This document shows, one piece after another, positions 1 through 64,000 of a stretch of DNA of 64,000 nucleotides. The DNA lies in contig OZ240251.1 in assembly GCA_965198285.1 (NCBI GenBank), positions 3,445,752 to 3,509,751 on the forward strand, given 5' to 3'. Both the position numbers and the translations under genes were made by a program. The stretch is from Chloroflexota bacterium (GTDB lineage: Bacteria > Chloroflexota > UBA11872). The notes under the pieces were generated by a model. It made no database searches, was not told the origin of the DNA, and was given only the letters and a program-made list of their open reading frames with translations. Each line of letters opens with the position of its first letter. The first letter of the stretch is position 1.

Positions 1-152
1 GCGCCCGGCAAACGTTTCAGCAGGCTCATCAGGTGTGCGCGTCACGGGGTCATACTCCCAACCATTGGGGGCGCTCTTTGAGACAAGAGCAAGCCAGTCC
101 TATACTCGCTGCTGCGCGAAATGCCTGTGGGCAACAGCGTTTGGGGGCAAGC

Positions 153-380
153 ATGGGTCTTTTGGATTTCCTGAAGCGTGAGAAGAAACCGACGGCCGTC
201 CGCCACACGATCAAGGTGATGCCCCGCGAGACGCTGCGAACGCTCGCCGAGCGCGAATACGGCGACCAGACCAAGTGGGAGATCATCTTCAACAAGAACA
301 AGTGGCGGTTTGAAGACGGCGACCCGAACACGATCTATCCGGGCATGGACCTGGACATTCCGGAGATCGAAGCGGACTAA
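153..380 (+). CDS. LysM domain-containing small protein
   Basis: ORF 33..380 with internal Met at 153 (MGLLDFLK...). The C-terminal ~45 aa (HTIKVMPRETLRTLAEREYGDQTKWEIIFNKNKW...PNTIYPGMDLDIP) match the LysM fold consensus (Y.V..GDTL..IA..Y.....I...N.......I.PGQ.L.IP). Confidence 0.55.
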   Translation: MGLLDFLKREKKPTAVRHTIKVMPRETLRTLAEREYGDQTKWEIIFNKNKWRFEDGDPNTIYPGMDLDIPEIEAD

Positions 381-409
381 CACCCGCGCGGGGGGCGTCT
401 GACCATCAG

Positions 410-496
410 GTGCCGAAGGTCGGGATCGAACCGACACGAGGGATGAACCTCACTGGTTTTTGAGACCAGCGCGTCTACCAGTTCCGCCACTTCGGC
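410..496 (-). tRNA. tRNA-Leu (anticodon CAA)
   Basis: Reverse complement reads GCCGAAGTGGCGGAACTGGTAGACGCGCTGGTCTCAAAACCAGTGAGG...GGTTCGATCCCGACCTTCGGCACC. The acceptor stem is 7 bp, the anticodon loop is CTCAAAA, and there is a long class II variable arm. CC is encoded, the final A is not. Confidence 0.85.
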
Positions 497-498
497 GC

Positions 499-574
499 TG
501 GCAGGAGTGGAGGGGCTCGAACCCCCGACCTACGGTTTTGGAGACCGTTGCTCTTCCAGCTGAGCTACACTCCT
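499..574 (-). tRNA. tRNA-Trp (anticodon CCA)
   Basis: Reverse complement reads AGGAGTGTAGCTCAGCTGGAAGAGCAACGGTCTCCAAAACCGTAGGTCGGGGGTTCGAGCCCCTCCACTCCTGCCA. The cloverleaf is clean, the anticodon loop is CTCCAAA, and CCA is encoded. It lies 2 nt from tRNA-Leu. Confidence 0.85.
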
Positions 575-696
575 TCACGGTTCGTACGCTAGCACAGGGG
601 AGCCGGCGGTTCCCCTCGTAAGCTGCGTGCCGTGAACAGGTCCATGGCACGCAAGTGCCGGATGCAGGCGGCCTTTCCGGATCCACCCACCCGCGC

Positions 697-1287
697 ATGA
701 CCGACCTGCCGGCCGAGCTCACGTTTCGACCCGTTGAGCCGTCCACTTGGCCTGACTTCGAGTGCCTCTTCTCGTCGCGCGGAGCACCACACTACTGCTG
801 GTGCCTGCCCTATCGGGCCACGCGCGAAGAGGCTCGGCAGCGCGACCGCGCCACGCTGAAGGCCGGCATGGCCCGGCGCATTCAACAAAGGGAACCGGTG
901 GGCCTGCTGGCCTTCGACGGCAACACCCCCATCGGGTGGTGCTCCGTCGCACCGCGTCCAACGTTTCCACGGCTCAGGACCTCCAGCGTCACGGACGCGG
1001 CCGATGCGAACGATGCCTCGGTCTGGTCCCTGACCTGCTTCTTCGTTCCGCGACGGCTCCGCGGCCGCGGGCTGGCGACACGCCTGCTGGAAGCAGCCAT
1101 CGACCGGGCGCGCACGCAGGGCGCCAGAGCCCTGGAGGCCTATCCCGTGGACCCTGAGTCGCCGAGCTATCGGTACGGCGGACTTCGGCCAATGTTCAAG
1201 GCTGCTGGCTTTAGGGAGATCGGCCGATTGGGCAAGCGGCGGTACGTCATGCGACTTGACCTGCCGGGCGACGCGGATTCGCCCTAA
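697..1287 (+). CDS. GNAT family N-acetyltransferase
   Basis: ORF 655..1287. The likely start is MTDLPAEL at 697. The acetyl-CoA binding motif RRLRGRGLATRLLEAAIDRAR (motif A, R/Q-x-x-G-x-G/A) sits in the C-terminal half. Confidence 0.6.
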   Translation: MTDLPAELTFRPVEPSTWPDFECLFSSRGAPHYCWCLPYRATREEARQRDRATLKAGMARRIQQREPVGLLAFDGNTPIGWCSVAPRPTFPRLRTSSVTDAADANDASVWSLTCFFVPRRLRGRGLATRLLEAAIDRARTQGARALEAYPVDPESPSYRYGGLRPMFKAAGFREIGRLGKRRYVMRLDLPGDADSP

Positions 1288-1294
1288 CCCGCAC

Positions 1295-2080
1295 TCACCT
1301 TCGGCGCGACGTGTACGAGTACAGGGTGCCGATCTGTTCGTATCCCACCAGCGGATACAGCATCGCCCCGGTGTGACTCGCGGCCAGCACGGCCAGTTGC
1401 GAGCCGTGCGATCGGTCGTCGCGCAGCATCCGGCACATCAGCGCTCTACCGATGCCGCGTCGCCGGTACTCGAGCTTCACGTACAGATTGGCGCACCAGG
1501 TCGCCCCGGCCACCTCGATGCTGCTCACCCAACCCACCGGATCGCCATCCACCAGGGCAGCGTACATACGCAACGGGGCGTCCGGCGTGAGGTGTTCGGG
1601 AAGGATCTGCCGCCGGCGGACCGCCGTGTTCACTTGGTTCGCCAGCGCAGGGTCTAGCACTCGCACAATCTCGGTTGGCGGCGCGAACCGCCGAATCCGT
1701 CGCAAGCGATGCACCATAATCGGCTCGGTGAACCCCAGGCGGTAGCCAAGCTCCCGGTAGCCGGAGCGCAGCGACTCATCGGACTCCCCAGCCGCACAGA
1801 TCGCGCAAATGGCGTACCGGCCACGCGTGTGCCGGCCGATAATTCGCACGACCTTCTCCGGCGCCACCCCGTGCGAGATCCACTCCTCCCGGCGATACCG
1901 CCCGCTCTTCCGCGGAGCGTCGCGCGTCACCCATAGCCCCTCCACGCGCTCGGCCAGATAGGGATGCGTGAAGCTGCGCGTGAAGCAGATCCCGTGCGCA
2001 AAAGCCTCAGGCGCCGTTTCCAGAAGGCGCTCAGCCTCTGCTTCGTGCAAGGTGCGTTTCCGCGGTACGCGAGCGAACAT
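1295..2080 (-). CDS. GNAT family acetyltransferase with extra N-terminal domain
   Basis: ORF 1295..2176. The C-terminal block VKLEYRRRGIGRALMCRML is a GNAT motif A. The start is probably the internal Met (MFARV...) at 2080, since upstream of it the ORF is Arg/Trp-rich filler. Confidence 0.5.
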   Translation of the reverse strand: MFARVPRKRTLHEAEAERLLETAPEAFAHGICFTRSFTHPYLAERVEGLWVTRDAPRKSGRYRREEWISHGVAPEKVVRIIGRHTRGRYAICAICAAGESDESLRSGYRELGYRLGFTEPIMVHRLRRIRRFAPPTEIVRVLDPALANQVNTAVRRRQILPEHLTPDAPLRMYAALVDGDPVGWVSSIEVAGATWCANLYVKLEYRRRGIGRALMCRMLRDDRSHGSQLAVLAASHTGAMLYPLVGYEQIGTLYSYTSRRR

Positions 2081-2261
2081 TCCGGGACAGCCCGAGCTTA
2101 CACGGCGGCCTTGTGGCTCCCCTTGCGCAACCCTTTTGACAACCGCCCACCGCCAGGACCGGGAGAATAAGTCCACATGTTTGAATTGGTTACTACGCTC
2201 GCGCTGCTTCGAAAAAGCGGAAGCTCGGATCGGCCTTGTCTTCCCATCTCCAGACGAACTG

Positions 2262-3170
2262 TCAGGACCGGGCCATCACACTCGTGAGTGGACCAGACTC
2301 CGACTCACCATAGGTTGAGGAAGCGGTGTACTGATAGAAGAGGTTGGTGAGCGGTTTTCGAGACTGATCGCAATAGCCCTTGTCAATGTACCGACGCAAT
2401 CTTTTCATCCGGCGGGGACCTGCCGTCTGCACCAGGTAGTCGGAATAGACTCTGTGCCCGGCCTTCATGTAGGGCAGACGTACGTCGGTTTGCCCTTCAA
2501 CAAAGCTACTATGCCATTCGGCAATTGGGTTAAAGTAGTGGATGCTGAGCATCCGACGGCCGGCCCATCCGCCGAAGGATGAGTGAAAGAGCGCGTGGCG
2601 GAACACGCATACATCACCAGGCTCACTCTCAAGCGCATAACATCCAGGAACATCGAGCGAAGTCAAGTCGTAGAGGCCGGTATGTCTTGCCTTGTCCAGG
2701 CCATCGTGAAACGGGAGATGATGGCTGCCGGGGATAACGTTCAGACAGCCGGTGTCCGCGGTAACCGGATCCAGATAGAAGGCCATATGTATGCCCGGGA
2801 AGAGAAGGCCGCCATCGCTATGCCATCGCGTATTGCCGACGAAGAGATGACCTCCTGAGCTGTGGTAGTTGCAATCCTCGCCGATGAGGCCTTCGGCAAT
2901 ATCGTTAATCCGGCGATCATCGATTAGCTGATCGAACCAGGCATCACCTTCGGTTACCGGATAGATGTGCAGACTTCTGGTGCCGTCGTATCCGGTCTCC
3001 GCCACTGCCGCGTCCATGACCCGCATGAAAGCGGCTTCTAGCTCCGCCACCTCGCTCGGCGAGAACAGCTGGCGAAAAACCTGAAAGCCCATCAATTCAA
3101 ACCAACGCTTATCGTCCTGTGTAACAAGATTGGTCGACTCGGCTGTTCTCTCGGCTGATTGGTCGGACAA
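2262..3170 (-). CDS. phytanoyl-CoA dioxygenase (PhyH) family Fe(II)/2-oxoglutarate oxygenase
   Basis: 302 aa. The HSDGG...(H-x-D) iron-binding motif and distal His are present (NTRWHSDGGLLFPGIHMAFYLD ... GDVCVFRHALFHSS), as is typical of PhyH family proteins. Confidence 0.65.
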   Translation of the reverse strand: MSDQSAERTAESTNLVTQDDKRWFELMGFQVFRQLFSPSEVAELEAAFMRVMDAAVAETGYDGTRSLHIYPVTEGDAWFDQLIDDRRINDIAEGLIGEDCNYHSSGGHLFVGNTRWHSDGGLLFPGIHMAFYLDPVTADTGCLNVIPGSHHLPFHDGLDKARHTGLYDLTSLDVPGCYALESEPGDVCVFRHALFHSSFGGWAGRRMLSIHYFNPIAEWHSSFVEGQTDVRLPYMKAGHRVYSDYLVQTAGPRRMKRLRRYIDKGYCDQSRKPLTNLFYQYTASSTYGESESGPLTSVMARS

Positions 3171-3271
3171 CCTCGCACCCCCTTCACCATGCGGGCCCCA
3201 CGCCTACACCGGTCAGATCAGGCCGAATCTCAAAACAACCGCCCGAGCCCACCATACCTTCACCAGCGGCG

Positions 3272-3391
3272 CTAGGCCGCCCGTCGATTCGCCACTCGCA
3301 CCGCCAGGACCACAAGCGTATCGGCGAGGACCTCGTACACGACGCGATAGTCGCCATTGCGCCATCAACCCACAATCTCGGCTCGCGGCTA
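3272..3391 (-). pseudogene. RelE/ParE-family toxin remnant (C-terminal 28 codons intact, in-frame stops upstream)
   Basis: Minus-strand translation ending at stop 3272..3274 gives ...(stop)WRNGDYRVVYEVLADTLVVLAVRVANRRAA(stop). This matches the conserved RelE/ParE C-terminus (GDYRiiYrv.d..l.ilrv.hR). An in-frame TGA and then TAG lie immediately upstream, and a shifted frame carries further sense-looking sequence. Confidence 0.35.
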
Positions 3392-3626
3392 TGCACCAAA
3401 CTCGCAGCCTCCCGCCCGCGCGTCGCGATCGGCCCGTCGGTGCTTGAGTTTCAGGTTGGTCGCTATGCGCCAGGCGAGGTACTTCTCCTTGGCGCCTGCG
3501 GCGGTCGGTTCAACGATGCTTGAAACCAGGCGCCGGTACACCGACAAGGTCGTCGCACGGTCGGCTGCTTCCGACGCAACAACGAGGATTGATGCGGAAA
3601 TCAGCGGTTCGCGCCGATACGCCTGC

Positions 3627-3701
3627 TGGCTCCTCGGGCAGGACTCGAACCTGCAACCCTGCGGTTAACAGCCGCACGCTCTACCATTGAGCTACCGAGG
3701 A
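3627..3701 (-). tRNA. tRNA-Asn (anticodon GUU)
   Basis: Reverse complement reads TCCTCGGTAGCTCAATGGTAGAGCGTGCGGCTGTTAACCGCAGGGTTGCAGGTTCGAGTCCTGCCCGAGGAGCCA. The anticodon loop is CTGTTAA and CCA is encoded. Confidence 0.85.
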
Positions 3702-3762
3702 ATGGCGTTCCTAGCTCAGGGCCTTGCAGCAGCGGCCCGCGTTGCGGGTGGCCGCCGTATCG

Positions 3763-3873
3763 TCAGGCGCCCGATTCGGACTCGTCGTCGACGCCCATGA
3801 GGCTCTTGGCCTTTCGAAACGCGACTGCCAGAACCCCAAGGATGACCGCGAGCATTCCCAGCTTTCGAATCAT
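3763..3873 (-). CDS. possible 36-aa single-pass membrane micro-protein
   Basis: Internal Met of ORF 3763..4029 gives MIRKLGMLAVILGVLAVAFRKAKSLMGVDDESESGA, with a hydrophobic helix and a charged tail. It sits between moeA and tRNA-Asn. No homology is recognised. Confidence 0.2.
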   Translation of the reverse strand: MIRKLGMLAVILGVLAVAFRKAKSLMGVDDESESGA

Positions 3874-4041
3874 TGGATTTTGCCTGTGGGTGATCAGAGC
3901 GATAGGGAACCCCGCGAGAATAGCAGAGACCTTTCGAGTGCCCCGCAGCTGAACCGAGCGGCGGGAGGCACGCGGACTCCAGCAACCGCAGCCCGGGTCG
4001 CCGCAGCTAGACTTGGCTGATCCCCGCACCGCGGCGCCCGC

Positions 4042-5325
4042 ATGACCGACGTGCAGACATTTCTTTCCGTGGACGACGCCCTGGAACGCATCCTGCGCGG
4101 GTTCGCTCCCCTGCCGGCGCAGAACGTTCCGCTTGAAGAGGCTCTGGGGCTGATCGCCGCCGAGGACGTGCTGGCGCGGGACAACGTGCCGGGGTTCGAC
4201 AACTCGGCGTTCGACGGCTACGCGGTCCAGGCGGCCGACCTAGCCCAGGCGTCCGAGGCAACGCCGGCGCAACTGCGGGTGGTTGACGAGATTCCAGCCG
4301 GCCGGGTGAGTCCGGTAACACTGCAACCAGGCGAAGCAGCGCGGATTATGACCGGCGCCCCGATTCCGGCAGGCGCCGACGCGGTCGTGCCGTTCGAGGA
4401 CACGGACCGGACCGACTGGGGCCACCTGGGCACGGACCCGCAGAGCGACGACACCGACCGCCGGGTGGTGGCGGTCCTCGAGCGGGCCGAGGGGGGGGAG
4501 AACGTCCGCCCCTCGGGCGGCGACATCCGAGCGGGCTCCGTCGTGGTCGCCGCGGGCCGTCGCCTGGGACCAGCGGAAATCGGGGTTCTCGGGTCGGTTG
4601 GGGTATCCACGGTCCGAGCGCACCCACGCTCCACCGCAGCCATCGTGCCCACCGGGGACGAGATCGTTGAGATCGACGCGGGCATCCGCGCCGGTCAGGT
4701 GCGCAATAGCAACGCCTGGGCGCTGGAAGCCGCCACACGTGCGCTGGGCGCCGAACCCCGGCGTCTGCCGATAACCGGCGACACGATAGAGGCGCTGCAA
4801 GCCGCTCTGGCCAGCGCCGCGGCCTCCGACGTGATCGTGACCATCGGCGGCGTGTCGATGGGCGACTACGACCTCGTCACGAACGTGCTGGGTTCCGAGG
4901 GCCGGATGGATTTCTGGCAGATCAACATGCGGCCCGGCAAGCCGCTGGCCTTCGGTCAGGTGCATGGCACGCCCGTGATCGGGCTGCCCGGCAACCCGGT
5001 GTCCAGCATGGTCTGCTTTGCACTGTTCGTACGGCCGGCCCTGCTGCGCCTTATGGGTCACCGCGATCTGACCCACCCCTCCGTGCGGGCGGTGGCTGCC
5101 GAGCGGCTGCGCAGCGCCCAGGGCAAGCGCACCTTCGTGCGCGTACAGGTGCGACGCGCCAACGGCGACCTGGTGTGCACGTCGGCGGGCGATCAAAGTT
5201 CCTACCGCATGTCGTCCCTGGTGGCAGGAAATGGTCTGGCGGTGCTGCGCGAAGGCCAAACGATCGAACCGGGCGAACCCGTTGAAGTCCTGGCTCTCGA
5301 CCCACAGGCGCTCCTCCAACTCTGA
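4042..5325 (+). CDS. moeA: molybdopterin molybdotransferase MoeA
   Basis: 427 aa. The N-terminus (LSVDDALERIL...PLEEALGLIAAEDVLA...PGFDNSAFDGYAV) and the GGVSMGDYD ... PGNPVSS blocks are the classic MoeA/gephyrin-E signatures. Confidence 0.8.
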   Translation: MTDVQTFLSVDDALERILRGFAPLPAQNVPLEEALGLIAAEDVLARDNVPGFDNSAFDGYAVQAADLAQASEATPAQLRVVDEIPAGRVSPVTLQPGEAARIMTGAPIPAGADAVVPFEDTDRTDWGHLGTDPQSDDTDRRVVAVLERAEGGENVRPSGGDIRAGSVVVAAGRRLGPAEIGVLGSVGVSTVRAHPRSTAAIVPTGDEIVEIDAGIRAGQVRNSNAWALEAATRALGAEPRRLPITGDTIEALQAALASAAASDVIVTIGGVSMGDYDLVTNVLGSEGRMDFWQINMRPGKPLAFGQVHGTPVIGLPGNPVSSMVCFALFVRPALLRLMGHRDLTHPSVRAVAAERLRSAQGKRTFVRVQVRRANGDLVCTSAGDQSSYRMSSLVAGNGLAVLREGQTIEPGEPVEVLALDPQALLQL

Positions 5326-5355
5326 CGGACAAGCGTTGATACGATGCATCCCATC

Positions 5356-5432
5356 GGGCGCGTAGCTCAGCTGGTTAGAGCGCGCGGTTCACATCCGCGA
5401 GGTCATAGGTTCGAGTCCTATCGCGCCCACCA
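5356..5432 (+). tRNA. tRNA-Val (anticodon CAC)
   Basis: GGGCGCGTAGCTCAGCTGGTTAGAGCGCGCGGTTCACATCCGCGAGGTCATAGGTTCGAGTCCTATCGCGCCCACCA. The anticodon loop is TTCACAT and CCA is encoded. Confidence 0.85.
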
Positions 5433-5649
5433 ATCTGGACGAATTGCCCGACGTGTGCTGCCACAATGAACCGCATCGGTCCGAACTGCGGAGGCGATCG
5501 GATAGCGCGTCCCCGCCGGCGCGCAAGCAGAGTTCAGCACCAGAGTCGTCGAGCTTCGGGTGTTTAACATCGACATCGAGGGTTCCTCGACGACTCATCC
5601 CGGGACGTCCGTTGCCTGCCTCAGATGGCCGTTGGCCGCCTCGCTCGGC

Positions 5650-6549
5650 CTACGCAGAGATCAGCGTCCGAACGACCTCCACGGCTCGCCCGACATCCAC
5701 CCCTACGGCCACGTTGACCGGCCCGTCACCGTAACTGGCGACGGTGAGTCCCCGCTGGTTCCCGTCCGTCACGACCGATACCTGAGCCCGCCGATACGTC
5801 AGGATGTCGGGCTCGATGGCCGCTGCCACGGCCAGCGGATCGTGTAGATAAAACTCCTGCGCGTCAGCTCGCTCTCGAAACCTATCCACCAGGATGCGGT
5901 TGGCCAGGTCGGCAGACTTGGTCGTGCCCTCAAACCACTGCGGACCGTCGCGACGGTGCATGAATGTCCGCTGGGTCACATCAAGACCAACGAGCGTGAC
6001 TGGCACCCCCGTCGTGAAGACCGCGTTTGCAGACCACGGGTCTTCATAGATGTTGAACTCCGCATGGGCTGTGACGTTCCCCGGAACCTCCACTGCCCCG
6101 CCCATGACGACGATCTCTGAGACAGCGTTCGCGATGTCCGGGCGACCGTCCAGCGCCGCGGCCACATTTGTCAGCGGCCCGAGCGCGATGACGCTCAAGC
6201 GCCCCGGTAATGTTGAAACGCGGTCGCGAATGAAATCGACTGCGTCCGCTGGATGCGGTTTCAACGTCGTGGCGGGCAAATGGACGCCCAGCCCCTCCAT
6301 GCCGTGAACGTGGTACGCATGCGTAAACGAGCCACGCGCAGGCCGGTCAGCGCCAACGGCAATTGGCACTTCACGCCACCTAGCCACATGGTCGACCAGC
6401 CGAAGCGCGTTGTTGGTCGTCTCTGCCAGGGTCGCGTTTCCGCCAACCGTTGTGATGCCCTCTATGAGCAGGTCGGGACAGTTCAGCGCCATCAGGAGCG
6501 CCAGGGCATCGTCAGTTCCGGGGTCGGTGTCAACAACCACCCTTCGCAT
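5650..6549 (-). CDS. nucleoside hydrolase (IU-NH family)
   Basis: ORF 5650..6567. The N-terminal fingerprint VVVDTDPGTDDALAL (DxDxxxDD) of inosine-uridine-preferring nucleoside hydrolases is present, so the start is probably MRRVVVD at 6549. Confidence 0.7.
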   Translation of the reverse strand: MRRVVVDTDPGTDDALALLMALNCPDLLIEGITTVGGNATLAETTNNALRLVDHVARWREVPIAVGADRPARGSFTHAYHVHGMEGLGVHLPATTLKPHPADAVDFIRDRVSTLPGRLSVIALGPLTNVAAALDGRPDIANAVSEIVVMGGAVEVPGNVTAHAEFNIYEDPWSANAVFTTGVPVTLVGLDVTQRTFMHRRDGPQWFEGTTKSADLANRILVDRFRERADAQEFYLHDPLAVAAAIEPDILTYRRAQVSVVTDGNQRGLTVASYGDGPVNVAVGVDVGRAVEVVRTLISA

Positions 6550-6755
6550 ACGCTTTACCCTCGACACGTAGCAGCGCGAGTCACACTTCTACTCTAGCTT
6601 CGAAGCGTCCTAACCTTGCTCGACGACGGGAGCCCTCGACTCGCACCAAAGAGTCGACATCAAGACCGAGTACCGGTGAGGTCACGGCTCAGTACGCTTT
6701 GGCTTACTCTGGCGTCTCCGGGCTGCCACCGGTACGCCGACCCAATAGCACCGCA

Positions 6756-6938
6756 ATGAACGACTCGATCATCGTTGGCGGCGCCGCCGCCGTGGTTGCA
6801 GCCGCGCTGGCCGCGGCGGCCAGCGTCGGGATCGGCCGCCAGACGGGCCAGCAGCACGACACCCAGGACGACTTAGCCGGACGCATGGCCCGAGACCTGA
6901 TGGTCGTCTGTGACCTGCTGGCCGACCGCTTGGCCTAA
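6756..6938 (+). CDS. small membrane protein, truncated paralog of 11324..11794
   Basis: MNDSIIVGGAAAVVAAALAAAASVGIGRQTGQQHDTQDDLAGRMARDLMVVCDLLADRLA(stop). The nucleotide sequence and protein are collinear with 11324... The TAA here replaces AAG in the paralog, and conserved but frame-shifted codons continue to about 7060. Confidence 0.3.
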   Translation: MNDSIIVGGAAAVVAAALAAAASVGIGRQTGQQHDTQDDLAGRMARDLMVVCDLLADRLA

Positions 6939-7100
6939 ACCTGGCCGGCCCGGCGTCCGGCGCCGGCGATAGCGACGCGGCGTACCACCACGTTCGCGAG
7001 TCGACCGAAACAGTCCCGCGGCAAGCCGGCGCCTCGGCCAAGACAGCGCTGGTGGCTTTGCCAGGTGCCAGAGCGGTGGATGCCCCGTGCCGGAGATCCC

Positions 7101-8342
7101 TCACAGAACGGTCTTGGGACGCTCCTTGGTCGGGTCGACGAACGGCACCCGCACCACTTGAGCGTCGACAATTCCGTCCTTGGACAGTTGGACTTTCACG
7201 CGTGTGCCACGTTGCCAATGGGAGCGCGGCATCACCGCCAGGGCAATGTTCGACTGTTGATTCGGCGACCAGAACGCGCTGGTCACGTAGCCCACGTCTG
7301 CTCCGGACTCCTCGTCGCTGACAAGGTAGAAATCCTCGTTGTACCAGGTCAGCGGCTGGCCCCCGACCTTTAGCCCAACCAGCCGCTGATTGACGCCTTC
7401 GGCCTTGATTCTGGCCAGCGCATCCTTGCCGATGAAGTTGTCCTTCTTGAGGTCCACCTGCCAGCCAAGCCGAACTTCAAATGGATTGTTCTCGATGTCC
7501 AGGTCCTGACCGTAGGACAGGATTCCAGCCTCGATTCGACGGATGTGACTTGGAGCGATCACCTGCAGGTTGAACTCTCGTCCCTGCTCCAGGATGTGCG
7601 GCCACACGTCGTCGGCATGGCGCATCGCGTCGTGCAGGTAGATTTCGAACCCGACTTCAGCGGAGAAGCCCGTGCGAGAAATCGTAACCGCATGCCCGTT
7701 CAGCGTGTCGTGGATCAGGCCGTAATACGGGATGTTCCTGATGTGGGCGCCGAACATCTTCTCCATCAGCAATGCCGACTTGGGACCTTGGATCTGGACT
7801 GGAGACACGTCAATCTCGTGAATGTCAACGTTGAATTTGGCATGGGAGTTGACACCCTGCGCCCAGAGCAACACGTCAGAGTCGGAGATACTGAACCAGA
7901 ACTCGTCGTCGGCCACTCGCAGCAGAACTGGATCGTTGATAACGCCGCCATACTGGTTGCAGAGAATCACGTAACGGGCCTGCATGGTCGGCACGCGCGT
8001 GTGGACGTCGCGGGTGATCACCATGTCCACAAAGTCCGCGGCGTCGGGACCTTTAATTCGTATCTGTCGCTCGACCGCCACGTCCCACATGCTGACGTGC
8101 TCCGTCAGGTACTTGTACTCCTCAAGCATCCCTCCATCCGCGGGCTTGATGTAGGCCCTAGGGTGGTACATGTGGTTATAGGTTGTATAGGCCCAGCATC
8201 CGGCCGCCTTTGACAGATGCCACCACGGAGACTTTCTGATTCGGGTGGAGATAAGCATCCGGGCGTCGCTGTTCCCACTTTGCCGCAGGTTAATCGGCAA
8301 TTCGCGCCGTTTGAGACCGTCGATTACGAGACTCTGAGCCAT
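7101..8342 (-). CDS. aminomethyltransferase (GcvT/DmdA family, tetrahydrofolate-dependent)
   Basis: 413 aa with the GcvT fold throughout (…RDVHTRVPTMQARYVILCNQYGGVINDPVLLRV…GYVTSAFWSPNQQSNIALAVM…). GC is about 55%, lower than neighbours, and it is followed by an AT-rich intergenic region (8343..8503). Confidence 0.65.
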   Translation of the reverse strand: MAQSLVIDGLKRRELPINLRQSGNSDARMLISTRIRKSPWWHLSKAAGCWAYTTYNHMYHPRAYIKPADGGMLEEYKYLTEHVSMWDVAVERQIRIKGPDAADFVDMVITRDVHTRVPTMQARYVILCNQYGGVINDPVLLRVADDEFWFSISDSDVLLWAQGVNSHAKFNVDIHEIDVSPVQIQGPKSALLMEKMFGAHIRNIPYYGLIHDTLNGHAVTISRTGFSAEVGFEIYLHDAMRHADDVWPHILEQGREFNLQVIAPSHIRRIEAGILSYGQDLDIENNPFEVRLGWQVDLKKDNFIGKDALARIKAEGVNQRLVGLKVGGQPLTWYNEDFYLVSDEESGADVGYVTSAFWSPNQQSNIALAVMPRSHWQRGTRVKVQLSKDGIVDAQVVRVPFVDPTKERPKTVL

Positions 8343-8503
8343 CGGACGACCTCCAGTCGTTTGGCAATTCTATTGCTTTGACATTGACGTGCTATCGACA
8401 CGCCAATGGTTGGAGAATTCAGCGTTGTCTTACCTGCAATTGTTCTTAGGATATTCATCCTTACGTCAAGTTCCACCAGTAGCTGACACTTTCGTTTTTC
8501 GAG

Positions 8504-10972
8504 TCACGCCTTCATCTTCCTGCCTTGCGGATCGAAAAGAGGCTCCTGAGCCACCGTCGCCTTGAGGCGCTCACCAAAGTACAGCACGTCAACGCTTGTC
8601 CCCGGTTCAGTATGACTCATTGGCAGATAGCCATATGCGATGCCGCAACCGATCGAGTGGCCGTAGTCGGCGCTCGTCACATAGCCCAGCACGCGGTCGC
8701 CGTCCATGATTGGTTCCTTACCCATCACGACGGCGCCTGGGTCGTCCAGCGTCATGCAACACAGCCGACGCCTCAGCCCCCGAGCTCGAATGTCTCGCAG
8801 CGCGTCCCTGCCGATGAAATCGCCCTTCCGCATCCGCACCGCGAATGCGGTACCGGCCTCATATGGGTTGAACTCGGTATGGATGTCGTTGCCCCAGAGC
8901 CGATAGCCCTTCTCGAGCCGCAGCGAGTCGAAGGCGCCGCCGCCCGCCGCGATGACGCCAAGCGGCTGGCCCGCCTCCCACAGGATGTCCCACAGCCGCA
9001 GTCCCTGCTCGACGGGCGCATAAATCTCCCAGCCGAGCTCACCGACGTATGAAATGCGCAGCGCCAGCGTGGGGACTTCAGCTATCGCTATTGGCTTCGC
9101 GGTCATGTACGGGAATCCCGCGTCGGTCACGTCGTCCTCACAGACTCGGCTCAGCAGATCGCGCGCCCTCGGTCCCCACAGGCCGACGCAGCACTGCCCC
9201 GCCGAGATGTCGACAACCGTAGCCGAGCCGTCGTCGGGCAGGTGCGCCTGGATCCAACCGAGGTCGTGGAGGCCCATCGCTCCGCCTGTGACCACCATAA
9301 AGCGCCTCGCCCCTAGGCGTGTCACCGTCAGGTCGCACTTGATCCCGCCCCAGGGTGTGAGCATGGAAGTGTAGGTGATAGTCCCGACCGGCTTGTTCAT
9401 CTCATTGGTCGTTAGACGCTGGAGCGCAGCAAGCGAACCGGGGCCGGTCACTTCGAACGTGGCGAAGGGCGTCAGGTCGAACATGGCCACGCGTTCGCGT
9501 GTGGCCACGTGCTCGGCCGCCACCGTGGGCGACCACTCGCGCGCTTCCCAGCCGTCACGGGATTCGCCCGTAACTGCAAGCTGGTCAAGTAGCCCCTCAT
9601 TCGCCTCGTACCACTGCGGACGCTCCCAACCCGCGTTCTCGAAGAAGACGGCACCCAGTTCCCGCTGCCTCGAATAGAACGGCGACAGTCGCAGATTTCG
9701 AGGGTCGGCTATCTGTTGCCGCGGATGGATGATGTCGTACACCTCGCGATACTGCTGAGCAGCTCGCGCCCGAACGTACGGGCGGCTGTAGGCGTGCGCG
9801 TGGAAACGCCGTATGTCGCACTCGCGAAGATCGGTGGTCGGCTCGCCGTTCACGATCCACTCGGCAACGGCCCTGCCGACGCCGCCACCGTGGGTGATCC
9901 ATACGGCCTGCGCCGACCAGAATCCGCGGACCTGCGGCGACTCGCCGAGGACCGGAAATCCATCGGTGGTGAACGAGAAGATGCCGTTGAACTTGCGCGT
10001 CAACTCAACGCCGTTGAGGCAGGGCAGCACCTCACCTGCCGCCGCCATCGCCTTCTCAAAGTGATGCGGCGTGAACGGCATTTCAGACGGCGAGATCGGC
10101 GCAACGTCATGGTCGAGAAGATCATTGGCGTCAACCAGCAGCGGTTCGTGCTGGTATGACCCGATGCCATAGCAGTCGCCTTCCTGCCGGAAGTACATAG
10201 CCTCATCCTGGTGGCGCAAGAGTGGCCGCGTTATCTCTTCGGTCGCGCCGGCCAGTTCCGGGAGCGGCGTGGTAACGGCGTATAGGTGCTGCATCGGCGA
10301 CAGCGGAATGGGCACGCCGGCCAGCCCGCCAACCTTTGGCGCCCAGATTCCGGTGGCGGCCACCACCAGGTCCGTATCGATGTCGCCATGGGTCGTCCGC
10401 AGCCCCTTGATCCGTCCGCGGACGACATCGAAGCCGGTAACTTTGACGTTGCCGTAGAACCTCGCGCCGTCTCGCTCCGCCTCCCGCGCCATCGCCTCGG
10501 CCGGCCTGGTCGCCTTCGTATGGATGTCGGACGGGACGTGCAACGCGCCCAATATGCGGTCGGAGAGCATTGGAATCAGACCGCGCGCTTCGTTAGGACC
10601 GATCAGATGGGCCTCCACGCCCCAACTCAAGCCGTATCCGGCCTTGCGCTTCAGATCGACGAGCCGCTCCGGTGTCCAGGCCACCTCAAGGCTGCCCACG
10701 GCCTTGGCGCATGGATCACCGTCGAGTTTCAACTGGGTCCACAAGTCCACGCTATAGCGCGCGAAGCCCGTCATGGTCTTCGACGGATTGACCTGAAACA
10801 CGAGCCCAGGGGCGTGAGACGTCGAGCCGCCGGTCTCGAACAGCGGCCCTTGCTCGACAACCACGATGTCTCGCCAGCCGAGCTTCGTCAGGTGGTACGC
10901 CACGCTGCAGCCGACGATCCCCGCGCCAATAATGGCCACCCTGGCGTGCTTTGGAAACATGATTGCGGACAC
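8504..10972 (-). CDS. dimethylglycine/sarcosine dehydrogenase-like protein (FAD oxidoreductase fused to GcvT-type aminomethyltransferase)
   Basis: 822 aa. The N-terminus has an FAD Rossmann motif (VAIIGAGIVGCSVAYHL). The C-terminal ~350 aa is a GcvT aminomethyltransferase domain. This is the architecture of dimethylglycine dehydrogenase (DMGDH) and sarcosine dehydrogenase (SARDH). Confidence 0.75.
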   Translation of the reverse strand: MSAIMFPKHARVAIIGAGIVGCSVAYHLTKLGWRDIVVVEQGPLFETGGSTSHAPGLVFQVNPSKTMTGFARYSVDLWTQLKLDGDPCAKAVGSLEVAWTPERLVDLKRKAGYGLSWGVEAHLIGPNEARGLIPMLSDRILGALHVPSDIHTKATRPAEAMAREAERDGARFYGNVKVTGFDVVRGRIKGLRTTHGDIDTDLVVAATGIWAPKVGGLAGVPIPLSPMQHLYAVTTPLPELAGATEEITRPLLRHQDEAMYFRQEGDCYGIGSYQHEPLLVDANDLLDHDVAPISPSEMPFTPHHFEKAMAAAGEVLPCLNGVELTRKFNGIFSFTTDGFPVLGESPQVRGFWSAQAVWITHGGGVGRAVAEWIVNGEPTTDLRECDIRRFHAHAYSRPYVRARAAQQYREVYDIIHPRQQIADPRNLRLSPFYSRQRELGAVFFENAGWERPQWYEANEGLLDQLAVTGESRDGWEAREWSPTVAAEHVATRERVAMFDLTPFATFEVTGPGSLAALQRLTTNEMNKPVGTITYTSMLTPWGGIKCDLTVTRLGARRFMVVTGGAMGLHDLGWIQAHLPDDGSATVVDISAGQCCVGLWGPRARDLLSRVCEDDVTDAGFPYMTAKPIAIAEVPTLALRISYVGELGWEIYAPVEQGLRLWDILWEAGQPLGVIAAGGGAFDSLRLEKGYRLWGNDIHTEFNPYEAGTAFAVRMRKGDFIGRDALRDIRARGLRRRLCCMTLDDPGAVVMGKEPIMDGDRVLGYVTSADYGHSIGCGIAYGYLPMSHTEPGTSVDVLYFGERLKATVAQEPLFDPQGRKMKA

Positions 10973-11323
10973 GTCTCCCGCGTCAGGTCATGCGTGACGA
11001 CAACCTAAGAAACCTATCATAGGCATATCAGCTATACAAGAGGCTGCATGCATAGGTTCGGAAAACAGAACTACAGTAGAAATGCAGGAAAAGTCAATGC
11101 TGATGTCTAAAGTTCAGGCAATGTTACTAACCAACCTAAAGAGCGATGCTGGTCTTCGATCCCAGCGGGCCAGTGTTGTACACCATAAGGCCAGTCTCAC
11201 ACCACATCACAACCTCAAGCCTAAGAATCCGTCGTGCGGCGTCCGACCACTCATCCCAACATCGCAGGCGTCCCTCAGCAACCCGGTGCGGCAGCTGCGC
11301 TTCGCGTCTAGAATCACGCTGCG

Positions 11324-11794
11324 ATGAACGAATCGATAATCTTGGGATTCGCCGCCTCAGCCGCTGCGGCCGCCTTGGCCGCGGCGGCCAGCGTATGGAT
11401 CGGCCGCCAGATGGGACGCCAGCGCACCAGCGAGGACGACTCAGCCGGGCGCATGGCCCGCGACCTGATGGTGGTCAGCGACCTGCTGGCCGACCGGCTG
11501 GCCAAGATCTGGCAGGCGGGAGACGGCCCGACCTCAGGCATGGGTGACAGCGACGCGGTCTACCACCACGTACGCGAATCCACCGAGACGATCCTTCGCC
11601 AGGCCGGCGCGTCGGCCAAGACCGCCCTGGCCGTCGGCGCGCTGACGGCCAAGCACGTTCGGCCTGGACCCATCGCAGGTGCCGACGGCGAACAACCGCG
11701 GCCCGGACCCGCGCGCTGGGCCGGCGACAGTCCCTCTGCGCGGCCCAATACCGCCCAGCGCGCCGGAGAGACCGAACCTCCGTCTAGTCGGTGA
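11324..11794 (+). CDS. small membrane protein (full-length paralog of 6756..6938)
   Basis: MNESIILGFAASAAAAALAAAASVWIGRQMGRQRTSEDDSAGRMARDLMVVSDLLADRLAKIWQ... It has an N-terminal TM helix and then an amphipathic segment. The true C-terminus is uncertain, because the tail is low-complexity and the ORF overlaps the next gene. Confidence 0.35.
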   Translation: MNESIILGFAASAAAAALAAAASVWIGRQMGRQRTSEDDSAGRMARDLMVVSDLLADRLAKIWQAGDGPTSGMGDSDAVYHHVRESTETILRQAGASAKTALAVGALTAKHVRPGPIAGADGEQPRPGPARWAGDSPSARPNTAQRAGETEPPSSR

Positions 11795-12920
11795 TGGCGA
11801 TTTCGTATTGAGCGATGGCGTCTTCGTTCACGCCAACGCCCAGGCCGGGACGCGTGGGAACGGGCAGATAGCCGTCGGCGTCGATACGCAGCGGCTCGTC
11901 CACGATTCCGCCCAGTTGCTGGTAGTGCTCAACGGTGCGATACGGCTCGTCCAGGATGAACTCCATGTACGGGCAGTTGGGAATGCAAACGCTCAACTGC
12001 ATGTGCGCCGCGATACCCAATCCCGTCACACCGTGATGCGGCACGAACAGCCGTCCGGCGAACTCGGCCGCCGCGGCAATCTTGCCGAATTGCGACAGCG
12101 CCTCGCAGTTGGCGCAGGTATCGGGCTGCAGGATGTCGTAAGCGCCCACCCGGATCATCTCCATGAATTCGGGCATTCCCACGTTGCCCTCGCCGCCGGC
12201 GATCGCGATGTCGGTTTCGGCCGTTAGTCGCGCGATGGCTTCGAAGTCGTGCCGCGGAAGCGGCTCCTCCAGCCAGTACACCCCCAGCTGTTCCAGCTCG
12301 CGCGCCTCCGCCAGGGCCCGCCCGTAGTCCCAGGCCGGGCGGTGGTCGCCGGACGAGCCGCCGGCCAGGTTCGCGTCCACCATGATCACCATGCGGTCGC
12401 CCACCGCGTCGCGCACCGCCGCCACCAGAGCCACGTCCTCCGCCAGCGTCGGAAACGCCGTGCGCAGCTTGATCGCCGTGAAGCCCTGCTCCAGGTAGCG
12501 CAGCGCATCCTCGGCCCGCTGCTCCGGCGTGGCCGCCACGATGGTGCTGGCATAGGCGCGCACCCGTGTCTCGCGGTAGCCCCACAGGCGGTGTAACGGC
12601 TGGCCGGCCGCCTTTCCGATGATGTCGCAGAGCGCCATGTCCACCAGGAACGACCCGGCCCGCCGCAGTACCTCGGCGTGTCGCCCCAGCGCATGCGGGT
12701 CCTGGCCGATCAGGCCCGGAGCCACCACATCGCGGATCGTAGCGCCGCTTCGCTGGTCACCAATACCCCAGCCGGTCAGCCCCTCGTCCGTCTCCACCTT
12801 CACGATCAACGCCGCGCGCGAATACTCCTTCTGGCCCGGTCGTCCCCAGGCATGGAAATACGGATGCGGATGCGGGACATCCACCAGGCGGACCGTGATA
12901 TCAGTGATCTTCATGGCCAT
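11784..12920 (-). CDS. enolase-superfamily enzyme (mandelate racemase / muconate lactonizing enzyme family)
   Basis: 378 aa. It has the TIM-barrel metal ligand pattern (…MVDAN…, LEEPL, …ILQPD…) and the N-terminal capping domain typical of the mandelate racemase / muconate lactonizing enzyme family. Confidence 0.7.
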   Translation of the reverse strand: MAMKITDITVRLVDVPHPHPYFHAWGRPGQKEYSRAALIVKVETDEGLTGWGIGDQRSGATIRDVVAPGLIGQDPHALGRHAEVLRRAGSFLVDMALCDIIGKAAGQPLHRLWGYRETRVRAYASTIVAATPEQRAEDALRYLEQGFTAIKLRTAFPTLAEDVALVAAVRDAVGDRMVIMVDANLAGGSSGDHRPAWDYGRALAEARELEQLGVYWLEEPLPRHDFEAIARLTAETDIAIAGGEGNVGMPEFMEMIRVGAYDILQPDTCANCEALSQFGKIAAAAEFAGRLFVPHHGVTGLGIAAHMQLSVCIPNCPYMEFILDEPYRTVEHYQQLGGIVDEPLRIDADGYLPVPTRPGLGVGVNEDAIAQYEIAITD

Positions 12921-12972
12921 GCCTTTACGACGGCCGGCGATCGCGATGTCTTAGGCGTTCGCCGGGAAATAC

Positions 12973-13740
12973 CTATTGCCGTAAGTGTTTCAGCGCCTCG
13001 AACTCCGCCATGCCGCCCATCGAGATATACCCCTTTTCGCTGCCCGCGCTGATGAACGTGCAGCCGGCCGCGACCCACTTCTCGACCTGCTCGACGTTGC
13101 CGGCGGCAATGCCCGGCGCCTTGCCGTGCTTCTGGCAGGCTTCGATCATGCGCATGACGGCTTCGTCGTGTTCGGCCGAGTCGCGGGCGAAGCCAATCGA
13201 GTTCGCCAGGTCGGCGGGACCCAGCCAGCAGCCGTCGATGCCGTCCACGGCCATGATGTCGTCGGCGTTCTCGATGGCTTCCTTCGATTCCAGCTGGATC
13301 GCCACAAAGGCTTGGTCGTTGAAACTGTCGATGTAGTCTGGACCGTAGACGCTGGCGCCGCCCGCGCCGTTGGAACGCCCACCGGCCGGCGGGAACCGTG
13401 AGGCAAAGGCCGCCGCCTCGGCCTGCTCAACCGTGTCCACCATCGGCACGATGATGCCCAGCGCGCCTTCGTCCAGCAGCCGCCCGATCTCGTCGTATCG
13501 GTTGACCAGGGCGCGCGCAATGGGAATCGAGCCGCCCGCGCGAACCGCCATGAACGCCAGCATGGACGAGTAGCGGTCCCAAGTGCCGTGCTGGTTATCG
13601 ATCAGCACCCAGTCGAACCCCATGCTCGCCAGCATCTCGGCCGGAAACGGGACGCCCAGGCCGCAGCCGACCCCAAGGGCAACCTTGCCCTGGTCCATTC
13701 GTTGCTTTGCCGTATTCGTAATCACGAGTTCCTGCTCCAT
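12973..13740 (-). CDS. HpcH/HpaI-family aldolase
   Basis: ORF 12973..13797. The block GKVALGVGCGLGVPFPAEMLASMGFDWVLIDNQHG matches the 2-keto-3-deoxy-acid aldolase (HpcH/HpaI) N-terminus. The start is probably the internal MEQELV. Confidence 0.6.
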   Translation of the reverse strand: MEQELVITNTAKQRMDQGKVALGVGCGLGVPFPAEMLASMGFDWVLIDNQHGTWDRYSSMLAFMAVRAGGSIPIARALVNRYDEIGRLLDEGALGIIVPMVDTVEQAEAAAFASRFPPAGGRSNGAGGASVYGPDYIDSFNDQAFVAIQLESKEAIENADDIMAVDGIDGCWLGPADLANSIGFARDSAEHDEAVMRMIEACQKHGKAPGIAAGNVEQVEKWVAAGCTFISAGSEKGYISMGGMAEFEALKHLRQ

Positions 13741-13853
13741 TCGCCGCCAAGGCTCAGTGCCGGATATGACGCTAGGCGGCAGCCGCGGCTTCGTCAATTG
13801 CCACGGCCCACATATCCGCGGACGACCGCCACGGCCACCTGTCTATCGGGAAT

Positions 13854-14519
13854 TCAGCCCCGCTTGACGCCGATCCCGACTCCGTCGCCCACCTGCACGA
13901 TCGTCGAATCAAGCTGAGGGTGATCCAGGAACGCCCGATTGAACTCCCGGATGATCGGCGTCCACTGACGCGGACGGTTCGGGTCGTCGGTCTCCATGGC
14001 CGCCTGGCCGCCCCACAGGAGATTGTCGACACAAACGACCCCGCCTGGACGCAGCCGCTCGATAACCGCCTCCAGGTACGCGGGGTAGTCGTCCTTATTC
14101 GCGTCGATGTACGCAAAGTCGAACGGTCCGGGAACGTCTGCCAGCAAGTCCAGCGCCGGGCCGCAGCGCAACTCAACTCGCTCGGCCACCCGTTCGTGCA
14201 TCAGGTGCTCGCGGGCGCGCTGAAGGATCTCGCCATCGATGTCCAGGCAGATCAAGCGGCCGTCGCGCGGCAGCGCGCCGGCGATCCAGGTCGCCGAATA
14301 CCCGAGATTGGTACCGATCTCCAGGGCCGTGCGGGCGCCGCAGGCGCGCACCAGCGTCGCAATCAGCCGCGCCGACTCGCGTTCCGTAATCGGTTCGCGG
14401 TCCTTTTCGGCCTCTCGTTCGATTCGAGCCTGCGCCCCGCTGATCGCGGGATGCACGTCGCGCAAATATGCCCAGTCACGGGCTGGTCGGTCAGGATCCT
14501 GGCGTCGGCGTGCAGACAT
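13854..14519 (-). CDS. class I SAM-dependent O-methyltransferase (family 3, caffeoyl-CoA OMT-like)
   Basis: ORF 13854..14696, with the real start likely MSARRRQD at 14519. It carries LEIGTNLGYSATWIA (motif I) and DFAYIDANKDDY…GGVVCVDNLLWGG. It abuts the downstream aldehyde dehydrogenase stop. Confidence 0.65.
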   Translation of the reverse strand: MSARRRQDPDRPARDWAYLRDVHPAISGAQARIEREAEKDREPITERESARLIATLVRACGARTALEIGTNLGYSATWIAGALPRDGRLICLDIDGEILQRAREHLMHERVAERVELRCGPALDLLADVPGPFDFAYIDANKDDYPAYLEAVIERLRPGGVVCVDNLLWGGQAAMETDDPNRPRQWTPIIREFNRAFLDHPQLDSTIVQVGDGVGIGVKRG

Positions 14520-14526
14520 TTCTGGC

Positions 14527-16017
14527 TCAGTCCCAGGGGTCGCGGCCGTCGGACGACCTCGGCCAGCGCGAGACGACGACTTTCGGATCGGTAAAGAACC
14601 GCACGGCGTCGCCGGCCTGTCCGTGCAGATCCCCAAAGAACGACGCCTTGCGCCCCGCAAACGGGAAAAACGCCATCGGGGCGGCGACCCCGACATTCAC
14701 GCCCACGTTCCCAATGTTGACGCCCGAAACGAACTCTCTCGCGGCGGGTCCGCTGCTCGTGTAGATCGAGGCGGCGTTTCCAAACGGGCTGGCCTCAATC
14801 ATGTTCATCGCCTCCCGCAGCGTTCCGACCCGCTGCAGGCTGACCACTGGACCAAACACCTCTTCCTGCGAGATCCGCATCTCCGGCGTCACCTCGTCAA
14901 CCACCGTCGGGCCGACCCAGTAGCCATTGGGCAAACCCTCGGCGGTTGCGCCGCGGCCGTCAGCCACCATCCGCGCGCCTGCTGAAGCTGCATCGTCGAG
15001 CGTAGCCAGAATTCGATCGCGAGAGTCCTGCGAAATGACCGGACCCATTCCGACGTCCGGGTCCAGCCCGTCGCCCAGGCGCAAGGCCTGCGCGGCGGCC
15101 GTCAGCCGGTCGCTGAATTCTGAGTACACGTCGTTCGCCGCCACCACCACGGATCCCGCGAGGCAGCGCTGGCCGGCGCAGCCAAACGTGGAGCCCATCA
15201 GGTTCGGAATCGCAGCGTCCAGGTTGGCATCCGGCAGCACCACCAGGTGGTTCTTGGCCCCACCCTGCGCCTGCACCCGCTTGCCATGCTGCGCGGCCAG
15301 TTCGTAGATGCGCCGCGCAACCCGCGTCGTTCCGACAAATGAGACCCCTTGCACTCGCGGATCGGCGATTAGCGCCTCGGCCGTCTCCGCCCCACCGTGC
15401 ACCAGGTTGATGACGCCGGCCGGGAAACCGGCCTCGGCAATCAGGTCCATCATCCGCGCCTGGCTCAGCGGGGTCTGCGGCGACGGCTTGATGACGTAGG
15501 TGTTCCCGGTGGCTAGCGCGTAGGGCGCGAACCAGAACGGAACCATCGACGGGAAGTTGAAGGGCCCGATCTGGACGAACACGCCCATCGGTTCACGGAT
15601 CGACGTCTCATCGATGCCCGCGGCGATGTCGGCCGAGAAGTCGCCCATTTGCAGCGTCGGAATCCCGGCCGCGACCTCGATGTTCTCCAGGGTCCGGATC
15701 AGTTCGCCGCGCGCCTCTTCCAGCGTCTTGCCGTTCTCAATGGTGATGATGCGCGACAGGTCCTCGAACTGCTCCTCGACGAGGTGATGCAGCCGGAACA
15801 GCAATCGCCCGCGCTCTACCGCCGGCGTGGCCCGCCAACTGTCGAACGCATCATGGGCGGCCTGTACCGCGTCGGCCACGTCCTCGTCCGAAGCCATCGG
15901 CGCCTCGGCGACCACGCCACCCGACGCCGGGTTCGTGACTTCCGCGGCGTCGGTACCGCGCGCCGCCGTCCATTCCCCCGCGATCCAGTTCTGGAGCGTC
16001 TCCACTTCCGCGGCCAT
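14527..16017 (-). CDS. CoA-acylating methylmalonate-semialdehyde dehydrogenase-like aldehyde dehydrogenase
   Basis: ORF 14527..16425, but the ALDH homology begins at MAAEVETLQNWIAGEW (start 16017). The NAD site FVGTTRVARRIYE and the catalytic Cys region FGCAGQRCLAG are present, and the 496-aa length fits MmsA. The upstream 136 codons of the ORF are antisense filler. Confidence 0.75.
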   Translation of the reverse strand: MAAEVETLQNWIAGEWTAARGTDAAEVTNPASGGVVAEAPMASDEDVADAVQAAHDAFDSWRATPAVERGRLLFRLHHLVEEQFEDLSRIITIENGKTLEEARGELIRTLENIEVAAGIPTLQMGDFSADIAAGIDETSIREPMGVFVQIGPFNFPSMVPFWFAPYALATGNTYVIKPSPQTPLSQARMMDLIAEAGFPAGVINLVHGGAETAEALIADPRVQGVSFVGTTRVARRIYELAAQHGKRVQAQGGAKNHLVVLPDANLDAAIPNLMGSTFGCAGQRCLAGSVVVAANDVYSEFSDRLTAAAQALRLGDGLDPDVGMGPVISQDSRDRILATLDDAASAGARMVADGRGATAEGLPNGYWVGPTVVDEVTPEMRISQEEVFGPVVSLQRVGTLREAMNMIEASPFGNAASIYTSSGPAAREFVSGVNIGNVGVNVGVAAPMAFFPFAGRKASFFGDLHGQAGDAVRFFTDPKVVVSRWPRSSDGRDPWD

Positions 16018-16108
16018 GGCGCGATCCTCCCTGCCTGAAGCCTCAAGCGACGATACGACACCAGCCCACCATGCGTAGACTGTCGCGCTTCCCCGACGGC
16101 AGAACCCC

Positions 16109-17254
16109 ATGGTCGCACTCGCGCTTTCCACCCGCGATCCGGCAACGGCGATTGGCCAGCCGGTCGACGTTTTGGACACGCCGGCATTGGTCCTGGACCT
16201 CAGAGTCGTAGAGGCCAACATCGCCCGCACGGTCGAGATCGCCCAGGCCGCCGGCGCCCGGCTGCGGCCGCACATCAAGACCCACCGAATGCTCGCGGTG
16301 GCCCAACGCCAGATCGAGGCTGGCGCACAGGGCATCTGTTGCGCCAAGACCGGTGAGGCCGAGGTCTTCGCCGACGGCGGTGTCGATGACATCTTCATCG
16401 CCAACCAGGTCGTCGGCGCGGCCAAGATGCGGCGGCTACGAGCGCTCGCCGAGCGCGTCCGGCTCGCCGTGGGCGTCGATCACCCTGAGCAGATCGACTT
16501 GCTCAGCCAGGCATTTCGCGGGGCTGATCCCCTCGACATCAGCATCGAGATCGATGTAGGCCAGCGCCGTACCGGGGTGGTGGAAGACCATGAGGCCGTC
16601 GACCTGGCCCAGCGGATCCTGGATTCGCCGGGGCTCGCCTTGCGGGGCGTCTACACCCACGAAGGCCACGATTACGCGGCGCGGGATGATTCGGACCTGG
16701 CCGTGATCGCGGACCAGGCTCAACGCCAGATGCTGGATGCGGCGCAGGCCATCCGAGACGCCACAGGGGCAGCCTGCGAGGTGAGCATGGGATCGACGCC
16801 GTCGCTGTTCGCACGCAAGTTCCATGCGGGCATCGATGAACTGCGGCCGGGTACCGCCGTCTTCAACGACGGCTCGCACGCCAACTTCCTGGGCCACACC
16901 GACTGGTGTGCGGCCACCGTGCTGGCCACCGTGGTCAACCGGCCCGCGCCCGACCGGGTGGTGGTGGACGCCGGCGCCAAGGCTCTGACCTCCGATCGTC
17001 GTGGGCCCAGCATTCTGGAAAACAGCGGCTTCGGGATGGTCGTGGGCCGCCCCGAGGCCACCATCGTGAGTCTGTCCGACGAGCACGGCGTGCTTTCGGT
17101 GCCGGACGCCGATGCCTATGCCATCGGCGAGGTAATTCAGATCATCCCCAACCACATCTGCCCCTGCGTGAATCTGTACGACCATGCCTTCGTTGCGCGT
17201 GACGGAATCGTGCGGGAAGTGTGGGAAGTCTCGGCACGCGGGCAGAGTCAGTAG
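16109..17254 (+). CDS. alanine-racemase-fold PLP enzyme (DSD1 / D-serine or D-threo-3-hydroxyaspartate dehydratase-like)
   Basis: 381 aa. The PLP lysine context LRPHIKTHRM and the C-terminal beta-domain are present. It is divergent from the aldehyde dehydrogenase. Confidence 0.6.
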   Translation: MVALALSTRDPATAIGQPVDVLDTPALVLDLRVVEANIARTVEIAQAAGARLRPHIKTHRMLAVAQRQIEAGAQGICCAKTGEAEVFADGGVDDIFIANQVVGAAKMRRLRALAERVRLAVGVDHPEQIDLLSQAFRGADPLDISIEIDVGQRRTGVVEDHEAVDLAQRILDSPGLALRGVYTHEGHDYAARDDSDLAVIADQAQRQMLDAAQAIRDATGAACEVSMGSTPSLFARKFHAGIDELRPGTAVFNDGSHANFLGHTDWCAATVLATVVNRPAPDRVVVDAGAKALTSDRRGPSILENSGFGMVVGRPEATIVSLSDEHGVLSVPDADAYAIGEVIQIIPNHICPCVNLYDHAFVARDGIVREVWEVSARGQSQ

Positions 17255-17288
17255 CCAACGCCACTCGCCCGAAGGGAACTCGAGAGTC

Positions 17289-18056
17289 ATGGGAGCTCTT
17301 GACGGTCAAGCCGCCTTGGTCACCGGCGGCGGCAGCGGGATCGGCCGGGCGGCCGCCTTGGCGCTGGCGGGCGATGGCGCCGCGGTAGCCCTGGTCGGGC
17401 GGCGGCTCGCGCTCCTGGAAGAATCCGCCGGGATGATCAAGACGGCCAGAGGCCGCGTCCTGGTTCTGCCGGCCGACGTCGCCGATGCCGACGCGGTCCG
17501 TGAGGCCGTAGCCCAGACCGAAGCCGATTTCGGCCGTCTCGACATCCTGGTCAACAACGCCGGCGCTAACACCGCGTCGCGCAGCGTGGGCACAACCAGC
17601 GCCGACGACATCGAAACGCTGATGCGGATAAACGTGACCGGGCCCCTCACCCTGTCCCAGGCCGCGTTGCCGGGAATGCTGGAACGCGGCGGTGGGGTGA
17701 TCATCACGGTGGCGTCGTACTCGGTCGTAAGCCCCGGGCCGCCTGGCGGAACGGCCTACAGCGCCTCCAAGGCGGCCGTGGTGAGCCTGATGAAATGCGT
17801 GAACGCCGAGTACCGCAACCGCGGTATCCGGGCTTGCATCATCTACCCCGGCGAGGTGAACACCGAGATGCTGGATGCCCGCCCGCTCGTACCCGACGCC
17901 ACCGCCCGCGCAACCATGAGCCACGCCGACGACCTGGCCCAGATCATCCTGCTCTGCGCCCGCATGCCGGCGCGAACGCTGGTTGAAGAGATCTACGTCC
18001 GCCCGACCCACCTGCGCAACATGCAAGCCGACATCGCAGCCGCGATGGAGTTTTAG
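17289..18056 (+). CDS. short-chain dehydrogenase/reductase (SDR), paralog 1
   Basis: ORF 17184..18056 with start MGALDGQAALVTGGGSGIGRAAA (TGxxxGIG), NNAG, and YSASKAAV (YxxxK). It is about 60% identical to 26491..27258. Confidence 0.75.
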   Translation: MGALDGQAALVTGGGSGIGRAAALALAGDGAAVALVGRRLALLEESAGMIKTARGRVLVLPADVADADAVREAVAQTEADFGRLDILVNNAGANTASRSVGTTSADDIETLMRINVTGPLTLSQAALPGMLERGGGVIITVASYSVVSPGPPGGTAYSASKAAVVSLMKCVNAEYRNRGIRACIIYPGEVNTEMLDARPLVPDATARATMSHADDLAQIILLCARMPARTLVEEIYVRPTHLRNMQADIAAAMEF

Positions 18057-18217
18057 CCGACGTCCAAACCTCTCAGCCGCAGCTGGCGCGAAGCTCCGGT
18101 CGTGGGTGAGCTTGCGTCGCGGGCGGCGCGCCGCGGCAGCGTAACGGGCGGTTGGGGGGATTGGATGGGGCTGAGGGCGTGTGCCGGGCGGCGGGATTTG
18201 GGTGGGGGTGAAGGGGG

Positions 18218-18286
18218 AGCTATCTCTCGCCAGCCGGCCCCCAGAGGGGGCCGGCTGGCGAGAGATAGCTTGGGCCGGATTTTTTT
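18218..18286 (+). terminator. 25-bp perfect inverted repeat followed by T7 run (possible intrinsic terminator for the SDR gene, or a structural repeat)
   Basis: AGCTATCTCTCGCCAGCCGGCCCCC-AGA-GGGGGCCGGCTGGCGAGAGATAGCT then TGGGCCGGATTTTTTT. The stem is unusually long, and the T-run is 9 nt from the stem, so this is not canonical. Confidence 0.35.
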
Positions 18287-18369
18287 GGCGGGTTGGCGAC
18301 GAAGGTTGGGGCTGTGAGGGGGCGGCAGGGCGGCGCTGGAAGGGCTGGGTGCGCGGACGTGGCGAGGGG

Positions 18370-18432
18370 GTGGGGTGGGGGCGTCGCGAGCGGAAGAGGC
18401 CGGTTTCAAACCGGCCCCTACGAAAGATGGGG
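18370..18432. repeat. flank repeat block A (left copy); right copy at 26049..26113
   Basis: GTGGGGTGGGGGCGTCGCGAGCGGAAGAGGCCGGTTTCAAACCGGCCCCTACGAAAGATGGGG compared with GTGGGGGGTGTTGGGCTGCGACCGGAAGAGGCCGGTTTGAAACCGGCCCGTACGAAAGAGGGGG. Both contain a GGCCGGTTT-N-AAACCGGCC hairpin. Confidence 0.6.
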
Positions 18433-18624
18433 AACAAGCGGGGGCCAGGCGTCAGGAAGGTGAGTAGGCGGATTAGGGGGGCGAGCATGGAGGGTCCGGG
18501 GGAGGGACTTGGGAAAGGGCGTCTCTAGTGTACACTGCATGGATACGAAGAGCAAGGGTGATAAGGGTAGTGAGTCATTTTGATGTCTCCATGCGGCCTG
18601 GTTGGGGGACAGACCTCGACCGGA

Positions 18625-19050
18625 GGACCCCTCACCGAATTCCGCCGGGGACGGCGGAGTCTGCCTCTCCCCTCGGAGAGGGTGAAGAGCCGGGCAGCGA
18701 CTGAGGAGCGTGGGGTGCGCTGGAGTTGGTTGCCCGGGGGACCCCTCACCGATTTCGGCCGAAGACGCCCGAATCTGCCTCTCCCCTTGGAGAGGGTGAA
18801 GAGCCGGGCAGCGACTGAGGAGCGTGGGGTGCGCTGGAGTTGGTTGCCCGGGGGGACCCCTCACCGAATTCCGCCGGGGACGGCGGAGTCTGCCTCTCCC
18901 CTCGGAGAGGGTGAAGATTGGGAGCCGCCACGTAGGACCGTGGTGGGTGCTCGGACGAGCCCTCACCGATTTCCGCCGAAGACGGCGGAATCCTTCGGCT
19001 AGCTCAGGACGGGTTCTGCCTCTCCCCCAGGCGAGGGGAGGATTGGCGGG
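18625..19050. repeat. ~114-bp tandem repeat, 3.8 copies, each unit carrying two hairpins (REP/MITE-like family)
   Basis: The unit is GGACCCCTCACCGAATTCCGCCGGGGACGGCGGAGTCTGCCTCTCCCCTCGGAGAGGGTGAAGAGCCGGGCAGCGACTGAGGAGCGTGGGGTGCGCTGGAGTTGGTTGCCCGGG. The hairpins are TTCCGCCG-NNNN-CGGCGGAA and CCTCTCC-CCTC-GGAGAGG. Related copies lie at 58.23 kb and 61.87 kb. Confidence 0.7.
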
Positions 19051-19127
19051 ATGTGGTTCGACTCGGGCCCATTCGACAGGCTCAGGGCAGGTTCTTCGAC
19101 GGACTCTGGCCCGGCTGACCATGAACG
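19048..19127. repeat. flank repeat block B (left copy); right copy at 26199..26255
   Basis: GGGATGTGGTTCGACTCGGGCC ... GGACTCTGGCCCGGCT(G/C)ACCATGAACGG is shared. The left copy has a 30-bp insertion between the two halves. Confidence 0.55.
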
Positions 19128-19329
19128 GTGGATGCGAGTACGTGGGCTCGGGTTGGTGGGGAGGTCGGGGTGACACTGGTGCGCTGGGATTGTTGGGTGC
19201 TGCTGGGTCCCGGCTGGGGACGCCGGGATGACGGGGGAAGTGCGCTCGGGATGCGGGCGTGGACGGGATGTGAGGTTGCGCTGGGTTTGATCATGGTGCT
19301 GGGTCCCGGCTGAAGACGCCGGGATGACG

Positions 19330-19455
19330 GGATGTGTTCAGTCGGTCGGGCCAATGTGTTCAGTTTTGGGGCGACTGTGTTCAGTTTTTGGCCCGATGTG
19401 TTCACTCTCCGGCCGAATGTGTTCACTTTGGCGAGGCAGGTGTTCAGTTTTCGGT
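19330..19455. repeat. iteron-like array 1: 6 x 21-22 bp direct repeats (consensus GGCCRAATGTGTTCAGTTTTNGG)
   Basis: The units start near 19331, 19354, 19376, 19396, 19417 and 19439. They are contiguous with no spacers, and the array is preceded by GACGCCGGGATGACGGG. Confidence 0.7.
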
Positions 19456-19497
19456 GGCGGGCGTTGGTTGGGGATCGGGGACGGCGGGATGACGGGG

Positions 19498-19615
19498 ATG
19501 TGTCCACTCTGTCAGGCCAATGTGTCCAGTTTTTGGCCCGATGTGTCAACTTTTCGGGCGAATGTGTCCAGTTTTTGCCGAAATGTGTCCAGTTTCCGGC
19601 CGAATGTGTGCGGTG
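19498..19615. repeat. iteron-like array 2: 6 x 21-22 bp direct repeats (variant core ATGTGTCCAGTTTT)
   Basis: The units start near 19499, 19519, 19541, 19562, 19584 and 19604. The array is preceded by GACGGCGGGATGACGGGG, so the two arrays form a higher-order duplication of about 170 bp. Confidence 0.7.
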
Positions 19616-20151
19616 AGGAAGGGAAGAGGGGAGAGCGGAGAGTAGCGAGAGGGGACAAATAGGGGACTGCCTGTGCGGGCTGGGTGCTTCGGGTGTGGTT
19701 CGACAGGCTCACCAGGGACGCAGGGTGCGCTGGGATCGATCATGGCGGTGGGTTCCCCTCCTTCGGCTAGCTCAGGACAGGCTTCGACAAGCTCAGGGAA
19801 GGCTCTCCAGGGACGCCGGGATGACGAGCGTGGTGGCAAGTGGTTGGTGGGTGGTGGGGAGTGGCTTGTGCCGAGGTCGGTTGTTGGGCTGCTGGAGTTT
19901 TGGGGCGAACCGGGGAACGGGGATGCCGGCAATGACATCACTGCCAGCAACGCGATCAGTGCGTGCGGTGCTGGCAGTGCAGGCAACGCTGGCAGGGATT
20001 CCGGAGTCGGAGAGGCAGAGGCGGACAGGGACATGTCTTAGGCGAATGTCCGAAGCAGCATGTGGTTCAATGGCTGGGGCGTACTGTCGGCATTCCCAGG
20101 TCACAGGGTCCGCGCAGCCTGGGCCATCGTGCAGGAGTCGTGTGGGACAAT

Positions 20152-20166
20152 CGTGTGCTAAGCACA
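20152..20166. promoter_or_regulatory. 15-bp palindrome GTGTGCT-A-AGCACAC 23 nt upstream of the 20189 start (candidate operator)
   Basis: Perfect 7-bp arms, with a direct repeat TCGTGTG just upstream. Confidence 0.3.
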
Positions 20167-20188
20167 CCGCGCCTAATCTCTAGGGATA

Positions 20189-21799
20189 TTGCCTGAGACT
20201 ATGGTCATTAACGATCTAAACGCACTCCTGCAAGCTAAAACTAAGATTGAAAACCTCCTCGAGAATGGTGATACGACTGAGGCTTTTGATTTTGCAGACA
20301 ATCTTTGCGCAGGATCGGGCCAAGAGTCCCTTGTGAGAAACCTGCGTGCATGCACATACGCTGACGTAGGCGAACAGAACAATCAGATCTCTCTAATCGA
20401 AGAGGCAATTCGCATTTGGCGTTCGGCCGGGGAAGAAATCACAACTCGCGAGTCGTACAACTTGGCAAGCTCTATGTTGAGCATTTGGAGTCTCTATGAA
20501 GGGCAACACGGATTTGCCGATACTTGGCTGGAACAACGCGACTATCTGCGCGATTCTAGGAAGATATTCTCAGAAATCGCTAACGACGAGGGAGCTGAAA
20601 CAGAATTCCGGTTAAAGGCGCTAACTGACGCTGGAAACTCTTACGACAATGTCGGACGGCACACGGACGCCATCGATTGCTTCGATCGTGCACTCGCGCT
20701 CGACTCTTCATTTGCAATGGCGACGGGCAATCGCGGCCTGGCCCTCCTCTACGCATCGCCTTACATGAGGGATTTTGAGCGTGAGATTGAGCTACTCGCG
20801 GCAGCAGACCTTGATCACGCGATAAGTAATTCGGAAAGCGTGCTAAAGCATGGCGGAGAGTCGGCGCTAGAGAGCTTTCGCCGGCAGCGCTCTGCAATAC
20901 CTGACTTGCCGAGTGCATCTGATGAATCTGAACCGATGCCACCTAGGTTTACCGATCCTCATTTGACCTGGTGCCTGCGCGAAGGGCTCTTTCTGCACGT
21001 AGCGCCGTGGCTGGTGGGTAGCAATGCGTCGGTTCTCGACCCAATTTTCTTCAGGCGCATAATAACGAGTCTCGGCGCAAGGGACATAACCCTCACCAAT
21101 GAGATCATTGACGCATTTAATACGATTAAGCAGGACTTTGTGTCGGCTCGCTATTTGGTGTGGGCATCGAGTGAGCCTAGCAGTCCAATCTGGACGCATG
21201 CTCAGTCGATCAGCTCGCACGTATCATTTTTGGATACTCTCGATTACGGCAGGTGGGGCGTTCGAACTGGTACTGCAATTCAGGCATTCAAGGCGGCTGT
21301 AGATGTTCTGGATAAGAGTGCGTCCTTTGCACACTTGTACTTCGGCACCAAACAGGCAGCTCGTCGTGTATCGTTTCGTAGCCTACCTTACGAGGACAGC
21401 GCACGTCGAAACGTTGCGGCAGCGTTTGAGAGTGCTTTGAACGGAAAGTCGCCTAACCGAGGGTTGTCGGCCTTAATGGATCTGAGCTACGAACTTGATG
21501 ACGAGGGATCATCGCCTCTAGCACTTAATGTAAACATGCGACACGCTGCCACGCATCGGTTCTTGACTGTTCATTCTGAGATGGCTCCGGAATCGTCGGA
21601 CTGGAGTGAGCGAATCAACTGGCGAGATCTCATCGACGAGTCTTTGTGTCAATTACGACTTGCGAGGTCTGCAATATTCTATTTAGCGCAGATGATTGAC
21701 ATGCAAGAGGATGTCAAGATTGCTACGGAAGCTGGAATGTCGGTGACCATGGCGCTGCCATATGCAAGGCTAGACACTGACTTGCTGGAGGCCGAATAG
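20189..21799 (+). CDS. TPR-repeat protein with C-terminal HEPN-like R-x4-H motif (candidate LA2681-type HEPN RNase / Abi-like protein)
   Basis: 536 aa. The N-terminal two-thirds holds several TPR-like helical pairs (for example AIDCFDRALALDSSFAMATGNRGLAL). At the C-terminus ...ALNVNMRHAATHRFLTVH... gives R-x4-H, the HEPN catalytic signature, in a predicted all-helical region. GC is about 45-50% against ~68% for the flanks, and there is a clean ATG with no overlap. Confidence 0.45.
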   Translation: MPETMVINDLNALLQAKTKIENLLENGDTTEAFDFADNLCAGSGQESLVRNLRACTYADVGEQNNQISLIEEAIRIWRSAGEEITTRESYNLASSMLSIWSLYEGQHGFADTWLEQRDYLRDSRKIFSEIANDEGAETEFRLKALTDAGNSYDNVGRHTDAIDCFDRALALDSSFAMATGNRGLALLYASPYMRDFEREIELLAAADLDHAISNSESVLKHGGESALESFRRQRSAIPDLPSASDESEPMPPRFTDPHLTWCLREGLFLHVAPWLVGSNASVLDPIFFRRIITSLGARDITLTNEIIDAFNTIKQDFVSARYLVWASSEPSSPIWTHAQSISSHVSFLDTLDYGRWGVRTGTAIQAFKAAVDVLDKSASFAHLYFGTKQAARRVSFRSLPYEDSARRNVAAAFESALNGKSPNRGLSALMDLSYELDDEGSSPLALNVNMRHAATHRFLTVHSEMAPESSDWSERINWRDLIDESLCQLRLARSAIFYLAQMIDMQEDVKIATEAGMSVTMALPYARLDTDLLEAE

Positions 21800-21840
21800 G
21801 CACCTGACTGTCGTCGTAGCACGGGCTGCTAGGACGCGAA

Positions 21841-21981
21841 GGTCTCGGGTTTGGCATTAGTGGCGGCTTGTGGTGGTTCCGAAGAGGATGATTCGCTTGG
21901 GTTTGAAGCGGTCGTGGATGAGTTGGGTGATGGCTTGGTTGGTTTCGCGGTTGAGAGGCTCTTCGACAACGCGAATTGGGG
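21841..21981 (-). pseudogene. possible remnant of a minimal nucleotidyltransferase (MNT/pol-beta NTase) N-terminus
   Basis: Minus-strand frame gives ...PIRVVEEPLNRETNQAITQLIHDRFKPKRIILFGTTTSRH(stop). The h-x-x-L-x...K-R-I-I-L-F-G segment resembles the helix plus hG[GS] start of MNT antitoxins, but it stops before the catalytic D.D. It has no start codon and overlaps the restriction-modification gene stop. Confidence 0.2.
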
Positions 21982-24900
21982 CTAGACGGCCACCTGGGCT
22001 TCGGTGTCGCCGGCGGTGAGGGCGTTCATGTAGGCGAGGATTAGGGCTTTGGTGCGGTAGTGGTTGAAGGCGGCTTGGTCCTGGCGTTGGATGATGGGGA
22101 AGGTGGAGAGGATGTAGGCCGCGTCTTCGCGGGTGAGGCCGTAGAGGTGGAAGTAGAGGGCGTCGAGGCGGGCTCGGAGGTGGCGACGTTCTTCGGGGTC
22201 CCAGGGGAAGGGTGGGCCGTGGTGGCCTAGGTCGCGGGCGAAGGGGGCCATGTCGTGGGCGGTGTAGGTGAGGCGGAGGACGTGGTGGTGGACGAGGTCG
22301 GCGGCGGTGCGGTCGCCGAAGCGGCGGTGATAGGTGGCTGGAGGAAGGACCGGGAGTTGCTCGACGGTGTACCAGGTCAAATGCTGACCCTGGACTTTCT
22401 GGCGGGCAACGAAGTCGAACGCGAACGAGTTCAGGGAGGCGAGCCAGAAGCAGGCATTTTCCTTATAAGTGGCGACGTCAGCGTCGGGCATCAGCAGCGG
22501 CAGTGTGTGACCGGCGCCTACGCGCGGAATGATTGAGGCGATGACTGCCCGGACATTCGTTGGCGAAGTTACGTCCTTGAACGCCACTGCCCAACTCAAT
22601 TCATCGGGCCACTTGATGTCTTGCTCACTAACCCAGAACTGAGGAGTCGGTAGCCAATATGGATCGCCGTGCTCTTCGGCTGTGGCCGGTCTTGGCTGGG
22701 CGGGTCGGTGGAGATTCTTCCGGTTGACAACCACGCTGGCGGCGCGGTGGTCAAACGCCTGTGTCATTTTCCCCTCATAGAGAGGGACGTAATGATCAGC
22801 GCCACGCTTCCAACGATTGGCTTGGACGGGGTAGAAGCCCTCTTCCTGCAGTTCGGACGTGGTTCGGAAAAGGTGAGATGAATTGGCCATGTCCAGCATG
22901 CGGACGTAGCGGACGGGCCAAGCGCGGCGTTCGTCGTCGCCTGAACGGTCCACCAGGACAGGATGGTCCTGGTAGATACGGCGAGTGATGTCGGCGTCGC
23001 GGCGGGTGCGGAAGACGGGGGCGGTGCCGGTGTTGGGGTTGACGCGGGCGAAGTCGTCGGGGCTGAGGGTAAAGGCTCGGTCAGGGTCGGTGATGGTGGT
23101 GTCAGGCAGGAAGAAGCCGCAGCGGGTCTCGGGGAACGTGCGCCCGGGTCCGCCGATGATGAGGGCGCAGAACTTGAAGCGGGAGTCGATGTCGGGGAAG
23201 AAAGGCGGCAATTCGGTTCCGAGGCGACGGTTTTCGAAGTCAAAGATTCCGGCGACGCGGCCGGTGGTGGAGACGGACTGGAAGAAGCGGGCGGCGGTGC
23301 GGTCGGCGTAGATGCCGGAGGGGGTGAGCAGGCCGACGAGGCCGTTGGGTTTGACGAGGCGCAGGGAGCGTTCGACAAAGAGGGAGTAGAGGTTGATGTC
23401 GCCACCGCCCAACAACGGGTAGTGGCCGGAGGCGCGGATGACCTGGCCGAGGCGGTCGGCGCGGGCCTTGGCCTTGTCGAAGGCCACGGCCAATGGAGCG
23501 CCATGTTCGCGCAGGCGCTTGATGCCTTCGTGGCGGGCGGCGGCAGTGGCGGCACGGGCGAGATCTGGGTCCCTGGTGGCAAACCACTCGACTTCCTGGA
23601 GCTTGATGCGGTCCCAAGGGGGATTGCCGATGACAGCGTCGAAGCCGCCCTCGGGGGTTTGGTTTTGCCAGTGACGCCAGACGCCGGGGAAGGCGGCTTC
23701 CCAGTGGAGGAAGGATTCCTGGTCGGCTACAGAGTGGGCCTCGGCCAGGCGCTCGCGAAAAGCGGTTGAACGATTGTGCGCTCGGTCGCCCGGCGGACGC
23801 GCCAACTGCTCGTAAGCGCGGCTGGCGTCGGCCCCCAGCGTCTCGGCTATTGGCGCTTCGAATACGGCACGCTGGCGGACCTTGAGGCCGGCGGTGAGCC
23901 AGCGGAGGCCGGTGAGGGTGTCGAGGAAGCTGCGGAGGTCGGCAGTGGCGGACTCGACGGCCTGGAAGAGCGACTGGGACTGGTGGACTTCCGACACGTC
24001 GGCATCGGAGAGCTGTTCGATCCGGCGCATGCCCTGGGCGGCGTTCTCGATGCCTTGCAGCGCGCTGGACACGAACATGGGCACGTCCAGCCGCTGCAAG
24101 TCCGCCGTGGCGTCGGCGCTGTGCAGCCCCAGCAACGAATCTCCGCAGCGTAAATGGTGATCCAAGAACGATAGGGGCGCGCCGACCGTGAAGCTATGGA
24201 GCCAGAGGGAGACCTTTGCAAGTTCGACGGTGAGCGAGTTCTTGTCCACCCCGTAGATGCAGCGCTTGAGCACCAAGCGGCGGATGATGGCCTGGTCGCT
24301 CAACTGGGTCTCGTAGACCTTCCAGCCGGACGCGTGAGCGCGATGCAGGATGTCAGAGCGAATGGCGGCGATACGGTCAAGCAAGGGCGAGTGGTAAGGG
24401 TCGTCTTCGGGCAGCCAGTCGGGGATGGCGGGGACGAACTCAATCAGGTCGGCGACATAGTCGGTCAGGAAATCAACGGCGGTGACTAGGAAATGGCCGC
24501 TGCCCATCGCCGGGTCCAGCACCTTGAGATCGAGCACGGCCTGGGCGGGGTCCAGGCGGGCTAGCTCGGCGCGGCGCTCGGCTTTGGGGCGGCGGTCGCC
24601 CTTCAATTCCTTGGCCCGGGCCTCGAAGGCGTCCAGGCGTTCCTCGATGAGCGGCTTGAGGGTCTGGTCGACTATGAGGTCCACGAGATCCTGCGGGGTG
24701 TAGAAGCTGCCGCTGTCCTTGCGGGCGTAGGGGTTGGGGCGGACCGTCACCGCCCCCTGAGCGTCCAGCACCGGTTCCTGTTCCAGCAGACGTTCGTAGA
24801 TGGATCCGAGTTGCTGGACGGACATGTCGCGGTAGTTGACGTAGCGGCGCTGGCCGTCGGTTTGGGTGTGGCTGAGGTCGTAGATGATGTCGGCGATGAC

Positions 24901-26004
24901 GTTGTCAGAGACGCGGACCCTGCCAAGAAGTTTGGAGGCGTCCTCGGCAAACAGGCCGCCGTTGTAGGGCGGCAGGCCGACGTCCGGATCTCCCTGATCA
25001 ATCTGCCGGAAGAGTTCCTTCAGGTGATTCCAGTAGCTGGCAGCTGTGTCCGAGAAGGTGTCGTTGCGGGCTTTGCGCTCGGCTACGTCGTCGCGTACAC
25101 GCTTGCGGAGGCCGTAGTCGTCGTAGGCGGCGTCGTTAACGGGCAGGAGGCCGCGGTCTTCGGCGTAGAGGACGAAGAGCAGGCGGTAGAGAAAGATGAG
25201 GGCGGCTTCGCGGATTGCGGGCATGGGCCGGTCGGTGGCATCGGCCAGGGCCTGGAGGAGGCGGGGAAAGACGCGCTGGAAGACGACGCCGGCGAGGCTC
25301 TGGGCGACGCGCTGTTCGTAACGACGGCCCTGGTCTAGAGCGGTCTCCAGGAAGGTGACGGCGGCGCCGGGGCGGCGCAGGAAGGCGGAGCGGCGAAAGA
25401 GAAGGTGGAAGGTGCGGAGGGCGTCCTGGTCGTCGGCTTGGAGGAGGGCCTGGAGGTCGGCTTCGTAGTAGGCGGTGGCGCGGGGGCGAGTTTTCTGGTC
25501 GTAGAGACGCCAGACGGCACCGTTGGTGAGGATCCCCCAGCGGAGGTCGCCGTCGGTGACGGTTTCGGCTTCGCGGAGGTAGCGAAGGATCTGGGCGTGG
25601 GGTGAGGAGGCCTGGAGTCCCTTGCCGGAGCCGCGGGTGTCGAGGGGACGACGGAAGCGTTTGAGCTCGGCGACGGCGAGGGCTTCGAGGAATGAGCTGG
25701 CGTTGGAACCGGTGGCGCGGGTCTTGGCCTGGGCGTCGGGGAAGAGGAGCAGGTCGGGGATATTTTCGCCGCCGCTGGTCGTCTGCTGGGAGAGGTCGTC
25801 GGTCCAGCCGAGGAGTTGGAGCAGGGGACGAATGAGGTCCTGCTCGGTCTGAGTCTCGTTGGGGTTGTGGGCGGTGGGGAAGTCCTGGAAGAGGCGGCGG
25901 GCTTCGTCACGGAAGGTGTTGTAGGCGCGGCGCTGGGTTTGGCGCTCGGGGGTTTGGCGGATGCCGTCGGTGAGGAAGTACTGGGTGAATAGGTGGCCGG
26001 GCAT
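21982..26004 (-). CDS. Type IIG (MmeI-like) restriction-modification enzyme: PD-ExK nuclease + gamma-class N6-adenine methyltransferase + target-recognition region
   Basis: 1340 aa. The N-terminus ENIPDLLLFPD...LAVAELKRF resembles the MmeI-family D...ExK nuclease core. Motif I is VLDPAMGSGHFLV (about aa 515) and motif IV is GNPPW (about aa 790), in gamma order. A C-terminal ~550 aa region ends with an Eco57I/MmeI-like tail (YVPLYEGKM.QAFDHR ... LYGL...YIL.TFPI). No separate methylase gene is nearby. Confidence 0.7.
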   Translation of the reverse strand: MPGHLFTQYFLTDGIRQTPERQTQRRAYNTFRDEARRLFQDFPTAHNPNETQTEQDLIRPLLQLLGWTDDLSQQTTSGGENIPDLLLFPDAQAKTRATGSNASSFLEALAVAELKRFRRPLDTRGSGKGLQASSPHAQILRYLREAETVTDGDLRWGILTNGAVWRLYDQKTRPRATAYYEADLQALLQADDQDALRTFHLLFRRSAFLRRPGAAVTFLETALDQGRRYEQRVAQSLAGVVFQRVFPRLLQALADATDRPMPAIREAALIFLYRLLFVLYAEDRGLLPVNDAAYDDYGLRKRVRDDVAERKARNDTFSDTAASYWNHLKELFRQIDQGDPDVGLPPYNGGLFAEDASKLLGRVRVSDNVIADIIYDLSHTQTDGQRRYVNYRDMSVQQLGSIYERLLEQEPVLDAQGAVTVRPNPYARKDSGSFYTPQDLVDLIVDQTLKPLIEERLDAFEARAKELKGDRRPKAERRAELARLDPAQAVLDLKVLDPAMGSGHFLVTAVDFLTDYVADLIEFVPAIPDWLPEDDPYHSPLLDRIAAIRSDILHRAHASGWKVYETQLSDQAIIRRLVLKRCIYGVDKNSLTVELAKVSLWLHSFTVGAPLSFLDHHLRCGDSLLGLHSADATADLQRLDVPMFVSSALQGIENAAQGMRRIEQLSDADVSEVHQSQSLFQAVESATADLRSFLDTLTGLRWLTAGLKVRQRAVFEAPIAETLGADASRAYEQLARPPGDRAHNRSTAFRERLAEAHSVADQESFLHWEAAFPGVWRHWQNQTPEGGFDAVIGNPPWDRIKLQEVEWFATRDPDLARAATAAARHEGIKRLREHGAPLAVAFDKAKARADRLGQVIRASGHYPLLGGGDINLYSLFVERSLRLVKPNGLVGLLTPSGIYADRTAARFFQSVSTTGRVAGIFDFENRRLGTELPPFFPDIDSRFKFCALIIGGPGRTFPETRCGFFLPDTTITDPDRAFTLSPDDFARVNPNTGTAPVFRTRRDADITRRIYQDHPVLVDRSGDDERRAWPVRYVRMLDMANSSHLFRTTSELQEEGFYPVQANRWKRGADHYVPLYEGKMTQAFDHRAASVVVNRKNLHRPAQPRPATAEEHGDPYWLPTPQFWVSEQDIKWPDELSWAVAFKDVTSPTNVRAVIASIIPRVGAGHTLPLLMPDADVATYKENACFWLASLNSFAFDFVARQKVQGQHLTWYTVEQLPVLPPATYHRRFGDRTAADLVHHHVLRLTYTAHDMAPFARDLGHHGPPFPWDPEERRHLRARLDALYFHLYGLTREDAAYILSTFPIIQRQDQAAFNHYRTKALILAYMNALTAGDTEAQVAV

Positions 26005-26490
26005 TAGAGAAGGACGTTTTCGGTACGGGGAAGCATCGCATGTTTGGGGGTGGGGGGTGTTGGGCTGCGACCGGAAGAGGCCGGTTTGAAACCGGCCCGT
26101 ACGAAAGAGGGGGCGGGGACGGCGGGGGCGTCACGACCGGAAGGTGGGGGGCGGGTTCTCCGAGGGACGCCGGGGCGGCTCACCACGAACGGGGGGCTGG
26201 GGATGTGGTTCGACTCGGGCCGCCGAGGGACTCTGGCCCGGCTCACCATGAACGGATAGAGAAGACGGGCGGGTCGGGGGCAACGGCCCTGCGAAGGGCA
26301 GGACGGGAGGGCGCGGGGTGGGGCAAAGCGTCTGGATTGACCGAAGCGCCGTGGGCCGTAGATGACATGATGGGTGTGGTCGAGTCACGCAGAGATACGG
26401 TGAGCGACGTCGGGACGGGGCGGACGGGTCGCCGTAACTCAATGTGACCCAATACTGAGAATCCAGCAGCCGCGAAGGGCAGGTGCGCCG

Positions 26491-27258
26491 ATGAAACAGC
26501 TGAATGGTCAAGTCGCGTTGGTGACCGGCGCCGGAACCGGTATCGGTCGCGCCAGCGCAATTGCGCTGGCCCGCGAAGGAGCGGCGGTGACGCTGGTTGG
26601 GCGGCGTCAGTCCTTGCTCGATGAGACTGCGGCCACGATTCGAGGTGCGGGCGGCACGGCGCTGGCTCTCCCGGCCGACATCACCGATCCCGAAGCCGCG
26701 CGGGCCGTGGTGGCGAAAACCGAGTCCGAGTTCGGGCGTCTGGACGTCCTGGTTAACAACGCCGGCGGCGGCAGCCGGTCACGCAGCGTGCGAACGATCG
26801 AAGCAGACGATTTCGAGGGCGTGCAGCGGCTGAACGTGACGGCCCCGATGGTGCTCACGCAGGCGGCGCTGCCGGGGATGCTGGACCGTGGGACCGGCAC
26901 CGTCATCACCATTTCGTCGTACGCCGCCGTCACTGCCGGCCCGATGGCCGGCGTGGCCTATGGCGCCGCGAAGGCGGCCGTGGCGAGCGTGATGAAGAGC
27001 GTCAACAACGAACTCCGCAGCCACGGCCTGCGGGCCTGCACGATTTTCCCGGGCGAAGTGGACACCCCGATCCTGGAACGCCGCAAGCTGGTCCCGGACG
27101 CTGCGGCGCGCGCCACGATGATGCAGTCCGAAGACCTGGCCGAAATCGTCCGCCTCTGCGCCTGCCTGCCCGGCCGCACGCTGATTGAAGAGGTCTACGT
27201 GCGACCGACCCACCTGCGCGACCTGAGCGCCGACACCGAGGCGGCGCTAGAGACCTAG
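26491..27258 (+). CDS. short-chain dehydrogenase/reductase (SDR), paralog 2
   Basis: 255 aa. It has TGAGTGIGRA, NNAG, and YGAAKAAV, and is collinear with SDR paralog 1 over its full length. Confidence 0.75.
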   Translation: MKQLNGQVALVTGAGTGIGRASAIALAREGAAVTLVGRRQSLLDETAATIRGAGGTALALPADITDPEAARAVVAKTESEFGRLDVLVNNAGGGSRSRSVRTIEADDFEGVQRLNVTAPMVLTQAALPGMLDRGTGTVITISSYAAVTAGPMAGVAYGAAKAAVASVMKSVNNELRSHGLRACTIFPGEVDTPILERRKLVPDAAARATMMQSEDLAEIVRLCACLPGRTLIEEVYVRPTHLRDLSADTEAALET

Positions 27259-28004
27259 CGCCCGACCTTCCCCAGGAAGTCCTTCGCGCCCTCGGCTATC
27301 CAGGCGTTCAGTCCGGTCGTCACGAAGCCGACGCCCATGTCAACGTAGCGTTCAACGTTGGCGGAGGTGACCAGCGTTCCGGCGTGGCGGCCTGAGGCCA
27401 CGATGGTTGCCAGCGCCTGGTCGATCACTGCCTGCACCTCGGGGTGCGTGGAGTCCATGTGACCGAGGCTTTGCCCCAGGTCGCCGGGCGCGACGTAGAA
27501 GATGTCCACGCCTTCGACTTGAAGGATCTCGTCCAGGTTGTTCACGGCCAGGATGTCCTCGATCAGGATGATCGCCAGGCACTCGTCGTTGGCCCGCTCC
27601 AGGAAGTCCGAGACCCCGTAACCCTGGCGGGAGGTCATCATGCCCCGTTTACCGATCGGAAAGAATTTTGACGCGTCGGCTACCGCCTGGGCCTGGTCGC
27701 GTGTGTCCACGTGCGGCACGCAGACGCCTTGAGCGCCGAGGTCCAGCACGCGGTAGATGGGCCCGTAGCGATTCTCGTTGACGCGCACGATGGAGGTCAT
27801 GCCCCAGAGGTCGGCAGCGCGACTCATGTCGGGGATGTCCCGGTAGTCCAGCGGTCCGTGCTCGCCTTCCAGCCACACGGAGTCGAACCCCAGCGGCCCC
27901 AGCCACTCGATGAGGTCCGCCGTCATCCCGGTGCCCATCACACCCGTAGCCAGTTCACCGGCGGCCAGTTTGTGCTTCACTCGGTTCGGTCGCATTGAAG
28001 GCAT
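27255..28004 (-). CDS. HpcH/HpaI-family aldolase, paralog 2
   Basis: 249 aa. The block GELATGVMGTGMTADLIEWLGPLGFDSVWLEGEHG matches the HpcH/HpaI N-terminus. It is convergent with SDR paralog 2, with a 4-nt overlap. Confidence 0.6.
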   Translation of the reverse strand: MPSMRPNRVKHKLAAGELATGVMGTGMTADLIEWLGPLGFDSVWLEGEHGPLDYRDIPDMSRAADLWGMTSIVRVNENRYGPIYRVLDLGAQGVCVPHVDTRDQAQAVADASKFFPIGKRGMMTSRQGYGVSDFLERANDECLAIILIEDILAVNNLDEILQVEGVDIFYVAPGDLGQSLGHMDSTHPEVQAVIDQALATIVASGRHAGTLVTSANVERYVDMGVGFVTTGLNAWIAEGAKDFLGKVGR

Positions 28005-28144
28005 TTGTCGAGTCCAATGTCAGCGCACGCGCGCAGTGTGACCGACCGCTCCGCAACCTGCCAGCCAGACACGACTCAAACGGCCCCAACGACAGCCGGC
28101 CGAATGGCGTAGGCTCACGCGCTCACGTCCCTTCGGTGACCGCC

Positions 28145-29608
28145 ATGCCCGAGCGCAAGCCGCACATTCTGATGCTGATCAACGATGAGCACCGCCCCGA
28201 CGTCATGCCGGCGGAGGGCAACCCGCATATCCGCACGCCGACGCTGGATTGGTTGATCGACGGGGGCTTCTACTTCCGCAACGCCTACACGCCGTCGCCC
28301 ATCTGCGTGCCGGCGCGGCAGAGTTTCCTGTCCGGCCTCTACCCGCGGAACTGCGGCTGCGTGAATTTCGGCGACGCGATGCCGAGCGAAGTGCTGACGA
28401 TTCCAGGGCACCTTTCGCGCTACGGCTATACCACCTGCGCCGCCGGCAAGATGCACTTCGTGGGGCCGGACCAGATGCACGGCTGGCACCAGCGCATCGG
28501 GCGCGACATCGTGGGCCGTAACGGCTACGAGCCGGCCGACGACTCCGAGCACCAAGCCCTGATCGAGCGCGATCCCGGCACCGGCTCCTGGCCGGACAAG
28601 GTGAAGCAGGAAGTCAGGTACGCGCGCGCCGGACGCGGGCACTGGCTGCAGCACGACCGCTATTCGGTGGACGGCGCGCTGATGTACCTGGATGAGCACT
28701 TCGTCAATGAGCCCTACGACCGCACCAACCCCAGCCCGCTGCTGATGGCGGTAAGCCTGTGGTCGCCGCACTACCCATACCAATGCCCTGACGACCTGTT
28801 CGCCTACTACTTGCGCCGGGTCAAGCCTTACGAGGAGGACGTGCCGGAGCACTTCGAGTGTCCGGACTTCTTCAAGGTGGAGGTGGGCAAAGACGTGACC
28901 TACCGCGAAGCCCACCGCGCCACGGCGGCGTATTACGGGATGATCGAGTGGATGGACGCGCAGTTCGCCCGGGTGATCGACAAGCTGCGCGAATTGGACG
29001 TGCTGGACGACTTTGCCATCGTGTTCCTGTCCGATCACGGCGAGATGCTGGGGCAGAAGGGCCTGTGGGAGAAGCAGCAGTACTTCGAGGGTTCGGCGCG
29101 CGTGCCGTTCGCCGTCCGCTGGCCGCAGCGGCACCCGCGGGGCGGCGCCACGATCCAGCGCAACGTCTCGCTGGTGGACCTCTTCCCCACACTCTGCGAC
29201 ATCGCCAACGTGCCGATTCCGGAAGGACTGGATGGACGCTCGGTTGCGCCGCTGCTGGAGGGCCGGGACGCGAACTGGCCGGATGACGTCTATAGCGAGC
29301 TCTGGGCCGTGCACAACGGGCCCTCCGTGATGGTGAAGCACGGCGACATGAAGCTCTTCCGCTTCGACGGCCACGAAGGCACCCCCGGACTGGGTCCGGA
29401 TTGCCCGGAGCAGCTATTTGACCTGGCGCGCGATCCCGACGAGACGGTGAATCTGATCGATCATCCGGACTACGCGGACCGCCTGGCCGATTTGCGCGCC
29501 CGCTTGGATGCGCTGCCGGACCCGCGGCTGAAAGACAGCGAGAACCGGTTCGTGGGCACGGAACGGACACCCTTCGTCGCGCCCCTAAGGAGACGCCCCA
29601 CGGGGTAA
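28145..29608 (+). CDS. sulfatase (arylsulfatase/choline-sulfatase family)
   Basis: ORF 27995..29608 with the true start at MPERKPHILM (28145). The sulfatase signature CVPARQSFLSG (C-x-P-x-R, the formylglycine site) is present, along with a GKMH metal-binding block. Confidence 0.75.
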   Translation: MPERKPHILMLINDEHRPDVMPAEGNPHIRTPTLDWLIDGGFYFRNAYTPSPICVPARQSFLSGLYPRNCGCVNFGDAMPSEVLTIPGHLSRYGYTTCAAGKMHFVGPDQMHGWHQRIGRDIVGRNGYEPADDSEHQALIERDPGTGSWPDKVKQEVRYARAGRGHWLQHDRYSVDGALMYLDEHFVNEPYDRTNPSPLLMAVSLWSPHYPYQCPDDLFAYYLRRVKPYEEDVPEHFECPDFFKVEVGKDVTYREAHRATAAYYGMIEWMDAQFARVIDKLRELDVLDDFAIVFLSDHGEMLGQKGLWEKQQYFEGSARVPFAVRWPQRHPRGGATIQRNVSLVDLFPTLCDIANVPIPEGLDGRSVAPLLEGRDANWPDDVYSELWAVHNGPSVMVKHGDMKLFRFDGHEGTPGLGPDCPEQLFDLARDPDETVNLIDHPDYADRLADLRARLDALPDPRLKDSENRFVGTERTPFVAPLRRRPTG

Positions 29609-29695
29609 TCGACCAATCTCGGACATCGGCATCCCAGCGGTCTGAGCGCCTGTTGCGCGCGGAGCGGCGGCTGCCTACCGTGACCGGGTGCGGGC

Positions 29696-30742
29696 GTGCG
29701 ACGCGTCAGGTGGAGGCAAGCCGTGGGTAGCGAAACCAATCTGCAAGTGGTGCTGGCGCGGCGGCCGGTCGGAGTTCCGGTGGTCGAGGACTTTTCGCTG
29801 GTGGAGTCGCCTGTCCCGGAACCTGGAGTTGGCGAGGCGGTGGTTCGCACAGAGTTCGTCTCGGTGGACCCGTACATGCGCGGTCGCCTCTGGGAGCAGC
29901 CGCAGCGTGGGGACGCCGTCGCGATTGGCCAGGTGATGATCGGCGAAGGCGTGGGCGGGGTCGTCGCGTCGGGCGATTCGAGCCTACCCGTGGGCGAAAC
30001 CGTGCGCGGATACTTTGGGTGGCAACAGTACGCGGCCGCCTCAACGGACGAACTGGAACGCATCGACCGCCAGGCCGCGCCCCTATCCACCGCCCTGGGC
30101 GTGCTGGGCATGCCGGGCTTAACCGCTTACTACGGCTTGTTGGAGGTCGGTCAGCCTCGAGCGGGCGAGACCGTGGTGGTTACCGGGGCAGCCGGCGCCG
30201 TGGGCAGTGCCGTCGGTCAGATCGCCAAGATTCAGGGCTGCCGCGTGGTCGGTATCTGCGGCACCGACGCCAAGTGCGCGCACATTGTCAACGACCTCGG
30301 CTTCGACGCCGCCGTCAATTACCGCACGAAGTCGCTGGACGACGACCTAGCCAAGGCCTGCCCTGACGGGATCGACGTGATCTTCGAGAACGTGGGCGGC
30401 GAGATCCTTGAAGCCATGTTGCGGCAGATCAACCTGCACGCCCGCATCGCCCTCTGCGGCGCAATCGCCCAGTACCACACCGCCGACCCGCCGCTGGTTC
30501 CGCCGCATTCGCGAACTCTGCACCGCCGTCGGGCGCGCATGCAGGGCTTCCTTGTGAACGACTTCGCCGACCAGGACGACGAGGCCATGGCCGCCTTAAC
30601 CGAATGGGTGACGAGCGGCCAGATCGTCTACCGCGAAAGCATCGTGGACGGGCTGGAAAACGCCGCCGCGGCGTTCGTGGGTCTCTTCAGCGGCGCCAAC
30701 ACCGGCAAGCAGCTGGTTCGGGTACGGGCTGAGTCGAAGTAG
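29696..30742 (+). CDS. NADP-dependent oxidoreductase, MDR superfamily (YncB/PTGR-like)
   Basis: 348 aa with GTG starts at 29696 and 29723. The cofactor motif VTGAAGAVGSAVGQIAKIQG is present, and there are no zinc ligands. Confidence 0.7.
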   Translation: MRRVRWRQAVGSETNLQVVLARRPVGVPVVEDFSLVESPVPEPGVGEAVVRTEFVSVDPYMRGRLWEQPQRGDAVAIGQVMIGEGVGGVVASGDSSLPVGETVRGYFGWQQYAAASTDELERIDRQAAPLSTALGVLGMPGLTAYYGLLEVGQPRAGETVVVTGAAGAVGSAVGQIAKIQGCRVVGICGTDAKCAHIVNDLGFDAAVNYRTKSLDDDLAKACPDGIDVIFENVGGEILEAMLRQINLHARIALCGAIAQYHTADPPLVPPHSRTLHRRRARMQGFLVNDFADQDDEAMAALTEWVTSGQIVYRESIVDGLENAAAAFVGLFSGANTGKQLVRVRAESK

Positions 30743-30754
30743 TCGGAGCCGGAG

Positions 30755-31030
30755 TTAGCGGCGGTACACCTCGCGCCGGTGGCTCACTCGCACCACTGTG
30801 ACCGTCACGATCTGTTGGGCGATGGTGTACAGCACGCGTAAGTCACCGACGCGCATGCGCCAGATGTCGTGTCCGCCTTTGAGCTTCTCAACGCCCGGCG
30901 GTCTCGGGTTACGTGCCAGCGCCTCAATGCGTTCGCCGACGCGCCGTTGTTCCCGGCGTGGCAGCTTTCGCAGATCCCGTGCGCCCTGCGAGGTGAACTC
31001 GATTCGGTACTCACCCACGGAAATGTACAT
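30755..31030 (-). CDS. RelE/ParE-family type II toxin
   Basis: 91 aa: MYISVGEYRIEFTSQGARDLRKL...GGHDIWRMRVGDLRVLYTIAQQIVTVTVVRVSHRREVY. This is the canonical RelE/ParE layout. Confidence 0.7.
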   Translation of the reverse strand: MYISVGEYRIEFTSQGARDLRKLPRREQRRVGERIEALARNPRPPGVEKLKGGHDIWRMRVGDLRVLYTIAQQIVTVTVVRVSHRREVYRR

Positions 31031-31185
31031 ATTCTACTAGACGCACCTTGGACACTTAAGCCACAATGTCCCTGGTCTGGACGATTCCGTGCCTTCGAAA
31101 GGGGCGCAGCAACGTCCGTCGGCTATCGCGGTGAGGATATGCCACGGTTGTTCAGGAAAACACTCGTGGCGTGGAGGAGGTTCGG

Positions 31186-31440
31186 ATGGCTACCGACAGC
31201 GGCATGACGATCACGGAAGCGCGCGACTTGCTGGGGCAGTTGGTGGGCCGCGTCCAGTACGGGCACGAGCGCATTGTGCTCACGCGTCATGGGCGGCCGG
31301 CGGCCGCGCTGGTGCCGATGGATGATCACGAGGCCCTGGAACGGCTCGAGGACGAGATCGACTTGGCCGACGCGCTGGCCGCGCTGCGCGAGCCGGGGCG
31401 TGTCTCGTGGGCGGATCTGAAGGCCGAGCTCAAGCTCTAG
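31186..31440 (+). CDS. Phd/YefM-family antitoxin
   Basis: ORF 31171..31440: MTITEARDLLGQLVGRVQYGHERIVLTRHGRPAAALVPMDDHEALERLEDEIDLADAL. This is the classic Phd/YefM fold. It is transcribed divergently from the RelE gene, with a 155-bp gap. Confidence 0.65.
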   Translation: MATDSGMTITEARDLLGQLVGRVQYGHERIVLTRHGRPAAALVPMDDHEALERLEDEIDLADALAALREPGRVSWADLKAELKL

Positions 31441-31483
31441 GCACGAACGAACCGCAGCGGTTTTGCCGTAGGAGCCCCGCGCC

Positions 31484-33046
31484 ATGAAGCAGCGTCACGT
31501 CAACACGACGGACATCGGCAGCGCCATCCGGGCGGGCTGCCGGACGATGGCCAGCGTGTTCAACGCGGACGACAACGACATTCCCTTTTTTGGTTCGCAG
31601 GTCTGGCCGGACCCGCACCTGGCATTCACTTCGGTGCATTCGGAATCGCACGTCCCCGGCCGTCACCTCAACGCGTTACTGACCGCGGAGTCCCTGGGGT
31701 TCCCGATCGATCAGGAGGCTGTCGAGAAGCACGCTCGGGCCGCATTCTTCTCGTACGGCGGTCCGCTGCCTCTGCCGCTGAACCGCGAGCGGATTGACGG
31801 ACCGCTGGAGAATTTTCGCCCGCATAACGTGCGCGAAGGATTCCACGCGCTCTACGCGCTGGCGCGCTTTCGCGACTCCTCACAAGCGCGAGAGGTAGCC
31901 GAAGCCAGCATTGCGACGATTCGCCGGCTCTGGGATCCCGGCCGGGGCTGGACCGAGGATCGGATCGCCGCCGAGCACGGGATCAACTTCCACCACCAGG
32001 GCACGTTCATCACGGGGCTGGGTCGGGCCATCGGTCCTCTGGTCAAGTACTACCGCGCAACGGGGTACGGACCAGCCCTGGAGCTGGCCATCCTGATGAA
32101 GGAAAAGGCCGTCACGGATTACTTCCTGACCGACGGCAGCTACGACACGGATCGGTTTGGCGATCACACGCACTCCACCACCTGCGTCATGTCGTCGCTG
32201 GCCCAGCTGGCCGACCTGCTCAATGATGGGCCGCTGATGGAGCGCGTCAGGTCGTTTTACACAAGCGGCCTGTGGGAAATCCGCGACCAGTTGGGCTGGG
32301 TGATCGAAAGCAGCGCGCCGGACGCCCCGCCGGAACGCGGCGAAGCCAACAACACCGGCGACATCCTGGAGACCGCCCTCATCCTGGGCCGCTGGGGCTA
32401 CGCCGAGGCCTACGACGATGCCGAGCGCATCCTGCGCGGCCATCTGTTGCCCAGCCAGCTGCGGGACGTGTCCTGGATCGCCGAGCCGCCCAACCCAGCT
32501 GGTGACGACGGACGCCACGACGTGGCCCGGCGGCATTGGGGCGCCTACGGGTTCCCGGCGCCCTACGGTCACCGACCGGTTGGGTTGCCGCGGGTGGCGT
32601 TCAACATGGATATCGTCGGCGGTGCCGTGGCCTCGCTGTGCGAGGCGTACCGCGATGCGACCCGCCATGACGCGACGGGGCATTGGGTCAACCTGCTGTT
32701 CGACCAGCAGACCGACGCGATCAAGGTCGAGTCGCCCTACACCGGCGATGGCCTCGGCGTCACCCTGAAACGACCGGGGCCGCTGTTCGTACGCATTCCG
32801 GCCTGGGCAGATGCGGCCGGCGTGGCCGTGCGCGGCTTTCCCGCACCGCCGCGGCGGACGGAACGCTATCTGCTGCTGGCAAGGCCGCCGGTGGGTCGGC
32901 GCCTCAGCTTCACGCTCGATCCGCCGGCGAACGAATTGCTGCTGCGCCATCGGACGCACGACATCCGGGTACGCCTGCGCGGGGACGAAGTGACGGCGAT
33001 GGACAACTTCGGCCAGAAGCTGACCTTTTTCGACCCAATCCTCTGA
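31484..33046 (+). CDS. hypothetical protein, possibly (alpha/alpha)6-barrel glycoside-hydrolase-like
   Basis: 520 aa with well-behaved codon usage and no recognisable catalytic motif. The family assignment is a guess. Confidence 0.35.
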   Translation: MKQRHVNTTDIGSAIRAGCRTMASVFNADDNDIPFFGSQVWPDPHLAFTSVHSESHVPGRHLNALLTAESLGFPIDQEAVEKHARAAFFSYGGPLPLPLNRERIDGPLENFRPHNVREGFHALYALARFRDSSQAREVAEASIATIRRLWDPGRGWTEDRIAAEHGINFHHQGTFITGLGRAIGPLVKYYRATGYGPALELAILMKEKAVTDYFLTDGSYDTDRFGDHTHSTTCVMSSLAQLADLLNDGPLMERVRSFYTSGLWEIRDQLGWVIESSAPDAPPERGEANNTGDILETALILGRWGYAEAYDDAERILRGHLLPSQLRDVSWIAEPPNPAGDDGRHDVARRHWGAYGFPAPYGHRPVGLPRVAFNMDIVGGAVASLCEAYRDATRHDATGHWVNLLFDQQTDAIKVESPYTGDGLGVTLKRPGPLFVRIPAWADAAGVAVRGFPAPPRRTERYLLLARPPVGRRLSFTLDPPANELLLRHRTHDIRVRLRGDEVTAMDNFGQKLTFFDPIL

Positions 33047-33070
33047 CGGACGGCGCGCGCCGACGGGAGG

Positions 33071-33775
33071 CTAGGGCATCGGCGTCAGCGGGACCCCAAG
33101 CCATTCGGACGCGCCAGCGAAAAGCGCCTCGGCTCGCGGGTCGTCCCCATCCATCTGCCTGATCAACCGTCGCCAGTCGGGCATGTCGGCGCCCTGGGCC
33201 GGGCAGAAGCGCGGAATGTCCAACACGCGCATCTTGTACCAATTGAGTTCAAGCGACCAACTCATGGCTTCAACCGCCGGCGCCTGCAGGTCGAAGCCGC
33301 CTGAGTCCCCCCACGGTGCATAGGGCCCGCGGTCGGTCACGGGCGCCAATAGCGACAGTCCGGCTGTCGTTGGGTTAGCTGTCGTCGAGCCAGATTCGAT
33401 GGGGCGAATCTCAACCCAGCTGCCCAAAGGTAGCCACTGGTGCGCCACGCCGAAGGACCGCTGCGGGTCGAGCACGGCCCATGCGTGGTTGGCCTCCGGG
33501 TCGCAGCGCCAGCCCCAGGCCGTACGAAACCCGTAGTAGCCCACACAACGACCGTTGACTACGTGCCCGCAATCCCAGTCCGAGGGCGGGCCGTAGCCCG
33601 ACGCCCTCACTGTCTGCCACCTGCCAACCCCGTCGCCATCCAGGCGCGACCCATCCGATGTTGGAACGACCAAGTCCGGTGGTCCAGCCGCCGCAACGAC
33701 ATGGGAAAAGCAGACAAGGCTGAGGGCGGCGGTCACAAGGCCGAGCAGACCCCGCCGCTGAAAGTTGAGAGTCAA
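33071..33775 (-). CDS. secreted RlpA-like double-psi beta-barrel domain protein
   Basis: 234 aa with an N-terminal signal peptide (LLGLVTAALSLVCFSHVVAAA). The C-terminal block VTDRGPY...FDLQAPA resembles the RlpA/expansin DPBB motif. Confidence 0.45.
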   Translation of the reverse strand: MTLNFQRRGLLGLVTAALSLVCFSHVVAAAGPPDLVVPTSDGSRLDGDGVGRWQTVRASGYGPPSDWDCGHVVNGRCVGYYGFRTAWGWRCDPEANHAWAVLDPQRSFGVAHQWLPLGSWVEIRPIESGSTTANPTTAGLSLLAPVTDRGPYAPWGDSGGFDLQAPAVEAMSWSLELNWYKMRVLDIPRFCPAQGADMPDWRRLIRQMDGDDPRAEALFAGASEWLGVPLTPMP

Positions 33776-34049
33776 GGGCGCGGCGCGCTAGCTGCCGCTT
33801 TCTCCGTTCGAACAGCCCGAGTCACGGCTCGGCAGAGCTACTGCCGCCGCGTCCTCCCAGACCCCCGGGCGCTTGGCCCCGAAGTCTGCCCCACGAGTAC
33901 CGGCTTGCCAACGATTTTTTTGGTAAGGCGGAAGTTACTCAAAGCACGTCAAACGGGCCTGTCCAGCACCTGCCACCGGCTGGATACGGGTACGGATGGC
34001 CATGTGCGTGGCTAAGCCTGGCCACGAGACAGATCTCCTCACGTTCGCG

Positions 34050-35123
34050 TCACATGTCCTGGATCGGCAGCACGACACGGTCGCCTCCGCGTGCCTGGGA
34101 CTGCAAGGCGGCCAGCATGATCTCCAGCGACCTGCGAGCCTCTCGACCGCCGGAGGATGGAGCGCCGCCATTGCGAATGAGACTCGCGAGTTCCGAAACG
34201 CAACCAGCAAACCATCCGTGCGTGTGTTGAACCCGATCCAGCGGCTCCGTGAGCAGGCGCTGGTTGCCGATGTCGATCGTGATCGAGATTTCGTCGCCGG
34301 GAAACGTCCGGCCTCGGATACATCCCTTCTCACCGTAGATTTCGATGTCAAACACCTGCGGCATCGTTTTGCACATGTTCCAGAAGGCACGCGCGCCGTT
34401 CTCGAATTCGATCAGCACGCTCAGCGCAGGATCGGTGCTGGGATCATGTCCGCCGTCGCCTGCATACCGTGGTCCATACAGCTCAAGGCCCGGCTCGGGA
34501 ACGGCATAAACCGCAGAGGGCCGCGCGGCGGCAAACCACACAATGCTGTCGCATATATGCGTGCCGGTCCGAAACAGCATTGCCCGAGGCCCGCCCTGAC
34601 TGGCCACGATGCGCTGTACCTCGCCGATCGTCCCTTCACCGATCAGCTGCGCAACCTGCAACCACGGTGACATCCATCGACGTGTGTGGTTGACGAGCAG
34701 CGGGATACCCGCGGCTTCGGTCGCGGCAATCATGCGGTCGGCGTCGGCCAGCGTGGTCGCGATCGGCTTTTCGCAGAGGATGCCTCGAACACCCGACTCG
34801 GCGGCATCAACCACGACTTGGGCATGCGCGTCGTCGCTGGTTACGACACTGACGATGTCCAGATTCTCCGCGGCCAGCATTTCGCGATGGTCGCGGTATA
34901 CGCGGAGATCCGGCAAAACGTCAGACCACTGCTTCTTGAACTCCGCGCTTCGTTCGGGCCGGAGGTCGCAGCCCGCGACGAGTTCCGTGTCCCGGACCCA
35001 GTAGTAAGCAGCGGCGTGAGACACCGGCAGGCGGACGCCCATCCCAGGCTCGATGGCCACTCCGGGCAAGCGCGCAGCAATCCCCGACAGGCCAACAATC
35101 CCCGCGCGCAACGTATCTGCCAT
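34050..35123 (-). CDS. Gfo/Idh/MocA family oxidoreductase
   Basis: 357 aa. The N-terminal Rossmann segment AGIVGLSGIA and the EKP motif (ILCEKPIAT) are present. Confidence 0.7.
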   Translation of the reverse strand: MADTLRAGIVGLSGIAARLPGVAIEPGMGVRLPVSHAAAYYWVRDTELVAGCDLRPERSAEFKKQWSDVLPDLRVYRDHREMLAAENLDIVSVVTSDDAHAQVVVDAAESGVRGILCEKPIATTLADADRMIAATEAAGIPLLVNHTRRWMSPWLQVAQLIGEGTIGEVQRIVASQGGPRAMLFRTGTHICDSIVWFAAARPSAVYAVPEPGLELYGPRYAGDGGHDPSTDPALSVLIEFENGARAFWNMCKTMPQVFDIEIYGEKGCIRGRTFPGDEISITIDIGNQRLLTEPLDRVQHTHGWFAGCVSELASLIRNGGAPSSGGREARRSLEIMLAALQSQARGGDRVVLPIQDM

Positions 35124-35268
35124 TCAGCCCCTTCGACAGCCGCCGCTACCGCCAGACGTCCGCATCGACCTCAGTTTGCCCAAGCTACCCGGACTGCGGC
35201 GAACCGGTCAGCTGTCTGAAGGTCAACCGGATGGCGCTACCACCAGGTGTGGACGGACGACGTGGCGC

Positions 35269-36135
35269 CTATTCGTGTCCCCGTTCCGTCGATGTCTCCG
35301 CCGGGGAGCTAGGCGTGTTCGCTCGACGGCTCCAGCGGCGGAAGCCGATCCAGAGATGGACCAGGATCAGCAGGAGAAGTGCCGCCAGCACGATCGCGCC
35401 CCCAGCAGACACATCCGCATAAAACGCAACCGTGAGTCCCGCCAGGGCGCTGAGTATGCCGGCCACGACAGCTGCGGCCATTGCCGCCCGCAAGCCGCGC
35501 GCGGCGCGCAGTCCAACCAGAACCGGAATGACCAGCATGGCGCCAATTAGAAGCACGCCCACGACCCGCATGGACATCGTGATGGTCGCGCCGGTCAGCA
35601 CCGCCAACGCCAGATTGAGTCGGTCAGTGCGGACGCCGCTGACCTTCGCGAGGTCGTCATCGAAGGCAATCTGCGCCAGATCGATGAAAAACACGCTGAC
35701 GAAAAGCACCACAACGACCGTGAGCCCTGCCAGCAGCCACAGATCAACTGGAGCAACGCTTAGGATGGAGCCAAACAGAAACGAGAAAAGGTCGACAGTG
35801 AATCCGCCGGCGAAGCCAATAACGACGATGGCGAATGCCAGAGCCCCATACAAGACCACGGCCATGGCTACGTCACCCGGCAGCCGGCCGCGCGCCCGAA
35901 GTTGCTCCACCAGAATCGCTCCGATGGTTGCGGCCAGCAGCGCAAACAGCGACGGCAGAAACTTGGTCGCCATTCCGATTGCAACCCCCATGAGGGCCAC
36001 GTGCGCCAGCGTCTCGGCAATGAGCGAATAACGCCGGAGCACGATAAACGTACCCAGCACGGGCGCCAGAATTCCCACCAACGCACCGCCGGCCAGGGCA
36101 CGCAACATGAACTCGTACTGCAGGATGGCCGGCAT
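35269..36135 (-). CDS. znuB: metal (zinc/manganese) ABC transporter permease
   Basis: 288 aa with 8-9 TM helices, in the ZnuB/MntB/TroC family. It is the last gene of the zur-znuACB operon. Confidence 0.7.
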   Translation of the reverse strand: MPAILQYEFMLRALAGGALVGILAPVLGTFIVLRRYSLIAETLAHVALMGVAIGMATKFLPSLFALLAATIGAILVEQLRARGRLPGDVAMAVVLYGALAFAIVVIGFAGGFTVDLFSFLFGSILSVAPVDLWLLAGLTVVVVLFVSVFFIDLAQIAFDDDLAKVSGVRTDRLNLALAVLTGATITMSMRVVGVLLIGAMLVIPVLVGLRAARGLRAAMAAAVVAGILSALAGLTVAFYADVSAGGAIVLAALLLLILVHLWIGFRRWSRRANTPSSPAETSTERGHE

Positions 36136-36137
36136 GC

Positions 36138-36938
36138 CTAGCGGTGCTGGTGCAGCACACCCTCAAATTCGTGGCCAGCGTCGTGGACCAGCACATCCAC
36201 CGGCACGCCGTACAGGGTGGACATCTCGTCGAGGGTGAGTTCGTGGGGCTGGCCGTGGAGAACCAGCCGGCGATCCAAGCACGCCAGCGTGGTGGCCTCG
36301 CGCAGCATCGCGCCGATGTCGTGCGACACGATCACAGTGGCCATGCCGCGGTCGCGGTTGATGTTGTGGAGCAACGCGTACAGTTGCTCCTCGCCGGAGA
36401 CGTCTATGCCGGCCGCCGGTTCGTCCAGAATCAGCAAATCCGGATTCCGCACCAGCGCGCGCGCCAGCAGGACCCGCTGCTGCTGACCGACGGATAGCTC
36501 AGAGAGACGCCTGGAGCGAAAGGCCGACATGCCAGCGACCTCCAGAGCGTCCAACACTTCGCTTCGTTCGGAACGGCGAAACAGGCCGAACGGCGAAACG
36601 CCGCGATAGGTGCCGTGCGCCACGACCTCTGCCACGGTGGCGGGAAAGTCCCGCCAAGCGCCGGCAACAACCTGCGGCGTGTAGCCCACACGCCCCCAAT
36701 CGTTGAAGCGATTCACGTCGCGTCCGAACAACCGCACACGCCCCGAATCCGGCTGCAGCAGTCCCAGGGCCAGCTTGATCAACGTGCTCTTGCCGCCGCC
36801 GTTGGGCCCCAGAATGGCCGCCAGTTCGCCGTAGTGAATACAGAGCGAGACATCCTCAACCGCCGGTACTGAGCCATACGCAAAGCTCACGTGCTCCCAC
36901 TCGACTACGCTCGGTGACGTGGGTTCGGTCATGCGCAC
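36138..36938 (-). CDS. znuC: metal ABC transporter ATP-binding protein
   Basis: The Walker A motif GPNGGGKST, the ABC signature LSVGQQQRVLLARAL, and the Walker B motif LLILDEP are present. The start is a GTG at 36938 or the ATG at 36932. Confidence 0.7.
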   Translation of the reverse strand: MRMTEPTSPSVVEWEHVSFAYGSVPAVEDVSLCIHYGELAAILGPNGGGKSTLIKLALGLLQPDSGRVRLFGRDVNRFNDWGRVGYTPQVVAGAWRDFPATVAEVVAHGTYRGVSPFGLFRRSERSEVLDALEVAGMSAFRSRRLSELSVGQQQRVLLARALVRNPDLLILDEPAAGIDVSGEEQLYALLHNINRDRGMATVIVSHDIGAMLREATTLACLDRRLVLHGQPHELTLDEMSTLYGVPVDVLVHDAGHEFEGVLHQHR

Positions 36939-37951
36939 TCCAGGGCCAGCTTGAGACTGGCCAGATTGTTGCGCATGAGGCCGAAGTAATCGCCATGCGC
37001 TTCCAGTTCGGCCTCGGTGACGCTCCCGATGGCATGGAACGGGATGAGTTCAATCCCGGCCTCGCTGGCGACCGTCTGCTCGAGGCCGCCGCTTAGCACC
37101 GGTTCCACCAGCACGTACCCAAGCCCCAGCTCGGTTACCCGATCCGTGATTTCCGCCAATTGCCGCGGCGACGGCTCCGTCTCAGGCGACAACCCGGTAA
37201 TGGGAAGTTGCTCCGCGCCATAGCGAGCCGCCAGGTACGCGTAGGCCGCGTGCGACGTCACAAAGTGATCGTGCTTGCAATTGGCCAGGGCCTCCGTGAA
37301 CTCCGCGTGCAGCCTGTTCAGTTCATCGATGACCGCGGCGGCAGTGGCGCGGTAGGCGTCGGCGTTGTTGGCGTCAACCTCGATCAGGGCGTCGCGGATC
37401 CGCTCCACCTGTGTGACGGCCAGCACGGGATCGAGCCACATGTGCGGATCAAGTTCCTCGCCGTGATGCTCGCCTTCCTCCTCGTGCTCTTCGCTTTCGC
37501 CTTCGTGTCCTTCACCATCCTCGTCGTGATGCTCGCCTTCGGCGTGCCCTTCTTCTTCGCCTCCGTGGTCGTGCGCAAGCCCTTCCACCGCCTGGGACTC
37601 ATCCGCCGCCTCGACGACGACTTGCTCGGCGCTGTCGTCCAGCGCTTCAAGGGCACGCTCCAGCCAGGGCTCAAGCTCAAGCCCGTTCATCACAACGAGA
37701 TCCGCCGATCCAATCGTCCGCAGGTCCGAGGCCGTCGGCTCAAATCCATGCGCTTCCACGCCCGGCCCGACCAGAACGCTCACCGTTGCCAGATCGCCGC
37801 CGATTTGCTCCGCGAAGTAGCCCAGGGGGTAGATGCTGGCTACGACGGAGAGTCGTCCGTCGTCGTCATCACTCTCCCCGCAGGCGGCAGCCGCCATCAA
37901 CGCGACCGCGAGAACGCTCGCGAACGCAATGAATCTGATATTCCATCTCAT
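36929..37951 (-). CDS. znuA: zinc ABC transporter substrate-binding lipoprotein with His/Glu/Asp-rich loop
   Basis: ORF 36929..37990 with the start at MRWNIRFIAFASVLAVALMAAAACG (lipobox). The HDHGGEEEGHAEGEHHDEDGEGHEGESEEHEEEGEHHGEE loop is typical of ZnuA. Confidence 0.7.
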   Translation of the reverse strand: MRWNIRFIAFASVLAVALMAAAACGESDDDDGRLSVVASIYPLGYFAEQIGGDLATVSVLVGPGVEAHGFEPTASDLRTIGSADLVVMNGLELEPWLERALEALDDSAEQVVVEAADESQAVEGLAHDHGGEEEGHAEGEHHDEDGEGHEGESEEHEEEGEHHGEELDPHMWLDPVLAVTQVERIRDALIEVDANNADAYRATAAAVIDELNRLHAEFTEALANCKHDHFVTSHAAYAYLAARYGAEQLPITGLSPETEPSPRQLAEITDRVTELGLGYVLVEPVLSGGLEQTVASEAGIELIPFHAIGSVTEAELEAHGDYFGLMRNNLASLKLALECA

Positions 37952-37955
37952 AACG

Positions 37956-38420
37956 TTACGCTCCCAGGACTGTCGCCGACCTGCCAGCAACCGGCGTCTC
38001 GTGCGGCAGACAGCGAAGACAGGTCACGTACAACTCAACCCTGTGCCCAAGAACCCGGCCAGGGATCTCGTCGGCCATCTCACAGAACAGCCGCTCCAGC
38101 GCCGGACTGCGGAACTCCTCGACCGTTTCGCACGACGAACAGATCAGATGGTGGTGATGCCAGGAGTGGTCAAAGGCGTACCGGGGCGAACCATCGGGAA
38201 GCATGGTCTTGCAGAGGACGCCCGCGTCGGAAAGCAGCTTGAGGGTCCGGTAGACCGTGGCGCGCCCGACGTCCGGGAGCTCCTCGTTCACCGCCTCGGC
38301 GCTGAAGGAGCCCTGCTTGCCGGCCAGCAGGCGCGCCACCCTGCGCCGGGGGCCGGTCACCCGACAGCCCAGCTCCGCTAGCAAGGCGTCAACACGATCG
38401 TCAACGGTCACTGTCATCAT
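37956..38420 (-). CDS. zur: Fur-family transcriptional regulator (zinc uptake regulator Zur)
   Basis: ORF 37956..38483 with the start at MMTVTVDDRVDALL. The DNA-binding helix RATVYRTLKLL, the HHHLIC...C metal sites, and a CxxC pair at the C-terminus are present. Confidence 0.65.
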   Translation of the reverse strand: MMTVTVDDRVDALLAELGCRVTGPRRRVARLLAGKQGSFSAEAVNEELPDVGRATVYRTLKLLSDAGVLCKTMLPDGSPRYAFDHSWHHHHLICSSCETVEEFRSPALERLFCEMADEIPGRVLGHRVELYVTCLRCLPHETPVAGRSATVLGA

Positions 38421-38424
38421 TATT

Positions 38425-38462
38425 TGATACTTCGTATCAACTAGAGTGATATGAAGTATCAC
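38425..38462. promoter_or_regulatory. two AT-rich palindromes immediately upstream of zur (candidate Zur boxes)
   Basis: TGATAC-TTC-GTATCA at 38425..38439 and GTGATA-TGAAG-TATCAC at 38446..38462. Both lie in an AT-rich stretch abutting the zur start codon. Confidence 0.4.
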
Positions 38463-38621
38463 AATCGGACGGCTCGGGCGCAAGGCTAAGCGGCACAGGC
38501 GTCAGCTACGGTCGTTGGGCGACCGCTCCACGCGGACCTCAGGTTTTGGGCATCCGTCGGCGCCGGCCGCCTGTAGGTCTAACGTGTGCGCCCCTGGATC
38601 TGGGGTCAACGGTGGGTCTGC

Positions 38622-38697
38622 GGCACGCCCGGAGGGATTCGAACCCCCGACCCCTGGTTCCGAAGACCAGTGCTCTATTCCGCTGAGCTACGGGCGC
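38622..38697 (-). tRNA. tRNA-Arg (anticodon UCG)
   Basis: Reverse complement reads GCGCCCGTAGCTCAGCGGAATAGAGCACTGGTCTTCGGAACCAGGGGTCGGGGGTTCGAATCCCTCCGGGCGTGCC. The anticodon loop is CTTCGGA, there is a G1:U72 wobble, and CC is encoded. Confidence 0.8.
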
Positions 38698-38887
38698 GTG
38701 TGCCGCCGAGTCTAGCGGCCTGACACGCCAGGCACGGCCCTCAACCCACGCGGTGCCCGGCTCAAACGACCTTCGCGGAACGACAGGACGCGCGGCCGCT
38801 TCGAGGCGGTGCTCGTTCGCTGTTGGCGGTTCGACATGCGCACCGCAGACCGAGGCGTGCCCCGACCAGCCATGAGCTAAAGGAGGA

Positions 38888-39304
38888 CTACGCCTCCAGT
38901 CGGGCCTTGATTGCGTTCATCCAGGCCTCCCAACGGGCGGCAAAGATCTGATCGATATCACGGCGGTCGCCGCGCAAGGCACCGAAGCCGGACTGAATAA
39001 CGTCAACGCGGCAGCCGCCATCTTCACCGAAAAAGTCGAAAGACAGCACGCTGGGCCAGTTCTGCACCATGCGCCAGGTGAGCCGCACGCCGCGGTCGTG
39101 TTCTCCAATGCGGCCGATAGCCGGCCCCAGTTCCGGGTCACGGAACCCGATACGCCCGCCGGAGCCTGGCGCGAGGCGCAGGCGTTGCAGCGGCGTGAGG
39201 CATTCGGACAGGATGTCCTGATCGACGAGCGCGTCGAAGACGGCCTCTGGCTCGGCGGCGATGACGTAGGTCTGTTCGACGATGATGGACCGTCGGTCGG
39301 CCAT
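38888..39304 (-). CDS. SRPBCC (Bet v1-like / AHSA1) superfamily protein
   Basis: 138 aa. The pattern (IAAEPEAVFDALVD... then a beta-rich middle and a C-terminal helix) resembles activator-of-Hsp90-ATPase-homolog/polyketide-cyclase-like proteins. Confidence 0.5.
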   Translation of the reverse strand: MADRRSIIVEQTYVIAAEPEAVFDALVDQDILSECLTPLQRLRLAPGSGGRIGFRDPELGPAIGRIGEHDRGVRLTWRMVQNWPSVLSFDFFGEDGGCRVDVIQSGFGALRGDRRDIDQIFAARWEAWMNAIKARLEA

Positions 39305-39367
39305 GGATCCCCCTCAACTGGTCCTGAACAACGGGCCCCAACGGCGCACTGTACAACGGATGGCGGG

Positions 39368-39634
39368 TTATGGGCGCGCGGCGTCCCACAGCGCCCGCAG
39401 AATACGCTCGGCTTCGTCCGCGTGCTCGGCCCGTACGATCAGGCGGTGTTGGATGCCATCGCCCATAAAGCTGGCGGGCAGGGCCGGAGCGGCGCGGGCA
39501 GGGACGCCGTGGTCGCCTAGCAGGTTCACCCAGAGATCCGCCACGGCGCGCGTAGGGGCCGTGCGAATGACGCGTTCGCTCGACGGTTCACCCAGCAGCC
39601 AGCGGCGTAGACGTGTCAGCCAGAGCGGAGCCAT
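39368..39634 (-). CDS. small DUF2007-like protein (putative signal transducing protein fold)
   Basis: ORF 39368..39664. The segment RAVADLWVNLLGDHGVPA...FMGDGIQHRLIVRAEHADEAERIL matches the about 70-aa DUF2007 pattern. The start is uncertain. Confidence 0.3.
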   Translation of the reverse strand: MAPLWLTRLRRWLLGEPSSERVIRTAPTRAVADLWVNLLGDHGVPARAAPALPASFMGDGIQHRLIVRAEHADEAERILRALWDAARP

Positions 39635-39705
39635 CAGGAATCGGCGGGACTGTCGGCCAACCACAGCCTAGCGGTTCGGGGGTGCGTTGCCGCGAGCCGA
39701 GATGG

Positions 39706-41457
39706 CTAGCCGGCCGGGACGTCTTCAGGGGGAACGCCGGTCTCCCCGGCGGACGGCCCGCCGACCTGTGGTGGCGCCTCGGGCGGCGAAGACTCGGCCT
39801 GGTGGCCGGGCATCAGGAAACCGGATCCGTTGCGAATGGCGGCAAAGTCGCGCCAGGTCCAGACCGCGGGATCGACCGCGGCGCCGGCGACGTGCACTTC
39901 CCAATGCAGGTGCGGCCCGGTTGAGCGGCCGCTCGACCCAACGGCGCCAATCGCCTGTCCGGGCGTGACCTCTTGTCCGGCGACGACGTCAATGCGGTCC
40001 AGATGAACCACGGCCGAGTACACGCCGAAGCCATGATCCAGAACCACACTGTTGCCGCGGATCGCCAGCGGTCCGGCCCAGGCGACCCGTCCGGCGGCTG
40101 GCGCCGCCACCAGCGCGCCCAGCGGCGCCGCCAGGTCCGCGCCTTCGTGCAGATAGGGGATGGCGCCCGGATGAAAAACGCGCCGCTGTCCATACGGCGA
40201 CGTGGCAGTCCCGCTGGCCGGTATACCGAAGACCCCAGTCCACAGCGGCGGTCCACTGAGGCGGTCGACCAGGGTCTGAACGAACGCCCGCTCGTCCGCC
40301 GCCGTCAGCGGGTCTAACAAGTGAGCGATGTCCTTATCGACGGTGAGTTCAATCGACTGAAACGTCCCGGCGGCAACCTGGAACTCATGCCCCTGCGTCA
40401 GCCCCCCGACATCCACCCTGAGCTGCCGCGGGCCGGTTTGGGCCTCGGCAGACAGGCCGACCAGCGCGTGCCAGGCGCCGTCTGAACAGGCCAGCGGCAA
40501 AGACCTACCGTCAAGGTTCAGCCGAACGTCGGGCCGGCCGCTGGCTAGTTCAACCAGAACCGTGGCGCCCTGCACCACAGGTGACTGGCCCAGGGTCAGC
40601 TCCAGGTCGACGGGCGCGGCGGCGGCGGGCGGCGCCGGAGTGACGGCCACGTCAGGAAACAGTCCCGCCTCCCGCGCTATTGTGCCGCTGTTGGCAAAGA
40701 TCACCTCGCCGGCCCGCGCCCACGGAGTGTCCGTGGTCCACTGTTGCAGCACCACGCGCTGTGCCCGCAGCACGCGCACGGCGCCGAAGTCCTGATACGC
40801 GATGGGGAGGCCGAAGCGGGTCAACCAGTTGGGCGCGGCCAGAAACTCCGCCCGGATGTCTGGATTGGCGTCCAGCAGCGCCAGGTGGTTCGCAGTAATG
40901 ACATCGAACGGCTGGCCGGCGTCGGCGGGCAGCGCCTGGTGCGGGGGAACCTGCCGGAACGCTTGGAGCCAGGCATCGAATCCGGCGTGGTGCAAGCCGT
41001 CGAGCGTGTTGGCCGCGTTGGCGCGGTCCGCGCCCAGGTCCCACTGCAAGACCATTTTCTGGAATGCCTGAACGGTAAAGCCGTGTTGCTGGAATCGCTG
41101 CGAGATGGGGTATCCGACGACAGGTATCCCACCCAGGTCCTGGAAGGTGGACCAGAAGCGGGCGTCGGCGTCATCCCATACCGGGAAGCCGATGCCGTGG
41201 CCGCCAGTCTGGGTGTAGAACCAACCGCCAGGAATAGCGAAATCCGGGGCGCAGGCGGCCGAAAACTCGCCCTGATGTTCATCGGCTCGGGCCACGCCGA
41301 CCAGCAGGCAGCACAGGAGAACCCCAATAGCCGAGGCACCGAGGACACGGCGAGTCAGCAACTGGGCCACGGAGGGCAGCCTAGCATCGAGTTGGCACGT
41401 ATGATTTTCCGACTGACCAACGCAGGGATGCACCGCGCGTGACGTGTCGGTGCGCAA
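39706..41457 (-). CDS. secreted M23-family (LytM) peptidase with N-terminal domain shared with the protein at 58428..60713
   Basis: The C-terminus has the HxxxD ... HLHWEV M23 motifs (YLHEGADLAAP...GPHLHWEVHVAG). There is a signal-like segment VLGASAIGVLLCCLLVGVARA. The start is uncertain, with an alternative GTG near 41361. The middle 200 aa align with 58428..60713. Confidence 0.65.
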   Translation of the reverse strand: MRTDTSRAVHPCVGQSENHTCQLDARLPSVAQLLTRRVLGASAIGVLLCCLLVGVARADEHQGEFSAACAPDFAIPGGWFYTQTGGHGIGFPVWDDADARFWSTFQDLGGIPVVGYPISQRFQQHGFTVQAFQKMVLQWDLGADRANAANTLDGLHHAGFDAWLQAFRQVPPHQALPADAGQPFDVITANHLALLDANPDIRAEFLAAPNWLTRFGLPIAYQDFGAVRVLRAQRVVLQQWTTDTPWARAGEVIFANSGTIAREAGLFPDVAVTPAPPAAAAPVDLELTLGQSPVVQGATVLVELASGRPDVRLNLDGRSLPLACSDGAWHALVGLSAEAQTGPRQLRVDVGGLTQGHEFQVAAGTFQSIELTVDKDIAHLLDPLTAADERAFVQTLVDRLSGPPLWTGVFGIPASGTATSPYGQRRVFHPGAIPYLHEGADLAAPLGALVAAPAAGRVAWAGPLAIRGNSVVLDHGFGVYSAVVHLDRIDVVAGQEVTPGQAIGAVGSSGRSTGPHLHWEVHVAGAAVDPAVWTWRDFAAIRNGSGFLMPGHQAESSPPEAPPQVGGPSAGETGVPPEDVPAG

Positions 41458-43216
41458 GAATCAACCCGCCCACACCCAGGACTTGACTACGCCCATGCCC
41501 ACGAATCGCCCTCTCGCTCCCCGCCGTCCCAGTTGGGCGCAGCCGCTGACCAGCATGGGTCGGCGACGCTTCCTCAGTTTCGCCGGAGCCGCAGGCGCTT
41601 GGCTGGCGGCCGGCGCAGGCCCGGCATTGGCGTCGCCTGACACGGGTGCGGCCGAGACGAATGGCGAGGGAGGAACCAATAGTGGGACCTCTTGGTGGGT
41701 GAATGACGTTCCCACGATCGACGGGATGGCGGCGCGAATCCGCGACACGCTGTCCGCCACCTCCCGCGAGCTGACGTGGCACGGGCGCGCCATCCAGGGC
41801 AATTCGGCCGGCAGTCTGTACGCACCGATCTTCGTGCGCGACATGGCGACCATTCAGCCAGCGCTGCCGTACTTTCTCCCGAAGTCCTACATGCAAACCC
41901 CTGTGGAAGGCTTCCTCGCCTCGCAGGACCGATTTGCGACCTTGAACGGCGCGGTGGCCGCCACCCTAAACGCGCAAGGCGAGGTGGACAAAGCCACAGT
42001 GGTCAGCGACGAAGAATCCAGCGCTGTACACGCCGCTTTCGCCTATTACCGGGCGCACGGCGGCGCGGACTGGCTGGACAGCCAAGTGGAAGGACGCCGT
42101 GTGATCGACCGCCTGGGTAACGCGCTGGACTACCTGTGGCAGACACGCCGCTGGGGCGACGGCAGCCTCCTGTTTCGCGGCCACACAACAGACTGGGGCG
42201 ACGTCAAGCGCAGCACGGGCGCGGAGCCGACCGATCTGGAGTCGGGGGACGAGCTGACGCTGTCGCCCTTCGACCAGGCGTGGCACTACCGGGCGCTCTA
42301 CGACTACGCGGCCATGCTGGACGCCATGGGCCAGCCCGCCGATGCCGGGGTCCAGCGTGCGCGCGCGGCGCAGGTGCGCACGGAAGCGAACGCCGCACTC
42401 TGGCAGCCCGACCGCGGGCACTACCGCGTGCATGCGCACGCCACGGACTGGACCGACCCGTTTGACGAAGACGCGATCGTGCCCATCAGCAGCGTGCTGT
42501 CAATCTTTGCCGGTTTAGCCTCGCCCGAGCAGGTTGCGCCGATCTTCGGCGCGGCAGCGCGGGCGGAAGCCGCCGCAGGCACCAATCGCGCCGGGTTGAC
42601 GCTCTCACCGCCCTATCCGGACGACTTCTTCGAGAGCCGCCGCATGGCTGGCGGGGAATACCAAAACGGCGCGGTGTGGGACTGGTGGGGCGGCCTGCAA
42701 ATCGTCAGCGAGTTCGAACATGGCCACGCCGATCGGGGAATCGACCATCTTGACGCGGTCGCACGGGCCTGGGAGTCCGCAAATGGCGTGCATGAGTGGT
42801 TCCACATCCCCAGCCAGACCGGACAGGGGTCATCCAAGTTCGCCGGCGCCGCGGGCACCATGGCCCAGGCGGTGATTCGCGGGCTTTTCGGCGTGGATGT
42901 CGCAAGCGACCACTACCGGGTGACCTGCCGGCTGGGCGACCGCAGCGGCGGGCTGCGGGCCATGCGGCCGGAAGGAGGCGAGATTGAGGTTGTGCAGACC
43001 GCCTATCCGGCGTTCATCTTCCTGGACATCAGGGCTGACACAGGAACCAGCGGCCGCGCGGCACTGCGTCTCCCCAAGAGCTGGGGCAGCATCATCGTGT
43101 TCGTCGACGGGCGAGTGACGGAGGCTACGCGCTGGCAGGCGGGGAACGACGAATACGTAGGAACCTGGGCGATCGGCCCGGGGACCCACTCGATCATCGT
43201 GGCGAAGGTGGCGTGA
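41444..43216 (+). CDS. Tat-secreted (alpha/alpha)6-barrel glycoside-hydrolase-like protein
   Basis: The twin-arginine signal MGRRRFLSFAGAAGAWLAAGAGPALA is present, and the real start is probably MPTNRP at 41495 or MGRRRF at 41555. The family is not pinned down. Confidence 0.45.
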   Translation: MSVRKNQPAHTQDLTTPMPTNRPLAPRRPSWAQPLTSMGRRRFLSFAGAAGAWLAAGAGPALASPDTGAAETNGEGGTNSGTSWWVNDVPTIDGMAARIRDTLSATSRELTWHGRAIQGNSAGSLYAPIFVRDMATIQPALPYFLPKSYMQTPVEGFLASQDRFATLNGAVAATLNAQGEVDKATVVSDEESSAVHAAFAYYRAHGGADWLDSQVEGRRVIDRLGNALDYLWQTRRWGDGSLLFRGHTTDWGDVKRSTGAEPTDLESGDELTLSPFDQAWHYRALYDYAAMLDAMGQPADAGVQRARAAQVRTEANAALWQPDRGHYRVHAHATDWTDPFDEDAIVPISSVLSIFAGLASPEQVAPIFGAAARAEAAAGTNRAGLTLSPPYPDDFFESRRMAGGEYQNGAVWDWWGGLQIVSEFEHGHADRGIDHLDAVARAWESANGVHEWFHIPSQTGQGSSKFAGAAGTMAQAVIRGLFGVDVASDHYRVTCRLGDRSGGLRAMRPEGGEIEVVQTAYPAFIFLDIRADTGTSGRAALRLPKSWGSIIVFVDGRVTEATRWQAGNDEYVGTWAIGPGTHSIIVAKVA

Positions 43217-43379
43217 GCGCCGCCGTGCTGGCCTGACGGGAGCCGCACGCACGCTCTCGCGAGGCCGCCGCATCCTGGGTAGGCGGGTTCGCCCGATCGT
43301 CTGGTGGGCTTGCGCACGGGCACGCGCACTGGAAATCCCTCCCCAGCGCAGCCTGGCCGGGATCGAACAGCACCGCTGG

Positions 43380-44237
43380 TTGCGCGTGCCGGCGCGAACG
43401 GCGGAACGGTTTGGCCAAGGCAACCTGCCCACCTTTGCCGCGGCGATTAGCTATCAATTTGTGATCTCGCTCTTTCCCCTGCTGGCCGTCGTCATGGTTG
43501 GAGTGTCCTTCTTCGTGGAACCCGAAGCGCTGGCCGCACAAATCTTGGAGGTCGCCGGCTTCATCGCGCCGCACTCGGAATCGTTGCTGGGTAGGACAGT
43601 CCAGTCAGTAACCGACCTGCGCGGCCAGGTCGGCGTCGTGTCGCTGCTTGGCCTGCTTTGGACTGGCTCGTACATTTTCGCGGCGCTGCGCCGCGGCCTT
43701 GACGTGGCCGTGGGCGCTCAACAGCGTCGAACGTACCTGCAGAGCCGGCTGGTCGACCTGGGTGTCGGCGCAATGACCGCAGCGATGCTGGCCGTCTCCT
43801 TGACACTCACGGCGGGGCTCACCCTCCTGCAACAGACCGAGATCTTGGGGGCCGACAGCCCCTTTGCCACGCTTGGTGTGCTACTCCGGCTGCTGACGGT
43901 GATTTTTCCGGTGGTGATGACGACGGGGATCTTCGCGCTGCTTTTCGGCGTGCTTCCTGCGCAGCCGCTTCCTCGACGGCCGGCGCTGCTGGCCGGTGCG
44001 CTGGCGGCGGTGCTGTTCGAAGTTGGTAAGAACGTGTTCGTGTGGTACGTAGCCAGCTTCGGCAACTTCAATGCGGTGTATGGCCCGTTGGCGACCATTG
44101 TCGTGCTGCTGCTGTGGCTGTACTACAGCAGCCTAATCGTGCTCGGCGCCGCAGCCTTCGGATCGGAGTTGGTGCGGTCATCTCGAATAGGAGCGGGGGA
44201 GAACGTCCCACCTTCCGGGTCCGAAGCGACAAGCTAG
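43380..44237 (+). CDS. YihY/BrkB (virulence factor BrkB / RNase BN-like) family membrane protein
   Basis: 285 aa with 6 TM helices. The N-terminal block AAAISYQFVISLFPLLAVV matches the family. Confidence 0.6.
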   Translation: MRVPARTAERFGQGNLPTFAAAISYQFVISLFPLLAVVMVGVSFFVEPEALAAQILEVAGFIAPHSESLLGRTVQSVTDLRGQVGVVSLLGLLWTGSYIFAALRRGLDVAVGAQQRRTYLQSRLVDLGVGAMTAAMLAVSLTLTAGLTLLQQTEILGADSPFATLGVLLRLLTVIFPVVMTTGIFALLFGVLPAQPLPRRPALLAGALAAVLFEVGKNVFVWYVASFGNFNAVYGPLATIVVLLLWLYYSSLIVLGAAAFGSELVRSSRIGAGENVPPSGSEATS

Positions 44238-44538
44238 GGAATTCCCCCTCGCGCAGCGTCCGCCTTGCATGTAAAGGTTTGATGCTGGCGTCGGTTGACC
44301 GACGTTGCGCGCCATTGGTACCGTCCGCTCCGCAGTTGCGGCGCATGTGGGGAGTCACGCCTATCGAGGATGTCCAGGCAAGACGGGCCGGCCGGGTGGC
44401 CGTGCCCGCTCTTCGGTGAGAAACGGCTTTCGCCGAACAGTTCTGTTCCCGCCGGACCGTCGGTTCGTTGCCGACGGTCGAAGAGCCAGCGGCCTAACGC
44501 GCGTCGCGGCTCAATGAGAGAGACGAAGGAGTGAGTTC

Positions 44539-45642
44539 ATGGCTAGCGTCACCCTTGACCGCGTGACCAAGCGCTTTGGCGAGGTCACCGCCGTGCAGGA
44601 CGTATCGATTGAAGTCGAGGACCGCGAGTTCCTCGTGCTGGTCGGCCCGTCCGGGTGCGGAAAGTCCACTACCCTCCGCCTGATTGCCGGCCTCGAAGAG
44701 TTGAGCGACGGCAACATCTACATCGGCGACGACCTGGTCAACGACATTGCGCCCAAGGACCGGGACATCGCGATGGTGTTCCAGAGCTACGCGCTCTATC
44801 CGCACATGAGCGTGTACGACAACCTGTCGTTCGGGCTGCGTCTGCGGCACACCCCGCGCAAGGAGATTGAGCGCCGGGTGCAGGAAGCCGCAGAGATGCT
44901 GAACATCGCCGAGCTGCTGGACCGAAAGCCAAAGGCCCTGTCCGGCGGTCAGCGCCAGCGTGTGGCGCTCGGTCGCGCCGTGGTTCGCGACCCGGCGGTC
45001 TTCCTGATGGACGAGCCGCTCTCCAACCTGGACGCCAAGCTGCGCGTGCAAACGCGCGCCGAGCTGATCCGGCTGCACGAGCGCCTGCAGGCCACCGTGA
45101 TCTACGTGACCCACGACCAGATGGAAGCCATGACGATGGGCAGCCGCATCGCCGTGCTGCGCGACGGCGTGCTCCAGCAGATCGGCCCGCCGCAGGTAGT
45201 CTATGAGGAGCCGGAAAACATGTTCGTTGCCGGCTTCATCGGCAGCCCGGCCATGAACTTCTTCGACGCGCGTCTGGTTGGCACGGCGGACGACATGTAC
45301 ATCCAGACCGAGTCCTTCAAGGTCCCGGTGCCGCCCGACAAGCGCGCCCCATACGTCGGTCACCTGAATCAGGACGTGGTTTTCGGCATCCGGCCGGAGG
45401 ACATCTTCGACCCGAACTACAAGCCGGACCAGATTCCAACCGACGCCACGATTAAGTCGGACGTGGACGTCACCGAGCCGCTGGGCAGCGAGGTCTACCT
45501 CTACATGCTCGCCGGCGACGAGTCCTACATCGCCCGCGTGGACCCGCGAACGACCGCTCACATCGGCGACGAGTTCGACCTGGTGCTGGACATGAGCAAC
45601 ATGCAGCTCTTCGACCGCGCCACCCAGGAAGCCATCCGCTAA
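44539..45642 (+). CDS. sugar ABC transporter ATP-binding protein (MalK/UgpC family)
   Basis: The Walker A motif GPSGCGKST, the signature LSGGQRQRVALGRA, and the Walker B motif VFLMDEPLSNLD are present, plus the C-terminal regulatory domain. There are no cognate permease genes adjacent. Confidence 0.8.
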   Translation: MASVTLDRVTKRFGEVTAVQDVSIEVEDREFLVLVGPSGCGKSTTLRLIAGLEELSDGNIYIGDDLVNDIAPKDRDIAMVFQSYALYPHMSVYDNLSFGLRLRHTPRKEIERRVQEAAEMLNIAELLDRKPKALSGGQRQRVALGRAVVRDPAVFLMDEPLSNLDAKLRVQTRAELIRLHERLQATVIYVTHDQMEAMTMGSRIAVLRDGVLQQIGPPQVVYEEPENMFVAGFIGSPAMNFFDARLVGTADDMYIQTESFKVPVPPDKRAPYVGHLNQDVVFGIRPEDIFDPNYKPDQIPTDATIKSDVDVTEPLGSEVYLYMLAGDESYIARVDPRTTAHIGDEFDLVLDMSNMQLFDRATQEAIR

Positions 45643-45682
45643 GGACCGGCAGAGCCTGCAATGCCGCCACTTGGCGGCGAGC

Positions 45683-45719
45683 AGAGCGGGGGGACGGTCT
45701 TGAGCCGTCCCCCCGCTCT
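45683..45719 (+). terminator. 15-bp perfect stem-loop downstream of the ABC ATPase gene
   Basis: AGAGCGGGGGGACGG-TCTTGAG-CCGTCCCCCCGCTCT. The trailing U-tract is weak (GAATTTAGGG). Confidence 0.4.
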
Positions 45720-45907
45720 GAATTTAGGGTTCATATGGCGCTGCGAGACTTACTCCCCGGGGCCTGACTCATCGAAGACGGCACAGGCCTTGGCGCTCAT
45801 TCAACGTCCCCACGTCCCGCGGTCTGCACACCATTCGCGATAACGGCGGCGCCGCTTGAGAATCGCCGATTCCGACACGCCACGCATACCAGACGATCTC
45901 TCTGACG

Positions 45908-48127
45908 TTGCTCAACAACCCTGACACTCAACCGGCACTCATGCGCAATCGCGCGACGACAATCTGCTGGGTCGGATTGAGCGCTCTTGCGAGCGGATGG
46001 ATCGGCGCCGTCTTGGTAGGCGGCCCGATCGGATTAGGCGCTCCTACCTTGGAAGCCCTGACTGCGGGCGGCGTGATGGCCGCGATCGTCGCGCTCCTCG
46101 CCCGGCACGCCGCGCCCGCCAGCCGGCGCATGTTCGCCACGGTGTATCTGCTGACGTCGCTGCCGCTCATCGGCGTGGCTGTCGCGATGTACTTGAGCGA
46201 CCAGTTGGTGCACCTCATGACACGGTCCAGCGCGCTGGGCTGGGTACTTGTCGCGACCTTTCCTCTGCTCGCCGCCATCGCCGCAAAGCGCACGGGAGGA
46301 TCCCAGCGGGGCGCTGACATCGCGTTTGGTTGCACCGTAGGCGTTGCGGCGGCAGCTCTGATTCACGTGGCGGCCGCCGATACCTTGACTTTCGACCTCC
46401 GTTGGGCACTAGTGGGGAGCATCGTCGGAGTTGTCGTGGTCGGCGGAATCGCGCTGGCGTTGCCACAGCCGGCACCGCGCACGCCATTGGGAACGACCTG
46501 GCGCACCGCGCCCTGCGCCGCCGCTTGGGTCATGGCAGTCATCACCGCCGTTCCTGCCGCTCCCCGACACGAACTCTCCACATCCGCCGGCGCCCAGGTT
46601 CTGGCTGTGACGATCGCTGGCGGTCTGCTGCTGACGGCATTTGCCTTTTGGTACGGAGAACGCGGTGCGACGTCCCAACCTGCGTGGGCGGTATTTCGGT
46701 TAGGGATGCACCGGTTCGCTCCAAGGATTGCCACCCTCGCGCTGTTCCTCGTCGGCGGACTCCAGGCTGCGTCGTACTCCGAGGTCACGATTGACGACCT
46801 GGGTCAGTTTTGGATAGCAGCGGACATGTTGGCGACCGAGAGGACCTTTCCGATTGGGATGCACAGGGCGGGTCTGCCGGGCCTGCCACTTCTGCTTGTT
46901 GCGGCGTTCGCCGCCCTTGGGCGGACATATCCGGCCGCATTGGCGCCGATGTTCCTCGCAAACATCCTGCTCCCATGGTTGATCTATCGGGCAGCCTTGG
47001 CAGCAGGCGCCAGTCGTCTGGCTGCGTTCGCAGTTGCTGTTCTTGCCGTCGTACTTCCGGTGATTCAAATATATAGCCTCGGCGCGGCCGATCCCGACGC
47101 AGTATTCATTGCCCTGCTCGCTGCCGCGGTCTGGGCATTTAGCCACGTACTCCGGACGCGCAGACCGCGCCAGTCAACGTTAGTACTCGGGTTTCTCGCC
47201 GGCGCGCTAGCCATTACACGCCCAGAAGGACCCCTTTACGGCGGACTATTGCTGCTCGGCACGTTGGTCGCGACTCGATCTGTATGGGCGATAGTTGGGT
47301 GCTACATAGGCAGCGCTATCGCGGCACCTGTTGTAGCACTTAGCCTAGCCAATCTCGGTAGACCTTGGCCAACATTCGGCCCTGAGCTCTCGCTCGCCAA
47401 CATTGCGGAGAACGCGAGAGTAGTTGGTGGTATCACCGCACCAAAGGTGGCACGCGTCTTACTCCTCAACGACCTAAGGTTTGCCACTCTGCTCGCAGCG
47501 GTCCTAGCTCTATCGGTCGTCGGATCAGCACACCTCGCTAAGAGTCAGCGGGCATTTATCGTCTTGCCTGTGGCCGCTGCTACGAACGTCGTCGTGAAGC
47601 TGAGCATTAGTACTTACGGGGTGCCTCTCCGCTCCGACTTCCCACCGGAATTTGTGCGGCATATTGCCTACCCGATGCCGGTTTTTGCTGTGCTTATTGC
47701 GGTGGGGGTATCGGTTCTAGCCACGCTGACCACAGCTCGTGGCACAACGGTAGGCAAACTTGGTCAGTGTGTTGGGATCACAGCGGCCGTGTATCTTGTA
47801 GCTGGCAGCCTCTATATCCTTGGTACGCCCGAAGAGTTTCATCACGGAAACCAGAGCGGCAGCCTGCTCGCCGACAACATCTACGTCAACGCACCAGAAC
47901 TCTGGCTGAACCCTTTTGACCTCCCCGGCCGCGAATGGGATTTCTTCGAATACCGCGACCGACTGTTTGCCTGGTACGCGCCGTTTGACAACCACAGCGA
48001 TACGGCCGGCATGGCTTATCAGACCCTCACCGGTGCGGTGGCGGCAATGGGATTTGCTGCCTTGCTTGCGGCGGCGCCAAACCGCCGTTCATACCCGGCA
48101 CCTCGGGACGATGGCACGGAAGCCTGA
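45908..48127 (+). CDS. polytopic membrane protein, GT-C-like (putative polysaccharide glycosyltransferase/polymerase)
   Basis: 739 aa with more than 12 predicted TM helices. There is an acidic DD motif (EVTIDDLGQFW) in an early loop. The 3' half (about 47150-47900) is visibly lower in GC. Confidence 0.4.
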   Translation: MLNNPDTQPALMRNRATTICWVGLSALASGWIGAVLVGGPIGLGAPTLEALTAGGVMAAIVALLARHAAPASRRMFATVYLLTSLPLIGVAVAMYLSDQLVHLMTRSSALGWVLVATFPLLAAIAAKRTGGSQRGADIAFGCTVGVAAAALIHVAAADTLTFDLRWALVGSIVGVVVVGGIALALPQPAPRTPLGTTWRTAPCAAAWVMAVITAVPAAPRHELSTSAGAQVLAVTIAGGLLLTAFAFWYGERGATSQPAWAVFRLGMHRFAPRIATLALFLVGGLQAASYSEVTIDDLGQFWIAADMLATERTFPIGMHRAGLPGLPLLLVAAFAALGRTYPAALAPMFLANILLPWLIYRAALAAGASRLAAFAVAVLAVVLPVIQIYSLGAADPDAVFIALLAAAVWAFSHVLRTRRPRQSTLVLGFLAGALAITRPEGPLYGGLLLLGTLVATRSVWAIVGCYIGSAIAAPVVALSLANLGRPWPTFGPELSLANIAENARVVGGITAPKVARVLLLNDLRFATLLAAVLALSVVGSAHLAKSQRAFIVLPVAAATNVVVKLSISTYGVPLRSDFPPEFVRHIAYPMPVFAVLIAVGVSVLATLTTARGTTVGKLGQCVGITAAVYLVAGSLYILGTPEEFHHGNQSGSLLADNIYVNAPELWLNPFDLPGREWDFFEYRDRLFAWYAPFDNHSDTAGMAYQTLTGAVAAMGFAALLAAAPNRRSYPAPRDDGTEA

Positions 48128-48210
48128 TGGATCGCGCCATCCCCACTTAGGCAAGCTGCGTCCGCCGTGGGCTAGCGCCGCCGCCGCAGTAGGCCTGGTC
48201 GGCGCAATAG

Positions 48211-49452
48211 TTGAGGGGTCCCTGGAGTCGGCTAGTCACGCATGCGGCAAGTGCGCCGTTTCCTATTCTGAGAGCCTTGGTCAGGCTGCCTTGGCAATCT
48301 GAGGTGCCCGTGGCGCGAGTTGGGCTGAATGCGTTGGTACTGCGGACGGATTCGTCGTACCGCAATGCGGGACTGAGCCGCTATACGACGAATCTCGTAG
48401 AAGCGGTGCTGGCGCAGCCGAGCGAGCATGACTTCACGCTCTTCCTGAACGAGCAGGTGCGAGCGCTGCCGTTCAGCCCGGGGCGGCCCGTACGGGTACT
48501 GCGGACTCGGGCGCCCACGTCGCGCACGAGTATCCGGGTGCTGTGGGAGCACCTGCTGGCTCCCTGGCACATTGGCGCGGCGCGGCTGGAGGTTGTTCAC
48601 TCAATGCTGAACGTCGTCCCGCTAGCGGCCCCGACGCGCCACGTGGTGACGGTGCATGACCTGTCGTTCATGCGAACGCCGGGGGCGCACCCGACGCACC
48701 GCCGTTGGTATCTGACAGCCGCCACTTGGCTCTCGGCCCGGCGCGCGCGGACGGTGCTGGCGGACTCGCACGCGACGAAAGACGACGTGGTTGAGTTGTT
48801 GGGCGCTGACCCGGCCCGGGTACACGTGGTGTACCCGGGAAGCGAGGCGGCGTTTCATCCCCGCTCGGAAGCCCAAGTACAGGCGTTTCGGCACAACAAT
48901 GCGCTGGTTCGGCCGTTTGTTCTGTTTGTAGGCACGCTGGAGCCTCGCAAGAACGTGGATGTATTGGTGCGCGCGTTTGCCGTGGCGGCGCGGGACGGCT
49001 TTGCCGGCGACCTGGTGCTGGCCGGCGGCAGCGGCTGGGCGACCGAGGCTATCGACGCTGCGTTGGCCGACAGCCCAGTGCGCGACCGGATTCGGCGCAT
49101 CGGTTATGTTAAGCAGGAAGACCTGCCGTACTGGTACTGTGCAGCCGATCTGGTCGTGTACCCCTCCAGCTACGAGGGCTTTGGCATCCCGGTGCTGGAA
49201 GCAATGGCCAGCGGAACTCCGGTCGTCACCTCAAACCGGTCGTCGCTACCGGAAGTCGCTGGCGACGCGGCGCTAACGGTGGACCCGCGCGACATCCCGC
49301 AACTGGCAACCGCGATGACCGCAGTGCTGGCGTCGCCCGAACGGCGCGCGGCGATGCGTGAACGCGGACTGGCACAGGCCCGACGCTTTGACTGGACGGT
49401 GGCCGCCGAGCAATGTCTCAACGTTTATCAACGCGCACTCGACCTGCGCTGA
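48211..49452 (+). CDS. glycosyltransferase family 4
   Basis: The C-terminal GT4 signature EGFGIPVLEAMASGTPVVTSN (E-x7-E) is present. The start may be downstream of the annotated Met. Confidence 0.7.
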   Translation: MRGPWSRLVTHAASAPFPILRALVRLPWQSEVPVARVGLNALVLRTDSSYRNAGLSRYTTNLVEAVLAQPSEHDFTLFLNEQVRALPFSPGRPVRVLRTRAPTSRTSIRVLWEHLLAPWHIGAARLEVVHSMLNVVPLAAPTRHVVTVHDLSFMRTPGAHPTHRRWYLTAATWLSARRARTVLADSHATKDDVVELLGADPARVHVVYPGSEAAFHPRSEAQVQAFRHNNALVRPFVLFVGTLEPRKNVDVLVRAFAVAARDGFAGDLVLAGGSGWATEAIDAALADSPVRDRIRRIGYVKQEDLPYWYCAADLVVYPSSYEGFGIPVLEAMASGTPVVTSNRSSLPEVAGDAALTVDPRDIPQLATAMTAVLASPERRAAMRERGLAQARRFDWTVAAEQCLNVYQRALDLR

Positions 49453-49475
49453 CTTCCGAATCCGGGCCCAGGCCG

Positions 49476-50951
49476 ATGCCGGCGACGACGCCGAGCCTGC
49501 GCCCGGTGGTTCGACGACGCCATCACCACGCCGCGTGGCGTTTTCTGGCCTCACCCCGGGTGTTGGCGATTGGGGACCTGGCGTTGCTGTTTGGCGCGTT
49601 CCTGCTGGCGTATACGGCCCGCTACACGTGGCGCTTGGGTCCGGCACTGAACGAGTTTCAGTTCACGCCGCTGGACGCCTACTGGGTGGTAGCCGGGCTC
49701 TTCATTCCTGTCACCCTGCTCAGCTTCGCCGGACTGGGCCGCTACCAGCCGCGCCGCGCCAGCTCGTTGCTGGACGACATTGCCCGAATTGCGGTGGGAG
49801 CGCTGATCGGCACGGCGGCCGTAATCGTGGTGTTCTTCGTCTCACGTCCGGTTTTCTTTTCACGACTGATGTTTCTATATCTGGGCGCACTTGGCCTGGG
49901 ATTTGCCGCTCTCTGGGTGCTCGTGCGACGCCTGGGCTTGGGTCTGCTGCGCCGGGCCGGCTACGACAACCAACGCATCCTGGTGGTGGGCGGCGGCGCG
50001 GTGGCCAAGTTTCTGATGCAGCAACTCACGGCCAATCGCAGTCTGGGGAACCGGGTTATCGGCTTCTTGGACTCGAACGGCAACGGAGCGAGCGCCGCGT
50101 TCGGTCGCTTCGCGCGGCTGGGCTGCGTGGACGACCTGGCCGCGGTTATTGAAGCCGAGCAGGTGGACGCGGTCTACGCCGCCCTGCCGTCCAGCGTGCA
50201 GCACGAACTCGGCCCCGTGATCGAGCGCTGCCGTCGGGAGGGCGTGCAATTTCGGGTCGTGCCCGACCTGCTGGAGGCGCAGTTTGGGCGCATCGACATT
50301 CACCCAGTGGCCGGGATTCCGCTTGTGACACTGCGGGAACCGGAGATCACCGGGTTTCGCTACCTGCAGAAACGCGCACTGGACGTGGCGGTGAGCCTGC
50401 TGTCGCTGCTGCTGACCGCGCCGTTGTGGGTGGTAGTGGGGCTGGCCATCCGGCTGGACTCCCCTGGGCCAGTACTGTTTCGCCAGACGCGCATCGGTCG
50501 CGACGGACAGTCGTTCCGCGTGTTCAAGTTCCGGTCGATGGTGCAAGACGCGGAGGCGCGCAAGCACGAACTGTTTGAAGATGAGACGCATCCGCTGCTC
50601 TTCAAAGAAGCCGACGACGAGCGCCGCACGCGCGTGGGCCGGCTCCTGCGGCGACTGAGCGTCGACGAGCTACCGCAACTGCTGAACGTGCTGCTGGGAC
50701 ACATGAGCCTGGTTGGCCCGCGGGCGCAGGTGCCCGACGAAGTGGCTCAGTACGACACCTGGGCACGTCACCGCCTGCGCGTGTTGCCGGGATTGACTGG
50801 CCTGTGGCAAGTCAGCGGCCGCAGTGACCTGGGCTTTGACGAGATGGTAATGCTGGACACGTTTTACGTGTCCAACTGGTCCCTGGGTCTGGACCTGCGC
50901 ATCCTCCTGCAGACGATTCCGACTGTCCTGAGCGGACGTGGCGCGTATTGA
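49476..50951 (+). CDS. exopolysaccharide polyprenyl-phosphate glycosyl-1-phosphate transferase (WbaP/CpsE bacterial sugar transferase family)
   Basis: ORF 49413..50951. It has N-terminal TM helices and a central NAD-like domain. The C-terminal Bac_transf block RPGLTGLWQVSGRSDL...YVSNWSL is present. Confidence 0.75.
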   Translation: MPATTPSLRPVVRRRHHHAAWRFLASPRVLAIGDLALLFGAFLLAYTARYTWRLGPALNEFQFTPLDAYWVVAGLFIPVTLLSFAGLGRYQPRRASSLLDDIARIAVGALIGTAAVIVVFFVSRPVFFSRLMFLYLGALGLGFAALWVLVRRLGLGLLRRAGYDNQRILVVGGGAVAKFLMQQLTANRSLGNRVIGFLDSNGNGASAAFGRFARLGCVDDLAAVIEAEQVDAVYAALPSSVQHELGPVIERCRREGVQFRVVPDLLEAQFGRIDIHPVAGIPLVTLREPEITGFRYLQKRALDVAVSLLSLLLTAPLWVVVGLAIRLDSPGPVLFRQTRIGRDGQSFRVFKFRSMVQDAEARKHELFEDETHPLLFKEADDERRTRVGRLLRRLSVDELPQLLNVLLGHMSLVGPRAQVPDEVAQYDTWARHRLRVLPGLTGLWQVSGRSDLGFDEMVMLDTFYVSNWSLGLDLRILLQTIPTVLSGRGAY

Positions 50952-52089
50952 TCCAGATCTCGAAACCGTGACGCAGCCCCGCACGGCGCTGGTTCACGAC
51001 TGGCTGAACCAGCAGGGCGGGGCCGAAAACGTGCTGGCGGAAATGCACCACATGTTCCCGTCGGCTCCGGTCTACACCTCGTTCTACGAGCCTGCGCTGG
51101 TCGACCCGGCCTTTCGGCGGGTTGACATCCGCCCTACCTGGCTTCAGCGATTGCCGTTGTGGCGAACCAACCACCAGGCGCTCCTCCCGTTCTACCCGCT
51201 CGCATTCGGCACCCTGCGGATTCCCGACGCGGATCTCGTACTCAGCAACTGCAGCGCATTCTGCAAGGGCGTGGGTACGACGCCCGGCGCGGTGCACGTG
51301 TGCTATTGCCTCACACCAACACGCTTCTTGTGGATGCCCGACACCTATCTGGCCGGCGAACGGGCGCCCGTCTGGTCACGCCTGCTGCTGCCGCCGTTGC
51401 TGGCCTGGGCGCGCCGCTGGGACCGCCGGGCGGCGCGACGTGTCACGAAGTTCCTCGCCATTTCGACGGCCGTGGCCGAGCGCATCCGGCACTTCTACGG
51501 CCGTTCGTCCCGCGTCGTGCACCCGCCCGTGGACTTGGACCGCTTCCGACCGACGACCGAGGTTCACGACGCGTTCCTGATCGTGTCGCGCCTCATTCCC
51601 TACAAGCGAATCGATCTGGCGGTTCGCACGTGCACCGAGCTGGGCCTGCCGCTGCGAATCGTGGGGGCCGGACGCGCCGAAGCCGACCTGCGGGCGCTAG
51701 CGGGGCCAACGATCAGGTTTCTTGGTAGGCTGCCCGACCGCGACGTGAGCGAGGAAATGGCCCGCTGCCGGGCGTTTCTGTTCCCGGGTGACGAGGACTT
51801 CGGCATCACACCGGTGGAAGCCCAAGCGGCCGGCCGGCCCGTCGTGGCCTACGGCTCAGGCGGGGCGCTGGATACGGTGATCGACGGCACAACAGGCATT
51901 CTCTTTGGCGAGCAGACTGTCGCCTCGCTTGGCGCCGCACTACGGAGGGTGCAGACCACGACCTTCGATACGGACGCTCTTGTGGCCAACGCCGGCCGAT
52001 TTAGCCGCGAGAACTTTCGGCGCGCCTTGCTGGAGGCGATCAACGACTGCCTGCGCGCACACGGCCGACCACCGGTCTCGGCAGCCTGA
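50938..52089 (+). CDS. glycosyltransferase family 4
   Basis: The N-terminus ALVHDWLNQQGGAENVL matches the GT4 N-domain, and the C-terminus has FPGDEDFGITPVEAQAAGRPVVA (E-x7-E). Confidence 0.65.
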   Translation: MARIDPDLETVTQPRTALVHDWLNQQGGAENVLAEMHHMFPSAPVYTSFYEPALVDPAFRRVDIRPTWLQRLPLWRTNHQALLPFYPLAFGTLRIPDADLVLSNCSAFCKGVGTTPGAVHVCYCLTPTRFLWMPDTYLAGERAPVWSRLLLPPLLAWARRWDRRAARRVTKFLAISTAVAERIRHFYGRSSRVVHPPVDLDRFRPTTEVHDAFLIVSRLIPYKRIDLAVRTCTELGLPLRIVGAGRAEADLRALAGPTIRFLGRLPDRDVSEEMARCRAFLFPGDEDFGITPVEAQAAGRPVVAYGSGGALDTVIDGTTGILFGEQTVASLGAALRRVQTTTFDTDALVANAGRFSRENFRRALLEAINDCLRAHGRPPVSAA

Positions 52090-52757
52090 TGTCGGCGGAA
52101 AGGGTCGGTCGGATTCTGGGCCGTTGGTGGTGGTTCATCGCCGCCGTGACGGTCGCCACACTGGTGGGGTCGCTTTTCTGGCAAGCCTACGGTCCGGTGA
52201 ACTACGAGGCTGAAGCCGAGTTGCTGCTGGTGCTGGAACTGCCACCGGACAGCGAGGACCGCCAGTTCGGGATCGAGAACAGCCGGGCGCAAGCCTCGTC
52301 AGTCGTGATTGAGGATCTCGTCCGGCTGGCGCGAGGTCGCAGCCTGCTGCGCGAGGTCGTGGAGGCCGTGGCCGAGGATGGCGTCGCGGTTGATCTGGAA
52401 GTACTGGCCAGGACGATTGACGTATTCCCGCTGGCGCGCGGACTTCGGATCGAACTGAGTTGGGGGGATCGGCATGCTCAGACGATCATCGACGCCGCAG
52501 TCGAACTATTGGTAGAAGATCAGACCCGGCTGTACCCCAGCCTGAGTGAACTGGGAACGCTGCGCCTGATCGATAAGACGGACGAAGCCAGCCGGCCGCG
52601 CCTGGTGCTGGTTGTCCTAAATGCCGCCCTGGCGACGCTGACGGCGGTGTTGGCAGCGGTGTTGATCGTGCTGGTGGTGGACTGGCGGGTGAATCGGTTG
52701 TTTGCGGACGATGTTCCCGACCTGCTGGACACAACGGTGATTGGAACCGTGCGGTGA
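52089..52757 (+). CDS. Wzz-like polysaccharide chain-length determinant (PCP) protein 1
   Basis: 222 aa with an N-terminal TM helix (WWWFIAAVTVATLVGSLFW), a periplasmic coiled region, and a C-terminal TM helix (LVLVVLNAALATLTAVLAAVLIVLVV). Confidence 0.5.
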   Translation: MSAERVGRILGRWWWFIAAVTVATLVGSLFWQAYGPVNYEAEAELLLVLELPPDSEDRQFGIENSRAQASSVVIEDLVRLARGRSLLREVVEAVAEDGVAVDLEVLARTIDVFPLARGLRIELSWGDRHAQTIIDAAVELLVEDQTRLYPSLSELGTLRLIDKTDEASRPRLVLVVLNAALATLTAVLAAVLIVLVVDWRVNRLFADDVPDLLDTTVIGTVR

Positions 52758-53362
52758 GCGCGCCGAACCCGTCCCCGCCAGCACAACCGCCGCTGCGCCT
52801 CTATCTGGTTGGTGGCGCGGTGGCGGCCATCGTCGCCGCCGTGATCGCGCTGGTGGTCGTGCTGGTGGCAACTCCGGTCTACCGCGCGTCGACAAACGTG
52901 TCGATCCGCCCGCGGATTGCCGACCTAGGAGCCGCCGAGGCGTCGGCGCGGCTGATTCGCAACTATGCCGCCTGGGTGGATTCGGAGGCCTACGCCGCGC
53001 GGCTGCCGGAGGCGGAGCGCGGGGGACTGTCCGACGGGGAGATCGTCCGCAATGTGCGTACGAACGGGGATGGCGACCGGCTGATGGTGACGATTCAGTC
53101 CGAAGATTCCAACGCGGCGAGGGCCGCCGCGACGGTGAACGGGCTGGCGGCGTTACTGGTAGCGGATGTTGCGACGCCTGAGCGACTCAATGATCCCGAG
53201 CGTGGACTTGAGGTGGCCGTGATCGACGCGGCGCGGCCGGCGGGGGCACCAGTGTGGCCGCGGGCCGAGGTGGCGCTGCCTATTGCCGCCGTGCTGGGCG
53301 TCGTGCTGGGCGTCGCGGCGATCTGGCTGGTCTGGCCGCTTACGCGAGTGTCCCGTGGCTGA
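52754..53362 (+). CDS. Wzz-like polysaccharide chain-length determinant (PCP) protein 2
   Basis: 202 aa with the same TM ... PVYRASTNVSIRP ... TM topology. It overlaps the previous stop by 4 nt. Confidence 0.5.
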   Translation: MSAPNPSPPAQPPLRLYLVGGAVAAIVAAVIALVVVLVATPVYRASTNVSIRPRIADLGAAEASARLIRNYAAWVDSEAYAARLPEAERGGLSDGEIVRNVRTNGDGDRLMVTIQSEDSNAARAAATVNGLAALLVADVATPERLNDPERGLEVAVIDAARPAGAPVWPRAEVALPIAAVLGVVLGVAAIWLVWPLTRVSRG

Positions 53363-53918
53363 TCCGCGGATCCTGGCGGAGCTGCCTTCCGGTGAGGCTC
53401 TGGCCGATGGCTTTGTCGAGTTGCGCGCCAACGTGCTGGTGGCGATGGGTGAACGGGCGCATGCCGTCGTTACGGTTACCAGCCCGCATACCGGGGAGCC
53501 ACGGCGGCATGTGGCGGCGCAGCTGGCGGCGGCGCTGGCACAGACAGGGCGGCGGGTGCTGCTGGTTGACGCCGATGTCGACGGCACGGTCAGCGACGGT
53601 GAGTCAGAGGCGCAAACAGTGCCTGACCGTCTTTCCGTTATGACCGCTGAGGCCGTGCGGGCTGGTGATGCGGCGCTGCTTTCGGGAACTGCCTTTCTGG
53701 ACTGGGTGCGGGCCGAGGCCGAAGAACATGATCTGGTGATTGTGGCGGGGCCGCCGTTGTTGGACGTGCCGGATGGGCGAGCACTGGCGGCGGTGGCGGA
53801 CGGCGTGCTGCTGACGGTGGTGCATGCGCGGTCCAACCGGGACGACGCGATTCGAGCGCGCGGGATCCTGCGCGAGGCCGGCGCGAACCTGCTGGGGGCA
53901 GTGGTCGTCGAAGGCTAG
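53355..53918 (+). CDS. BY-kinase-like ATPase (CpsD/CapB/Wzc C-domain-like) with degenerate Walker A
   Basis: Probable GTG start at 53355 (VADPRIL...). It has the MinD/ParA-like fold, with VTVTSPHTGEPRRHVAAQLAAALAQ in place of the P-loop GxxGxGK[ST]. The Walker B-like motif VLLVDADVDG is present, but there is no C-terminal Tyr cluster. Confidence 0.45.
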   Translation: MADPRILAELPSGEALADGFVELRANVLVAMGERAHAVVTVTSPHTGEPRRHVAAQLAAALAQTGRRVLLVDADVDGTVSDGESEAQTVPDRLSVMTAEAVRAGDAALLSGTAFLDWVRAEAEEHDLVIVAGPPLLDVPDGRALAAVADGVLLTVVHARSNRDDAIRARGILREAGANLLGAVVVEG

Positions 53919-54934
53919 TCCCGGCGGGATGGTCCCACGTTGCGTGTGGTGGGCTCGCCGGCCGCGAGGAGGCGTTGGTAGGCCTCGAACGTGGCGGTGT
54001 TCGGCCCGGTCATCAGACCCTCGGGCAGGTCGGCTTCCAGGGCGGCGACGGCGGCGTCCACCTCTGCCGGGGTTCGGAATCCGATCAGGGCGGTTGAGAT
54101 GGCCGGCTCGTCCAGGACCCAGCGCAGCGCCAGTTGCGGCGTTGTGAGGCCGACTTGCTCGGCGGCGGCGGTGACTTCGTCGACGGCCTCGAGGGTCTCG
54201 GGCAGGTAGTCGGGATGGAAGAGGGGGAGGCCGAATGCGTCGCCGGCTTTTCGCCAGTCGCCTTCTTCGAACCGGTGGTCGGGTTTGAAGGCGCCGGTGA
54301 GGACGCCGTGGGCGAGGGAGCCGTAGGCCATGACGCCGATGCCGTTGGCGGCGCAGTAGGGAATGATTTCGTCAGCGTGGCGGCGGTCCAGCATGTGGTA
54401 GCCGACCTGGTTGGCCACGATTGGCGAGACGGCGAGGGCTTCGTCCATGAGGGCGGTGGAGAAGTTGGAGACGCCGACGTGGCCGATCTTGCCCTCGGCC
54501 TTGAGGTCTTCCATGGCGCGCATGGTTTCGTCCATGGGGGTTTCGTAGTCGGGCCAGTGGATGAGGTAGACGTTGATGTGGTCGGCGCCGAGGACCTTGA
54601 GGCTGAACTCGCACTGGGCCTTGATGGTCTCGGCGCGTCCATCGCGCAGGAAGACATCGGGGTCGTCGGGACTTGGGACGATGCCGGTCTTGGTGACGAC
54701 GACGATGTCGTCCCAGTGGCCCTGGAGGGCGTTGCCCATGAGGGATTCGGAGGTGCCGAGGCCGTAGGCGACGGCGGTGTCGAAGAGGGTGACGCCGAGG
54801 TCAAGGGCGCGGCCGATGGCGGCGGTGGCCTGGTCGTTGTCGATGGAGCCGTAGCGGGCGCCGCCCATGGGCCAGCCGCCGAAGCCGAGGGCGGAAACCT
54901 CGGGGCCGGTGTCGCCGAGTTGGCGGTATTGCAT
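53915..54934 (-). CDS. aldo/keto reductase
   Basis: ORF 53915..55369, with AKR homology starting at MQYRQLGDTGPEVSALGFGGW (54934). It has the Asp-Tyr-Lys-His tetrad context and the C-terminal IPGT/ALIG blocks. The upstream 145 codons are filler. Confidence 0.75.
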   Translation of the reverse strand: MQYRQLGDTGPEVSALGFGGWPMGGARYGSIDNDQATAAIGRALDLGVTLFDTAVAYGLGTSESLMGNALQGHWDDIVVVTKTGIVPSPDDPDVFLRDGRAETIKAQCEFSLKVLGADHINVYLIHWPDYETPMDETMRAMEDLKAEGKIGHVGVSNFSTALMDEALAVSPIVANQVGYHMLDRRHADEIIPYCAANGIGVMAYGSLAHGVLTGAFKPDHRFEEGDWRKAGDAFGLPLFHPDYLPETLEAVDEVTAAAEQVGLTTPQLALRWVLDEPAISTALIGFRTPAEVDAAVAALEADLPEGLMTGPNTATFEAYQRLLAAGEPTTRNVGPSRRD

Positions 54935-55017
54935 GGTTGGGGTTCCTTGGCGGGGTGTTGCCGCACTATGGCGGGGCGGGGTTTCGGAGTCAATCGGCGA
55001 GCGGTTTGTGCGCACGT

Positions 55018-55041
55018 AAGAGTTTTTTCCAAAAAACTCTT
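55018..55041. promoter_or_regulatory. perfect 24-bp AT-rich palindrome about 85 nt upstream of the AKR start (candidate operator)
   Basis: AAGAGTTTTTT-CC-AAAAAACTCTT. It sits in an otherwise G-rich, roughly 70% GC region. Confidence 0.35.
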
Positions 55042-55723
55042 GAGGGCGGGGGGCGTCGGATTTGGGCTGAAACGGGGCGGTTGTAGGGGCGTTCTGGAGC
55101 GGCTGAGTCGGGCAGGCCGGGGTGGGGGGCACGGGCTGACGGGGCGCGGCGTCGTGCCGGAGGTGTTGGTTGCCTCCGGGCCCCGGCCGGGGACGCCAGG
55201 AAGACGGGCGGAGGGCGACGGGGCGGTCGGCCACCCGACGGCGCGACCGGTCCGGCGCCCGGGTGCCGGGATCGGGGAATCGGGGTTGCGTGGTCATGGG
55301 GCCTATGGTACTCTTTCTGAGTACCGATGGCAAGTGACAAGTGAATGGCGTGGGGCGCCGGTTTCGCACCCGACACGGGGCCGGCCCAGATTGAGGGTCC
55401 GCCGGGCTGTGGGCGATGGGCTCAGCGCGGGTAGGAGCCCGGGTTCGGTCTGTGGTGCGCCTTGATTGGGGATCGGGCGCGGCAAGAGGGCCGGATTCCC
55501 CATTCGATCAGCTCAGGGAAGGCTCTTCGAGAGGCTCAGGCCAGGCTCTCGGCTCCGCTGCGCTGCGCTCGGAGTCTTGTGTTGGCCGTCAGGGTCCGGG
55601 AGCCCGGTACAGCGACCGCATATGCTTCGGCCACGACGTTGAGCCCCGAACACGCATACTCGACCCAGGCCGGAAGGCCACCGGGAGCCGAGATCGCCTC
55701 TAGACTGGGCGTGGATCTGAACG

Positions 55724-56938
55724 TTGAATGCGAGGCTGCCGTTGCCTGAATCCCGGTCGCCCGTGGTGGTGATCTGCGCCGACGGCACAGAGCCAGCCTA
55801 CGTGGACGCGGCGATCGACCATGGGTGCATGCCCACGCTGGCCCGCTTCCAACGTGAGGGCGCGTATCACCTGGTCCCGGCGGCGATTCCATCGTTCACC
55901 AACCCCAACAACATGACCATCGTCACCGGCCGGCCGCCCGCCGCGCACGGCATTTCCGGCAACTACTTTTACGACGCCAAGCGCGAGGCGGAAGTGATGA
56001 TGGACCACCCGCGCTTCTTGCGCTGCGAGTCTTTGTTCGCCCGGTACAGCCAGGAAGGCCGCCGCGTGGCGGCTATCACGGCCAAGGACAAGCTGCGCAC
56101 CATGCTGGCCACAGGCTGGCGCGGCATCTGCTTCTCCGGCGAGTTGGCGCACGAGACAACCGAGCAGGAGCATGGCATTGCGGGTGTCACCCGGCGCATG
56201 GGCCGGGACAACCCCGACATTTACTCAGGCCGCATGAGCGACTTCGTGATGGCCGGCGGCGTCTACCTCGTGCGCGAGCGACTGGCTGACCTGCTCTATC
56301 TATCGCTCACGGATTTCGTGCAGCACACCCATGCGCCCGGCTCGCCCGAGGCCGACGCCTTCTACACGTCGCTCGACCACCGCCTGGCCGAGCTCGACGC
56401 GCTGGGGGCCGTGATCCTGCTGACCGCCGACCACGGCATGAATGACAAATGCCATCCCGACGGCACGCCCAACATTGTCTACCTGGAAACGCTGCTGGAC
56501 GGGGCGGTGCCCGGGCCGTTCCGGGTGGTGCTGCCGGTGACCGATCCGCACGTGACGCACCACGCCGGCCTCGGGTCGTTTGCCACCGTCCATCTGCCGC
56601 CCGATCAGGTGGATGCGGCCATCCGGCGTCTGCGCGACGACGCGCGCATCGACGAGGCCCTGCCCCGCGCCGAAGCCGCAAGAAAGTACGAGCTGCCGGG
56701 CGACCGCATCGGCGACATCGTTCTGCTCAGCGATCGCGGCTCCGTCCTGGGCCGAGCGCCCGGCGCACACGATCTATCGGTCCTGAGCGCCTCCCGCCTG
56801 CGCTCCCACGGCGGCCTGCACGAAGTAACCGTGCCCTTCGCGTCGAATCGCCGGCTGACACCTGAGGTCGAAGCGCGAGCGGCCACACTGCGCAACGCCG
56901 ACGCCTTCCCTATCGCAATGGACGGGCTGCAGATCTAG
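55724..56938 (+). CDS. alkaline-phosphatase-superfamily hydrolase (phosphonoacetate hydrolase PhnA / nucleotide pyrophosphatase-like)
   Basis: 404 aa with a TTG start in the ORF track. It has the metal-site blocks VVICADGTEP, ...TADHGM..., and HGG. Confidence 0.55.
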   Translation: MNARLPLPESRSPVVVICADGTEPAYVDAAIDHGCMPTLARFQREGAYHLVPAAIPSFTNPNNMTIVTGRPPAAHGISGNYFYDAKREAEVMMDHPRFLRCESLFARYSQEGRRVAAITAKDKLRTMLATGWRGICFSGELAHETTEQEHGIAGVTRRMGRDNPDIYSGRMSDFVMAGGVYLVRERLADLLYLSLTDFVQHTHAPGSPEADAFYTSLDHRLAELDALGAVILLTADHGMNDKCHPDGTPNIVYLETLLDGAVPGPFRVVLPVTDPHVTHHAGLGSFATVHLPPDQVDAAIRRLRDDARIDEALPRAEAARKYELPGDRIGDIVLLSDRGSVLGRAPGAHDLSVLSASRLRSHGGLHEVTVPFASNRRLTPEVEARAATLRNADAFPIAMDGLQI

Positions 56939-56989
56939 GCGAGCGTTCACCGCATGCGGCCGTGCGGCGGCCATGGCACTCTCGACTGA

Positions 56990-58260
<1,271 letters not shown>

Positions 58261-58427
58261 CCAGATTGAGTCCGGGGCCGGTTATTCCTCCCCTGGCAAG
58301 AGGCGAAGCGCGGCGCAGTCCATAAGTGCTCGCCATGGCCACACCGTTGCCGGCGTGCGGGATTGGAACTCGTCTCATTCGGCGCATGAATAGCTGACAC
58401 AACTCTTATACTTGCCGGGGACTCTAC

Positions 58428-60713
58428 ATGGTCCCTCGGCAAAGTGTGGACGCCGTGCGGGTAGTGAGGCGGCTGTTCATCACCGCGCTGGTTGGCGTGC
58501 TGCTCGCGGCGTTGACGCCGTCGGTGGGCGCGGTGGGGTGCGGCGGGATTGACTTAGAGGGCGGGTGCCTGTTCACCGTGACCGGCGGCGATACGCCGGA
58601 CCCGGATGACGGGTTTGCGGTGACGAATGCCGACGACGTGCCGCTTTGGGACTTTGTGCAGGCGCGCGACCTGGACGCGCTGGGCTATCCGATCAGCCAG
58701 CGTTGGACGGACGGGCCGTTCACGCTGCAGGCGTTTCAGAAGGTGATCCTGCAGTGGGACCCGGGCGAGCGGCGGATGAACTTCTACAACACGCTGGACG
58801 CACTGGCGAACCGCTATCCCGAGGTCGCGCTGCCGTTCGTGCCGGTCCACCAGGTGCTGGAAATGGATGCCGGCGCGGACTTTAGGACGGTGACGCGGAA
58901 CCACCTGGCGTTGCTGGAGGAGAACCCGGCGATCAAGGCGCGGTTCCTGGCGGAGCCGGACTGGTTGAACCTGTACGGGTTGCCCATCCGGTACGAGGAG
59001 CGGGCGGTCGAGGGGAACCCGCAAGGGGTGCAGTTGCTGCGCACGCAGCGGACGGTGTTCGCGGTGTGGAACGTGCCGGCGCCGGGGACGACGATCGGGC
59101 AGGTGCTGCTGCAGAACGTGCCGGACCAGGTGAAGAAGCTGCGCGACGTCATCGTTCCGGATTACGTGAAGCGGCCCGTCCGGGAAATCGACGATATCGA
59201 CACCGAAGTGGCTGCGGCCATCGACGCGTTGCCGTGGACGACGGATGGCGTGAGTCCCCTGGAGCGGGCTGCCATCCAGCGCCTGGTACGCATTGCGCAA
59301 CACTTCCCCGACCTGTTTTGGTATCTCGTCGGCGAGATGGAGCTGTTCGCGAGTGTCCTCTCTACCGTCACCAAGCCACTCCACAGTCCGCTGACCGCGA
59401 CCATCCCGGACAGTCTTGACGTGGTCTTTGACATTGCCAGCCTCCCGTGGATCCGGGACGGCCTCACAGATCTCGAGGACCTGACCGCACGGACGCTGTA
59501 CGACAGCGCCTTCGGGTGGCCCGTGACCATTGCGGCCCTCTTGCAACGGGATTGGCTGCACGATGGCCTCAGCCACGATGAACAGGGCGTTCTTGATGAA
59601 ATGTACAGAACCGTACTTTCAGACTCGCCGTATGCCAATAACCGGCAAGAGAGTGATCACCTCGTGGCACGACTTGTCGCGATGCCATTTATGGATACAA
59701 TTGAGGGTTTTGAGGGGGACATATTTTATAGCTTGCGCCGAGTGTACGGCATCGGATACGACACACCGGAACATCTCGACGCTACCGAAGGTATCGTGTC
59801 ATATATAGGCTCAAAAGGTGGCCTTACGGATGACCACGCTCTCATCCTCATGATTCACGGCAGGGATCAGCAATATGAAGACAGCATTACGGATCCCCAC
59901 GATCCTCGGCAATTCGACCAATATCTTGTCGATCCCGCGAGTCGAGGGATAACGATAGAGCGTCGCCAGATTTCGCTACCGGTGTCTGGTCCAACGCAAC
60001 TGATCGTGCTACGGGACGTACCGGTATCCGCGCAGACCATGGATGTCTTTGAGGAAGCCGTTCGTGCCGTCGAGCAGATCATGGGGGTGCCATTTCCGAC
60101 GAAGAACATCGGCGTTAGAATAACACCGCGCTCTGGAAGTAGTGGGGGGACACCGTTTATTACGGTGGGCGGCAGGCACTTTCCAACTGGAGAGATAAAC
60201 CTCCGTCTGCGATCAGTTTTTGTGCACGAATTAGGGCATCAGTTTTGGAACGGGTCAGCGGATTGGATTGACGAGGGCGCCGCGATGTTCCTCCAAGTAC
60301 GATCCGGGACCATGACCTTAGATGAATTGGAGTGGAGGCGCACTCACTGTGAAGTGAACAGGCTGGCCGACCTTCATTCCATTTGGCCAAGATGGACCGA
60401 CTGTCCATACTCGCTTGGAGCTAGTTTATTTGTTGATCTTTACGATGCGTTAGGACACTCTGAGTTTCAGAGGAGATTTAGCAAACTGTATCAAATGGTC
60501 CGTACCCTTGGTAATAAATACTACAAATACAGTATTGGCAATGTATGGGGTAGCGTAGCCCGCTATTGCTTCAGTTGCGGCTGTGACTATTGCGGCGGAG
60601 AGGATCCCTCGGTCTACCATGTTCGGCGTGCCTTCGTCGATGAGAGCGATCCGGCGACAGCGGCGACGGCCAACCACATCATTTGGCACTGGTACTACGA
60701 TCGGGGTCAGTAA
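58428..60713 (+). CDS. secreted zinc metalloprotease (HExxH), N-terminal domain shared with the M23 peptidase gene
   Basis: 761 aa with a signal-like N-terminus. Residues about 50-250 align with 39706..41457 (YPISQRW..FTLQAFQKVILQWD..NHLALLEENP...). The C-terminus has HELGHQF...WIDEGAAMF, an HExxH plus downstream Glu (gluzincin-like). The 3' half has about 50% GC against about 66% for the 5' half. Confidence 0.55.
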   Translation: MVPRQSVDAVRVVRRLFITALVGVLLAALTPSVGAVGCGGIDLEGGCLFTVTGGDTPDPDDGFAVTNADDVPLWDFVQARDLDALGYPISQRWTDGPFTLQAFQKVILQWDPGERRMNFYNTLDALANRYPEVALPFVPVHQVLEMDAGADFRTVTRNHLALLEENPAIKARFLAEPDWLNLYGLPIRYEERAVEGNPQGVQLLRTQRTVFAVWNVPAPGTTIGQVLLQNVPDQVKKLRDVIVPDYVKRPVREIDDIDTEVAAAIDALPWTTDGVSPLERAAIQRLVRIAQHFPDLFWYLVGEMELFASVLSTVTKPLHSPLTATIPDSLDVVFDIASLPWIRDGLTDLEDLTARTLYDSAFGWPVTIAALLQRDWLHDGLSHDEQGVLDEMYRTVLSDSPYANNRQESDHLVARLVAMPFMDTIEGFEGDIFYSLRRVYGIGYDTPEHLDATEGIVSYIGSKGGLTDDHALILMIHGRDQQYEDSITDPHDPRQFDQYLVDPASRGITIERRQISLPVSGPTQLIVLRDVPVSAQTMDVFEEAVRAVEQIMGVPFPTKNIGVRITPRSGSSGGTPFITVGGRHFPTGEINLRLRSVFVHELGHQFWNGSADWIDEGAAMFLQVRSGTMTLDELEWRRTHCEVNRLADLHSIWPRWTDCPYSLGASLFVDLYDALGHSEFQRRFSKLYQMVRTLGNKYYKYSIGNVWGSVARYCFSCGCDYCGGEDPSVYHVRRAFVDESDPATAATANHIIWHWYYDRGQ

Positions 60714-60940
60714 GTCGTGGCGAACGTCGGGGCCGGCGCCACCGCGACTCAGCGCTCTCGGGCAGGCCGCGGGGAGAGGGTTAGCAGCGGCGTCTCCTAG
60801 AACAGTCTCACACCGCCGACCGCTGCTCCCCCTCAGGCAAGGGGGCCAAAGACGACGATTCGCTCCCGAGGCAAGGAAGCTTATGCGCGTGTTTCAGCTC
60901 CCGAGGTCGGGCTGGAGCTGGCTTCGGTTGGAATTGTCCT

Positions 60941-61819
60941 TTACGCCGTGACAGGGACTTCGAGGAAGTCCTTGCCGAGGGTGATGGGGCCGGGGAAGTT
61001 GGCGTGGGCTTCGGCGAGCATGGCGGACTTGCGTTCGGTGTCGTCGGCGGTGTCGCCGAGGTGGACGAGGACGAGCTGCTTGACGCCGGCCTGGGCGGCG
61101 ATGCGGGCCGCGCCGGCGGCGCCGGTGCAGCTGGTGGCGATCTCGGGCCAGGTGTCGATGTCGTCCTGGAGGTCCATGGCCATGTGCACGAGCAGGTCGG
61201 CGTCGCGGGCGAAGTCGGCCAAGGCCGGTAACGGCCTGGTGTCGCCTGAGATGACGACGGAGGCCGACGGGGTCTGGATGCGATACGACAGCGAGGTGAG
61301 GTAGGGCTGGACGTGGCGGGCGGGGCCGGTGGTGATCGTCCAGAGGTCGCTAAGGACGGAGTCGCCCTCTTCAAGTTCGCGCACGTTCAGGGCGGGAAGC
61401 GTGCGGGGCATGGGTCCGCCGCGTAGCTGGTGGATGCGCTGGCTGAGGGGGTGGCGGGTGCGCGCTTGGAGGTCGGGGCCGTAGACGCCTTCGGAGCCGA
61501 AGAGCAGCTCGACGATGCGGCGCAGCGGGGGCGGTCCGTAGACGGAGAGGGCATCGCCGGCGCCCGCGCCCTGGTCCCAGCGCGCCATGACGAAGTGACC
61601 AAAGTCGGCCATGTGGTCGAAGTGGTGGTGGGTGAAGAAGAGCTGGTCGATTTCCAGGGGGTCGATTGGCGATGCGAAGAGGTTCATGGCGGAGCCGGGT
61701 CCGAGGTCGAAGATTGCGCCGGCGCCATCGGAAATAACCGCGATGGACTGGCCGGCGCGATGGGCGCGCGGGGTTGGGTTGCCGGTACCGAGGAGGACGA
61801 GGCGCAGGTCGGTGCTCAT
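60941..61819 (-). CDS. MBL-fold metallo-hydrolase (RNase Z / beta-lactamase-like)
   Basis: 292 aa. It has the HxHxDH motif FTHHHFDHMADFGH and downstream His/Asp ligands. Confidence 0.7.
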   Translation of the reverse strand: MSTDLRLVLLGTGNPTPRAHRAGQSIAVISDGAGAIFDLGPGSAMNLFASPIDPLEIDQLFFTHHHFDHMADFGHFVMARWDQGAGAGDALSVYGPPPLRRIVELLFGSEGVYGPDLQARTRHPLSQRIHQLRGGPMPRTLPALNVRELEEGDSVLSDLWTITTGPARHVQPYLTSLSYRIQTPSASVVISGDTRPLPALADFARDADLLVHMAMDLQDDIDTWPEIATSCTGAAGAARIAAQAGVKQLVLVHLGDTADDTERKSAMLAEAHANFPGPITLGKDFLEVPVTA

Positions 61820-61867
61820 GGCGTGTCAGATGTGGAGACCATTGCGAAACCCGCGGGTAGGTTGCCC

Positions 61868-61920
61868 GGAAGACCCTCACCCCGACCCTCTCCCAGAGGG
61901 AGAGGGAGTAAGAGCCGCCA
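61868..61920. repeat. solitary copy of the hairpin repeat family seen at 18.6-19.05 kb
   Basis: GACCCTCACCCCGACCCTCTCCC-AGA-GGGAGAGGGAGTAAGAGCCGCCAC. It has a 9-bp perfect stem and is collinear with the GACCCCTCACC...CCTCTCCCCTCGGAGAGGGTGAAGAGCCGG unit. Confidence 0.5.
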
Positions 61921-61955
61921 CACCTTCAAGGTCGAGGAAGCGTTATGCAAAGGTC

Positions 61956-62549
61956 TCATGTGGGGAAGCGGAGGCCGAATTCGCGGCCGGAGTCTTCGAG
62001 CCAGGCGGCGACGTAGGGGGCGAAGCTGCGGCGGACGAGGATGTCGATGGTGGGCGCGGCGTCGACGGCCACGAGCAGCGCCTGGGCGCGGGCCAGCAGG
62101 GTCTGGACGCAGGCGCCGGGTGGGAAGGTCGATGGATCGAGATTGAGCGCGCAGCCGCGGGCAAGGACGGCGCAGGTGGCAGGGCCGCGCAGGCGGATGA
62201 CGGTCTGGCCGGCGCTTATGTCAACCACGGAGGCGAATCGGCCGGTCAGTGCAGCTTGTAACTCGGCAACTACGGCGTTGGGCTCGTTTTGATCGGCGAG
62301 CAGGAGCCACTCGTCGGGTCCGAGCCAGATGGCCAGCAGTCCATCGCCCTGGGCGGTGGTGTTGGGCGTAAGCGGCAGGGCGACACCGAGCACCCGTCGG
62401 ACGGAATCAAGCGCTTCGACGTCGTTAGGGTCAATTCGCAGGTTGACGTGGGTGAGGAAGGGGCGTTCGAAGAGTCGGCAGTTCGGTCGAGGCGTGTCAG
62501 CCGCGTGAACGGAGCCGAGCGGTGAGCGGCGCTGTGCGCGGTTAGACAT
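61956..62549 (-). CDS. soxG: sarcosine oxidase gamma subunit
   Basis: 197 aa. The pattern VDISAGQTVIRLRGP ... and its overall length match SoxG. It is immediately downstream of soxA. Confidence 0.65.
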   Translation of the reverse strand: MSNRAQRRSPLGSVHAADTPRPNCRLFERPFLTHVNLRIDPNDVEALDSVRRVLGVALPLTPNTTAQGDGLLAIWLGPDEWLLLADQNEPNAVVAELQAALTGRFASVVDISAGQTVIRLRGPATCAVLARGCALNLDPSTFPPGACVQTLLARAQALLVAVDAAPTIDILVRRSFAPYVAAWLEDSGREFGLRFPT

Positions 62550-64000
62550 GCTGGCGGGCGCCTTCGGGGTCGTAGAAGACGGGGTTGCAGCTGCGGGCGG
62601 GGAGCCAGTGTTCGTCGTCGAGGGTGGCTACGTAGAGGCGCTCGCCGAGGGCGGCGCGGCCGCCGGCGACCATGGCGAGGGCGATGGAGCGGCCAAGGAC
62701 AGGGCTGAAGTAGCTGGAGGTGACGTGGCCGCGCATGGGTAGGGGGCGCTGATGGCTCGGCGCGTCCACCACGTGGCCGCCTTCGGGCAAGACCTGGTCG
62801 GGGTCGTCGGTGAGCAGGCCTACGAGTTGCTTGCGGTCGGGGCGAACGGAATCGGGGCGGCTGAGGGAGCGTTTGCCGAGGAAGTCCTTGCGTCGAGAGA
62901 GCAGGCGTCCCAGGCCGACATCGACGGGCGTGACCGAGCCGTCGGTTTCCTGGCCGACGATGATGAAGCCCTTTTCGGCGCGCAAGACGTGCATGGTCTC
63001 GGTGCCATAGGGCGTTATGCCAAACGGCCGGCCGGCGTCGACCAGCGCCTTCCAGACGTGCAAAGCCCGGTCGGCGGCGATGTTGATTTCGTAGGAGAGT
63101 TCGCCGCTGAAGCTGACGCGGAACACGCGAGCGGGGATTCCGGCAACCGTCCCCTGGCGGAAGTTCATGAAGGGGAAGTCGTCGCGGCCGAGCGGGATGT
63201 CGGTGCCCGCGGCATCCAGCACGTCGCGGCTGCGTGGGCCGGCCAGGGCGATATTGGACCACTGTTCCGAGACGGAGGTCAGGTAGACGCGTAGGTCCGG
63301 CCACTCGGTCTGTAGCCACTGTTCGATCCAGGCCAGCACGGTAGCTGCATTGGAGGTGCTGGTGAACATGAGGTAGCGCTGGTCGTCGAGGCGAGCGGTC
63401 ACGCCGTCGTCGAGGATCATGCCGTCTTCGCCGAGCATGAGGCCGTAGCGGCAACGGCCGGGGCGGAGGCGCTTCCAGGCATTTGTGGAGACGCGGTCGA
63501 GAAACTCGCCGGCGTCGGGGCCGGTGATCTCGATCTTGCCGAGGGTGGAGTAGTCGAGGATGCCGACGCGGTTGCGGACGGCCAGGCACTCGCGGGCGAC
63601 GGCTTCGTGCATGGATTCGCCGGGGTGGGGGTAGTACCAGGCACGACGCCACTGGCCGACGTTCTCGAAGCGCGCGCCGGCGGCTTCGTGCCATGCCTGC
63701 ATGGGGGTCACACGGACAGGGTCGGCCAGGGGTCCGATGTGGCGTCCGGCGATGGAACCGAGGGATACGGGGGTGTAGGCCGGCCGATAGCGCGGGGTGC
63801 CCACGGAGGCCGGATCCTGGCCGAGCAGCTCCGCGATGACGCCGGTGGCGAGCGAATTAGCGAGCTTGCCCTGATCGGGCCCCATGCCGAGGGTGGTGTA
63901 GCGCTTGATGTGCTCGATGGATTCGAAGCCTTCGCGGAGGGAAAGGCGAAGGTCGTCGATGGTGACGTCTTCGTGCAGGTCGACGAATTGCGGCTTGATA
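62542..64000 (-). CDS. soxA: sarcosine oxidase alpha subunit, 3' portion (gene continues beyond window end)
   Basis: The ORF track starts at Met 63885, but the minus-strand frame stays open to position 64000 (...IKPQFVDLHEDVTIDDLRLSLREGFESIEHIKRYTTLGMGPDQGK...). The YTTLGMGPDQGK motif and the C-terminal GcvT-like domain identify SoxA, with the N-terminal FAD/NAD domains off-window. Confidence 0.75.
   Translation of the reverse strand, partial: IKPQFVDLHEDVTIDDLRLSLREGFESIEHIKRYTTLGMGPDQGKLANSLATGVIAELLGQDPASVGTPRYRPAYTPVSLGSIAGRHIGPLADPVRVTPMQAWHEAAGARFENVGQWRRAWYYPHPGESMHEAVARECLAVRNRVGILDYSTLGKIEITGPDAGEFLDRVSTNAWKRLRPGRCRYGLMLGEDGMILDDGVTARLDDQRYLMFTSTSNAATVLAWIEQWLQTEWPDLRVYLTSVSEQWSNIALAGPRSRDVLDAAGTDIPLGRDDFPFMNFRQGTVAGIPARVFRVSFSGELSYEINIAADRALHVWKALVDAGRPFGITPYGTETMHVLRAEKGFIIVGQETDGSVTPVDVGLGRLLSRRKDFLGKRSLSRPDSVRPDRKQLVGLLTDDPDQVLPEGGHVVDAPSHQRPLPMRGHVTSSYFSPVLGRSIALAMVAGGRAALGERLYVATLDDEHWLPARSCNPVFYDPEGARQHV

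Follow-up and report, generated by a model that had tools for sequence, protein, structure and literature searches.

A Putative Defence Island Bounded by Repeat-Rich Non-Coding Arms in Sponge-Associated Chloroflexota

Introduction

Defence hotspots that lie between conserved core genes are familiar from several bacteria, including the integration hotspots of E. coli and the core defence hotspots of Pseudomonas aeruginosa. Arrays of iterons are known from plasmid and phage origins, and also from centromere-like sites such as parC of plasmid R1. HEPN RNases, in turn, have been found coupled to restriction-modification (RM) systems, PrrC-EcoprrI among others (Anantharaman et al. 2013, PMC3710099). 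The same work put forward the idea of a multi-pronged defence, with the RNase acting as a back-up of the RM system (PMC3710099).

The stretch of DNA analysed here, 64 kb long and referred to below as the window (mean GC, 65%), carries one copy of a family of islands built as arm, cargo, and arm, without a recombinase gene, in sponge-associated Chloroflexota. The cargo comprises a TPR-HEPN (LA2681) gene that is convergent with a 1340-aa Type IIG RM gene, with a nucleotidyltransferase relic between the two. An earlier note on this DNA had listed the flanking genes, two repeat blocks (A and B), tandem hairpins, iterons, the cargo genes, and the gene fragment, and all of them were recovered at or near the places it had assigned them.

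Insertion at the SDR Site

The island sits between two SDR paralogs on the plus strand, SDR1 (17184..18056; adh_short E=1.3e-51) and SDR2 (26491..27258; adh_short E=5e-50), both of which lie outside the insert. They are part of a row of catabolic genes, with an ALDH gene and a BhcC-like gene to the left of the insert and an HpcH aldolase gene and a sulfatase gene to the right, and SDR1 is syntenic throughout the close relatives, with synteny seen for SDR2 too. Related genomes were compared as 21-kb pieces (denoted by L numbers). Four of these (L001, L013, L014, and L016) have empty sites, with only 70-150 bp from the SDR1 stop to the SDR2 start, and in the more distant outgroups L019-L021 (flank gene, 71-72%) the BhcC-SDR-HpcH row is compact. 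Measured against the empty sites, some 8.35 kb of the window (~18112-26461) is inserted DNA, and the SDR1-SDR2 segment is thus an insertion into an otherwise 70-bp spacer, much as the earlier note had proposed.

Alignment to the empty spacer of L014, which reads GGCGTGGAAAC up to the junction and CCAGCAGCCGCGAAAGG after it, places the boundaries at 18112..26461, give or take 10 nt. The left junction of the window runs from GGCGCGAAG into CTCCGGTCGTGGGTGAGC, and the right from CTGAGAAT into CCAGCAGCCGCGAAGGG; the junction alignment revealed no target-site duplication. Among the relatives the left junction takes three forms, all at the SDR site. The insert is strongly G-rich on the plus strand, with a GC skew of +0.24 where its flanks have -0.07 and +0.01. 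The region yielded neither a recombinase nor a transposase, in keeping with the earlier note, and the ORFs of its non-coding zones have no Pfam match; nor does the SDR site have a tRNA or other usual integration target.

The locus is also highly polymorphic among close relatives, in line with the island reading of the earlier note. Several have the same left arm with different cargo or none: another Eco57I/MmeI-type (Type IIG) gene and low-GC ORFs in L002, an Ig-like protein in L008, and ankyrin and LRR proteins in L034. L011 carries DUF1697 and HAD genes and lacks the signature motifs of the left arm, and in L015 and L004 the arm stands alone. Since the arm is missing from the empty sites, it must itself be inserted DNA.

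One could suppose instead that the region is ancestral and that the compact sites of relatives are deletions. Palindromes and repeats are indeed deletion-prone, as seen in the clean loss of the H stem (see below) from L119, and the three left-junction variants would suit such a history. Nevertheless, this is unlikely and the least credible of the readings considered here: the more distant L019-L021 are compact, the cargo has a foreign composition, close relatives have completely different cargo, and the arm-HEPN-RM unit is found at other loci as well.

The Left Arm

The left arm is 2.0 kb of G-rich, non-coding DNA, arranged as hairpin H, hairpin A, a promoter-like block (P), REP-like blocks, and then one or two phased 21-nt iteron arrays. 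Hairpin H (18204..18290) is composed of a conserved lead, GGGGGTGAAGGGGGAGC, a 25-bp stem that is perfectly paired around a loop of 3 nt (18218-18270), and then TTGGGCCGGATTTTTTT. It is the sole long perfect palindrome of the 64-kb window, and its DNA fold has an energy of -38.1 kcal/mol (z = -8.9). The structure is conserved over 12 copies, with compensatory double changes in 8 of the 24 predicted pairs and with 0 broken pairs and 0 G.U pairs in the 21-pair main stem.

Block A (18366..18432, minus strand) is a short hairpin, GGCCGGTTTCAAACCGGCC, with conserved flanks. It is 81% identical to a second copy, A' (26047-26113), and these two are the only matches to its core in the 64-kb window, where 0 are expected. 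As minus-strand RNA, A would form 9 pairs at -13.3 kcal/mol with U.G wobbles; the plus-strand version has 6 pairs at -5.0 kcal/mol.

Block P (18527..18555, minus strand) has a -35 element TTGCTC (18555..18550), a 17-nt spacer, and a -10 element TACACT (18532..18527), and it is oriented outward, facing A, H, and SDR1. Of 15 copies compared, most retain the pattern cTTGCC-N17-TACA(C/A)T, among them copies from other loci (L116, L117, L119, L094, and L016), whereas the spacer sequence is variable. A simple promoter consensus scan did not return P, and so its identification rests on conservation rather than on a strong consensus match. Judged from these motifs, P is a putative σ70-like promoter from which transcription may proceed.

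Several REP-like repeats follow. A 114-nt two-hairpin unit (families D3, D5, and D6) is present in 3.5 tandem copies on the plus strand (18613..19040), with 2.6 copies at 18620-18917 (TRF score 524) and a diverged fourth unit extending to ~19040. The unit is dispersed at other intergenic sites (L004, L008, L032, L117, and L119), and its scores against whalefall-1, 16.7-24 bits, are below threshold (gathering score 37). Block B (19048..19128, plus strand; GTGGTTCGAC ... GGCTSACCATGAACGG) and its right-hand counterpart B' (26199-26255) align around an internal indel of 24 nt; over the 32 nt at the 3' end they are 94% identical. Block B is also found at unrelated intergenic sites and even within an RM gene, with dispersed copies at L016 ~14034-14135, L119 9095-9446, L116 18830, and L118 12369-12434. 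Two "g" hairpin repeats (19198..19331, plus strand; GGTCCCGGC..GACGCCGGGATGACGGG; family D7) come next, with further copies at 19459-19496 and ~19800-19826; the repeat has 6 matches in the window vs 0.74 expected. Elsewhere in the window, positions 54940-55720 form a cargo-free intergenic region composed of an AAGAG hairpin, g, a P-like block, and a B-like REP.

Iteron array 1 (19332..19458, plus strand) contains six 21-nt units with the core ATGTGTTCAGTTT, and array 2 (19498..19618, plus strand) contains five to six 21-nt units with the core ATGTGTCCAGTTT. The period of 21 was recovered at 19332-19454 and 19498-19609, and the core has 11 matches in the window vs 0.14 expected. Across 96 units from 13 arm copies the core ATGTGTYCA is near-invariant, a result partly imposed by the search pattern, and T-rich positions downstream of it are likewise conserved; the period is 21. 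The iterons are confined to arms. Between them and the cargo is a conserved block directly 5' of the HEPN gene (19910..20188, plus strand), with an imperfect inverted repeat at 19924-19994. This block accompanies the HEPN gene elsewhere (L116 from 9728 and L117 from 9580) and is partly present in L032, L011, L002, and L034.

Cargo Genes

The first cargo gene (20201..21799, plus strand) encodes a TPR and HEPN (LA2681 family) protein of 532 aa when read from the ATG (MVINDL). The protein matches HEPN_LA2681 at E=3e-30 (105 bits; cut-off 27), a search with its TPR region hits consensus-TPR structures (E=1e-15), and its Rx4H motif (R447/H452) is invariant in 17 homologues. An identical entry, P0121, is on record.

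The second (21982..26004, minus strand) encodes the 1340-aa Eco57I/MmeI-like Type IIG enzyme. Its assignment as an RM gene, already made in the earlier note, is supported by profile matches to Eco57I (3.4e-19), N6_Mtase, and, weakly, MmeI_hel, and in PADLOC by REase_MTase_IIG (1e-67) and a partial DrmMI match. The motifs P83-D84...E113-x-K115, DPAMGSGHF, and NPPW are invariant in 21 homologues. With their catalytic motifs thus preserved, both proteins look functional.

Between these genes is a relic of an NTP_transf_2 gene for a minimal nucleotidyltransferase (21857..21979, minus strand), which retains the N-terminal 34 residues, lacks a start codon, and is cut short by a premature stop. Clearly, the truncated fragment reported earlier is real: L118 has an intact homologue of 121 aa, with a precomputed NTP_transf_2 Pfam match, and the relic shares 68% identity with the N-terminus of that protein (E=9e-16).

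The cargo is compositionally foreign, as had been claimed. The ORF at 20189-21799 is low in GC, at 51.5% vs 65% for the window, rather than the 45-50% first given for it. The RM gene has a GC skew of -0.52 at third codon positions, vs -0.18 to +0.11 in nine other window genes tested.

An HEPN_LA2681 gene lies beside or near an Eco57I/MmeI-type gene in six of the seven contexts examined, down to 41% identity, the neighbour in the seventh being a type I RM system. In four of the six the two genes are convergent and so do not form one operon. A defence function for the cargo may be deduced from homology.

The Right Arm

The right arm consists of A', B', and a block, V, that is found only at the SDR locus. 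A' (26047..26113, minus strand), the second copy of hairpin A, lies 43-110 nt upstream of the RM start codon, and in L117 (16154) and L119 (9907) it again lies by the start of the RM gene. Islands whose cargo differs also have it at their right end (L032, L034, and L011); L032 and L034 have their right-hand 1.7 kb in common. B-type REP copies of family D10 follow on the plus strand (26161..26255), as a partial copy at 26161-26192 and B' at 26199-26255. Block V (26314..26461, plus strand), at the right end, is 71-88% identical in L015, L004, L008, L032, and L034. It is present in all occupied SDR loci, is missing from empty sites and from arm copies elsewhere, and has no match in L116-L119. An alignment read by eye shows a possible 26-codon ORF in V (26367-26447), with the frame retained in five of six loci, including through an in-frame 21-nt deletion common to L032 and L034.

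The direct repeats A/A' and B/B', in equal order on each side of the cargo, had been taken as the footprint of site-specific integration, that is, of a classic island whose integrase was lost and whose attachment site was duplicated. The existence of empty sites and an A/A' pair flanking the RM unit of L119 would also fit. However, compared with the cargo-free arm of L015, the extra DNA of the window spans ~20137-26313; A' and B' therefore lie within the inserted segment, away from its boundaries. Pairing is inconsistent, with A' only in L117 and A only in L116 and in the cargo-free L015 and L004, and in both L032 and L034 the two copies of the hairpin, A and A', have different central bases. 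Adding the dispersed nature of B, the lack of a target-site duplication or of a usual target at the site, and an examination of the SDR-locus islands and of four RM-linked arm loci that detected no integrase or remnant of one, this account is largely refuted and highly improbable. As attachment-site duplications, A and B were rejected: A and A' are internal components of the arms, and B is a dispersed REP-like repeat.

Recurrence and Proposed Mechanism

Complete or partial arm-HEPN-RM units occur at three other chromosomal loci in related genomes. In L117, between a GFO_IDH_MocA gene and a TPP enzyme gene, the window order is kept as H-iterons-HEPN-RM-A'-B, without the left A and with a diverged P. 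L116, located after clpB, has H-A-b-g-iterons-HEPN, then further genes and a shorter 778-aa Eco57I-type gene. L119, between dnaX and an aminotransferase gene, has arms and RM and no HEPN, its H stem being the one cleanly deleted. L116 belongs to the same genome as L002, and L119 to that of L015, so that arms exist at a minimum of two loci per genome. L094 carries a diverged arm after an ABC-transporter gene, and L106 a mini copy. Across the SDR-locus islands and four arm loci linked to RM genes, neither a recombinase nor a transposase was detected. An extended version of the arm (L116, L119, L016, and window position 55011) has an abrupt start at a further hairpin, AAGAGTTTTTT..AAAAAACTCTT, a hint of a discrete end of the element.

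The arm of the window is itself a mosaic, with an outer edge of the SDR-locus type and an interior of the type linked to an RM gene elsewhere. Over positions 18057-18135 the window shares 84-96% identity with the arms of SDR loci and is unrelated to either L116 or L119. From ~18136 to ~18430, in most 40-nt comparison windows, the sequence is nearer to L119 (82-98%) and L116 (72-97%) than to L015 (70-88%).

This mosaic favours cassette exchange between multi-copy arms by homologous recombination, which is overall the best explanation of the defence island and is given about an even chance of being right. The cassette would have arrived with the inner part of its own arm, through recombination between arm copies, and would have replaced the prior content of a pre-existing arm at the SDR site. 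Crossovers may have fallen at ~18.10-18.14 kb on the left and ~26.26-26.31 kb on the right. Once in place, the Type IIG enzyme would methylate self DNA and cut unmodified DNA, and the TPR-HEPN protein, a predicted RNase, could provide a second, abortive or back-up layer. An arm-bounded island family with exchangeable cargo and no recombinase of its own is, then, a better description than the "decayed or mobilised in trans" of the earlier note.

Arm copies are 75-98% identical in patches, which is marginal for efficient homologous recombination, and the stereotyped order, the hairpin at the terminus, and the phasing of the iterons resemble ends recognised by a protein more than they do passive homology. 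It is conceivable that the island is a non-autonomous mobile element, with a recombinase, HUH-type transposase, relaxase, or Rep encoded elsewhere recognising H and/or the iterons and moving arm plus cargo between intergenic sites. The module order is alike in at least six genomic contexts, the perfect palindrome H without G.U pairs fits recognition at the DNA level, and the 21-bp phasing of the iterons (two helical turns) and their near-invariant core resemble protein-binding arrays. Moreover, arm and HEPN/RM cargo co-diverge (~74-85% nucleotide identity), the arm of the window clusters with arms linked to RM genes and not according to locus, and some arm versions have the sharp hairpin start. 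By analogy only, L083, an unrelated contig, has a 21-nt repeat of a similar kind, flanked by a tRNA gene and an Xis-like gene. Yet neither the copies nor the window genes that were tested yielded a candidate protein, and viral contigs gave no matches. Terminal inverted repeats, a target-site duplication, and a conserved target sequence are likewise lacking, both iteron arrays lie on one side in a single orientation, left junctions vary between relatives at the SDR site, and the arms are mosaics of blocks also found separately. Mobilisation in trans is a possible but less probable route than cassette exchange.

A further alternative is that the arms are ordinary lineage-specific intergenic DNA, made of promoter, 5'-UTR, and terminator pieces and REP-like repeats with no role in moving cargo, and that a permissive hotspot was filled by illegitimate recombination with foreign genes, which it tolerates. 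Similar building blocks do occur without cargo at 54940-55720, H, with the T-run behind it, could serve as a transcription terminator for SDR1, and P faces a neighbouring gene in L116, L117, L119, and at 55.3 kb of the window, where it could be that gene's promoter. At the SDR, L094, and L016 sites, however, the gene in front of P is convergent, with its 3' end toward P, and so P cannot be its promoter. The restriction of iterons to arms, the inserted state of the arm, and its joint recurrence with the HEPN-RM cassette at unrelated loci also speak against this alternative, which seems doubtful.

Comparison with Known Systems

Like the coupled HEPN RNases and RM systems, the island sets an HEPN protein with an intact Rx4H motif beside an RM gene, an arrangement that fits the multi-pronged defence idea. 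The difference is in the partner, which here is of the Eco57I/MmeI type in six of seven contexts and convergent in four. The enzyme itself resembles the Type IIG MmeI/Eco57I enzymes in being a single 1340-aa chain with an N-terminal PD..ExK and gamma-class N6-adenine methylase motifs (DPAMGSGHF, then NPPW). As in that group, the C-terminal region is swapped between close homologues, many matches being 78-86% identical over only 55% of the protein. It departs from them in having ~290 residues between motifs I and IV; it is a predicted enzyme, and a relative of solved structure was not detectable by sequence. Although its best PADLOC match is DrmMI of DISARM, the other DISARM genes are all absent.

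Integron cassettes and Xer-dependent dif modules also have exchangeable cargo between short hairpin-forming repeats and a platform with an outward promoter, which is putative here. The island, however, has no IntI gene or attC core motifs, and its large cargo lies for the most part on the opposite strand. In addition, the centre of hairpin A (1-5 nt) is too short for the overlap region of a tyrosine recombinase, and A and A' differ in some genomes.

The iterons share with those of origins and parC the five or six direct repeats of ~21 bp, the phasing at two helical turns, and the frequent pairing of two arrays around a short spacer. In contrast, arm copies have no adjacent rep or par gene, AT-rich unwinding region, or DnaA boxes, and they are chromosomal and occur at several loci.

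Blocks B and g and the 114-nt unit are, like REP/BIME elements and REPINs, short, G+C-rich, hairpin-forming, intergenic, clustered, and of fixed orientation, and one copy is inserted in-frame within a gene. Unlike such elements, the arm has its repeats in a set order together with iterons, a promoter-like block, and a long palindrome that covaries, an arrangement that is not a known feature of REP clusters.

Finally, the SDR site shares with defence hotspots a fixed position between conserved genes, defence or accessory cargo that varies with the strain, and some empty sites. It differs from them in its conserved 1.3-2 kb non-coding arm with hairpin, promoter-like block, and iterons, and that arm, free of mobile-element genes in the examined copies, is itself inserted and recurs elsewhere with the same cargo.

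Flanking genes and a polymorphic insertion site

The two short-chain dehydrogenase paralogues SDR1 (17184–18056, + strand) and SDR2 (26491–27258, +) stand 8.4 kb apart in the window, with an aldehyde dehydrogenase (14527–16425, −) and a BhcC-like aldolase/D-Ser-dehydratase-like gene (16109–17254, +) to the left of SDR1 and an HpcH aldolase (27255–28004, −) and a sulfatase (27995–29608, +) to the right of SDR2. The earlier note had described 18060–26490 as a repeat-bounded insertion carrying restriction-modification (RM) and TPR/HEPN-like genes, and every element it listed was found to be present. The window has a G+C content of 65%, and its nearest relatives are metagenome-assembled Chloroflexota genomes whose isolate names suggest a sponge origin. 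Relatives of a flank gene were taken with 10-kb flanks and the window genes mapped onto them, such that related genomes were seen as 21-kb pieces.

This comparison showed that the region between SDR1 and SDR2 is an insertion and that the SDR site is polymorphic. Empty sites exist: the paralogues are only ~70 bp apart in L001, L013 and L014 and ~150 bp apart in L016 (L-numbers denote loci in related genomes or metagenome contigs), and a compact BhcC–SDR–HpcH row occurs in the more distant relatives L019–L021. Elsewhere the gap measures 1.3 kb (L015), 2.0 kb (L004), 3.7 kb (L032), 5.3 kb (L008), 7.7 kb (L034) or >9 kb (L002), and the window's HEPN and RM genes are absent from all of these. Aligned to the empty site, the window's insert spans ~18112–26461, with no target-site duplication at its junctions. 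Both gap and cargo differ among close relatives, the polymorphism on which the note had staked its proposal. L002 carries a different Eco57I/MmeI-type gene and two low-GC ORFs, L008 an Ig-like protein, L034 ankyrin and LRR proteins, and L011 DUF1697 and HAD, while L015 and L004 hold no convincing gene. The same flanking core genes thus enclose different cargo, or none, as in a variable-cargo hotspot.

Contigs of six short-read assemblies (L003, L005, L006, L007, L009 and L017) end within or just past a palindrome, H, 100–500 bp from SDR1, with L003 and L007 ~340–360 bp beyond. These breaks were probably caused by the perfect 53-nt palindrome together with variable cargo, and islands of this kind would therefore be under-represented in short-read metagenome-assembled genomes.

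The note had also read two repeats, A (18366–18432, with A′ at 26047–26113) and B (19048–19128, with B′ at 26199–26255), as the footprint of site-specific insertion. Both are true direct repeats, and their cores occur at these positions only within the 64 kb. An att duplication nevertheless fails to account for them, because all four copies lie inside the insert and are inconsistently paired, and B is dispersed; the boundaries at ~18112 and ~26461 have no repeat in common. The note was right that the window island lacks an integrase. In fact, no integrase, recombinase or remnant was found there or detected in the related islands examined, and ten further window genes outside the island include no recombinase. 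An integrase-mediated island would explain the empty site, but there are neither an integrase nor boundary repeats, and a tRNA-targeted version failed as well. A transposon or IS element was rejected, there being no transposase, no inverted repeat joining both ends and no target-site duplication. An integron was likewise dismissed, as there is no intI, the hairpins are without GTTRRRY cores and the cargo genes lie on both strands.

Architecture of the non-coding arms

In most occupied SDR loci, the left arm of the insert follows the order SDR1, H, A, P, optional 114-nt REP units, b/B, g (small hairpin repeats) and one or two iteron arrays; L011 is without these signature motifs. In the window, the block after the iterons runs to ~20136 and is followed by the cargo. 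On the right side, A′ (in the window, L011, L032 and L034) and B-type REPs precede block V (26314–26461) and SDR2. The window's extra DNA relative to cargo-free L015 is ~20137–26313, and A′ and B′ therefore fall inside the extra segment.

Three arm elements, H, P and the iterons, show signs of selection. H (18204–18290), with its 25-bp stem, is the sole long perfect palindrome in the window and folds as DNA at −38.1 kcal/mol (z = −8.9). Across 12 copies, compensatory double changes affect 8 of 24 predicted pairs, and the 21 pairs of the main stem include none broken and no G.U; the one odd pair lies in the apical helix, where the alignment is gapped. The absence of G.U from the main stem is consistent with a constraint acting on the DNA itself or on both strands. 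On the + strand, H is followed by a conserved T-run. A second match to the H lead, at 38279, lies within a coding gene and was attributed to chance. At L119 (17308–17325) the stem-loop has been precisely deleted, with lead joined to tail (GGGGGAG/ATAGCTTGGG), which is a typical palindrome deletion.

P (18527–18555, −) is a promoter-like block, cTTGCC-N17-TACA(C/A)T; most of 15 copies preserve its hexamers and the distance between them while the spacer sequence drifts. P faces A and H, with the cargo behind it. It was recognised by cross-copy conservation only, a consensus promoter scan having given nothing useful in the arms. As minus-strand RNA, hairpin A forms 9 pairs (−13.3 kcal/mol), U.G wobbles taking the place of plus-strand C.A mismatches; as plus-strand RNA it forms only 6 (−5.0 kcal/mol). 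This better pairing on the minus strand lends modest support to a P-driven leftward transcript.

The two iteron-like arrays of the note proved to be built of 21-nt units, with 11 core matches in the window against 0.14 expected. Ninety-six units from 13 copies share the period of 21 and a near-invariant core, ATGTGTYCA(G/C)TTT, the first nine bases of which were partly imposed by the search pattern. Each array consists of 4–6 units in phased direct repeat. A repeat peptide was discarded, as the arrays occupy different frames of a 112-aa ORF and vary independently of codon positions. Phased repeats could also mark a replication origin or centromere, but no rep or par gene stands beside any arm copy examined, there is no AT-rich unwinding element and the arm is 65% GC. 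Three scans of viral contigs (iteron pair, H lead, single iteron) returned only chance matches in unrelated low-GC contigs. A metagenome scan for iteron pairs gave 33 loci, among which L094 and L106 alone are real arm copies; L100, for example, is an unrelated low-GC (42%) tandem-repeat contig. Another contig, L083 (225–300), has 3–4 tandem 21-nt repeats (ATGTGTTCACTCTCGGCCGAG) almost identical to one window iteron unit, in unrelated 70%-GC metagenome sequence, part of the resemblance being dictated by the search pattern. These repeats have a tRNA gene on one side and an HTH_17 (Xis-like) gene on the other, with an IS256-type transposase adjacent. L083 was kept as an analogy rather than an arm copy, and the remaining similarity may be chance or a hint of recombination-directionality-factor binding sites.

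A possible 26-codon ORF (MMGVVESRRDTVSDVGTGRTGRRNSM) at 26367–26447 (+) ends 43 nt before the SDR2 start; its frame persists in L015, L008, L032 and L034, the last two sharing an in-frame 21-nt deletion, but not in L004, and it may encode a leader peptide or be coincidental. None of ten ORFs from the non-coding zones matched Pfam, and the long antisense ORFs, which have GC1>GC3, were put down to high G+C. At gathering thresholds, Rfam reported only tRNAs in the whole window; at E≤1, the segment 17900–20300 gave only whalefall-1, below threshold, for the 114-nt repeats and a miRNA match without meaning for H.

Dispersed repeats and recurrence of the arms

The tandem hairpin repeat of the note corresponds to the 114-nt unit. 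Each unit at 18628–19036 (−) scores 16.7–24 bits to whalefall-1, against a gathering score of 37; four such matches are more than a single chance match, though none passes the threshold. The REP-like repeats (B, g and the 114-nt unit) also occur at unrelated intergenic sites in relatives, with copies outside the SDR locus at L004, L008, L016, L032, L116, L117, L118, L119 and window 55.0–55.6 kb. Within the window, REP-like blocks are confined to the arms and one other intergenic region, at 54.9–55.7 kb. In L118 (12242–12485, approximately window RM 23727–23820), a B/g-type REP lies inside the coding sequence of the RM homologue P0006 (1411 aa versus 1340 aa in the window); the reading frame apparently continues through it, in a variable part of the protein.

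The second G-rich intergenic region of the window, 54940–55720, lies between divergent genes and combines an AAGAG hairpin, a g-like hairpin, B-like REPs and a P-like TTGCCA-N17-TACCAT on the minus strand, without H, iterons or cargo. A second conserved hairpin, AAGAGTTTTTT-CN-AAAAAACTCTT, occurs there (55011–55048) and at L016 (13850–13880), L116 (8750–8780), L119 (17545–17575) and L011 (12068–12138), and has no Rfam match. In three of these five loci the hairpin precedes a start codon by 25–110 nt, and in L016 and L011 it is found downstream of a gene's stop. The left arm is extended in L116 and L119, with this hairpin at its outer end; at the SDR locus of L011 it replaces H.

The arms also recur, with or without cargo, at quite different loci. 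At L117, between GFO_IDH_MocA and a TPP enzyme gene, H, iterons, the HEPN upstream block, HEPN (+), RM (−), A′ and b/B stand in the window's order; left A is missing, P has diverged and the RM gene has 84–86% nucleotide identity to that of the window. At L116, after clpB on the same chromosome as L002, H, A, b, g, iterons and HEPN are followed by DUF5677, an Eco57I-type gene shorter than the window RM (778 aa) and other defence genes. L119, between dnaX and an aminotransferase gene on the same chromosome as L015, combines both arms with an RM gene of 80% identity, lacks HEPN and has its H stem cleanly deleted. A diverged arm (H, P, B, iterons) follows an ABC-transporter gene at L094, and a mini arm copy lies between two genes at L106. 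This recurrence means that the arms are multi-copy within a genome and occupy at least six contexts.

From H to P, the window arm is 85% identical to L119 and 80% to L116, against 64–77% for the SDR-locus arms of other genomes. A sliding comparison groups 18057–18135 with the SDR-locus type (84–96% to L015 and L002) and the arm beyond, from ~18136, with the RM-linked type. The window arm is a mosaic, and both arm and arm-plus-cargo unit recur. HEPN/RM pairs at L113–L115 (21516–21599) and L136 (250–2931) were also seen within wider defence or mobile-element neighbourhoods, among RES toxin, Replic_Relax, Cas3, SLFN_AlbA_2, PIN/PhdYeFM and an OLD-like nuclease.

The cargo genes

The island contains only the HEPN gene, the RM gene and one gene relic. 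The low-GC gene of the note is the HEPN gene; its G+C is indeed lower than that of the window, at 51.5% (GC3 0.54) rather than the 45–50% first given. The RM gene (21982–26004, −) has a host-like G+C of 65% and GC3 of 0.82, and a third-position GC skew of −0.52 (C over G), compared with −0.18 to +0.11 in nine other window genes tested. The L002 SDR-site homologue shares this bias in weaker form (−0.26), and the + strand of the whole insert is G-rich (skew +0.24). Composition agrees with a foreign origin of the insert. The truncated nucleotidyltransferase also stands: 21857–21979 (−) shares 68% identity with the N-terminal 34 residues of a relative's intact 121-aa NTP_transf_2 protein, and has lost its start codon and acquired an early stop.

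As first noted, the 1340-aa gene encodes a restriction-modification protein, which matches Eco57I (3.4e-19, 70 bits against a cut-off of 25.3), N6_Mtase (29.5 bits) and the PADLOC REase_MTase_IIG profile (1.1e-67). Motifs I (DPAMGSGHF) and IV (NPPW) are invariant in 21 homologues, and with its fused organisation and N6-adenine methylase features the protein is predicted to be an Eco57I/MmeI-like Type IIG enzyme. P83-D84...E113-x-K115 is likewise invariant in the 21 homologues; MmeI_hel reached 23 bits, below its cut-off, and there was no domain-level nuclease match. Searches of PDB sequences with the protein and with a 21-sequence profile found no solved structure. Many homologues are 78–86% identical over only 55% of the query, as expected for swapped target-recognition domains, and the nucleotide match to L113, L117 and L119 is broken at 22420–22740; the modular target-recognition domain thus varies among close relatives. 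As seen with P0008 and at L116, genomes of the clade have several Type IIG paralogues (two in the source genome and at least two in those of L002 and L015), with one protein half common and the other different. The homologue search returned the identical proteins P0001 and P0121 and many relatives, and exact-protein look-up of the window RM, the 536-aa HEPN ORF and P0008 gave no record.

Two larger defence systems were considered for the RM gene. DISARM is suggested by DrmMI, the best PADLOC match (9e-95), but this covers only profile positions 535–878 of 1347, and drmA, drmB, drmC and drmD/E are lacking. For BREX, NCBIfam PglX models score 18–36 bits against cut-offs of 400–900, with no pglZ, brxC or other partner genes. 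Given the absent partners and low BREX model scores, RM belongs to neither.

The HEPN protein matches PF18733, the LA2681 family of the HEPN superfamily (E=3.1e-30, 105.5 bits against 27), over profile positions 8–202 of 204. Its Rx4-6H motif reads RHAATH, with R447 and H452 unchanged throughout 17 homologues, the most distant of them 34% identical. In the TPR region, TPR_1 scores 25.9 bits, just under the cut-off of 27.8, and consensus-TPR structures are matched by residues 144–197 (E=1e-15). Anantharaman et al., in their survey of HEPN proteins, list many HEPN–RM links and, for LA2681, only a TPR fusion and TPR operons (PMC3710099); that TPR fusion is present here. Of the seven contexts examined, six (window, L113, L116, L117, L135 and L136) have an Eco57I/MmeI-type gene next to HEPN_LA2681 or close by, with homologues down to 41% identity, and in the seventh, L137, it adjoins a type I system. 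This pairing makes the LA2681 HEPN protein and Eco57I/MmeI-type enzyme a candidate two-component defence system. The predicted RM enzyme would restrict unmodified DNA, with the putative HEPN RNase serving as a back-up layer.

Possible origin and movement of the arm–cargo unit

Considering the mosaic arm, we propose that the SDR site already held an arm, into which the defence cassette came with the inner portion of its own arm, most likely through homologous recombination between arm copies. The main alternative is movement of arm–cargo units in trans by a protein that is encoded elsewhere and has H and/or the iterons as its recognition sites. The stereotyped order, DNA-level palindrome and phased iterons speak for it; it is opposed by the lack of a candidate gene, terminal repeats, a target-site duplication or a constant junction. 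H probably terminates SDR1 transcription and stops antisense transcripts that leave the cargo, and V probably provides a start region for SDR2 itself.

In its broadest form, the reading is a tentative one that we hold to be rather unlikely as a whole: the arms might be a previously undescribed non-autonomous platform in uncultivated sponge-symbiont Chloroflexota, capturing cargo and shuttling it between loci without an element-encoded recombinase. Such a platform would comprise a covarying terminal palindrome, an outward promoter whose minus-strand transcript, running from P through A to H, would be structured, and phased 21-nt iterons serving as binding sites for a trans-acting protein, and its cargo would include the conserved TPR-HEPN and Type IIG pair and eukaryote-like ankyrin/LRR proteins.

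Sponge symbionts are rich in restriction-modification systems and eukaryote-like proteins, and to our knowledge the movement of such genes in uncultivated lineages is poorly understood. The SDR site offers a testable case, being empty, arm-only or filled with one of at least five different cargos, and the same non-coding module and cargo unit can be followed at other loci. Should the arms promote cargo exchange, they would be a means of locating variable islands in these genomes and could help identify the protein acting on them. The HEPN and Type IIG pair is worth testing as a defence system. Variable-cargo hotspots, Type IIG enzymes and HEPN–RM coupling are already known; what is unusual here is a conserved non-coding arm that recurs with cargo at several loci without any recombinase gene, and the repeated pairing of an LA2681 HEPN protein with a Type IIG enzyme.

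What the first reader, a model, noticed from the sequence alone, without database searches (positions are those of the whole stretch)
18625..19050. Hairpin-bearing repeat family present in tandem here, beside the IS110 element (58.23 kb) and at 61.87 kb, showing compensatory stem changes
The roughly 114-bp unit carries two hairpins (TTCCGCCG-loop-CGGCGGAA and CCTCTCC-CCTC-GGAGAGG). Across copies the first stem switches between CCGCCG/CGGCGG and CCGGCG/CGCCGG, and the loops vary (GGGA or AAGA), while pairing is preserved. That pattern means selection is acting on the structure. One copy abuts the 3' end of the IS110-family element. IS110-family transposases are known to target specific repeated structures such as REP elements. 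This family may therefore be the insertion target of the resident IS110, or a REP/MITE-like element with an RNA-level function.
Basis: seen in the sequence. Interest (0 to 1): 0.6.

Follow-up and report, generated by a model that had tools for sequence, protein, structure and literature searches.

The report
Hairpin repeat targeted by IS110
A short two-hairpin DNA repeat, found singly and in tandem between genes of an uncultured Chloroflexota bacterium, is the exact landing site that the resident RNA-guided IS110 element is programmed to hit; this is a clean new example of a known relationship, not a new kind of system.

Summary
The repeat is real. There are four head-to-tail units at 18617-19048. 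A fifth copy is not merely beside the IS110 element but is split by it (left half 57006-57046, IS 57047-58229, right half from 58230). The 61.87-kb element is only a distant relative without hairpin 1. The IS 5' untranslated region encodes a bridge RNA. Its target loop reads AAGACCCCU and UCGGUGAG, which spells the repeat segment AAGACCC-CT-CACCGA just 5' of hairpin 1. All 20 related IS copies recovered from at least six Chloroflexota assemblies sit at this same position and in the same orientation. Sister IS lineages with different guide loops sit in different repeats. Across 67 distinct copies, hairpin 1 is 96% paired and 4 of its 8 pairs changed on both sides. An uncompensated C.C variant, which includes window unit 2, is nevertheless common. 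Hairpin 2 and the target core are conserved in sequence. There is no GTAG/CGTC tag, no terminal inverted repeat, no terminator and no orientation bias relative to genes. The closest described motif is the Rfam orphan whalefall-1 (RF01762), matched on the opposite strand below its threshold. Verdict: a REP-like repeat family that serves as an IS110 target. The concept is known; the family and its whalefall-1 link are new.

The parts
18617..18694 (+). Repeat unit 1: left arm CGACCGGAGGACCC, core CT, CACCGA, hairpin 1 (TCCGCCG-GGGA-CGGCGGA, 18641-18658), hairpin 2 (CCTCTCC-CCTC-GGAGAGG, 18664-18681), GTGAAGAG tail
   Evidence: Family model R1 scores 93.5 bits; sequence; hairpins
18731..18808 (+). 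Repeat unit 2; hairpin 1 is the mismatched variant CGGCCG/CGCCCG (C.C)
   Evidence: 97.2 bits; fold z-score -1.5
18846..18923 (+). Repeat unit 3; its core is identical to that of unit 1
   Evidence: 84.6 bits; D12 shows 100% identity
18948..19048 (+). Repeat unit 4, with the optional 24-nt module CTTCGGCTAGCTCAGGACGGGTTC between hairpin 1 and hairpin 2, and a degenerate left arm (GAGCCC)
   Evidence: 75.2 bits; alignment A1; module family
57006..57046 (+). Left half of a repeat copy split by the IS (…GAGTTGGTTGCTCGGAAGACCC + core CT)
   Evidence: D14 match to the tandem units; sequence; 35/37 identical to the left arm of the uninterrupted copy L151:2281-2204
57047..58229 (+). IS110-family insertion sequence (about 1183 bp), flanked by the core dinucleotide CT on both sides (57045-57046 and 58230-58231)
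   Evidence: Ends defined by comparison with uninterrupted repeat copies and with 19 related IS copies
57047..57267 (+). [quoted passage not shown] Donor-binding loop: LDG AACAGTTGCC 57189-57198 and RDG GAGATACAAGG 57220-57230
   Evidence: Alignment of 31 untranslated regions; consensus fold with covarying stems; coordinates; fold z-score -2.75; sub-threshold hit to RF02234 on the opposite strand
57268..58206 (+). IS110 recombinase gene (312 aa)
   Evidence: Pfam PF01548 (3e-22) and PF02371 (2e-20); matches IS621 (8wt6, E 1.4e-44) and ISCro4 (9t56)
58230..58315 (+). Right half of the split repeat copy: CT-CACCTA, hairpin 1 (TTCCGGCG-AAGA-CGCCGGAA, 58239-58258), and a degenerate hairpin-2 region
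   Evidence: 56.5 bits with R1; fold z-score -4.95
61860..61914 (+). Related but distinct element: the same left arm (GGTTGCCCGGAAGACCCTCACC), no hairpin 1, and a 9-bp hairpin CCCTCTCCC-AGA-GGGAGAGGG. It matches the target type of a third IS110 lineage (L019/L021)
   Evidence: 16.4 bits, E 0.25; L019/L021 flanks and guides

Best explanation
The 114-bp tandem unit belongs to a family of non-coding, extragenic two-hairpin repeats. The core is about 78 bp; with its variable linker the unit is 102-126 bp. The family populates intergenic DNA of a clade of uncultured Chloroflexota, both singly and in head-to-tail arrays. Core layout: left arm (TGGTTGCNCGG or CGACCGG)-RAGACCC-CT-CACCGA, then hairpin 1 (8-10 bp stem, 4-nt loop, variable sequence), then an optional 24-bp module, then TCTG, then hairpin 2 (CCTCTCC/GGAGAGG, conserved sequence), then GTGAAGA. 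The 17 bp just 5' of hairpin 1 (AAGACCC-CT-CACCGA) is the programmed target of the resident IS110 element. The left end of the IS encodes a bridge RNA. Its left target guide has the same sequence as the top strand left of the CT core, so it pairs with the bottom strand. Its right target guide is complementary to the top strand right of the core. The DEDD/serine recombinase then exchanges strands at CT between this target and the RE-CT-LE junction of the circularised IS. This yields the arrangement seen at 57.0-58.3 kb: left half of the repeat, CT, IS, CT, right half. Shown here: the repeat family, the position of the split, guide-target complementarity and its co-variation across IS lineages, and maintained pairing of hairpin 1 through two-sided changes. 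Inferred by homology to IS621: the recombination chemistry, and that this copy is active. Not resolved: what spreads the repeats themselves, and whether hairpin 1 acts as DNA or as RNA. I think most likely that it acts as a single-stranded or cruciform DNA structure that keeps the element recognisable, perhaps also to the recombinase.
For: Repeat family; model R1 finds 31 strong copies in the window and related loci and 49 more in new loci. Split copy: (D14). Bridge RNA: conserved two-loop architecture in 31 untranslated regions, with covarying scaffold stems (e.g. 92-103 UA to GC, 65-131 GC to AU). The window LTG AAGACCCCT equals the left flank 9/9. The RTG reverse complement CTCACCGA equals the family consensus 8/8. 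All 20 group-A IS copies (82-99% aa identity, at least six assemblies) lie at the same site and in the same orientation, with LTG 7-9/9 and RTG 7-8/8. Sister lineages have different guides that match their different flanks: TCCGCCCCT/…GTAG in GTAG-type hairpins, ATT(G/A)ACCCT/GGGAGAG in the 61.87-kb-type element, and GCGGCCCCT/TTGCGTAG in GGCCGG hairpins. The mean match to an IS's own target is 14.7/17, against 9.5/17 for other lineages' targets. The LDG covaries with the IS right end: CAGTTG, CCGTTG, CAGTCG. The pairing rules are those stated for IS621 (PMC11208160). The recombinase is homologous to IS621. Hairpin 1 covariation is shown. All copies are intergenic (and the gene lists). ORFs across the array have no Pfam hit.
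Against: No experiment or transcript data is available. The window holds one IS copy, and its own right flank has one mismatch to the RTG (CACCTA instead of CACCGA). The repeat copies are related by descent and amplified as subfamilies, so cell counts overstate the number of independent compensatory events; I count about six. The commonest single stem haplotype in the first 24 copies carries an uncompensated C.C mismatch, and 15 of 67 copies are unpaired at that position. Perfect pairing is therefore not strictly required. The nearest described motif, whalefall-1, was rated a genuine RNA by its authors, which favours an RNA reading that I cannot exclude. The mechanism that amplifies the repeats is unknown.
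Confidence: 0.78

Rival explanations
1. The units are genes or processing products of a small structured RNA (whalefall-1-like sRNA) with a cellular function. Under this reading, IS110 targeting is a secondary exploitation of a conserved sequence.
For: Hairpin 1 covaries strongly. 23 of 67 copies have U.G at the closing pair on the + strand, which would be A.C on the other strand. The units hit Rfam RF01762 at 16.7-33.2 bits with block-by-block sequence similarity, and its authors rated that motif as certainly RNA.
Against: The elements are multicopy and form head-to-tail arrays of up to 5 or more units, with 49 hits in about 60 kb around IS copies. No sigma-70-like promoter or intrinsic terminator is found. 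Orientation relative to neighbouring genes is mixed, roughly 7 against 5. The whole-unit fold is no better than shuffles (z -0.79). A mismatched stem variant is common. The Rfam hits fall on the strand opposite to the one favoured by the G.U counts, so the strand evidence conflicts. All hits are below the Rfam gathering score.
Confidence: 0.15
2. It is a classical REP/REPtron system: palindromic units mobilised by a RAYT (IS200/IS605-type Y1 transposase) that recognises the hairpin plus a conserved tetranucleotide tag.
For: The elements are extragenic, short, palindromic and variable in copy number. The stem is variable but paired, next to an invariant flank, as in REPs. Genuine GTAG-tagged hairpins coexist in the same intergenic region (18398-18421). 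GTAG REPs are known in Chloroflexi (PMC3733652).
Against: There is no GTAG or CGTC tag next to hairpin 1 (sequence). The units are arranged head-to-tail rather than as the inverted dimers typical of REPs (PMC3733652). No Y1 transposase appears among the called genes of 27 loci.
Confidence: 0.07
3. The units are non-autonomous derivatives of the IS110 element itself (MITE-like mini-IS), or by-products of its recombination, spread in trans by the bridge recombinase.
For: Some units carry the last 14 nt of the IS right end fused at CT to CACCG with no IS body (L004/L006/L022 at 4369, L151 at 2196). One locus has an RE-CT-LE mini-junction (L007 4035-4060).
Against: Most units have an uninterrupted LT-CT-RT and no IS end sequences. 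There are no terminal inverted repeats and no enclosing helix: the best stem averages 5.85 against 5.79 for mismatched partners. The donor-binding loop matches the IS ends, not the repeat.
Confidence: 0.04
4. The 'compensatory' changes need no selection. Mutations in one arm of a DNA palindrome are copied to the other arm by intra-strand template switching or hairpin-templated repair, and subfamilies are then amplified.
For: The changes are mostly C-G to G-C swaps inside a perfect palindrome. One-step intermediates persist and are amplified: CCGCCG/CGCCGG lies between CCGCCG/CGGCGG and CCGGCG/CGCCGG, and CGGCCG/CGCCCG is one step from CGGCCG/CGGCCG.
Against: Five different pairs show two-sided changes, including transitions (C-G to U-A at two pairs), while the flanking 8-12 nt stay invariant. 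That pattern also fits selection on pairing. The two readings cannot be separated with these data.
Confidence: 0.25

Closest known systems
IS621 / IS110-group bridge-RNA recombinases and their REP targets (Durrant et al. 2024, PMC11208160; Tobes & Pareja 2006, PMC1525189; ISPpu9, PMC12288879; ISPpu10, bioRxiv 10.64898/2026.03.19.712850)
   Same: DEDD plus Transposase_20 recombinase. Bridge RNA encoded in the left non-coding end, with target- and donor-binding internal loops. CT core. LTG equals the top strand of the left target, and RTG is complementary to the right target. Insertion occurs at one fixed position and orientation in an extragenic palindromic repeat. A stem-loop lies next to the target.
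   Different: About 45-bit-level homology only (E 1e-44 to IS621). The RTG is long (8 nt, against 4 in IS621). The target is not a GTAG-type REP but a composite two-hairpin unit that forms head-to-tail arrays. The adjacent hairpin lies on the right-target (3') side, whereas the ISPpu10 stem-loop involves the 5' side and the left target itself.
Rfam RF01762 whalefall-1 RNA motif (Weinberg et al. 2010, PMC2864571)
   Same: On the minus strand of the units: hairpin CUCUCC-NNNN-GGAGAG, then CAGA, then a second hairpin of variable sequence bracketed by GAUU…AAUC, then a purine-rich tail (GGUGAGGGGUC here; GGGUGAGGAU or AGAGGGAGGAC in the seed). The block order and much of the sequence agree.
   Different: Scores of 16.7-24 bits in the window and at most 33.2 bits in related loci fall below the gathering score of 37. 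The seed comes from AT-rich whale-fall contigs, whereas this family is in 65-70% GC Chloroflexota. Whalefall-1 was described as a stand-alone sRNA candidate with 16 representatives, not as a genomic repeat or an IS target.
REP / BIME elements of Proteobacteria; GTAG- and CGTC-tagged palindromes (Di Nocera et al. 2013, PMC3733652)
   Same: Short extragenic palindromes. Subfamilies have alternative complementary stem residues. The organisation is a mosaic with optional extra modules. They serve as IS targets.
   Different: No GTAG/CGTC tag. Two different hairpins per unit. Direct rather than inverted arrangement. No RAYT seen nearby.
GTAG-type REP hairpins of Chloroflexi (e.g. the GTAG-23 family of Thermomicrobium roseum, PMC3733652)
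   Same: They are present in the same intergenic region (GTAGGGGCCGGTTTGAAACCGGCC at 18398-18421, minus strand) and are the targets of sister IS110 lineages, with the cut inside the tag (CT|AC).
   Different: They are a different repeat family from the one in the finding: a single hairpin, GTAG-tagged, and unoccupied in this window.

Membership tests
IS110-family bridge-RNA-guided insertion sequence (IS110 group) | [quoted passage not shown] | tested here: met
   (E 3e-22 and 2e-20); homologous to the IS621 and ISCro4 recombinases
IS110-family bridge-RNA-guided insertion sequence (IS110 group) | Structured non-coding RNA in the non-coding end upstream of the recombinase, with two internal loops | tested here: met
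   The 221-nt left end folds with z -2.75. The architecture is conserved in 31 relatives. Scaffold stems covary. Transcription itself was not tested.
IS110-family bridge-RNA-guided insertion sequence (IS110 group) | Target-loop guides match the left (same sense) and right (complementary) flanks, including the CT core | tested here: met
   Window: LTG 9/9; RTG 7/8 to its own flank and 8/8 to the family consensus. 20 of 20 related copies match at 15/17 or better. Guides and flanks co-vary across five lineages.
IS110-family bridge-RNA-guided insertion sequence (IS110 group) | Donor-loop guides match the IS ends | tested here: met
   The LDG AACAGTTGC matches the right end …ACAGTTG-CT and covaries (CCGTTG, CAGTCG) in relatives. 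The RDG match to the left end is discontinuous (7/9), as also described for IS621.
IS110-family bridge-RNA-guided insertion sequence (IS110 group) | Excision to a circle and RNA-guided insertion demonstrated | not testable with these tools
   Needs circle-junction PCR or a recombination assay
REP (GTAG/CGTC-tagged, RAYT-associated) | Conserved GTAG or CGTC tetranucleotide at one end of the palindrome | tested here: not met
   The flanks of hairpin 1 are CACCGA(T/A)T and AATCTGCC in 67 copies
REP (GTAG/CGTC-tagged, RAYT-associated) | Association with a RAYT (Y1 transposase) gene | tested here: inconclusive
   None appears among the called genes of 27 loci, but whole genomes could not be scanned
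REP (GTAG/CGTC-tagged, RAYT-associated) | Extragenic, short, palindromic, multicopy | tested here: met
Rfam RF01762 whalefall-1 | Covariance-model score at or above the gathering score (37 bits) | tested here: not met
   16.7-24 bits in the window; best 33.2 bits at L162:4647-4703
Rfam RF01762 whalefall-1 | [quoted passage not shown] | tested here: met
   Met on the minus strand of each unit; seed sequences and description
MITE | Terminal inverted repeats flanking the unit (and a target-site duplication) | tested here: not met
   Only the internal hairpins are found. The best flank-to-flank stem averages 5.85 nt, against 5.79 nt for mismatched partners.
Intrinsic terminator | GC-rich stem followed by a T run | tested here: not met
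   No call at the units. The stems are followed by AATCTG and GTGAAG.

The most novel reading that the evidence does not exclude
Whalefall-1-type 'sRNA' motifs may in fact be a cross-phylum superfamily of two-hairpin repeated DNA elements. Their invariant purine-rich tail would be conserved because it is the docking sequence for bridge-RNA recombinases. The freely covarying hairpin next to the right target would act as a structural gate for IS110 insertion, a right-side counterpart of the stem-loop 'dual-match' reported for ISPpu10. The arrays would then work as safe-harbour landing pads that keep IS110 out of genes. The solo RE-CT-RT scars would be footprints of bridge-RNA-mediated chromosomal rearrangement between array units.
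Probability: 0.15. Interest if true: 0.65.

Novelty: new variant of a known kind. Interest (0 to 1): 0.42.

Why it matters
1. It gives natural, internally validated bridge-RNA/target pairs with a long 9+8-nt target guide. It also shows a small radiation of sister elements whose guides have retargeted to different host repeats. That is useful raw material for orthogonal bridge recombinases and for studying how guides evolve.
2. It links an orphan Rfam family (whalefall-1) to a genomic repeat that is an IS110 target. It also suggests that Rfam sX15 (RF02234) models the antisense strand of an IS110 bridge RNA. Both annotations deserve revision.
3. The arrays are called as 'hypothetical proteins' in metagenome-assembled genomes (e.g. 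L161 and L162). Recognising the family removes these spurious genes and explains likely assembly breakpoints.
4. The hairpin immediately next to the right target offers a direct test of whether target DNA structure contributes to IS110 specificity outside Pseudomonas.

Tried and rejected
- Metagenome scan with the 16-mer GACCCCTCACCGAWTT. Only L050, L083, L121 and L151 held true copies.
- Exact look-up of the window's own recombinase. It is not on record, although an identical protein exists on a 3.83-Mb contig (P0001). The source genome therefore could not be scanned.
- Repeat against plasmids and viral contigs: no match. A phage or plasmid att-site reading is not supported.
- Whole-unit RNA structure: z -0.79. 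RNAalifold keeps only the two local hairpins.
- A long-range helix or terminal inverted repeat enclosing the unit. It was suggested by TGCCCGG…CCGGGCA in window unit 2, but it is no better than mismatched-partner controls across 41 intact copies. Rejected.
- A CCTCACC/GGTGAAG outer pairing. The 3' side varies without compensation (alignment A1). Rejected.
- Terminator or promoter function: nothing at the units.
- Orientation bias relative to neighbouring genes: none (with rough GC3-based gene calls).
- Coding potential of the ORFs over the array (18418-19176 minus strand, 18580-19002 plus strand): no Pfam hit, and they fail the GC3 pattern.
- Hairpin 2 covariation. It cannot be judged, because my search anchors and the model select for its consensus, and it is nearly invariant.
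- My first two regex attempts to pull out the guide loops picked the wrong loop. The table replaces them.

Full report
**Checking the observation.** Region 18300-20190 is non-coding. It lies between a short-chain dehydrogenase gene that ends at 18056 and a low-GC HEPN/TPR gene that starts at 20189. TRF reports a 114-nt period at 18620-18917 (2.6 copies, 90% matches, score 524). The repeat finder adds a fourth, more diverged unit. A degenerate pattern for the hairpin-1 module matches 5 times in the window against 0 expected. The matches are the four tandem units and one copy at 58229-58258, just after the IS110 gene. The hairpin-2 pattern is equally non-random.

Two details in the finding need correcting. 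Unit 2 has the stem CGGCCG/CGCCCG with a C.C mismatch and a weak fold (z -1.5, against -3.6 to -5.4 for the other copies). The element at 61.87 kb lacks hairpin 1 and is only a distant relative (16.4 bits, E 0.25 with the family model, against 56-101 bits for true copies).

**The IS is inside a copy, not beside one.** The 41 nt before the IS (57006-57046, …GAGTTGGTTGCTCGGAAGACCCCT) match the left arm of the tandem units (family D14). The sequence after the IS starts CTCACCTATTTCCGGCGAAGACGCCGGAA. Uninterrupted units read …GGAAGACCCCTCACCGATTTC…. The element 57047-58229 therefore interrupts a unit between GACCC-CT and CACC, with the dinucleotide CT on both sides. One metagenome contig (L151) holds an uninterrupted unit whose left arm is 35/37 identical to the window's split copy.

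**The IS carries a bridge RNA that spells the repeat.** The ORF 57268-58206 has the DEDD and Transposase_20 domains. It is homologous to the structurally solved bridge recombinases IS621 and ISCro4 (E about 1e-44). A scan of one genome per species returned 36 related loci, nearly all from Chloroflexota MAGs. A protein search followed by exact look-ups added 27 more loci.

Aligning the 5' non-coding ends of 31 copies shows a conserved scaffold of two stem-enclosed internal loops. RNAalifold recovers the target-loop stems with compensatory changes. [quoted passage not shown]
- In the window, the segment in the LTG position reads AAGACCCCT (57119-57127), identical to the 9 nt before the IS.
- The segment in the RTG position reads TCGGTGAG (57144-57151), the reverse complement of CTCACCGA. 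That is the family consensus right of the core; the window's own flank has one mismatch.
- The donor loop reads AACAGTTGC, matching the IS right end …ACAGTTG-CT.

**Specificity holds across copies, and guides co-vary with targets.** All 20 full-length copies of this lineage sit at the same position and orientation in this repeat. They share 82-99% aa identity and come from the window, OY764080.1, OZ242271.1, two ERZ2507… assemblies and seven contigs of ERZ25068511. Their guide matches are 7-9/9 and 7-8/8, and their outer flanks differ. Two truncated copies (L030, L035) show the same right junction. Three copies in OZ242271.1 share about 400 nt of right flank and may not be fully independent.

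Sister lineages carry different guides and sit in different repeats:
- TCCGCCCCT/…GTAG elements lie after GC-rich hairpins ending …CCGCCC-CT|AC, that is, inside the GTAG tag of classical REP-type palindromes.
- GCGGCCCCT/TTGCGTAG elements lie in GGCCGGTTTCAAACCGGCCC-CT|ACG hairpins. The window has two unoccupied examples of this type (18398-18421 and 26079-26102).
- ATT(G/A)ACCCT/GGGAGAG elements lie in CCCCGACC-CT|CTCCC…GGGAGAGGG, the type seen at 61.87 kb.

Guides match their own flanks at a mean of 14.7/17, against 9.5/17 for other lineages' flanks. The donor guide co-varies with the right end in the same way. This is the known bridge-RNA logic.

**The repeat family itself.** I built a covariance model from 24 copies. 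It finds 31 strong matches in the window and first loci, and 49 more in the new loci. All lie in genomes that host this IS lineage and all are intergenic. Many form head-to-tail arrays with 112-126-nt spacing, with the IS inserted within the arrays.

The units are modular. There are two alternative left arms. A 24-nt module (CTTCGRCNRGCTCAGGRCAGGTTC), which also occurs alone at 19072, 19762-19806 and 55503-55549, can sit between the hairpins. This is a BIME-like mosaic.

The family lacks the following features:
- a GTAG or CGTC tag;
- terminal inverted repeats or an enclosing helix;
- a terminator tail or promoter;
- consistent orientation relative to neighbouring genes;
- copies in plasmid or viral collections.

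**Covariation.** I counted pairs on 67 distinct copies aligned with MAFFT. Hairpin 1 is paired in 95.9% of cells, and 4 of its 8 pairs changed on both sides:

| Pair | Pair types (counts) |
|---|---|
| 26-43 | UA 45, GC 20 |
| 28-41 | CG 35, GC 20, UA 10 |
| 30-39 | GC 32, CG 20, unpaired 15 |
| 31-38 | CG 54, UA 12 |

A flanking pair across the optional insertion also switches (AU to GC). The covariation score is 0.237 against 0.116 in shuffles (0 of 500 reach it). Slid controls pair at only 42-59%.

The sequences on either side (CTCACC, CTGCCTCTCCCC) are nearly invariant. Pairing is therefore maintained while the stem sequence drifts.

Four caveats apply:
- The copies fall into amplified subfamilies, so I estimate only about six independent double changes.
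- One-step uncompensated intermediates persist and have been amplified (C.C at 30-39).
- In a DNA palindrome, arm-to-arm template copying could produce the same pattern without selection.
- Hairpin 2 is almost invariant and was selected for by my searches, so it says nothing about structure.

The level at which it acts (RNA or DNA) is open.

**Closest described motif.** A permissive Rfam scan shows that every unit hits RF01762, the whalefall-1 RNA, on the minus strand. Scores are 16.7-24 bits in the window and up to 33.2 bits in L162, against a gathering score of 37. The published seed sequences, when reverse-complemented, align block by block with these units: GTCCTCCCTCT-GATT-stem-loop-stem-AATC-TGTCTCCCC…GGGGAGA against GACCCCTCACC-GATT-stem-loop-stem-AATC-TGCCTCTCC…GGAGAGG.

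[quoted passage not shown] It was known only from whale-fall metagenomes, had 16 representatives, and was rated as certainly RNA. In the present family that purine-rich tail is the reverse complement of the IS110 target core.

I do not file the units as members of RF01762, because they are below its threshold. They are clearly the same kind of element, however. This suggests whalefall-1 may be a repeat family of this type rather than a stand-alone sRNA.

The strand evidence conflicts. Rfam's orientation is the minus strand, while 23 of 67 copies have a U.G closing pair on the plus strand.

**Mechanism and verdict.**

Shown:
- a repeat family;
- an IS110 element inserted at a fixed site within it;
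- a bridge-RNA-type non-coding end whose loops spell the target and the IS ends, with co-variation across lineages;
- a hairpin next to the target whose pairing is maintained.

Inferred from IS621 and its relatives:
- circular-intermediate, CT-centred, RNA-guided recombination.

Unknown:
- how the repeats spread;
- what hairpin 1 does.

IS110 targeting of extragenic palindromes has been known since IS621 and the REP surveys (PMC1525189, PMC11208160), and a target-side stem-loop has recently been implicated for ISPpu10. The concept is therefore not new. What is new is this particular two-hairpin, array-forming Chloroflexota family, its 9+8-nt guide pair, the small radiation of sister IS lineages retargeted to other host repeats, and the link to whalefall-1.

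Noticed in passing
window 57095-57251 (minus strand); L157 (pXCV183 116378-116536): The IS110 5' non-coding end hits Rfam RF02234 (Xanthomonas sRNA sX15) at 50.5 bits (gathering score 55), on the strand opposite to the recombinase. The same holds for all related IS copies (39-51 bits). At the original sX15 locus the + strand contains GGCAACTGTTCGGGC, the reverse complement of the donor-guide region, and there is no adjacent recombinase gene. RF02234 therefore seems to model the antisense strand of an IS110 bridge-RNA remnant; the reported antisense partner asX7 would be the sense strand.
   Followed up: partly
window 18398-18421 (-) and 26079-26102 (-): GTAG-tagged REP-type hairpins (GTAGGGGCCGGTTTGAAACCGGCC and GTACGGGCCGGTTTCAAACCGGCC), embedded in a 67-nt repeat (18366-18432 and 26047-26113, 81% identical). 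Both are unoccupied here. The same hairpin type is the insertion site (CCC-CT|AC) of sister IS110 lineages in other Chloroflexota (L178-L184, and L010-L034 for a related hairpin).
   Followed up: partly
window 19332-19454 and 19498-19609: Two blocks of a 21-nt tandem repeat (ATGTGTTCAGTTTTCGGGCCA and ATGTGTCCAGTTTTCGGCCGA; about 5.8 and 5.3 copies, 71-75% matches) with strong negative AT skew. They lie just upstream of a low-GC HEPN/TPR gene and an Eco57I/MmeI-like restriction-modification gene. The 21-nt phasing suggests a protein-binding array (iteron-like). Function unknown.
   Followed up: no
window 19198-19235, 19294-19331, 19459-19496, 55171-55208: A further hairpin repeat family (GGGTCCCGGCTGGGGACGCCGGGATGACGGG), with stem CCCGGC/GCCGGG and a loop like that of hairpin 1 (GGGGAC/GAAGAC).
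   Followed up: no
window 18994-19017, 19072-19095, 19762-19806, 55503-55549: A 24-nt module (TTCGRCNRGCTCAGGRCAGGYTCT) that occurs alone, as tandem pairs, and inserted between hairpins 1 and 2 of the main repeat (window unit 4, L002, L005, L008, L050, L121, L158). Six matches against 0.32 expected.
   Followed up: partly
L004/L006/L022 4355-4380; L151 2210-2185 (-); L164 about 3527-3545; L007 4021-4060; L083 430-405 (-) and 200-150 (-): Repeat units fused at CT to the last 14 nt or so of an IS right end (…CGCCTCAACACAGTTG-CT-CACCGG…) with no IS body. L007 has an RE-CT-LE mini-junction followed by sequence that, in the orthologous IS-free locus L083, is preceded by GGAAGATTC-CT. L083 also has a solo left target (GGAAGACCCCT-TAGCC…). 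These look like footprints of past IS110 insertion, deletion or rearrangement within arrays.
   Followed up: partly
window 17184-18056 and 26491-27258: Two paralogous short-chain dehydrogenase genes (70-73% nt identity over about 540 nt, 9.2 kb apart, same strand) bracket the repeat mosaic and a lower-GC block (20.2-22.0 kb, GC 0.50-0.54). That block carries a HEPN_LA2681/TPR gene and a 1340-aa Eco57I/MmeI-type restriction-modification gene. This is probably an inserted defence island.
   Followed up: no
L161 1878-2486 and 3533-4177; L162 1770-2486; window ORFs 18418-19176 (-) and 18580-19002 (+): Long ORFs running through the repeat arrays are called as hypothetical proteins in public assemblies. 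They have no Pfam hit and are almost certainly spurious.
   Followed up: partly
L160-L166 (e.g. L161:2014-2091, L163:2095-2173): A subfamily of the repeat with right target CACCTTC and stem TTCTGGCG/CGCCAGAA accounts for 12 of the 67 copies. It is never occupied by the IS in this sample; every occupied site has CACCGA/CACCGG, or CACCTA in the window. This fits discrimination by the 8-nt right target guide.
   Followed up: partly
L043-L156 (many human-gut metagenome contigs): The 16-mer GACCCCTCACCGATTT also occurs in a highly conserved human-gut sequence (…GAGCAACTGTGAGTT|GACCCCTCACCGATTTCGTATCTTTGCATTGTGG…) found on dozens of contigs. It is unrelated to the Chloroflexota repeat and is presumably a multicopy or very common gut element.
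   Followed up: no

What the first reader, a model, noticed from the sequence alone, without database searches (positions are those of the whole stretch)
19330..19615. Two six-unit arrays of 21-22 bp iteron-like direct repeats with array-specific sequence variants
Array 1 repeats ...ATGTGTTCAGTTTT... and array 2 repeats ...ATGTGTCCAGTTTT..., and both are contiguous with no spacers, so this is not a CRISPR. Each array is preceded by GGGATGACGG, so the whole forms a roughly 170-bp higher-order duplication. Periodicity of about two helical turns with head-to-tail units is typical of plasmid or phage replication-origin iterons, or of multi-site operator arrays for a regulator. This fits an integrated replicon remnant, or a regulatory array for the downstream defense genes. 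A roughly 50-nt polypurine (GA-rich) tract follows at about 19615..19665.
Basis: seen in the sequence. Interest (0 to 1): 0.7.

Follow-up and report, generated by a model that had tools for sequence, protein, structure and literature searches.

The report
Dispersed repeat cassette, not an origin
The two 21-bp repeat arrays are real, but they are one copy of a multicopy non-coding cassette (hairpin, outward promoter, phased repeat arrays) scattered over the chromosomes of Chloroflexota known mostly from sponge microbiomes, so they are not plasmid or phage origin iterons, and their function is still unknown.

Summary
Observation confirmed. Six units (core ATGTGTTCA) lie at 19332-19458. Five full units plus one degenerate unit (core ATGTGTCCA) lie at 19498-19609. 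Spacing is 22 then 21 bp, and a polypurine tail follows.

The same arrays occur at many unrelated intergenic loci in at least 14 Chloroflexota genomes, with 15 loci recovered from one genome in a truncated scan. They are conserved at orthologous positions. There is no Rep gene, DnaA-box cluster, AT-rich region, or plasmid or phage match.

The arrays are the distal module of a discrete 0.8-1.7 kb non-coding cassette, about 18100-19780 in the window. Its parts are:
- a GGGGGTGAAGGGGG motif
- a 25-bp perfect hairpin with compensatory changes between copies
- a C-rich leader
- a sigma-70-type promoter (TTGCCN-17-TACAMT) on the opposite strand, firing away from the arrays
- the arrays and the polypurine tail

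The 13-nt core is far better conserved than the 8-nt spacer. Phasing is exactly two helical turns. There is no coding periodicity and no conserved RNA fold. Cassette orientation tracks the locally G-rich strand in 64 of 76 loci. The side beyond the arrays often holds defence or toxin-antitoxin genes.

Best guess, inferred and not shown: cooperative protein-binding sites on duplex DNA upstream of the cassette promoter.

The parts
18100..18203 (+). 5' conserved lead of the cassette. The left edge is approximate.
   Evidence: GC skew jumps from -0.18 to +0.43 at 18100. Blastn coverage by paralogous and orthologous copies starts about 100 nt before the G-rich motif.
18204..18217 (+). GGGGGTGAAGGGGG motif
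   Evidence: GGGTGAAGG lies upstream of the arrays in most copies (37 matches listed, a few of them chance hits elsewhere in the loci). The 11-mer GGGGGTGAAGG occurs in 31 loci and never in far flanks.
18218..18270 (.). 25-bp perfect hairpin: AGCTATCTCTCGCCAGCCGGCCCCC, loop AGA, GGGGGCCGGCTGGCGAGAGATAGCT
   Evidence: The consensus structure has 23 pairs, 11 with double compensatory changes in 24 copies and almost no breaks. Single-copy folds give -56 to -69 kcal/mol.
18271..18286 (+). TGGGCCGGATTTTTTT, a conserved tail after the hairpin. It is a T run on the + strand and an A run on the - strand.
   Evidence: Conserved in the alignment of 29 copies. K-mers AGCTTGGGCCG and GGCGGATTTTT are enriched.
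18287..18526 (-). Block 2. Read on the - strand it is a C-rich leader with no conserved structure, running from the promoter to the hairpin.
   Evidence: It aligns between copies. No conserved pairs are predicted outside the hairpin.
18527..18555 (-). Sigma-70-type promoter firing leftwards: -35 TTGCTC (18555..18550), 17-nt spacer, -10 TACACT (18532..18527)
   Evidence: TTGNNN-17-TACNNT (mostly TTGCCN and TACA[A/C]T) is found once, always with a 17-nt spacer, in 28 of 34 copies. The tool's own scan calls the L004 copy at 10/12. The window copy matches only 7/12 and is not called by the scan.
18620..18962 (+). Three copies of a 114-bp tandem repeat. This is an insertion relative to other cassette copies and is not part of the core cassette.
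   Evidence: TRF score 524. Three copies in the repeat finder family D2. Absent from the orthologous L072. Sub-threshold whalefall-1 hits on the - strand.
19315..19331 (+). GACGCCGGGATGACGGG junction motif before the T array
   Evidence: Four copies in the window, at 19219, 19315, 19480 and 19812. The same motif precedes arrays in many loci.
19332..19458 (+). T array: six units with core ATGTGTTCA, spacing 22, 21, 21, 21, 21
   Evidence: Homologous unit by unit to arrays in L098, L072, L006 and others.
19459..19497 (+). Linker between the arrays, containing GGGGACGGCGGGATGACGGGG
   Evidence: (family D5).
19498..19609 (+). C array: five units with core ATGTGTCCA (the third unit has core ATGTGTCAA) plus a degenerate sixth unit at 19604
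   Evidence: 90.6% identical to the C array of the orthologous L072.
19610..19665 (+). Polypurine tail, GTGAGGAAGGGAAGAGGGGAGAGCGGAGAG...
   Evidence: The same GTGAGGAAGGGGAGAGGGCAGAGG tail follows the last unit in many other copies. TRF reports period 7 at 19620-19655.
19680..19830 (+). Generic genome-wide repeat modules (GTGGTTCGACAGGCTCACC, TTCGGCTAGCTCAGGACAGG, GACGCCGGGATGACG). This is the approximate 3' edge of the repeated region.
   Evidence: the repeat finder families D6, D7, D8, D10, D11. Coverage by other copies ends near here.

Best explanation
SHOWN. The two arrays are the distal module of one copy of a multicopy, lineage-restricted, non-coding cassette of 0.8-1.7 kb. It is found in Chloroflexota genomes, many of them metagenome bins, at least some from sponges.

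Read along the array strand, a cassette contains:
1. About 100 nt of conserved lead.
2. GGGGGTGAAGGGGG.
3. A 25-29-bp perfect hairpin followed by TTGGGCCGGATTTTT.
4. About 250 nt of G-rich sequence (C-rich on the other strand).
5. A sigma-70-type promoter, TTGCCN-17-TACAMT, on the opposite strand. It fires back through the hairpin towards the left-hand neighbour gene.
6. A polypurine stretch and variable generic repeats.
7. One to three arrays of about six 21-bp units, then a polypurine tail.

The cassette sits at conserved chromosomal positions across species. It is not a replication origin.

INFERRED. Each unit is a 13-bp asymmetric recognition site (ATGTGTYCASTTT) plus an 8-bp G/C-rich spacer. 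The strict 21.0-bp phasing puts all sites on one face of duplex DNA. An as-yet unidentified sequence-specific protein would bind cooperatively along the six-site modules. It would build a defined higher-order complex upstream of the cassette promoter: 118-341 bp upstream in most copies, further in a few, and 805 bp in the window because of inserted repeats. That complex would regulate the promoter, or insulate it and the core gene it serves from the variable region beyond the arrays, which is often defence-gene-rich. In the window the left neighbour is convergent, so this copy has no obvious gene to drive.
For: **Dispersal**
About 85 are GC-rich Chloroflexota loci from at least 14 species-level genomes. 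15 come from CBDBOH, 7 from CBDHGI010000006.1 and 6 from OY764080.1.

**Orthology**
- The window is colinear with L015 (85% over 4.6 kb) and L072 (80%). Arrays sit at the same place in all three.
- Other syntenic groups have PepF, SecD/DprA or an AMP-binding synthetase as neighbours.

**Site anatomy**
- Positions 1 and 11-13 of the unit were not used for detection. They are 88-98% invariant, against 37-81% for the commonest base at positions 14-21. There is no 3-base periodicity.
- Spacing after the first unit is exactly 21 in 415 of 438 intervals.
- Spacer sequences are position-specific and shared between copies.
- By my hand count on the listing, window against L098 differs at 4 of 78 core positions and 11 of 49 spacer positions.
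- The core 8-mer is at background level outside the arrays.

**No RNA fold in the arrays**
- 0 consensus pairs in 36 arrays. Fold z-scores are -0.4 and +0.3.

**Discrete cassette**
- Coverage by other copies starts about 100 nt before the G-rich motif and ends shortly after the arrays.
- 33 of 37 GGGTGAAGGGG-type motif hits within the fetched loci have arrays downstream.
- A locus ascertained from the hairpin alone (L142) also has arrays 398 bp downstream.

**Promoter**
- It occurs once per copy, always with a 17-nt spacer whose sequence varies, in 28 of 34 copies. The scan tool confirms the L004 copy.
- The left neighbour gene lies on the promoter's strand in 46 of 59 loci.
Against: - No binding protein is identified, and nothing here shows binding.
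- The distance from arrays to promoter varies from 118 bp to over 1 kb. This argues against direct contact with RNA polymerase.
- About half of the array loci show no recognisable lead or promoter. Many of these lie at contig ends, so this is not decisive. One group (L021, L054, L057, L077) has the arrays directly against a gene with no cassette promoter between.
- The motif never occurs as single or double sites at other promoters. That is unusual for a transcription-factor regulon.
- The strong strand asymmetry and the tie to local GC skew (64 of 76 loci) are not explained by a simple operator model.
- The window copy of the promoter is weak (7/12) and faces the 3' end of a convergent gene.
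- Expression was not measured, so transcription of the arrays cannot be excluded.
Confidence: 0.55

Rival explanations
1. RNA-level function. The arrays are transcribed from the G/T-rich strand and act as a multivalent RNA, either a sponge for an RNA-binding protein or a precursor cut into 21-nt units.
For: All units lie on one strand, and the cassette is strongly strand-asymmetric (GC skew +0.28 in the 500 bp before the arrays). Orientation follows the G-rich strand of the chromosome, as stable RNA genes often do. A conserved polypurine tail follows the last unit. The hairpin has extra G.U pairs only when read on the + strand, 56 against 9.
Against: By eye, no promoter-like hexamers were seen between the cassette promoter and the arrays on the array strand, and the window scan found none. 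This was not scanned systematically across the loci. The one conserved promoter faces away, so the arrays lie upstream of it. There is no conserved structure and no Rfam match. Exact 21.0-nt phasing has a natural meaning on B-DNA but none for RNA. The G.U excess may simply reflect G/T richness.
Confidence: 0.12
2. Recombination or transposition sites. The arrays are multiple binding sites for a recombinase or transposase. That enzyme either spread the cassette or captures gene cassettes next to it, in an att-like or integron-like way.
For: The family is multicopy, with unit-by-unit homology between copies, so it spread from a master copy. Variable low-GC defence and toxin-antitoxin genes lie just beyond the arrays or between two arrays (L105, L009). 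The same HEPN and RM genes sit next to arrays in three species. IS110-family transposase genes sit in or next to the cassette in six loci. The island in the window is flanked on its far side by copies of cassette pieces.
Against: No recombinase is consistently adjacent; the left neighbours are housekeeping genes. There are no inverted copies of the core at the other end of the cassette and none elsewhere, so there is no terminal-inverted-repeat architecture. Copies are stable at orthologous positions across species with about 80-85% flank identity. IS110 elements may simply target a sequence in the cassette.
Confidence: 0.12
3. Polar chromosome element. The arrays bind a protein that acts directionally on replication forks or DNA translocases, as a fork barrier or an orienting signal.
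For: The array strand is the locally G-rich strand in 64 of 76 loci. Mean flank skew is +0.08 on both sides and for genes of both orientations (+0.090 and +0.088). In closed genomes array orientation flips wherever local skew flips. The site is asymmetric.
Against: Origin and terminus positions are unknown. The test with tRNA orientation was uninformative, 2:2. In the window itself the flanking skew is mixed. The skew link could arise indirectly, because cassette orientation is coupled to the gene it serves. Known polar elements (Ter, KOPS) are single short sites, not six-unit arrays.
Confidence: 0.08
4. Operator array for the downstream defence genes (HEPN-TPR gene 20189-21799 and type IIG restriction-modification gene 21982-26004).
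For: The HEPN gene follows the arrays on the same strand in both the window and L079. About 260 bp upstream of the gene is also conserved between them. Defence genes are frequent downstream of the arrays.
Against: The orthologous loci L015 and L072 keep the arrays with unrelated downstream genes. L098 keeps the arrays and RM but has other genes in place of HEPN. Downstream gene orientation is 38:36. Many copies lie next to housekeeping genes only.
Confidence: 0.05
5. Neutral minisatellite. The arrays are slippage-generated tandem repeats carried along in a selfish or decaying repeat element, with no function of their own.
For: Unit number varies from 3 to 13 between loci. T and C states interchange. 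The cassette is littered with other generic repeats and insertions.
Against: The core is several-fold better conserved than the spacer at positions not used for detection. Six units is the mode. Defined first (22 nt) and last (AGGTGT) units and position-specific spacers are retained across species, which is not what slippage gives. The arrays persist at orthologous loci whose flanking genes are only 80-85% identical.
Confidence: 0.05
6. Replication-origin iterons of an integrated plasmid or phage remnant.
For: Units of 21-22 bp, head to tail at two helical turns, in two clusters. This is the geometry of iterons.
Against: Many loci per chromosome. No Rep or initiator gene. No DnaA-box cluster. 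No AT-rich unwinding region; minimum GC is 0.51. No plasmid or phage similarity and no family member in viral contigs. The arrays are conserved at orthologous chromosomal sites.
Confidence: 0.02

Closest known systems
Plasmid and phage iterons (R6K, RK2, pSC101, P1 incA/incC)
   Same: Asymmetric direct repeats of about 20 bp, head to tail, phased at two helical turns, in clusters of five to seven. They are expected to be bound cooperatively on one DNA face.
   Different: No initiator gene, no DnaA boxes and no AT-rich region. There are many copies per chromosome, conserved at chromosomal loci across species, and no sequence similarity to any plasmid or phage record searched.
Type II partition centromeres and repressor arrays (R1 parC with ParR, pSK41 parC, omega-repressor heptad arrays of pSM19035). 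The comparison rests on my own knowledge.
   Same: Two clusters of contiguous direct repeats lie near a promoter. In those systems small dimeric proteins polymerise on the repeats to form a superhelical complex that serves as both operator and handle.
   Different: No parM, parR or omega-like gene is adjacent. Here the arrays lie 120-800 bp to one side of the promoter and do not flank it. The arrays are dispersed at many chromosomal loci.
Mosaic intergenic repeat elements: BIME/REP of enterobacteria, BOX elements of Streptococcus pneumoniae (boxA-(boxB)n-boxC), Correia elements of Neisseria. The comparison rests on my own knowledge.
   Same: Multicopy, intergenic and modular. They have a stable hairpin module and, in BOX, an internally repeated module. 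Correia elements can carry promoters, and all can affect neighbouring genes.
   Different: The cassette is much longer (0.8-1.7 kb). Its array is a strictly phased, six-unit module with position-specific units. It carries a conserved complete promoter with a long leader. It has no terminal inverted repeats and no sequence relation to those families.
MIRU/VNTR minisatellites of mycobacteria and STRR repeats of cyanobacteria. The comparison rests on my own knowledge.
   Same: Tandem repeats dispersed at tens of intergenic loci in one lineage.
   Different: The units are 21 bp with a sharply conserved 13-bp core, and six is the modal number, retained across species. The arrays are embedded in a larger conserved cassette. 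They do not look hypervariable.
Stoperators of mycobacteriophage L5 (13-bp asymmetric repressor sites that act in one orientation). The comparison rests on my own knowledge.
   Same: A 13-bp asymmetric site used in one orientation at many intergenic places. It would fit an orientation-dependent roadblock.
   Different: Stoperators are single sites on a phage genome with a known repressor. Here the sites occur only in arrays, on chromosomes, with no known protein.

Membership tests
Iteron-type replication origin (plasmid or phage oriV) | Tandem direct repeats of 17-22 bp spaced at about two helical turns | tested here: met
   Spacing is 22 then 21 bp in both arrays.
Iteron-type replication origin (plasmid or phage oriV) | Adjacent gene for the iteron-binding initiator (Rep) | tested here: not met
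   Pfam finds an SDR upstream and HEPN_LA2681+TPR and an Eco57I-type enzyme downstream. No Pfam family matches the ORFs inside the region.
Iteron-type replication origin (plasmid or phage oriV) | AT-rich unwinding element and DnaA boxes next to the repeats | tested here: not met
   The lowest 100-bp GC content between 18100 and 20200 is 0.51. TTATCCACA with at most 1 mismatch gives 3 matches against 4.1 expected, none between 18 and 20 kb.
Iteron-type replication origin (plasmid or phage oriV) | Repeats specific to one replicon, one or a few clusters per replicon | tested here: not met
   15 loci were recovered from the two large contigs of CBDBOH in a truncated scan, and there are many loci in other genomes.
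CRISPR array | Repeats separated by unique spacers of similar length | tested here: not met
   Units are contiguous. The 8-nt variable part is G/C-rich and position-specific between copies.
REP/BIME or MITE-type mobile repeat | Multicopy and intergenic | tested here: met
REP/BIME or MITE-type mobile repeat | Terminal inverted repeats or target-site duplication | tested here: not met
   There are no inverted copies of the core at the lead end or elsewhere. Cassette ends are ragged and differ by subfamily. Target-site duplications were not examined in detail.
REP/BIME or MITE-type mobile repeat | Associated transposase in the genome (RAYT for REP, parent IS for a MITE) | not tested
   Whole genomes were not available. 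IS110-family genes sit in some copies but look like insertions: L040 has one where the orthologous L053 does not.
VNTR or MIRU-type minisatellite | Copy number hypervariable between close relatives | tested here: inconclusive
   Unit number ranges from 3 to 13 with a mode of 6. Orthologous arrays in different species often keep the same units. No within-species data were available.
Partition centromere with repressor array (parC/ParR type) | Two clusters of direct repeats associated with a promoter | tested here: inconclusive
   Two clusters are present, and a conserved promoter lies 118-341 bp to one side in most copies (805 bp in the window). The clusters do not flank it.
Partition centromere with repressor array (parC/ParR type) | Adjacent genes for the adaptor and the motor (ParR/ParM or equivalents) | tested here: not met
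   None were found among the neighbours scanned.
Structured non-coding RNA (any Rfam family) | Match to a curated covariance model, or conserved base pairing | tested here: not met
   For the arrays there is no Rfam hit and there are 0 consensus pairs. Only the cassette hairpin is structurally conserved. The whalefall-1 hits are sub-threshold and lie in the inserted 114-bp repeats, not in the arrays.
Polar chromosomal elements (Ter or KOPS type) | Orientation bias relative to the replication strand | tested here: inconclusive
   Orientation follows local GC skew in 64 of 76 loci. However, origin and terminus are unknown and the tRNA test was uninformative.

The most novel reading that the evidence does not exclude
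The cassette is a domesticated, multicopy boundary device oriented with the replication strand. A protein filament nucleated on the twelve phased sites would form a directional barrier or recombination platform. It would separate a core gene and its promoter from an adjacent hotspot where defence and toxin-antitoxin genes are gained and lost. The arrays would then organise defence-island hotspots across the chromosome of these symbionts, something like an integron platform or insulator with no known integrase.
Probability: 0.1. Interest if true: 0.8.

Novelty: new variant of a known kind. Interest (0 to 1): 0.5.

Why it matters
It removes a false lead: there is no hidden replicon or origin at this site.

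It also defines what seems to be an undescribed family of non-coding elements in Chloroflexota that are known mostly from metagenome bins, some of them from sponges. Two full-text searches found no description of it, which is weak evidence of absence.

The family is unusually well structured for an intergenic repeat:
- a hairpin maintained by compensatory change
- a complete promoter with a fixed 17-nt spacer
- arrays of a 13-bp site at exactly two helical turns

It shows two genome-scale regularities that call for an explanation:
- its orientation is tied to strand composition
- its far side is repeatedly occupied by restriction, HEPN, GmrSD, ATPase and toxin-antitoxin genes

If a binding protein is found, the cassette would give a handle on gene regulation or chromosome organisation in an uncultured lineage. 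It would also give a marker for variable regions in their genomes. On a practical level, these cassettes break short-read assemblies, because many copies lie at contig ends, and they generate spurious ORFs.

Tried and rejected
- **Coding heptad repeat.** 21 bp equals 7 codons, and ORF 19332-19616 runs through both arrays. Rejected because conservation is a contiguous 13-nt block with no 3-base periodicity, all three forward frames are open, and the 22-nt first unit shifts the frame.
- **Structured RNA in the arrays.** Rejected: 0 consensus pairs and fold z-scores near 0.
- **Known RNA family.** Rfam found only tRNAs at gathering threshold. At relaxed E-values it found sub-threshold whalefall-1 hits in the 114-bp repeats and chance miRNA hits on the hairpin.
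- **Plasmid or phage relatives.** Blastn in distant mode found no match. The viral-contig scan with the array pattern gave 27 hits, all unrelated low-GC repeats.
- **Exact look-up of the HEPN protein to find the source contig.** Not on record.
- **DnaA boxes and an AT-rich region.** None found.
- **Array cores as recognition sites (CTGRAC) of the neighbouring Eco57I/MmeI-type enzyme.** Dropped. The hexamer is not depleted in the window (120 against 65.5 expected), and only 7 of 12 units carry it.
- **tRNA orientation to decide which strand is leading.** Only 4 tRNAs in 85 loci, split 2:2.
- **Single operator sites elsewhere.** The core is at background frequency outside the arrays.
- **Sigma-70 promoter or intrinsic terminator in the window region by the scan tool.** No promoter was called, and the one terminator-like hit is within shuffle expectation.
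- **Literature.** Two full-text searches found no description of such repeats in Chloroflexota or sponge symbionts.
Full report
**1. The observation**

- Tandem Repeats Finder gives period-21 arrays at 19332-19454 and 19498-19609.
- The core ATGTGTYCASTYT with at most one mismatch occurs 11 times. All matches are on the + strand between 19332 and 19595, and there are none elsewhere in 64 kb. Shuffles give 0.14 expected.
- Read unit by unit, array 1 has six units with core ATGTGTTCA, starting at 19332, 19354, 19375, 19396, 19417 and 19438.
- Array 2 has five units with core ATGTGTCCA (the third unit has the variant core ATGTGTCAA), starting at 19498, 19520, 19541, 19562 and 19583. A degenerate sixth unit at 19604 merges into a polypurine tract.
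- Both arrays are preceded by GGGATGACGG.
- The two arrays are 70% identical at an offset of 166 bp.

**2. Setting in the window**

The arrays lie in about 2.1 kb without a credible gene.
- Upstream is a short-chain dehydrogenase gene (17184-18056, +).
- Downstream is a low-GC HEPN_LA2681+TPR gene (20189-21799, +), followed by an Eco57I/MmeI-type restriction-modification gene (21982-26004, -).
- GC skew jumps from -0.18 to +0.43 at 18100 and stays strongly positive to about 20100.
- The stretch also holds a 114-bp tandem repeat (18620-18962) and several short motifs repeated within it.

**3. Is it a replicon remnant? No**

- No plasmid or phage record resembles the region.
- No Rep-like gene is nearby.
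- There is no DnaA-box cluster and no AT-rich stretch.
About 85 of these are GC-rich loci from Chloroflexota metagenome bins and closed symbiont chromosomes. They represent at least 14 species-level genomes, each with several loci: 15 from CBDBOH, 7 from CBDHGI010000006.1, 6 from OY764080.1 and 4 from OZ242271.1.
- The remaining hits are unrelated low-GC repeats.
- The jk18x bins come from Caribbean Ircinia sponges (PMC9531527).
- The same pattern found no family member in viral contigs.

**4. Anatomy of the arrays across copies**

- Six units is the modal number.
- The first interval is 22 bp in 78 of 129 arrays. Later intervals are exactly 21 bp in 415 of 438 cases.
- Unit positions 1-13 (ATGTGTYCASTTT) are nearly invariant. 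This includes positions 1 and 11-13, which were not used for detection. Positions 14-21 are degenerate and G/C-rich. There is no 3-base periodicity, so this is not coding.
- Units are position-specific. The first unit carries GTCGGTCGGGSCA or CTCTGTCAGGCCA, the last starts AGGTGT, and many arrays end in the same polypurine tail.
- The copies therefore descend from a master element, and the core has since been kept while the spacers drifted. By my hand count on the listing, window against L098 differs at 4 of 78 core positions and 11 of 49 spacer positions.
- T and C at position 7 are usually segregated into a T array followed by a C array. C-then-T, fused and mixed arrays also exist. The array-specific variant is therefore not a fixed rule.
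- Outside the arrays the core is at background frequency, and there are no inverted copies.
- The arrays have no conserved RNA structure.

**5. The arrays belong to a larger cassette**

K-mers enriched upstream of the arrays led to GGGGGTGAAGGGGG plus a long hairpin, usually 380-650 bp before the arrays and 1128 bp before them in the window.
- The hairpin is a perfect stem of about 25 bp. The consensus structure has 23 pairs, 11 of them with double compensatory changes among 24 copies and almost no breaks.
- Coverage by other copies shows a discrete unit. It starts about 100 nt before the G-rich motif and ends shortly after the arrays.
- Between hairpin and arrays lies a conserved block. Read on the opposite strand, this block is a sigma-70-type promoter: TTGNNN (mostly TTGCCN), a spacer of always 17 nt with variable sequence, then TACNNT (mostly TACA[A/C]T).
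- The promoter occurs once per copy in 28 of 34 copies. The scan tool calls the L004 copy at 10 of 12 matches.
- It fires away from the arrays, through a C-rich leader with no conserved structure, the hairpin and the C-rich motif, towards the left-hand neighbour. That neighbour lies on the promoter's strand in 46 of 59 loci.
- Left-hand neighbours are ordinary genes: PepF, SecD and an AMP-binding synthetase, plus others I recognised only by eye.
- A metagenome scan with the hairpin pattern alone found two contigs. The one with enough sequence has arrays 398 bp downstream.

In the window the parts are:
- motif 18204-18217
- hairpin 18218-18270
- promoter -10 at 18532..18527 and -35 at 18555..18550
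- arrays 19332-19609
- polypurine tail to 19665

The 114-bp repeats are an insertion. They are absent from the orthologous L072.

In the window the left neighbour is convergent and the promoter copy is weak (7/12, not called). This copy therefore has no evident gene to drive.

**6. Conservation and neighbours**

- The window is colinear with L015 (85% over 4.6 kb) and L072 (80%), with arrays in the same place.
- Cassette plus HEPN gene is colinear with L079 in OY764080.1. Arrays plus the restriction-modification gene are colinear with L098 in CBDHGI010000006.1.
- Beyond the arrays many loci carry low-GC3 genes typical of defence islands: type IIG and type I restriction-modification, GmrSD, an AAA_21/AAA_15 ATPase, HD, DUF2806 and DUF4020.
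- In L105 (and, less clearly, L009) genes that look by eye like PIN-type toxin-antitoxin pairs lie between two arrays. I did not scan these against Pfam.
- IS110-family transposase genes sit in or beside the cassette in six loci. In L040 the gene lies between the T and C arrays, where the apparently orthologous L053 has none.

**7. Strand asymmetry**

- In array orientation the flanking DNA more than 800 bp away has positive GC skew in 64 of 76 loci, with a mean of +0.08.
- This holds on both sides and for genes of either orientation, +0.090 and +0.088. It persists out to 7 kb.
- In closed genomes array orientation flips wherever local skew flips.
- I could not decide which strand is leading. 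Only four tRNAs were present, split 2:2.
- In the window itself the flanks are mixed.

**8. Mechanism**

Shown:
- a multicopy chromosomal cassette
- selective retention of a 13-bp asymmetric site at exact two-turn phasing
- a conserved outward promoter
- a hairpin maintained by compensation

Inferred: the arrays are cooperative binding sites on duplex DNA for an unknown protein. They would form a defined complex upstream of the cassette promoter that regulates or insulates it.

Points against this model:
- the distance from arrays to promoter is variable
- the site never occurs singly
- some arrays lack a recognisable promoter
- the skew link is unexplained

Rivals kept open are an RNA role, a recombination or transposition role, and a polar chromosome role. 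Rivals largely excluded are origin iterons, CRISPR, coding repeats and recognition sites for the neighbouring restriction enzyme.

**9. Comparison and novelty**

In geometry the arrays work like iterons or parC/omega-type repressor arrays. They fail the membership tests for an origin or a partition locus. As a genome feature the cassette is closest to mosaic intergenic repeats such as BIME, BOX and Correia elements. It differs from them in size, in carrying a complete promoter and leader, and in its strictly phased, position-specific six-unit modules. Two literature searches found no description. I rate it a new variant of a known kind, of moderate interest.

Noticed in passing
window 18620-19036, - strand: The 114-bp tandem repeat (three copies plus a partial fourth) gives four sub-threshold matches to the Rfam family whalefall-1 (RF01762). 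The best is 24 bits against a gathering score of 37, E = 0.0026. That family was known only from whale-fall metagenomes (PMC2864571). Here the motif behaves as a repeated insertion inside the cassette and is absent from the orthologous L072.
   Followed up: partly
L040 2604-3548; also L060, L028, L048, L080, L011: IS110-family transposase genes (DEDD_Tnp_IS110 plus Transposase_20) lie inside or right next to the cassette in six loci. In L040 the gene sits between the T and C arrays, where the apparently orthologous L053 has none. This suggests that the IS targets a sequence within the cassette.
   Followed up: partly
window 26046-26113 and 26200-26255: On the far side of the HEPN and restriction-modification genes lie copies of cassette pieces. 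26046-26113 is 84% identical to block 2 at 18366-18432. 26200-26255 copies 19048-19128. The island is therefore bracketed by cassette-derived sequence, and the same arrangement is kept in L098.
   Followed up: partly
window 21982-26004, 31123-31485, 53915-55369, 60941-63999: Several genes on the - strand have an unusually C-rich coding strand (+ strand GC skew +0.15 to +0.27). Most other genes in the window have mildly G-rich coding strands. The restriction-modification gene is one of the C-rich ones and is confirmed by Pfam.
   Followed up: no
window about 17000-18100: Cumulative GC skew of the window has its minimum here: negative over 1-17 kb, strongly positive over 18-27 kb, then near zero. 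This may only reflect the G-rich cassette and the atypical restriction gene, not a true strand switch.
   Followed up: no
window 19219, 19315, 19480, 19812 and 18991, 19069, 19759, 19780: Short generic motifs (GACGCCGGGATGACG; TTCGRCWRGCTCAGGRCAGG) recur inside the cassette. They also recur between arrays and flanks in many other loci, and occasionally in far flanks. They look like a separate family of small genome-wide repeats.
   Followed up: partly
L105 999-3871; L009 2227-3398: Small genes lie between two arrays of the same orientation. By eye, L105 has two toxin-antitoxin-like pairs with PIN-like members plus a 327-aa ORF, and L009 has a 256-aa and a 134-aa ORF. None of these was scanned against Pfam.
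   Followed up: partly
L013, L049, L079, about 150-200 nt before the G-rich motif: A second, AT-rich hairpin (AAGAGTTTCTTCCAAGAAACTCTT and variants) is conserved upstream of the cassette in three genomes.
   Followed up: no
L045, L046, L053 around the hairpin: Long runs of G, C or N replace part of the hairpin region in these bins. This looks like an assembly artefact at the long GC-rich stem. Many arrays also sit at contig ends, so the cassette seems to break short-read assemblies.
   Followed up: no
L027; L115-L139: The three-unit pattern also picked up unrelated repeat arrays with a similar TGTGTNCA core. One is a Metamycoplasmataceae contig with an array of 63 units (L027). Another is a conserved GATGTGTTCAATATGAACAGAC repeat in many low-GC viral contigs.
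   Followed up: no
window 19928-20188 against L079 6016-6276: About 260 bp upstream of the annotated TTG start of the HEPN gene is conserved at about 78% between two species. It could be the gene's own promoter and leader, or the true start may lie further upstream.
   Followed up: no
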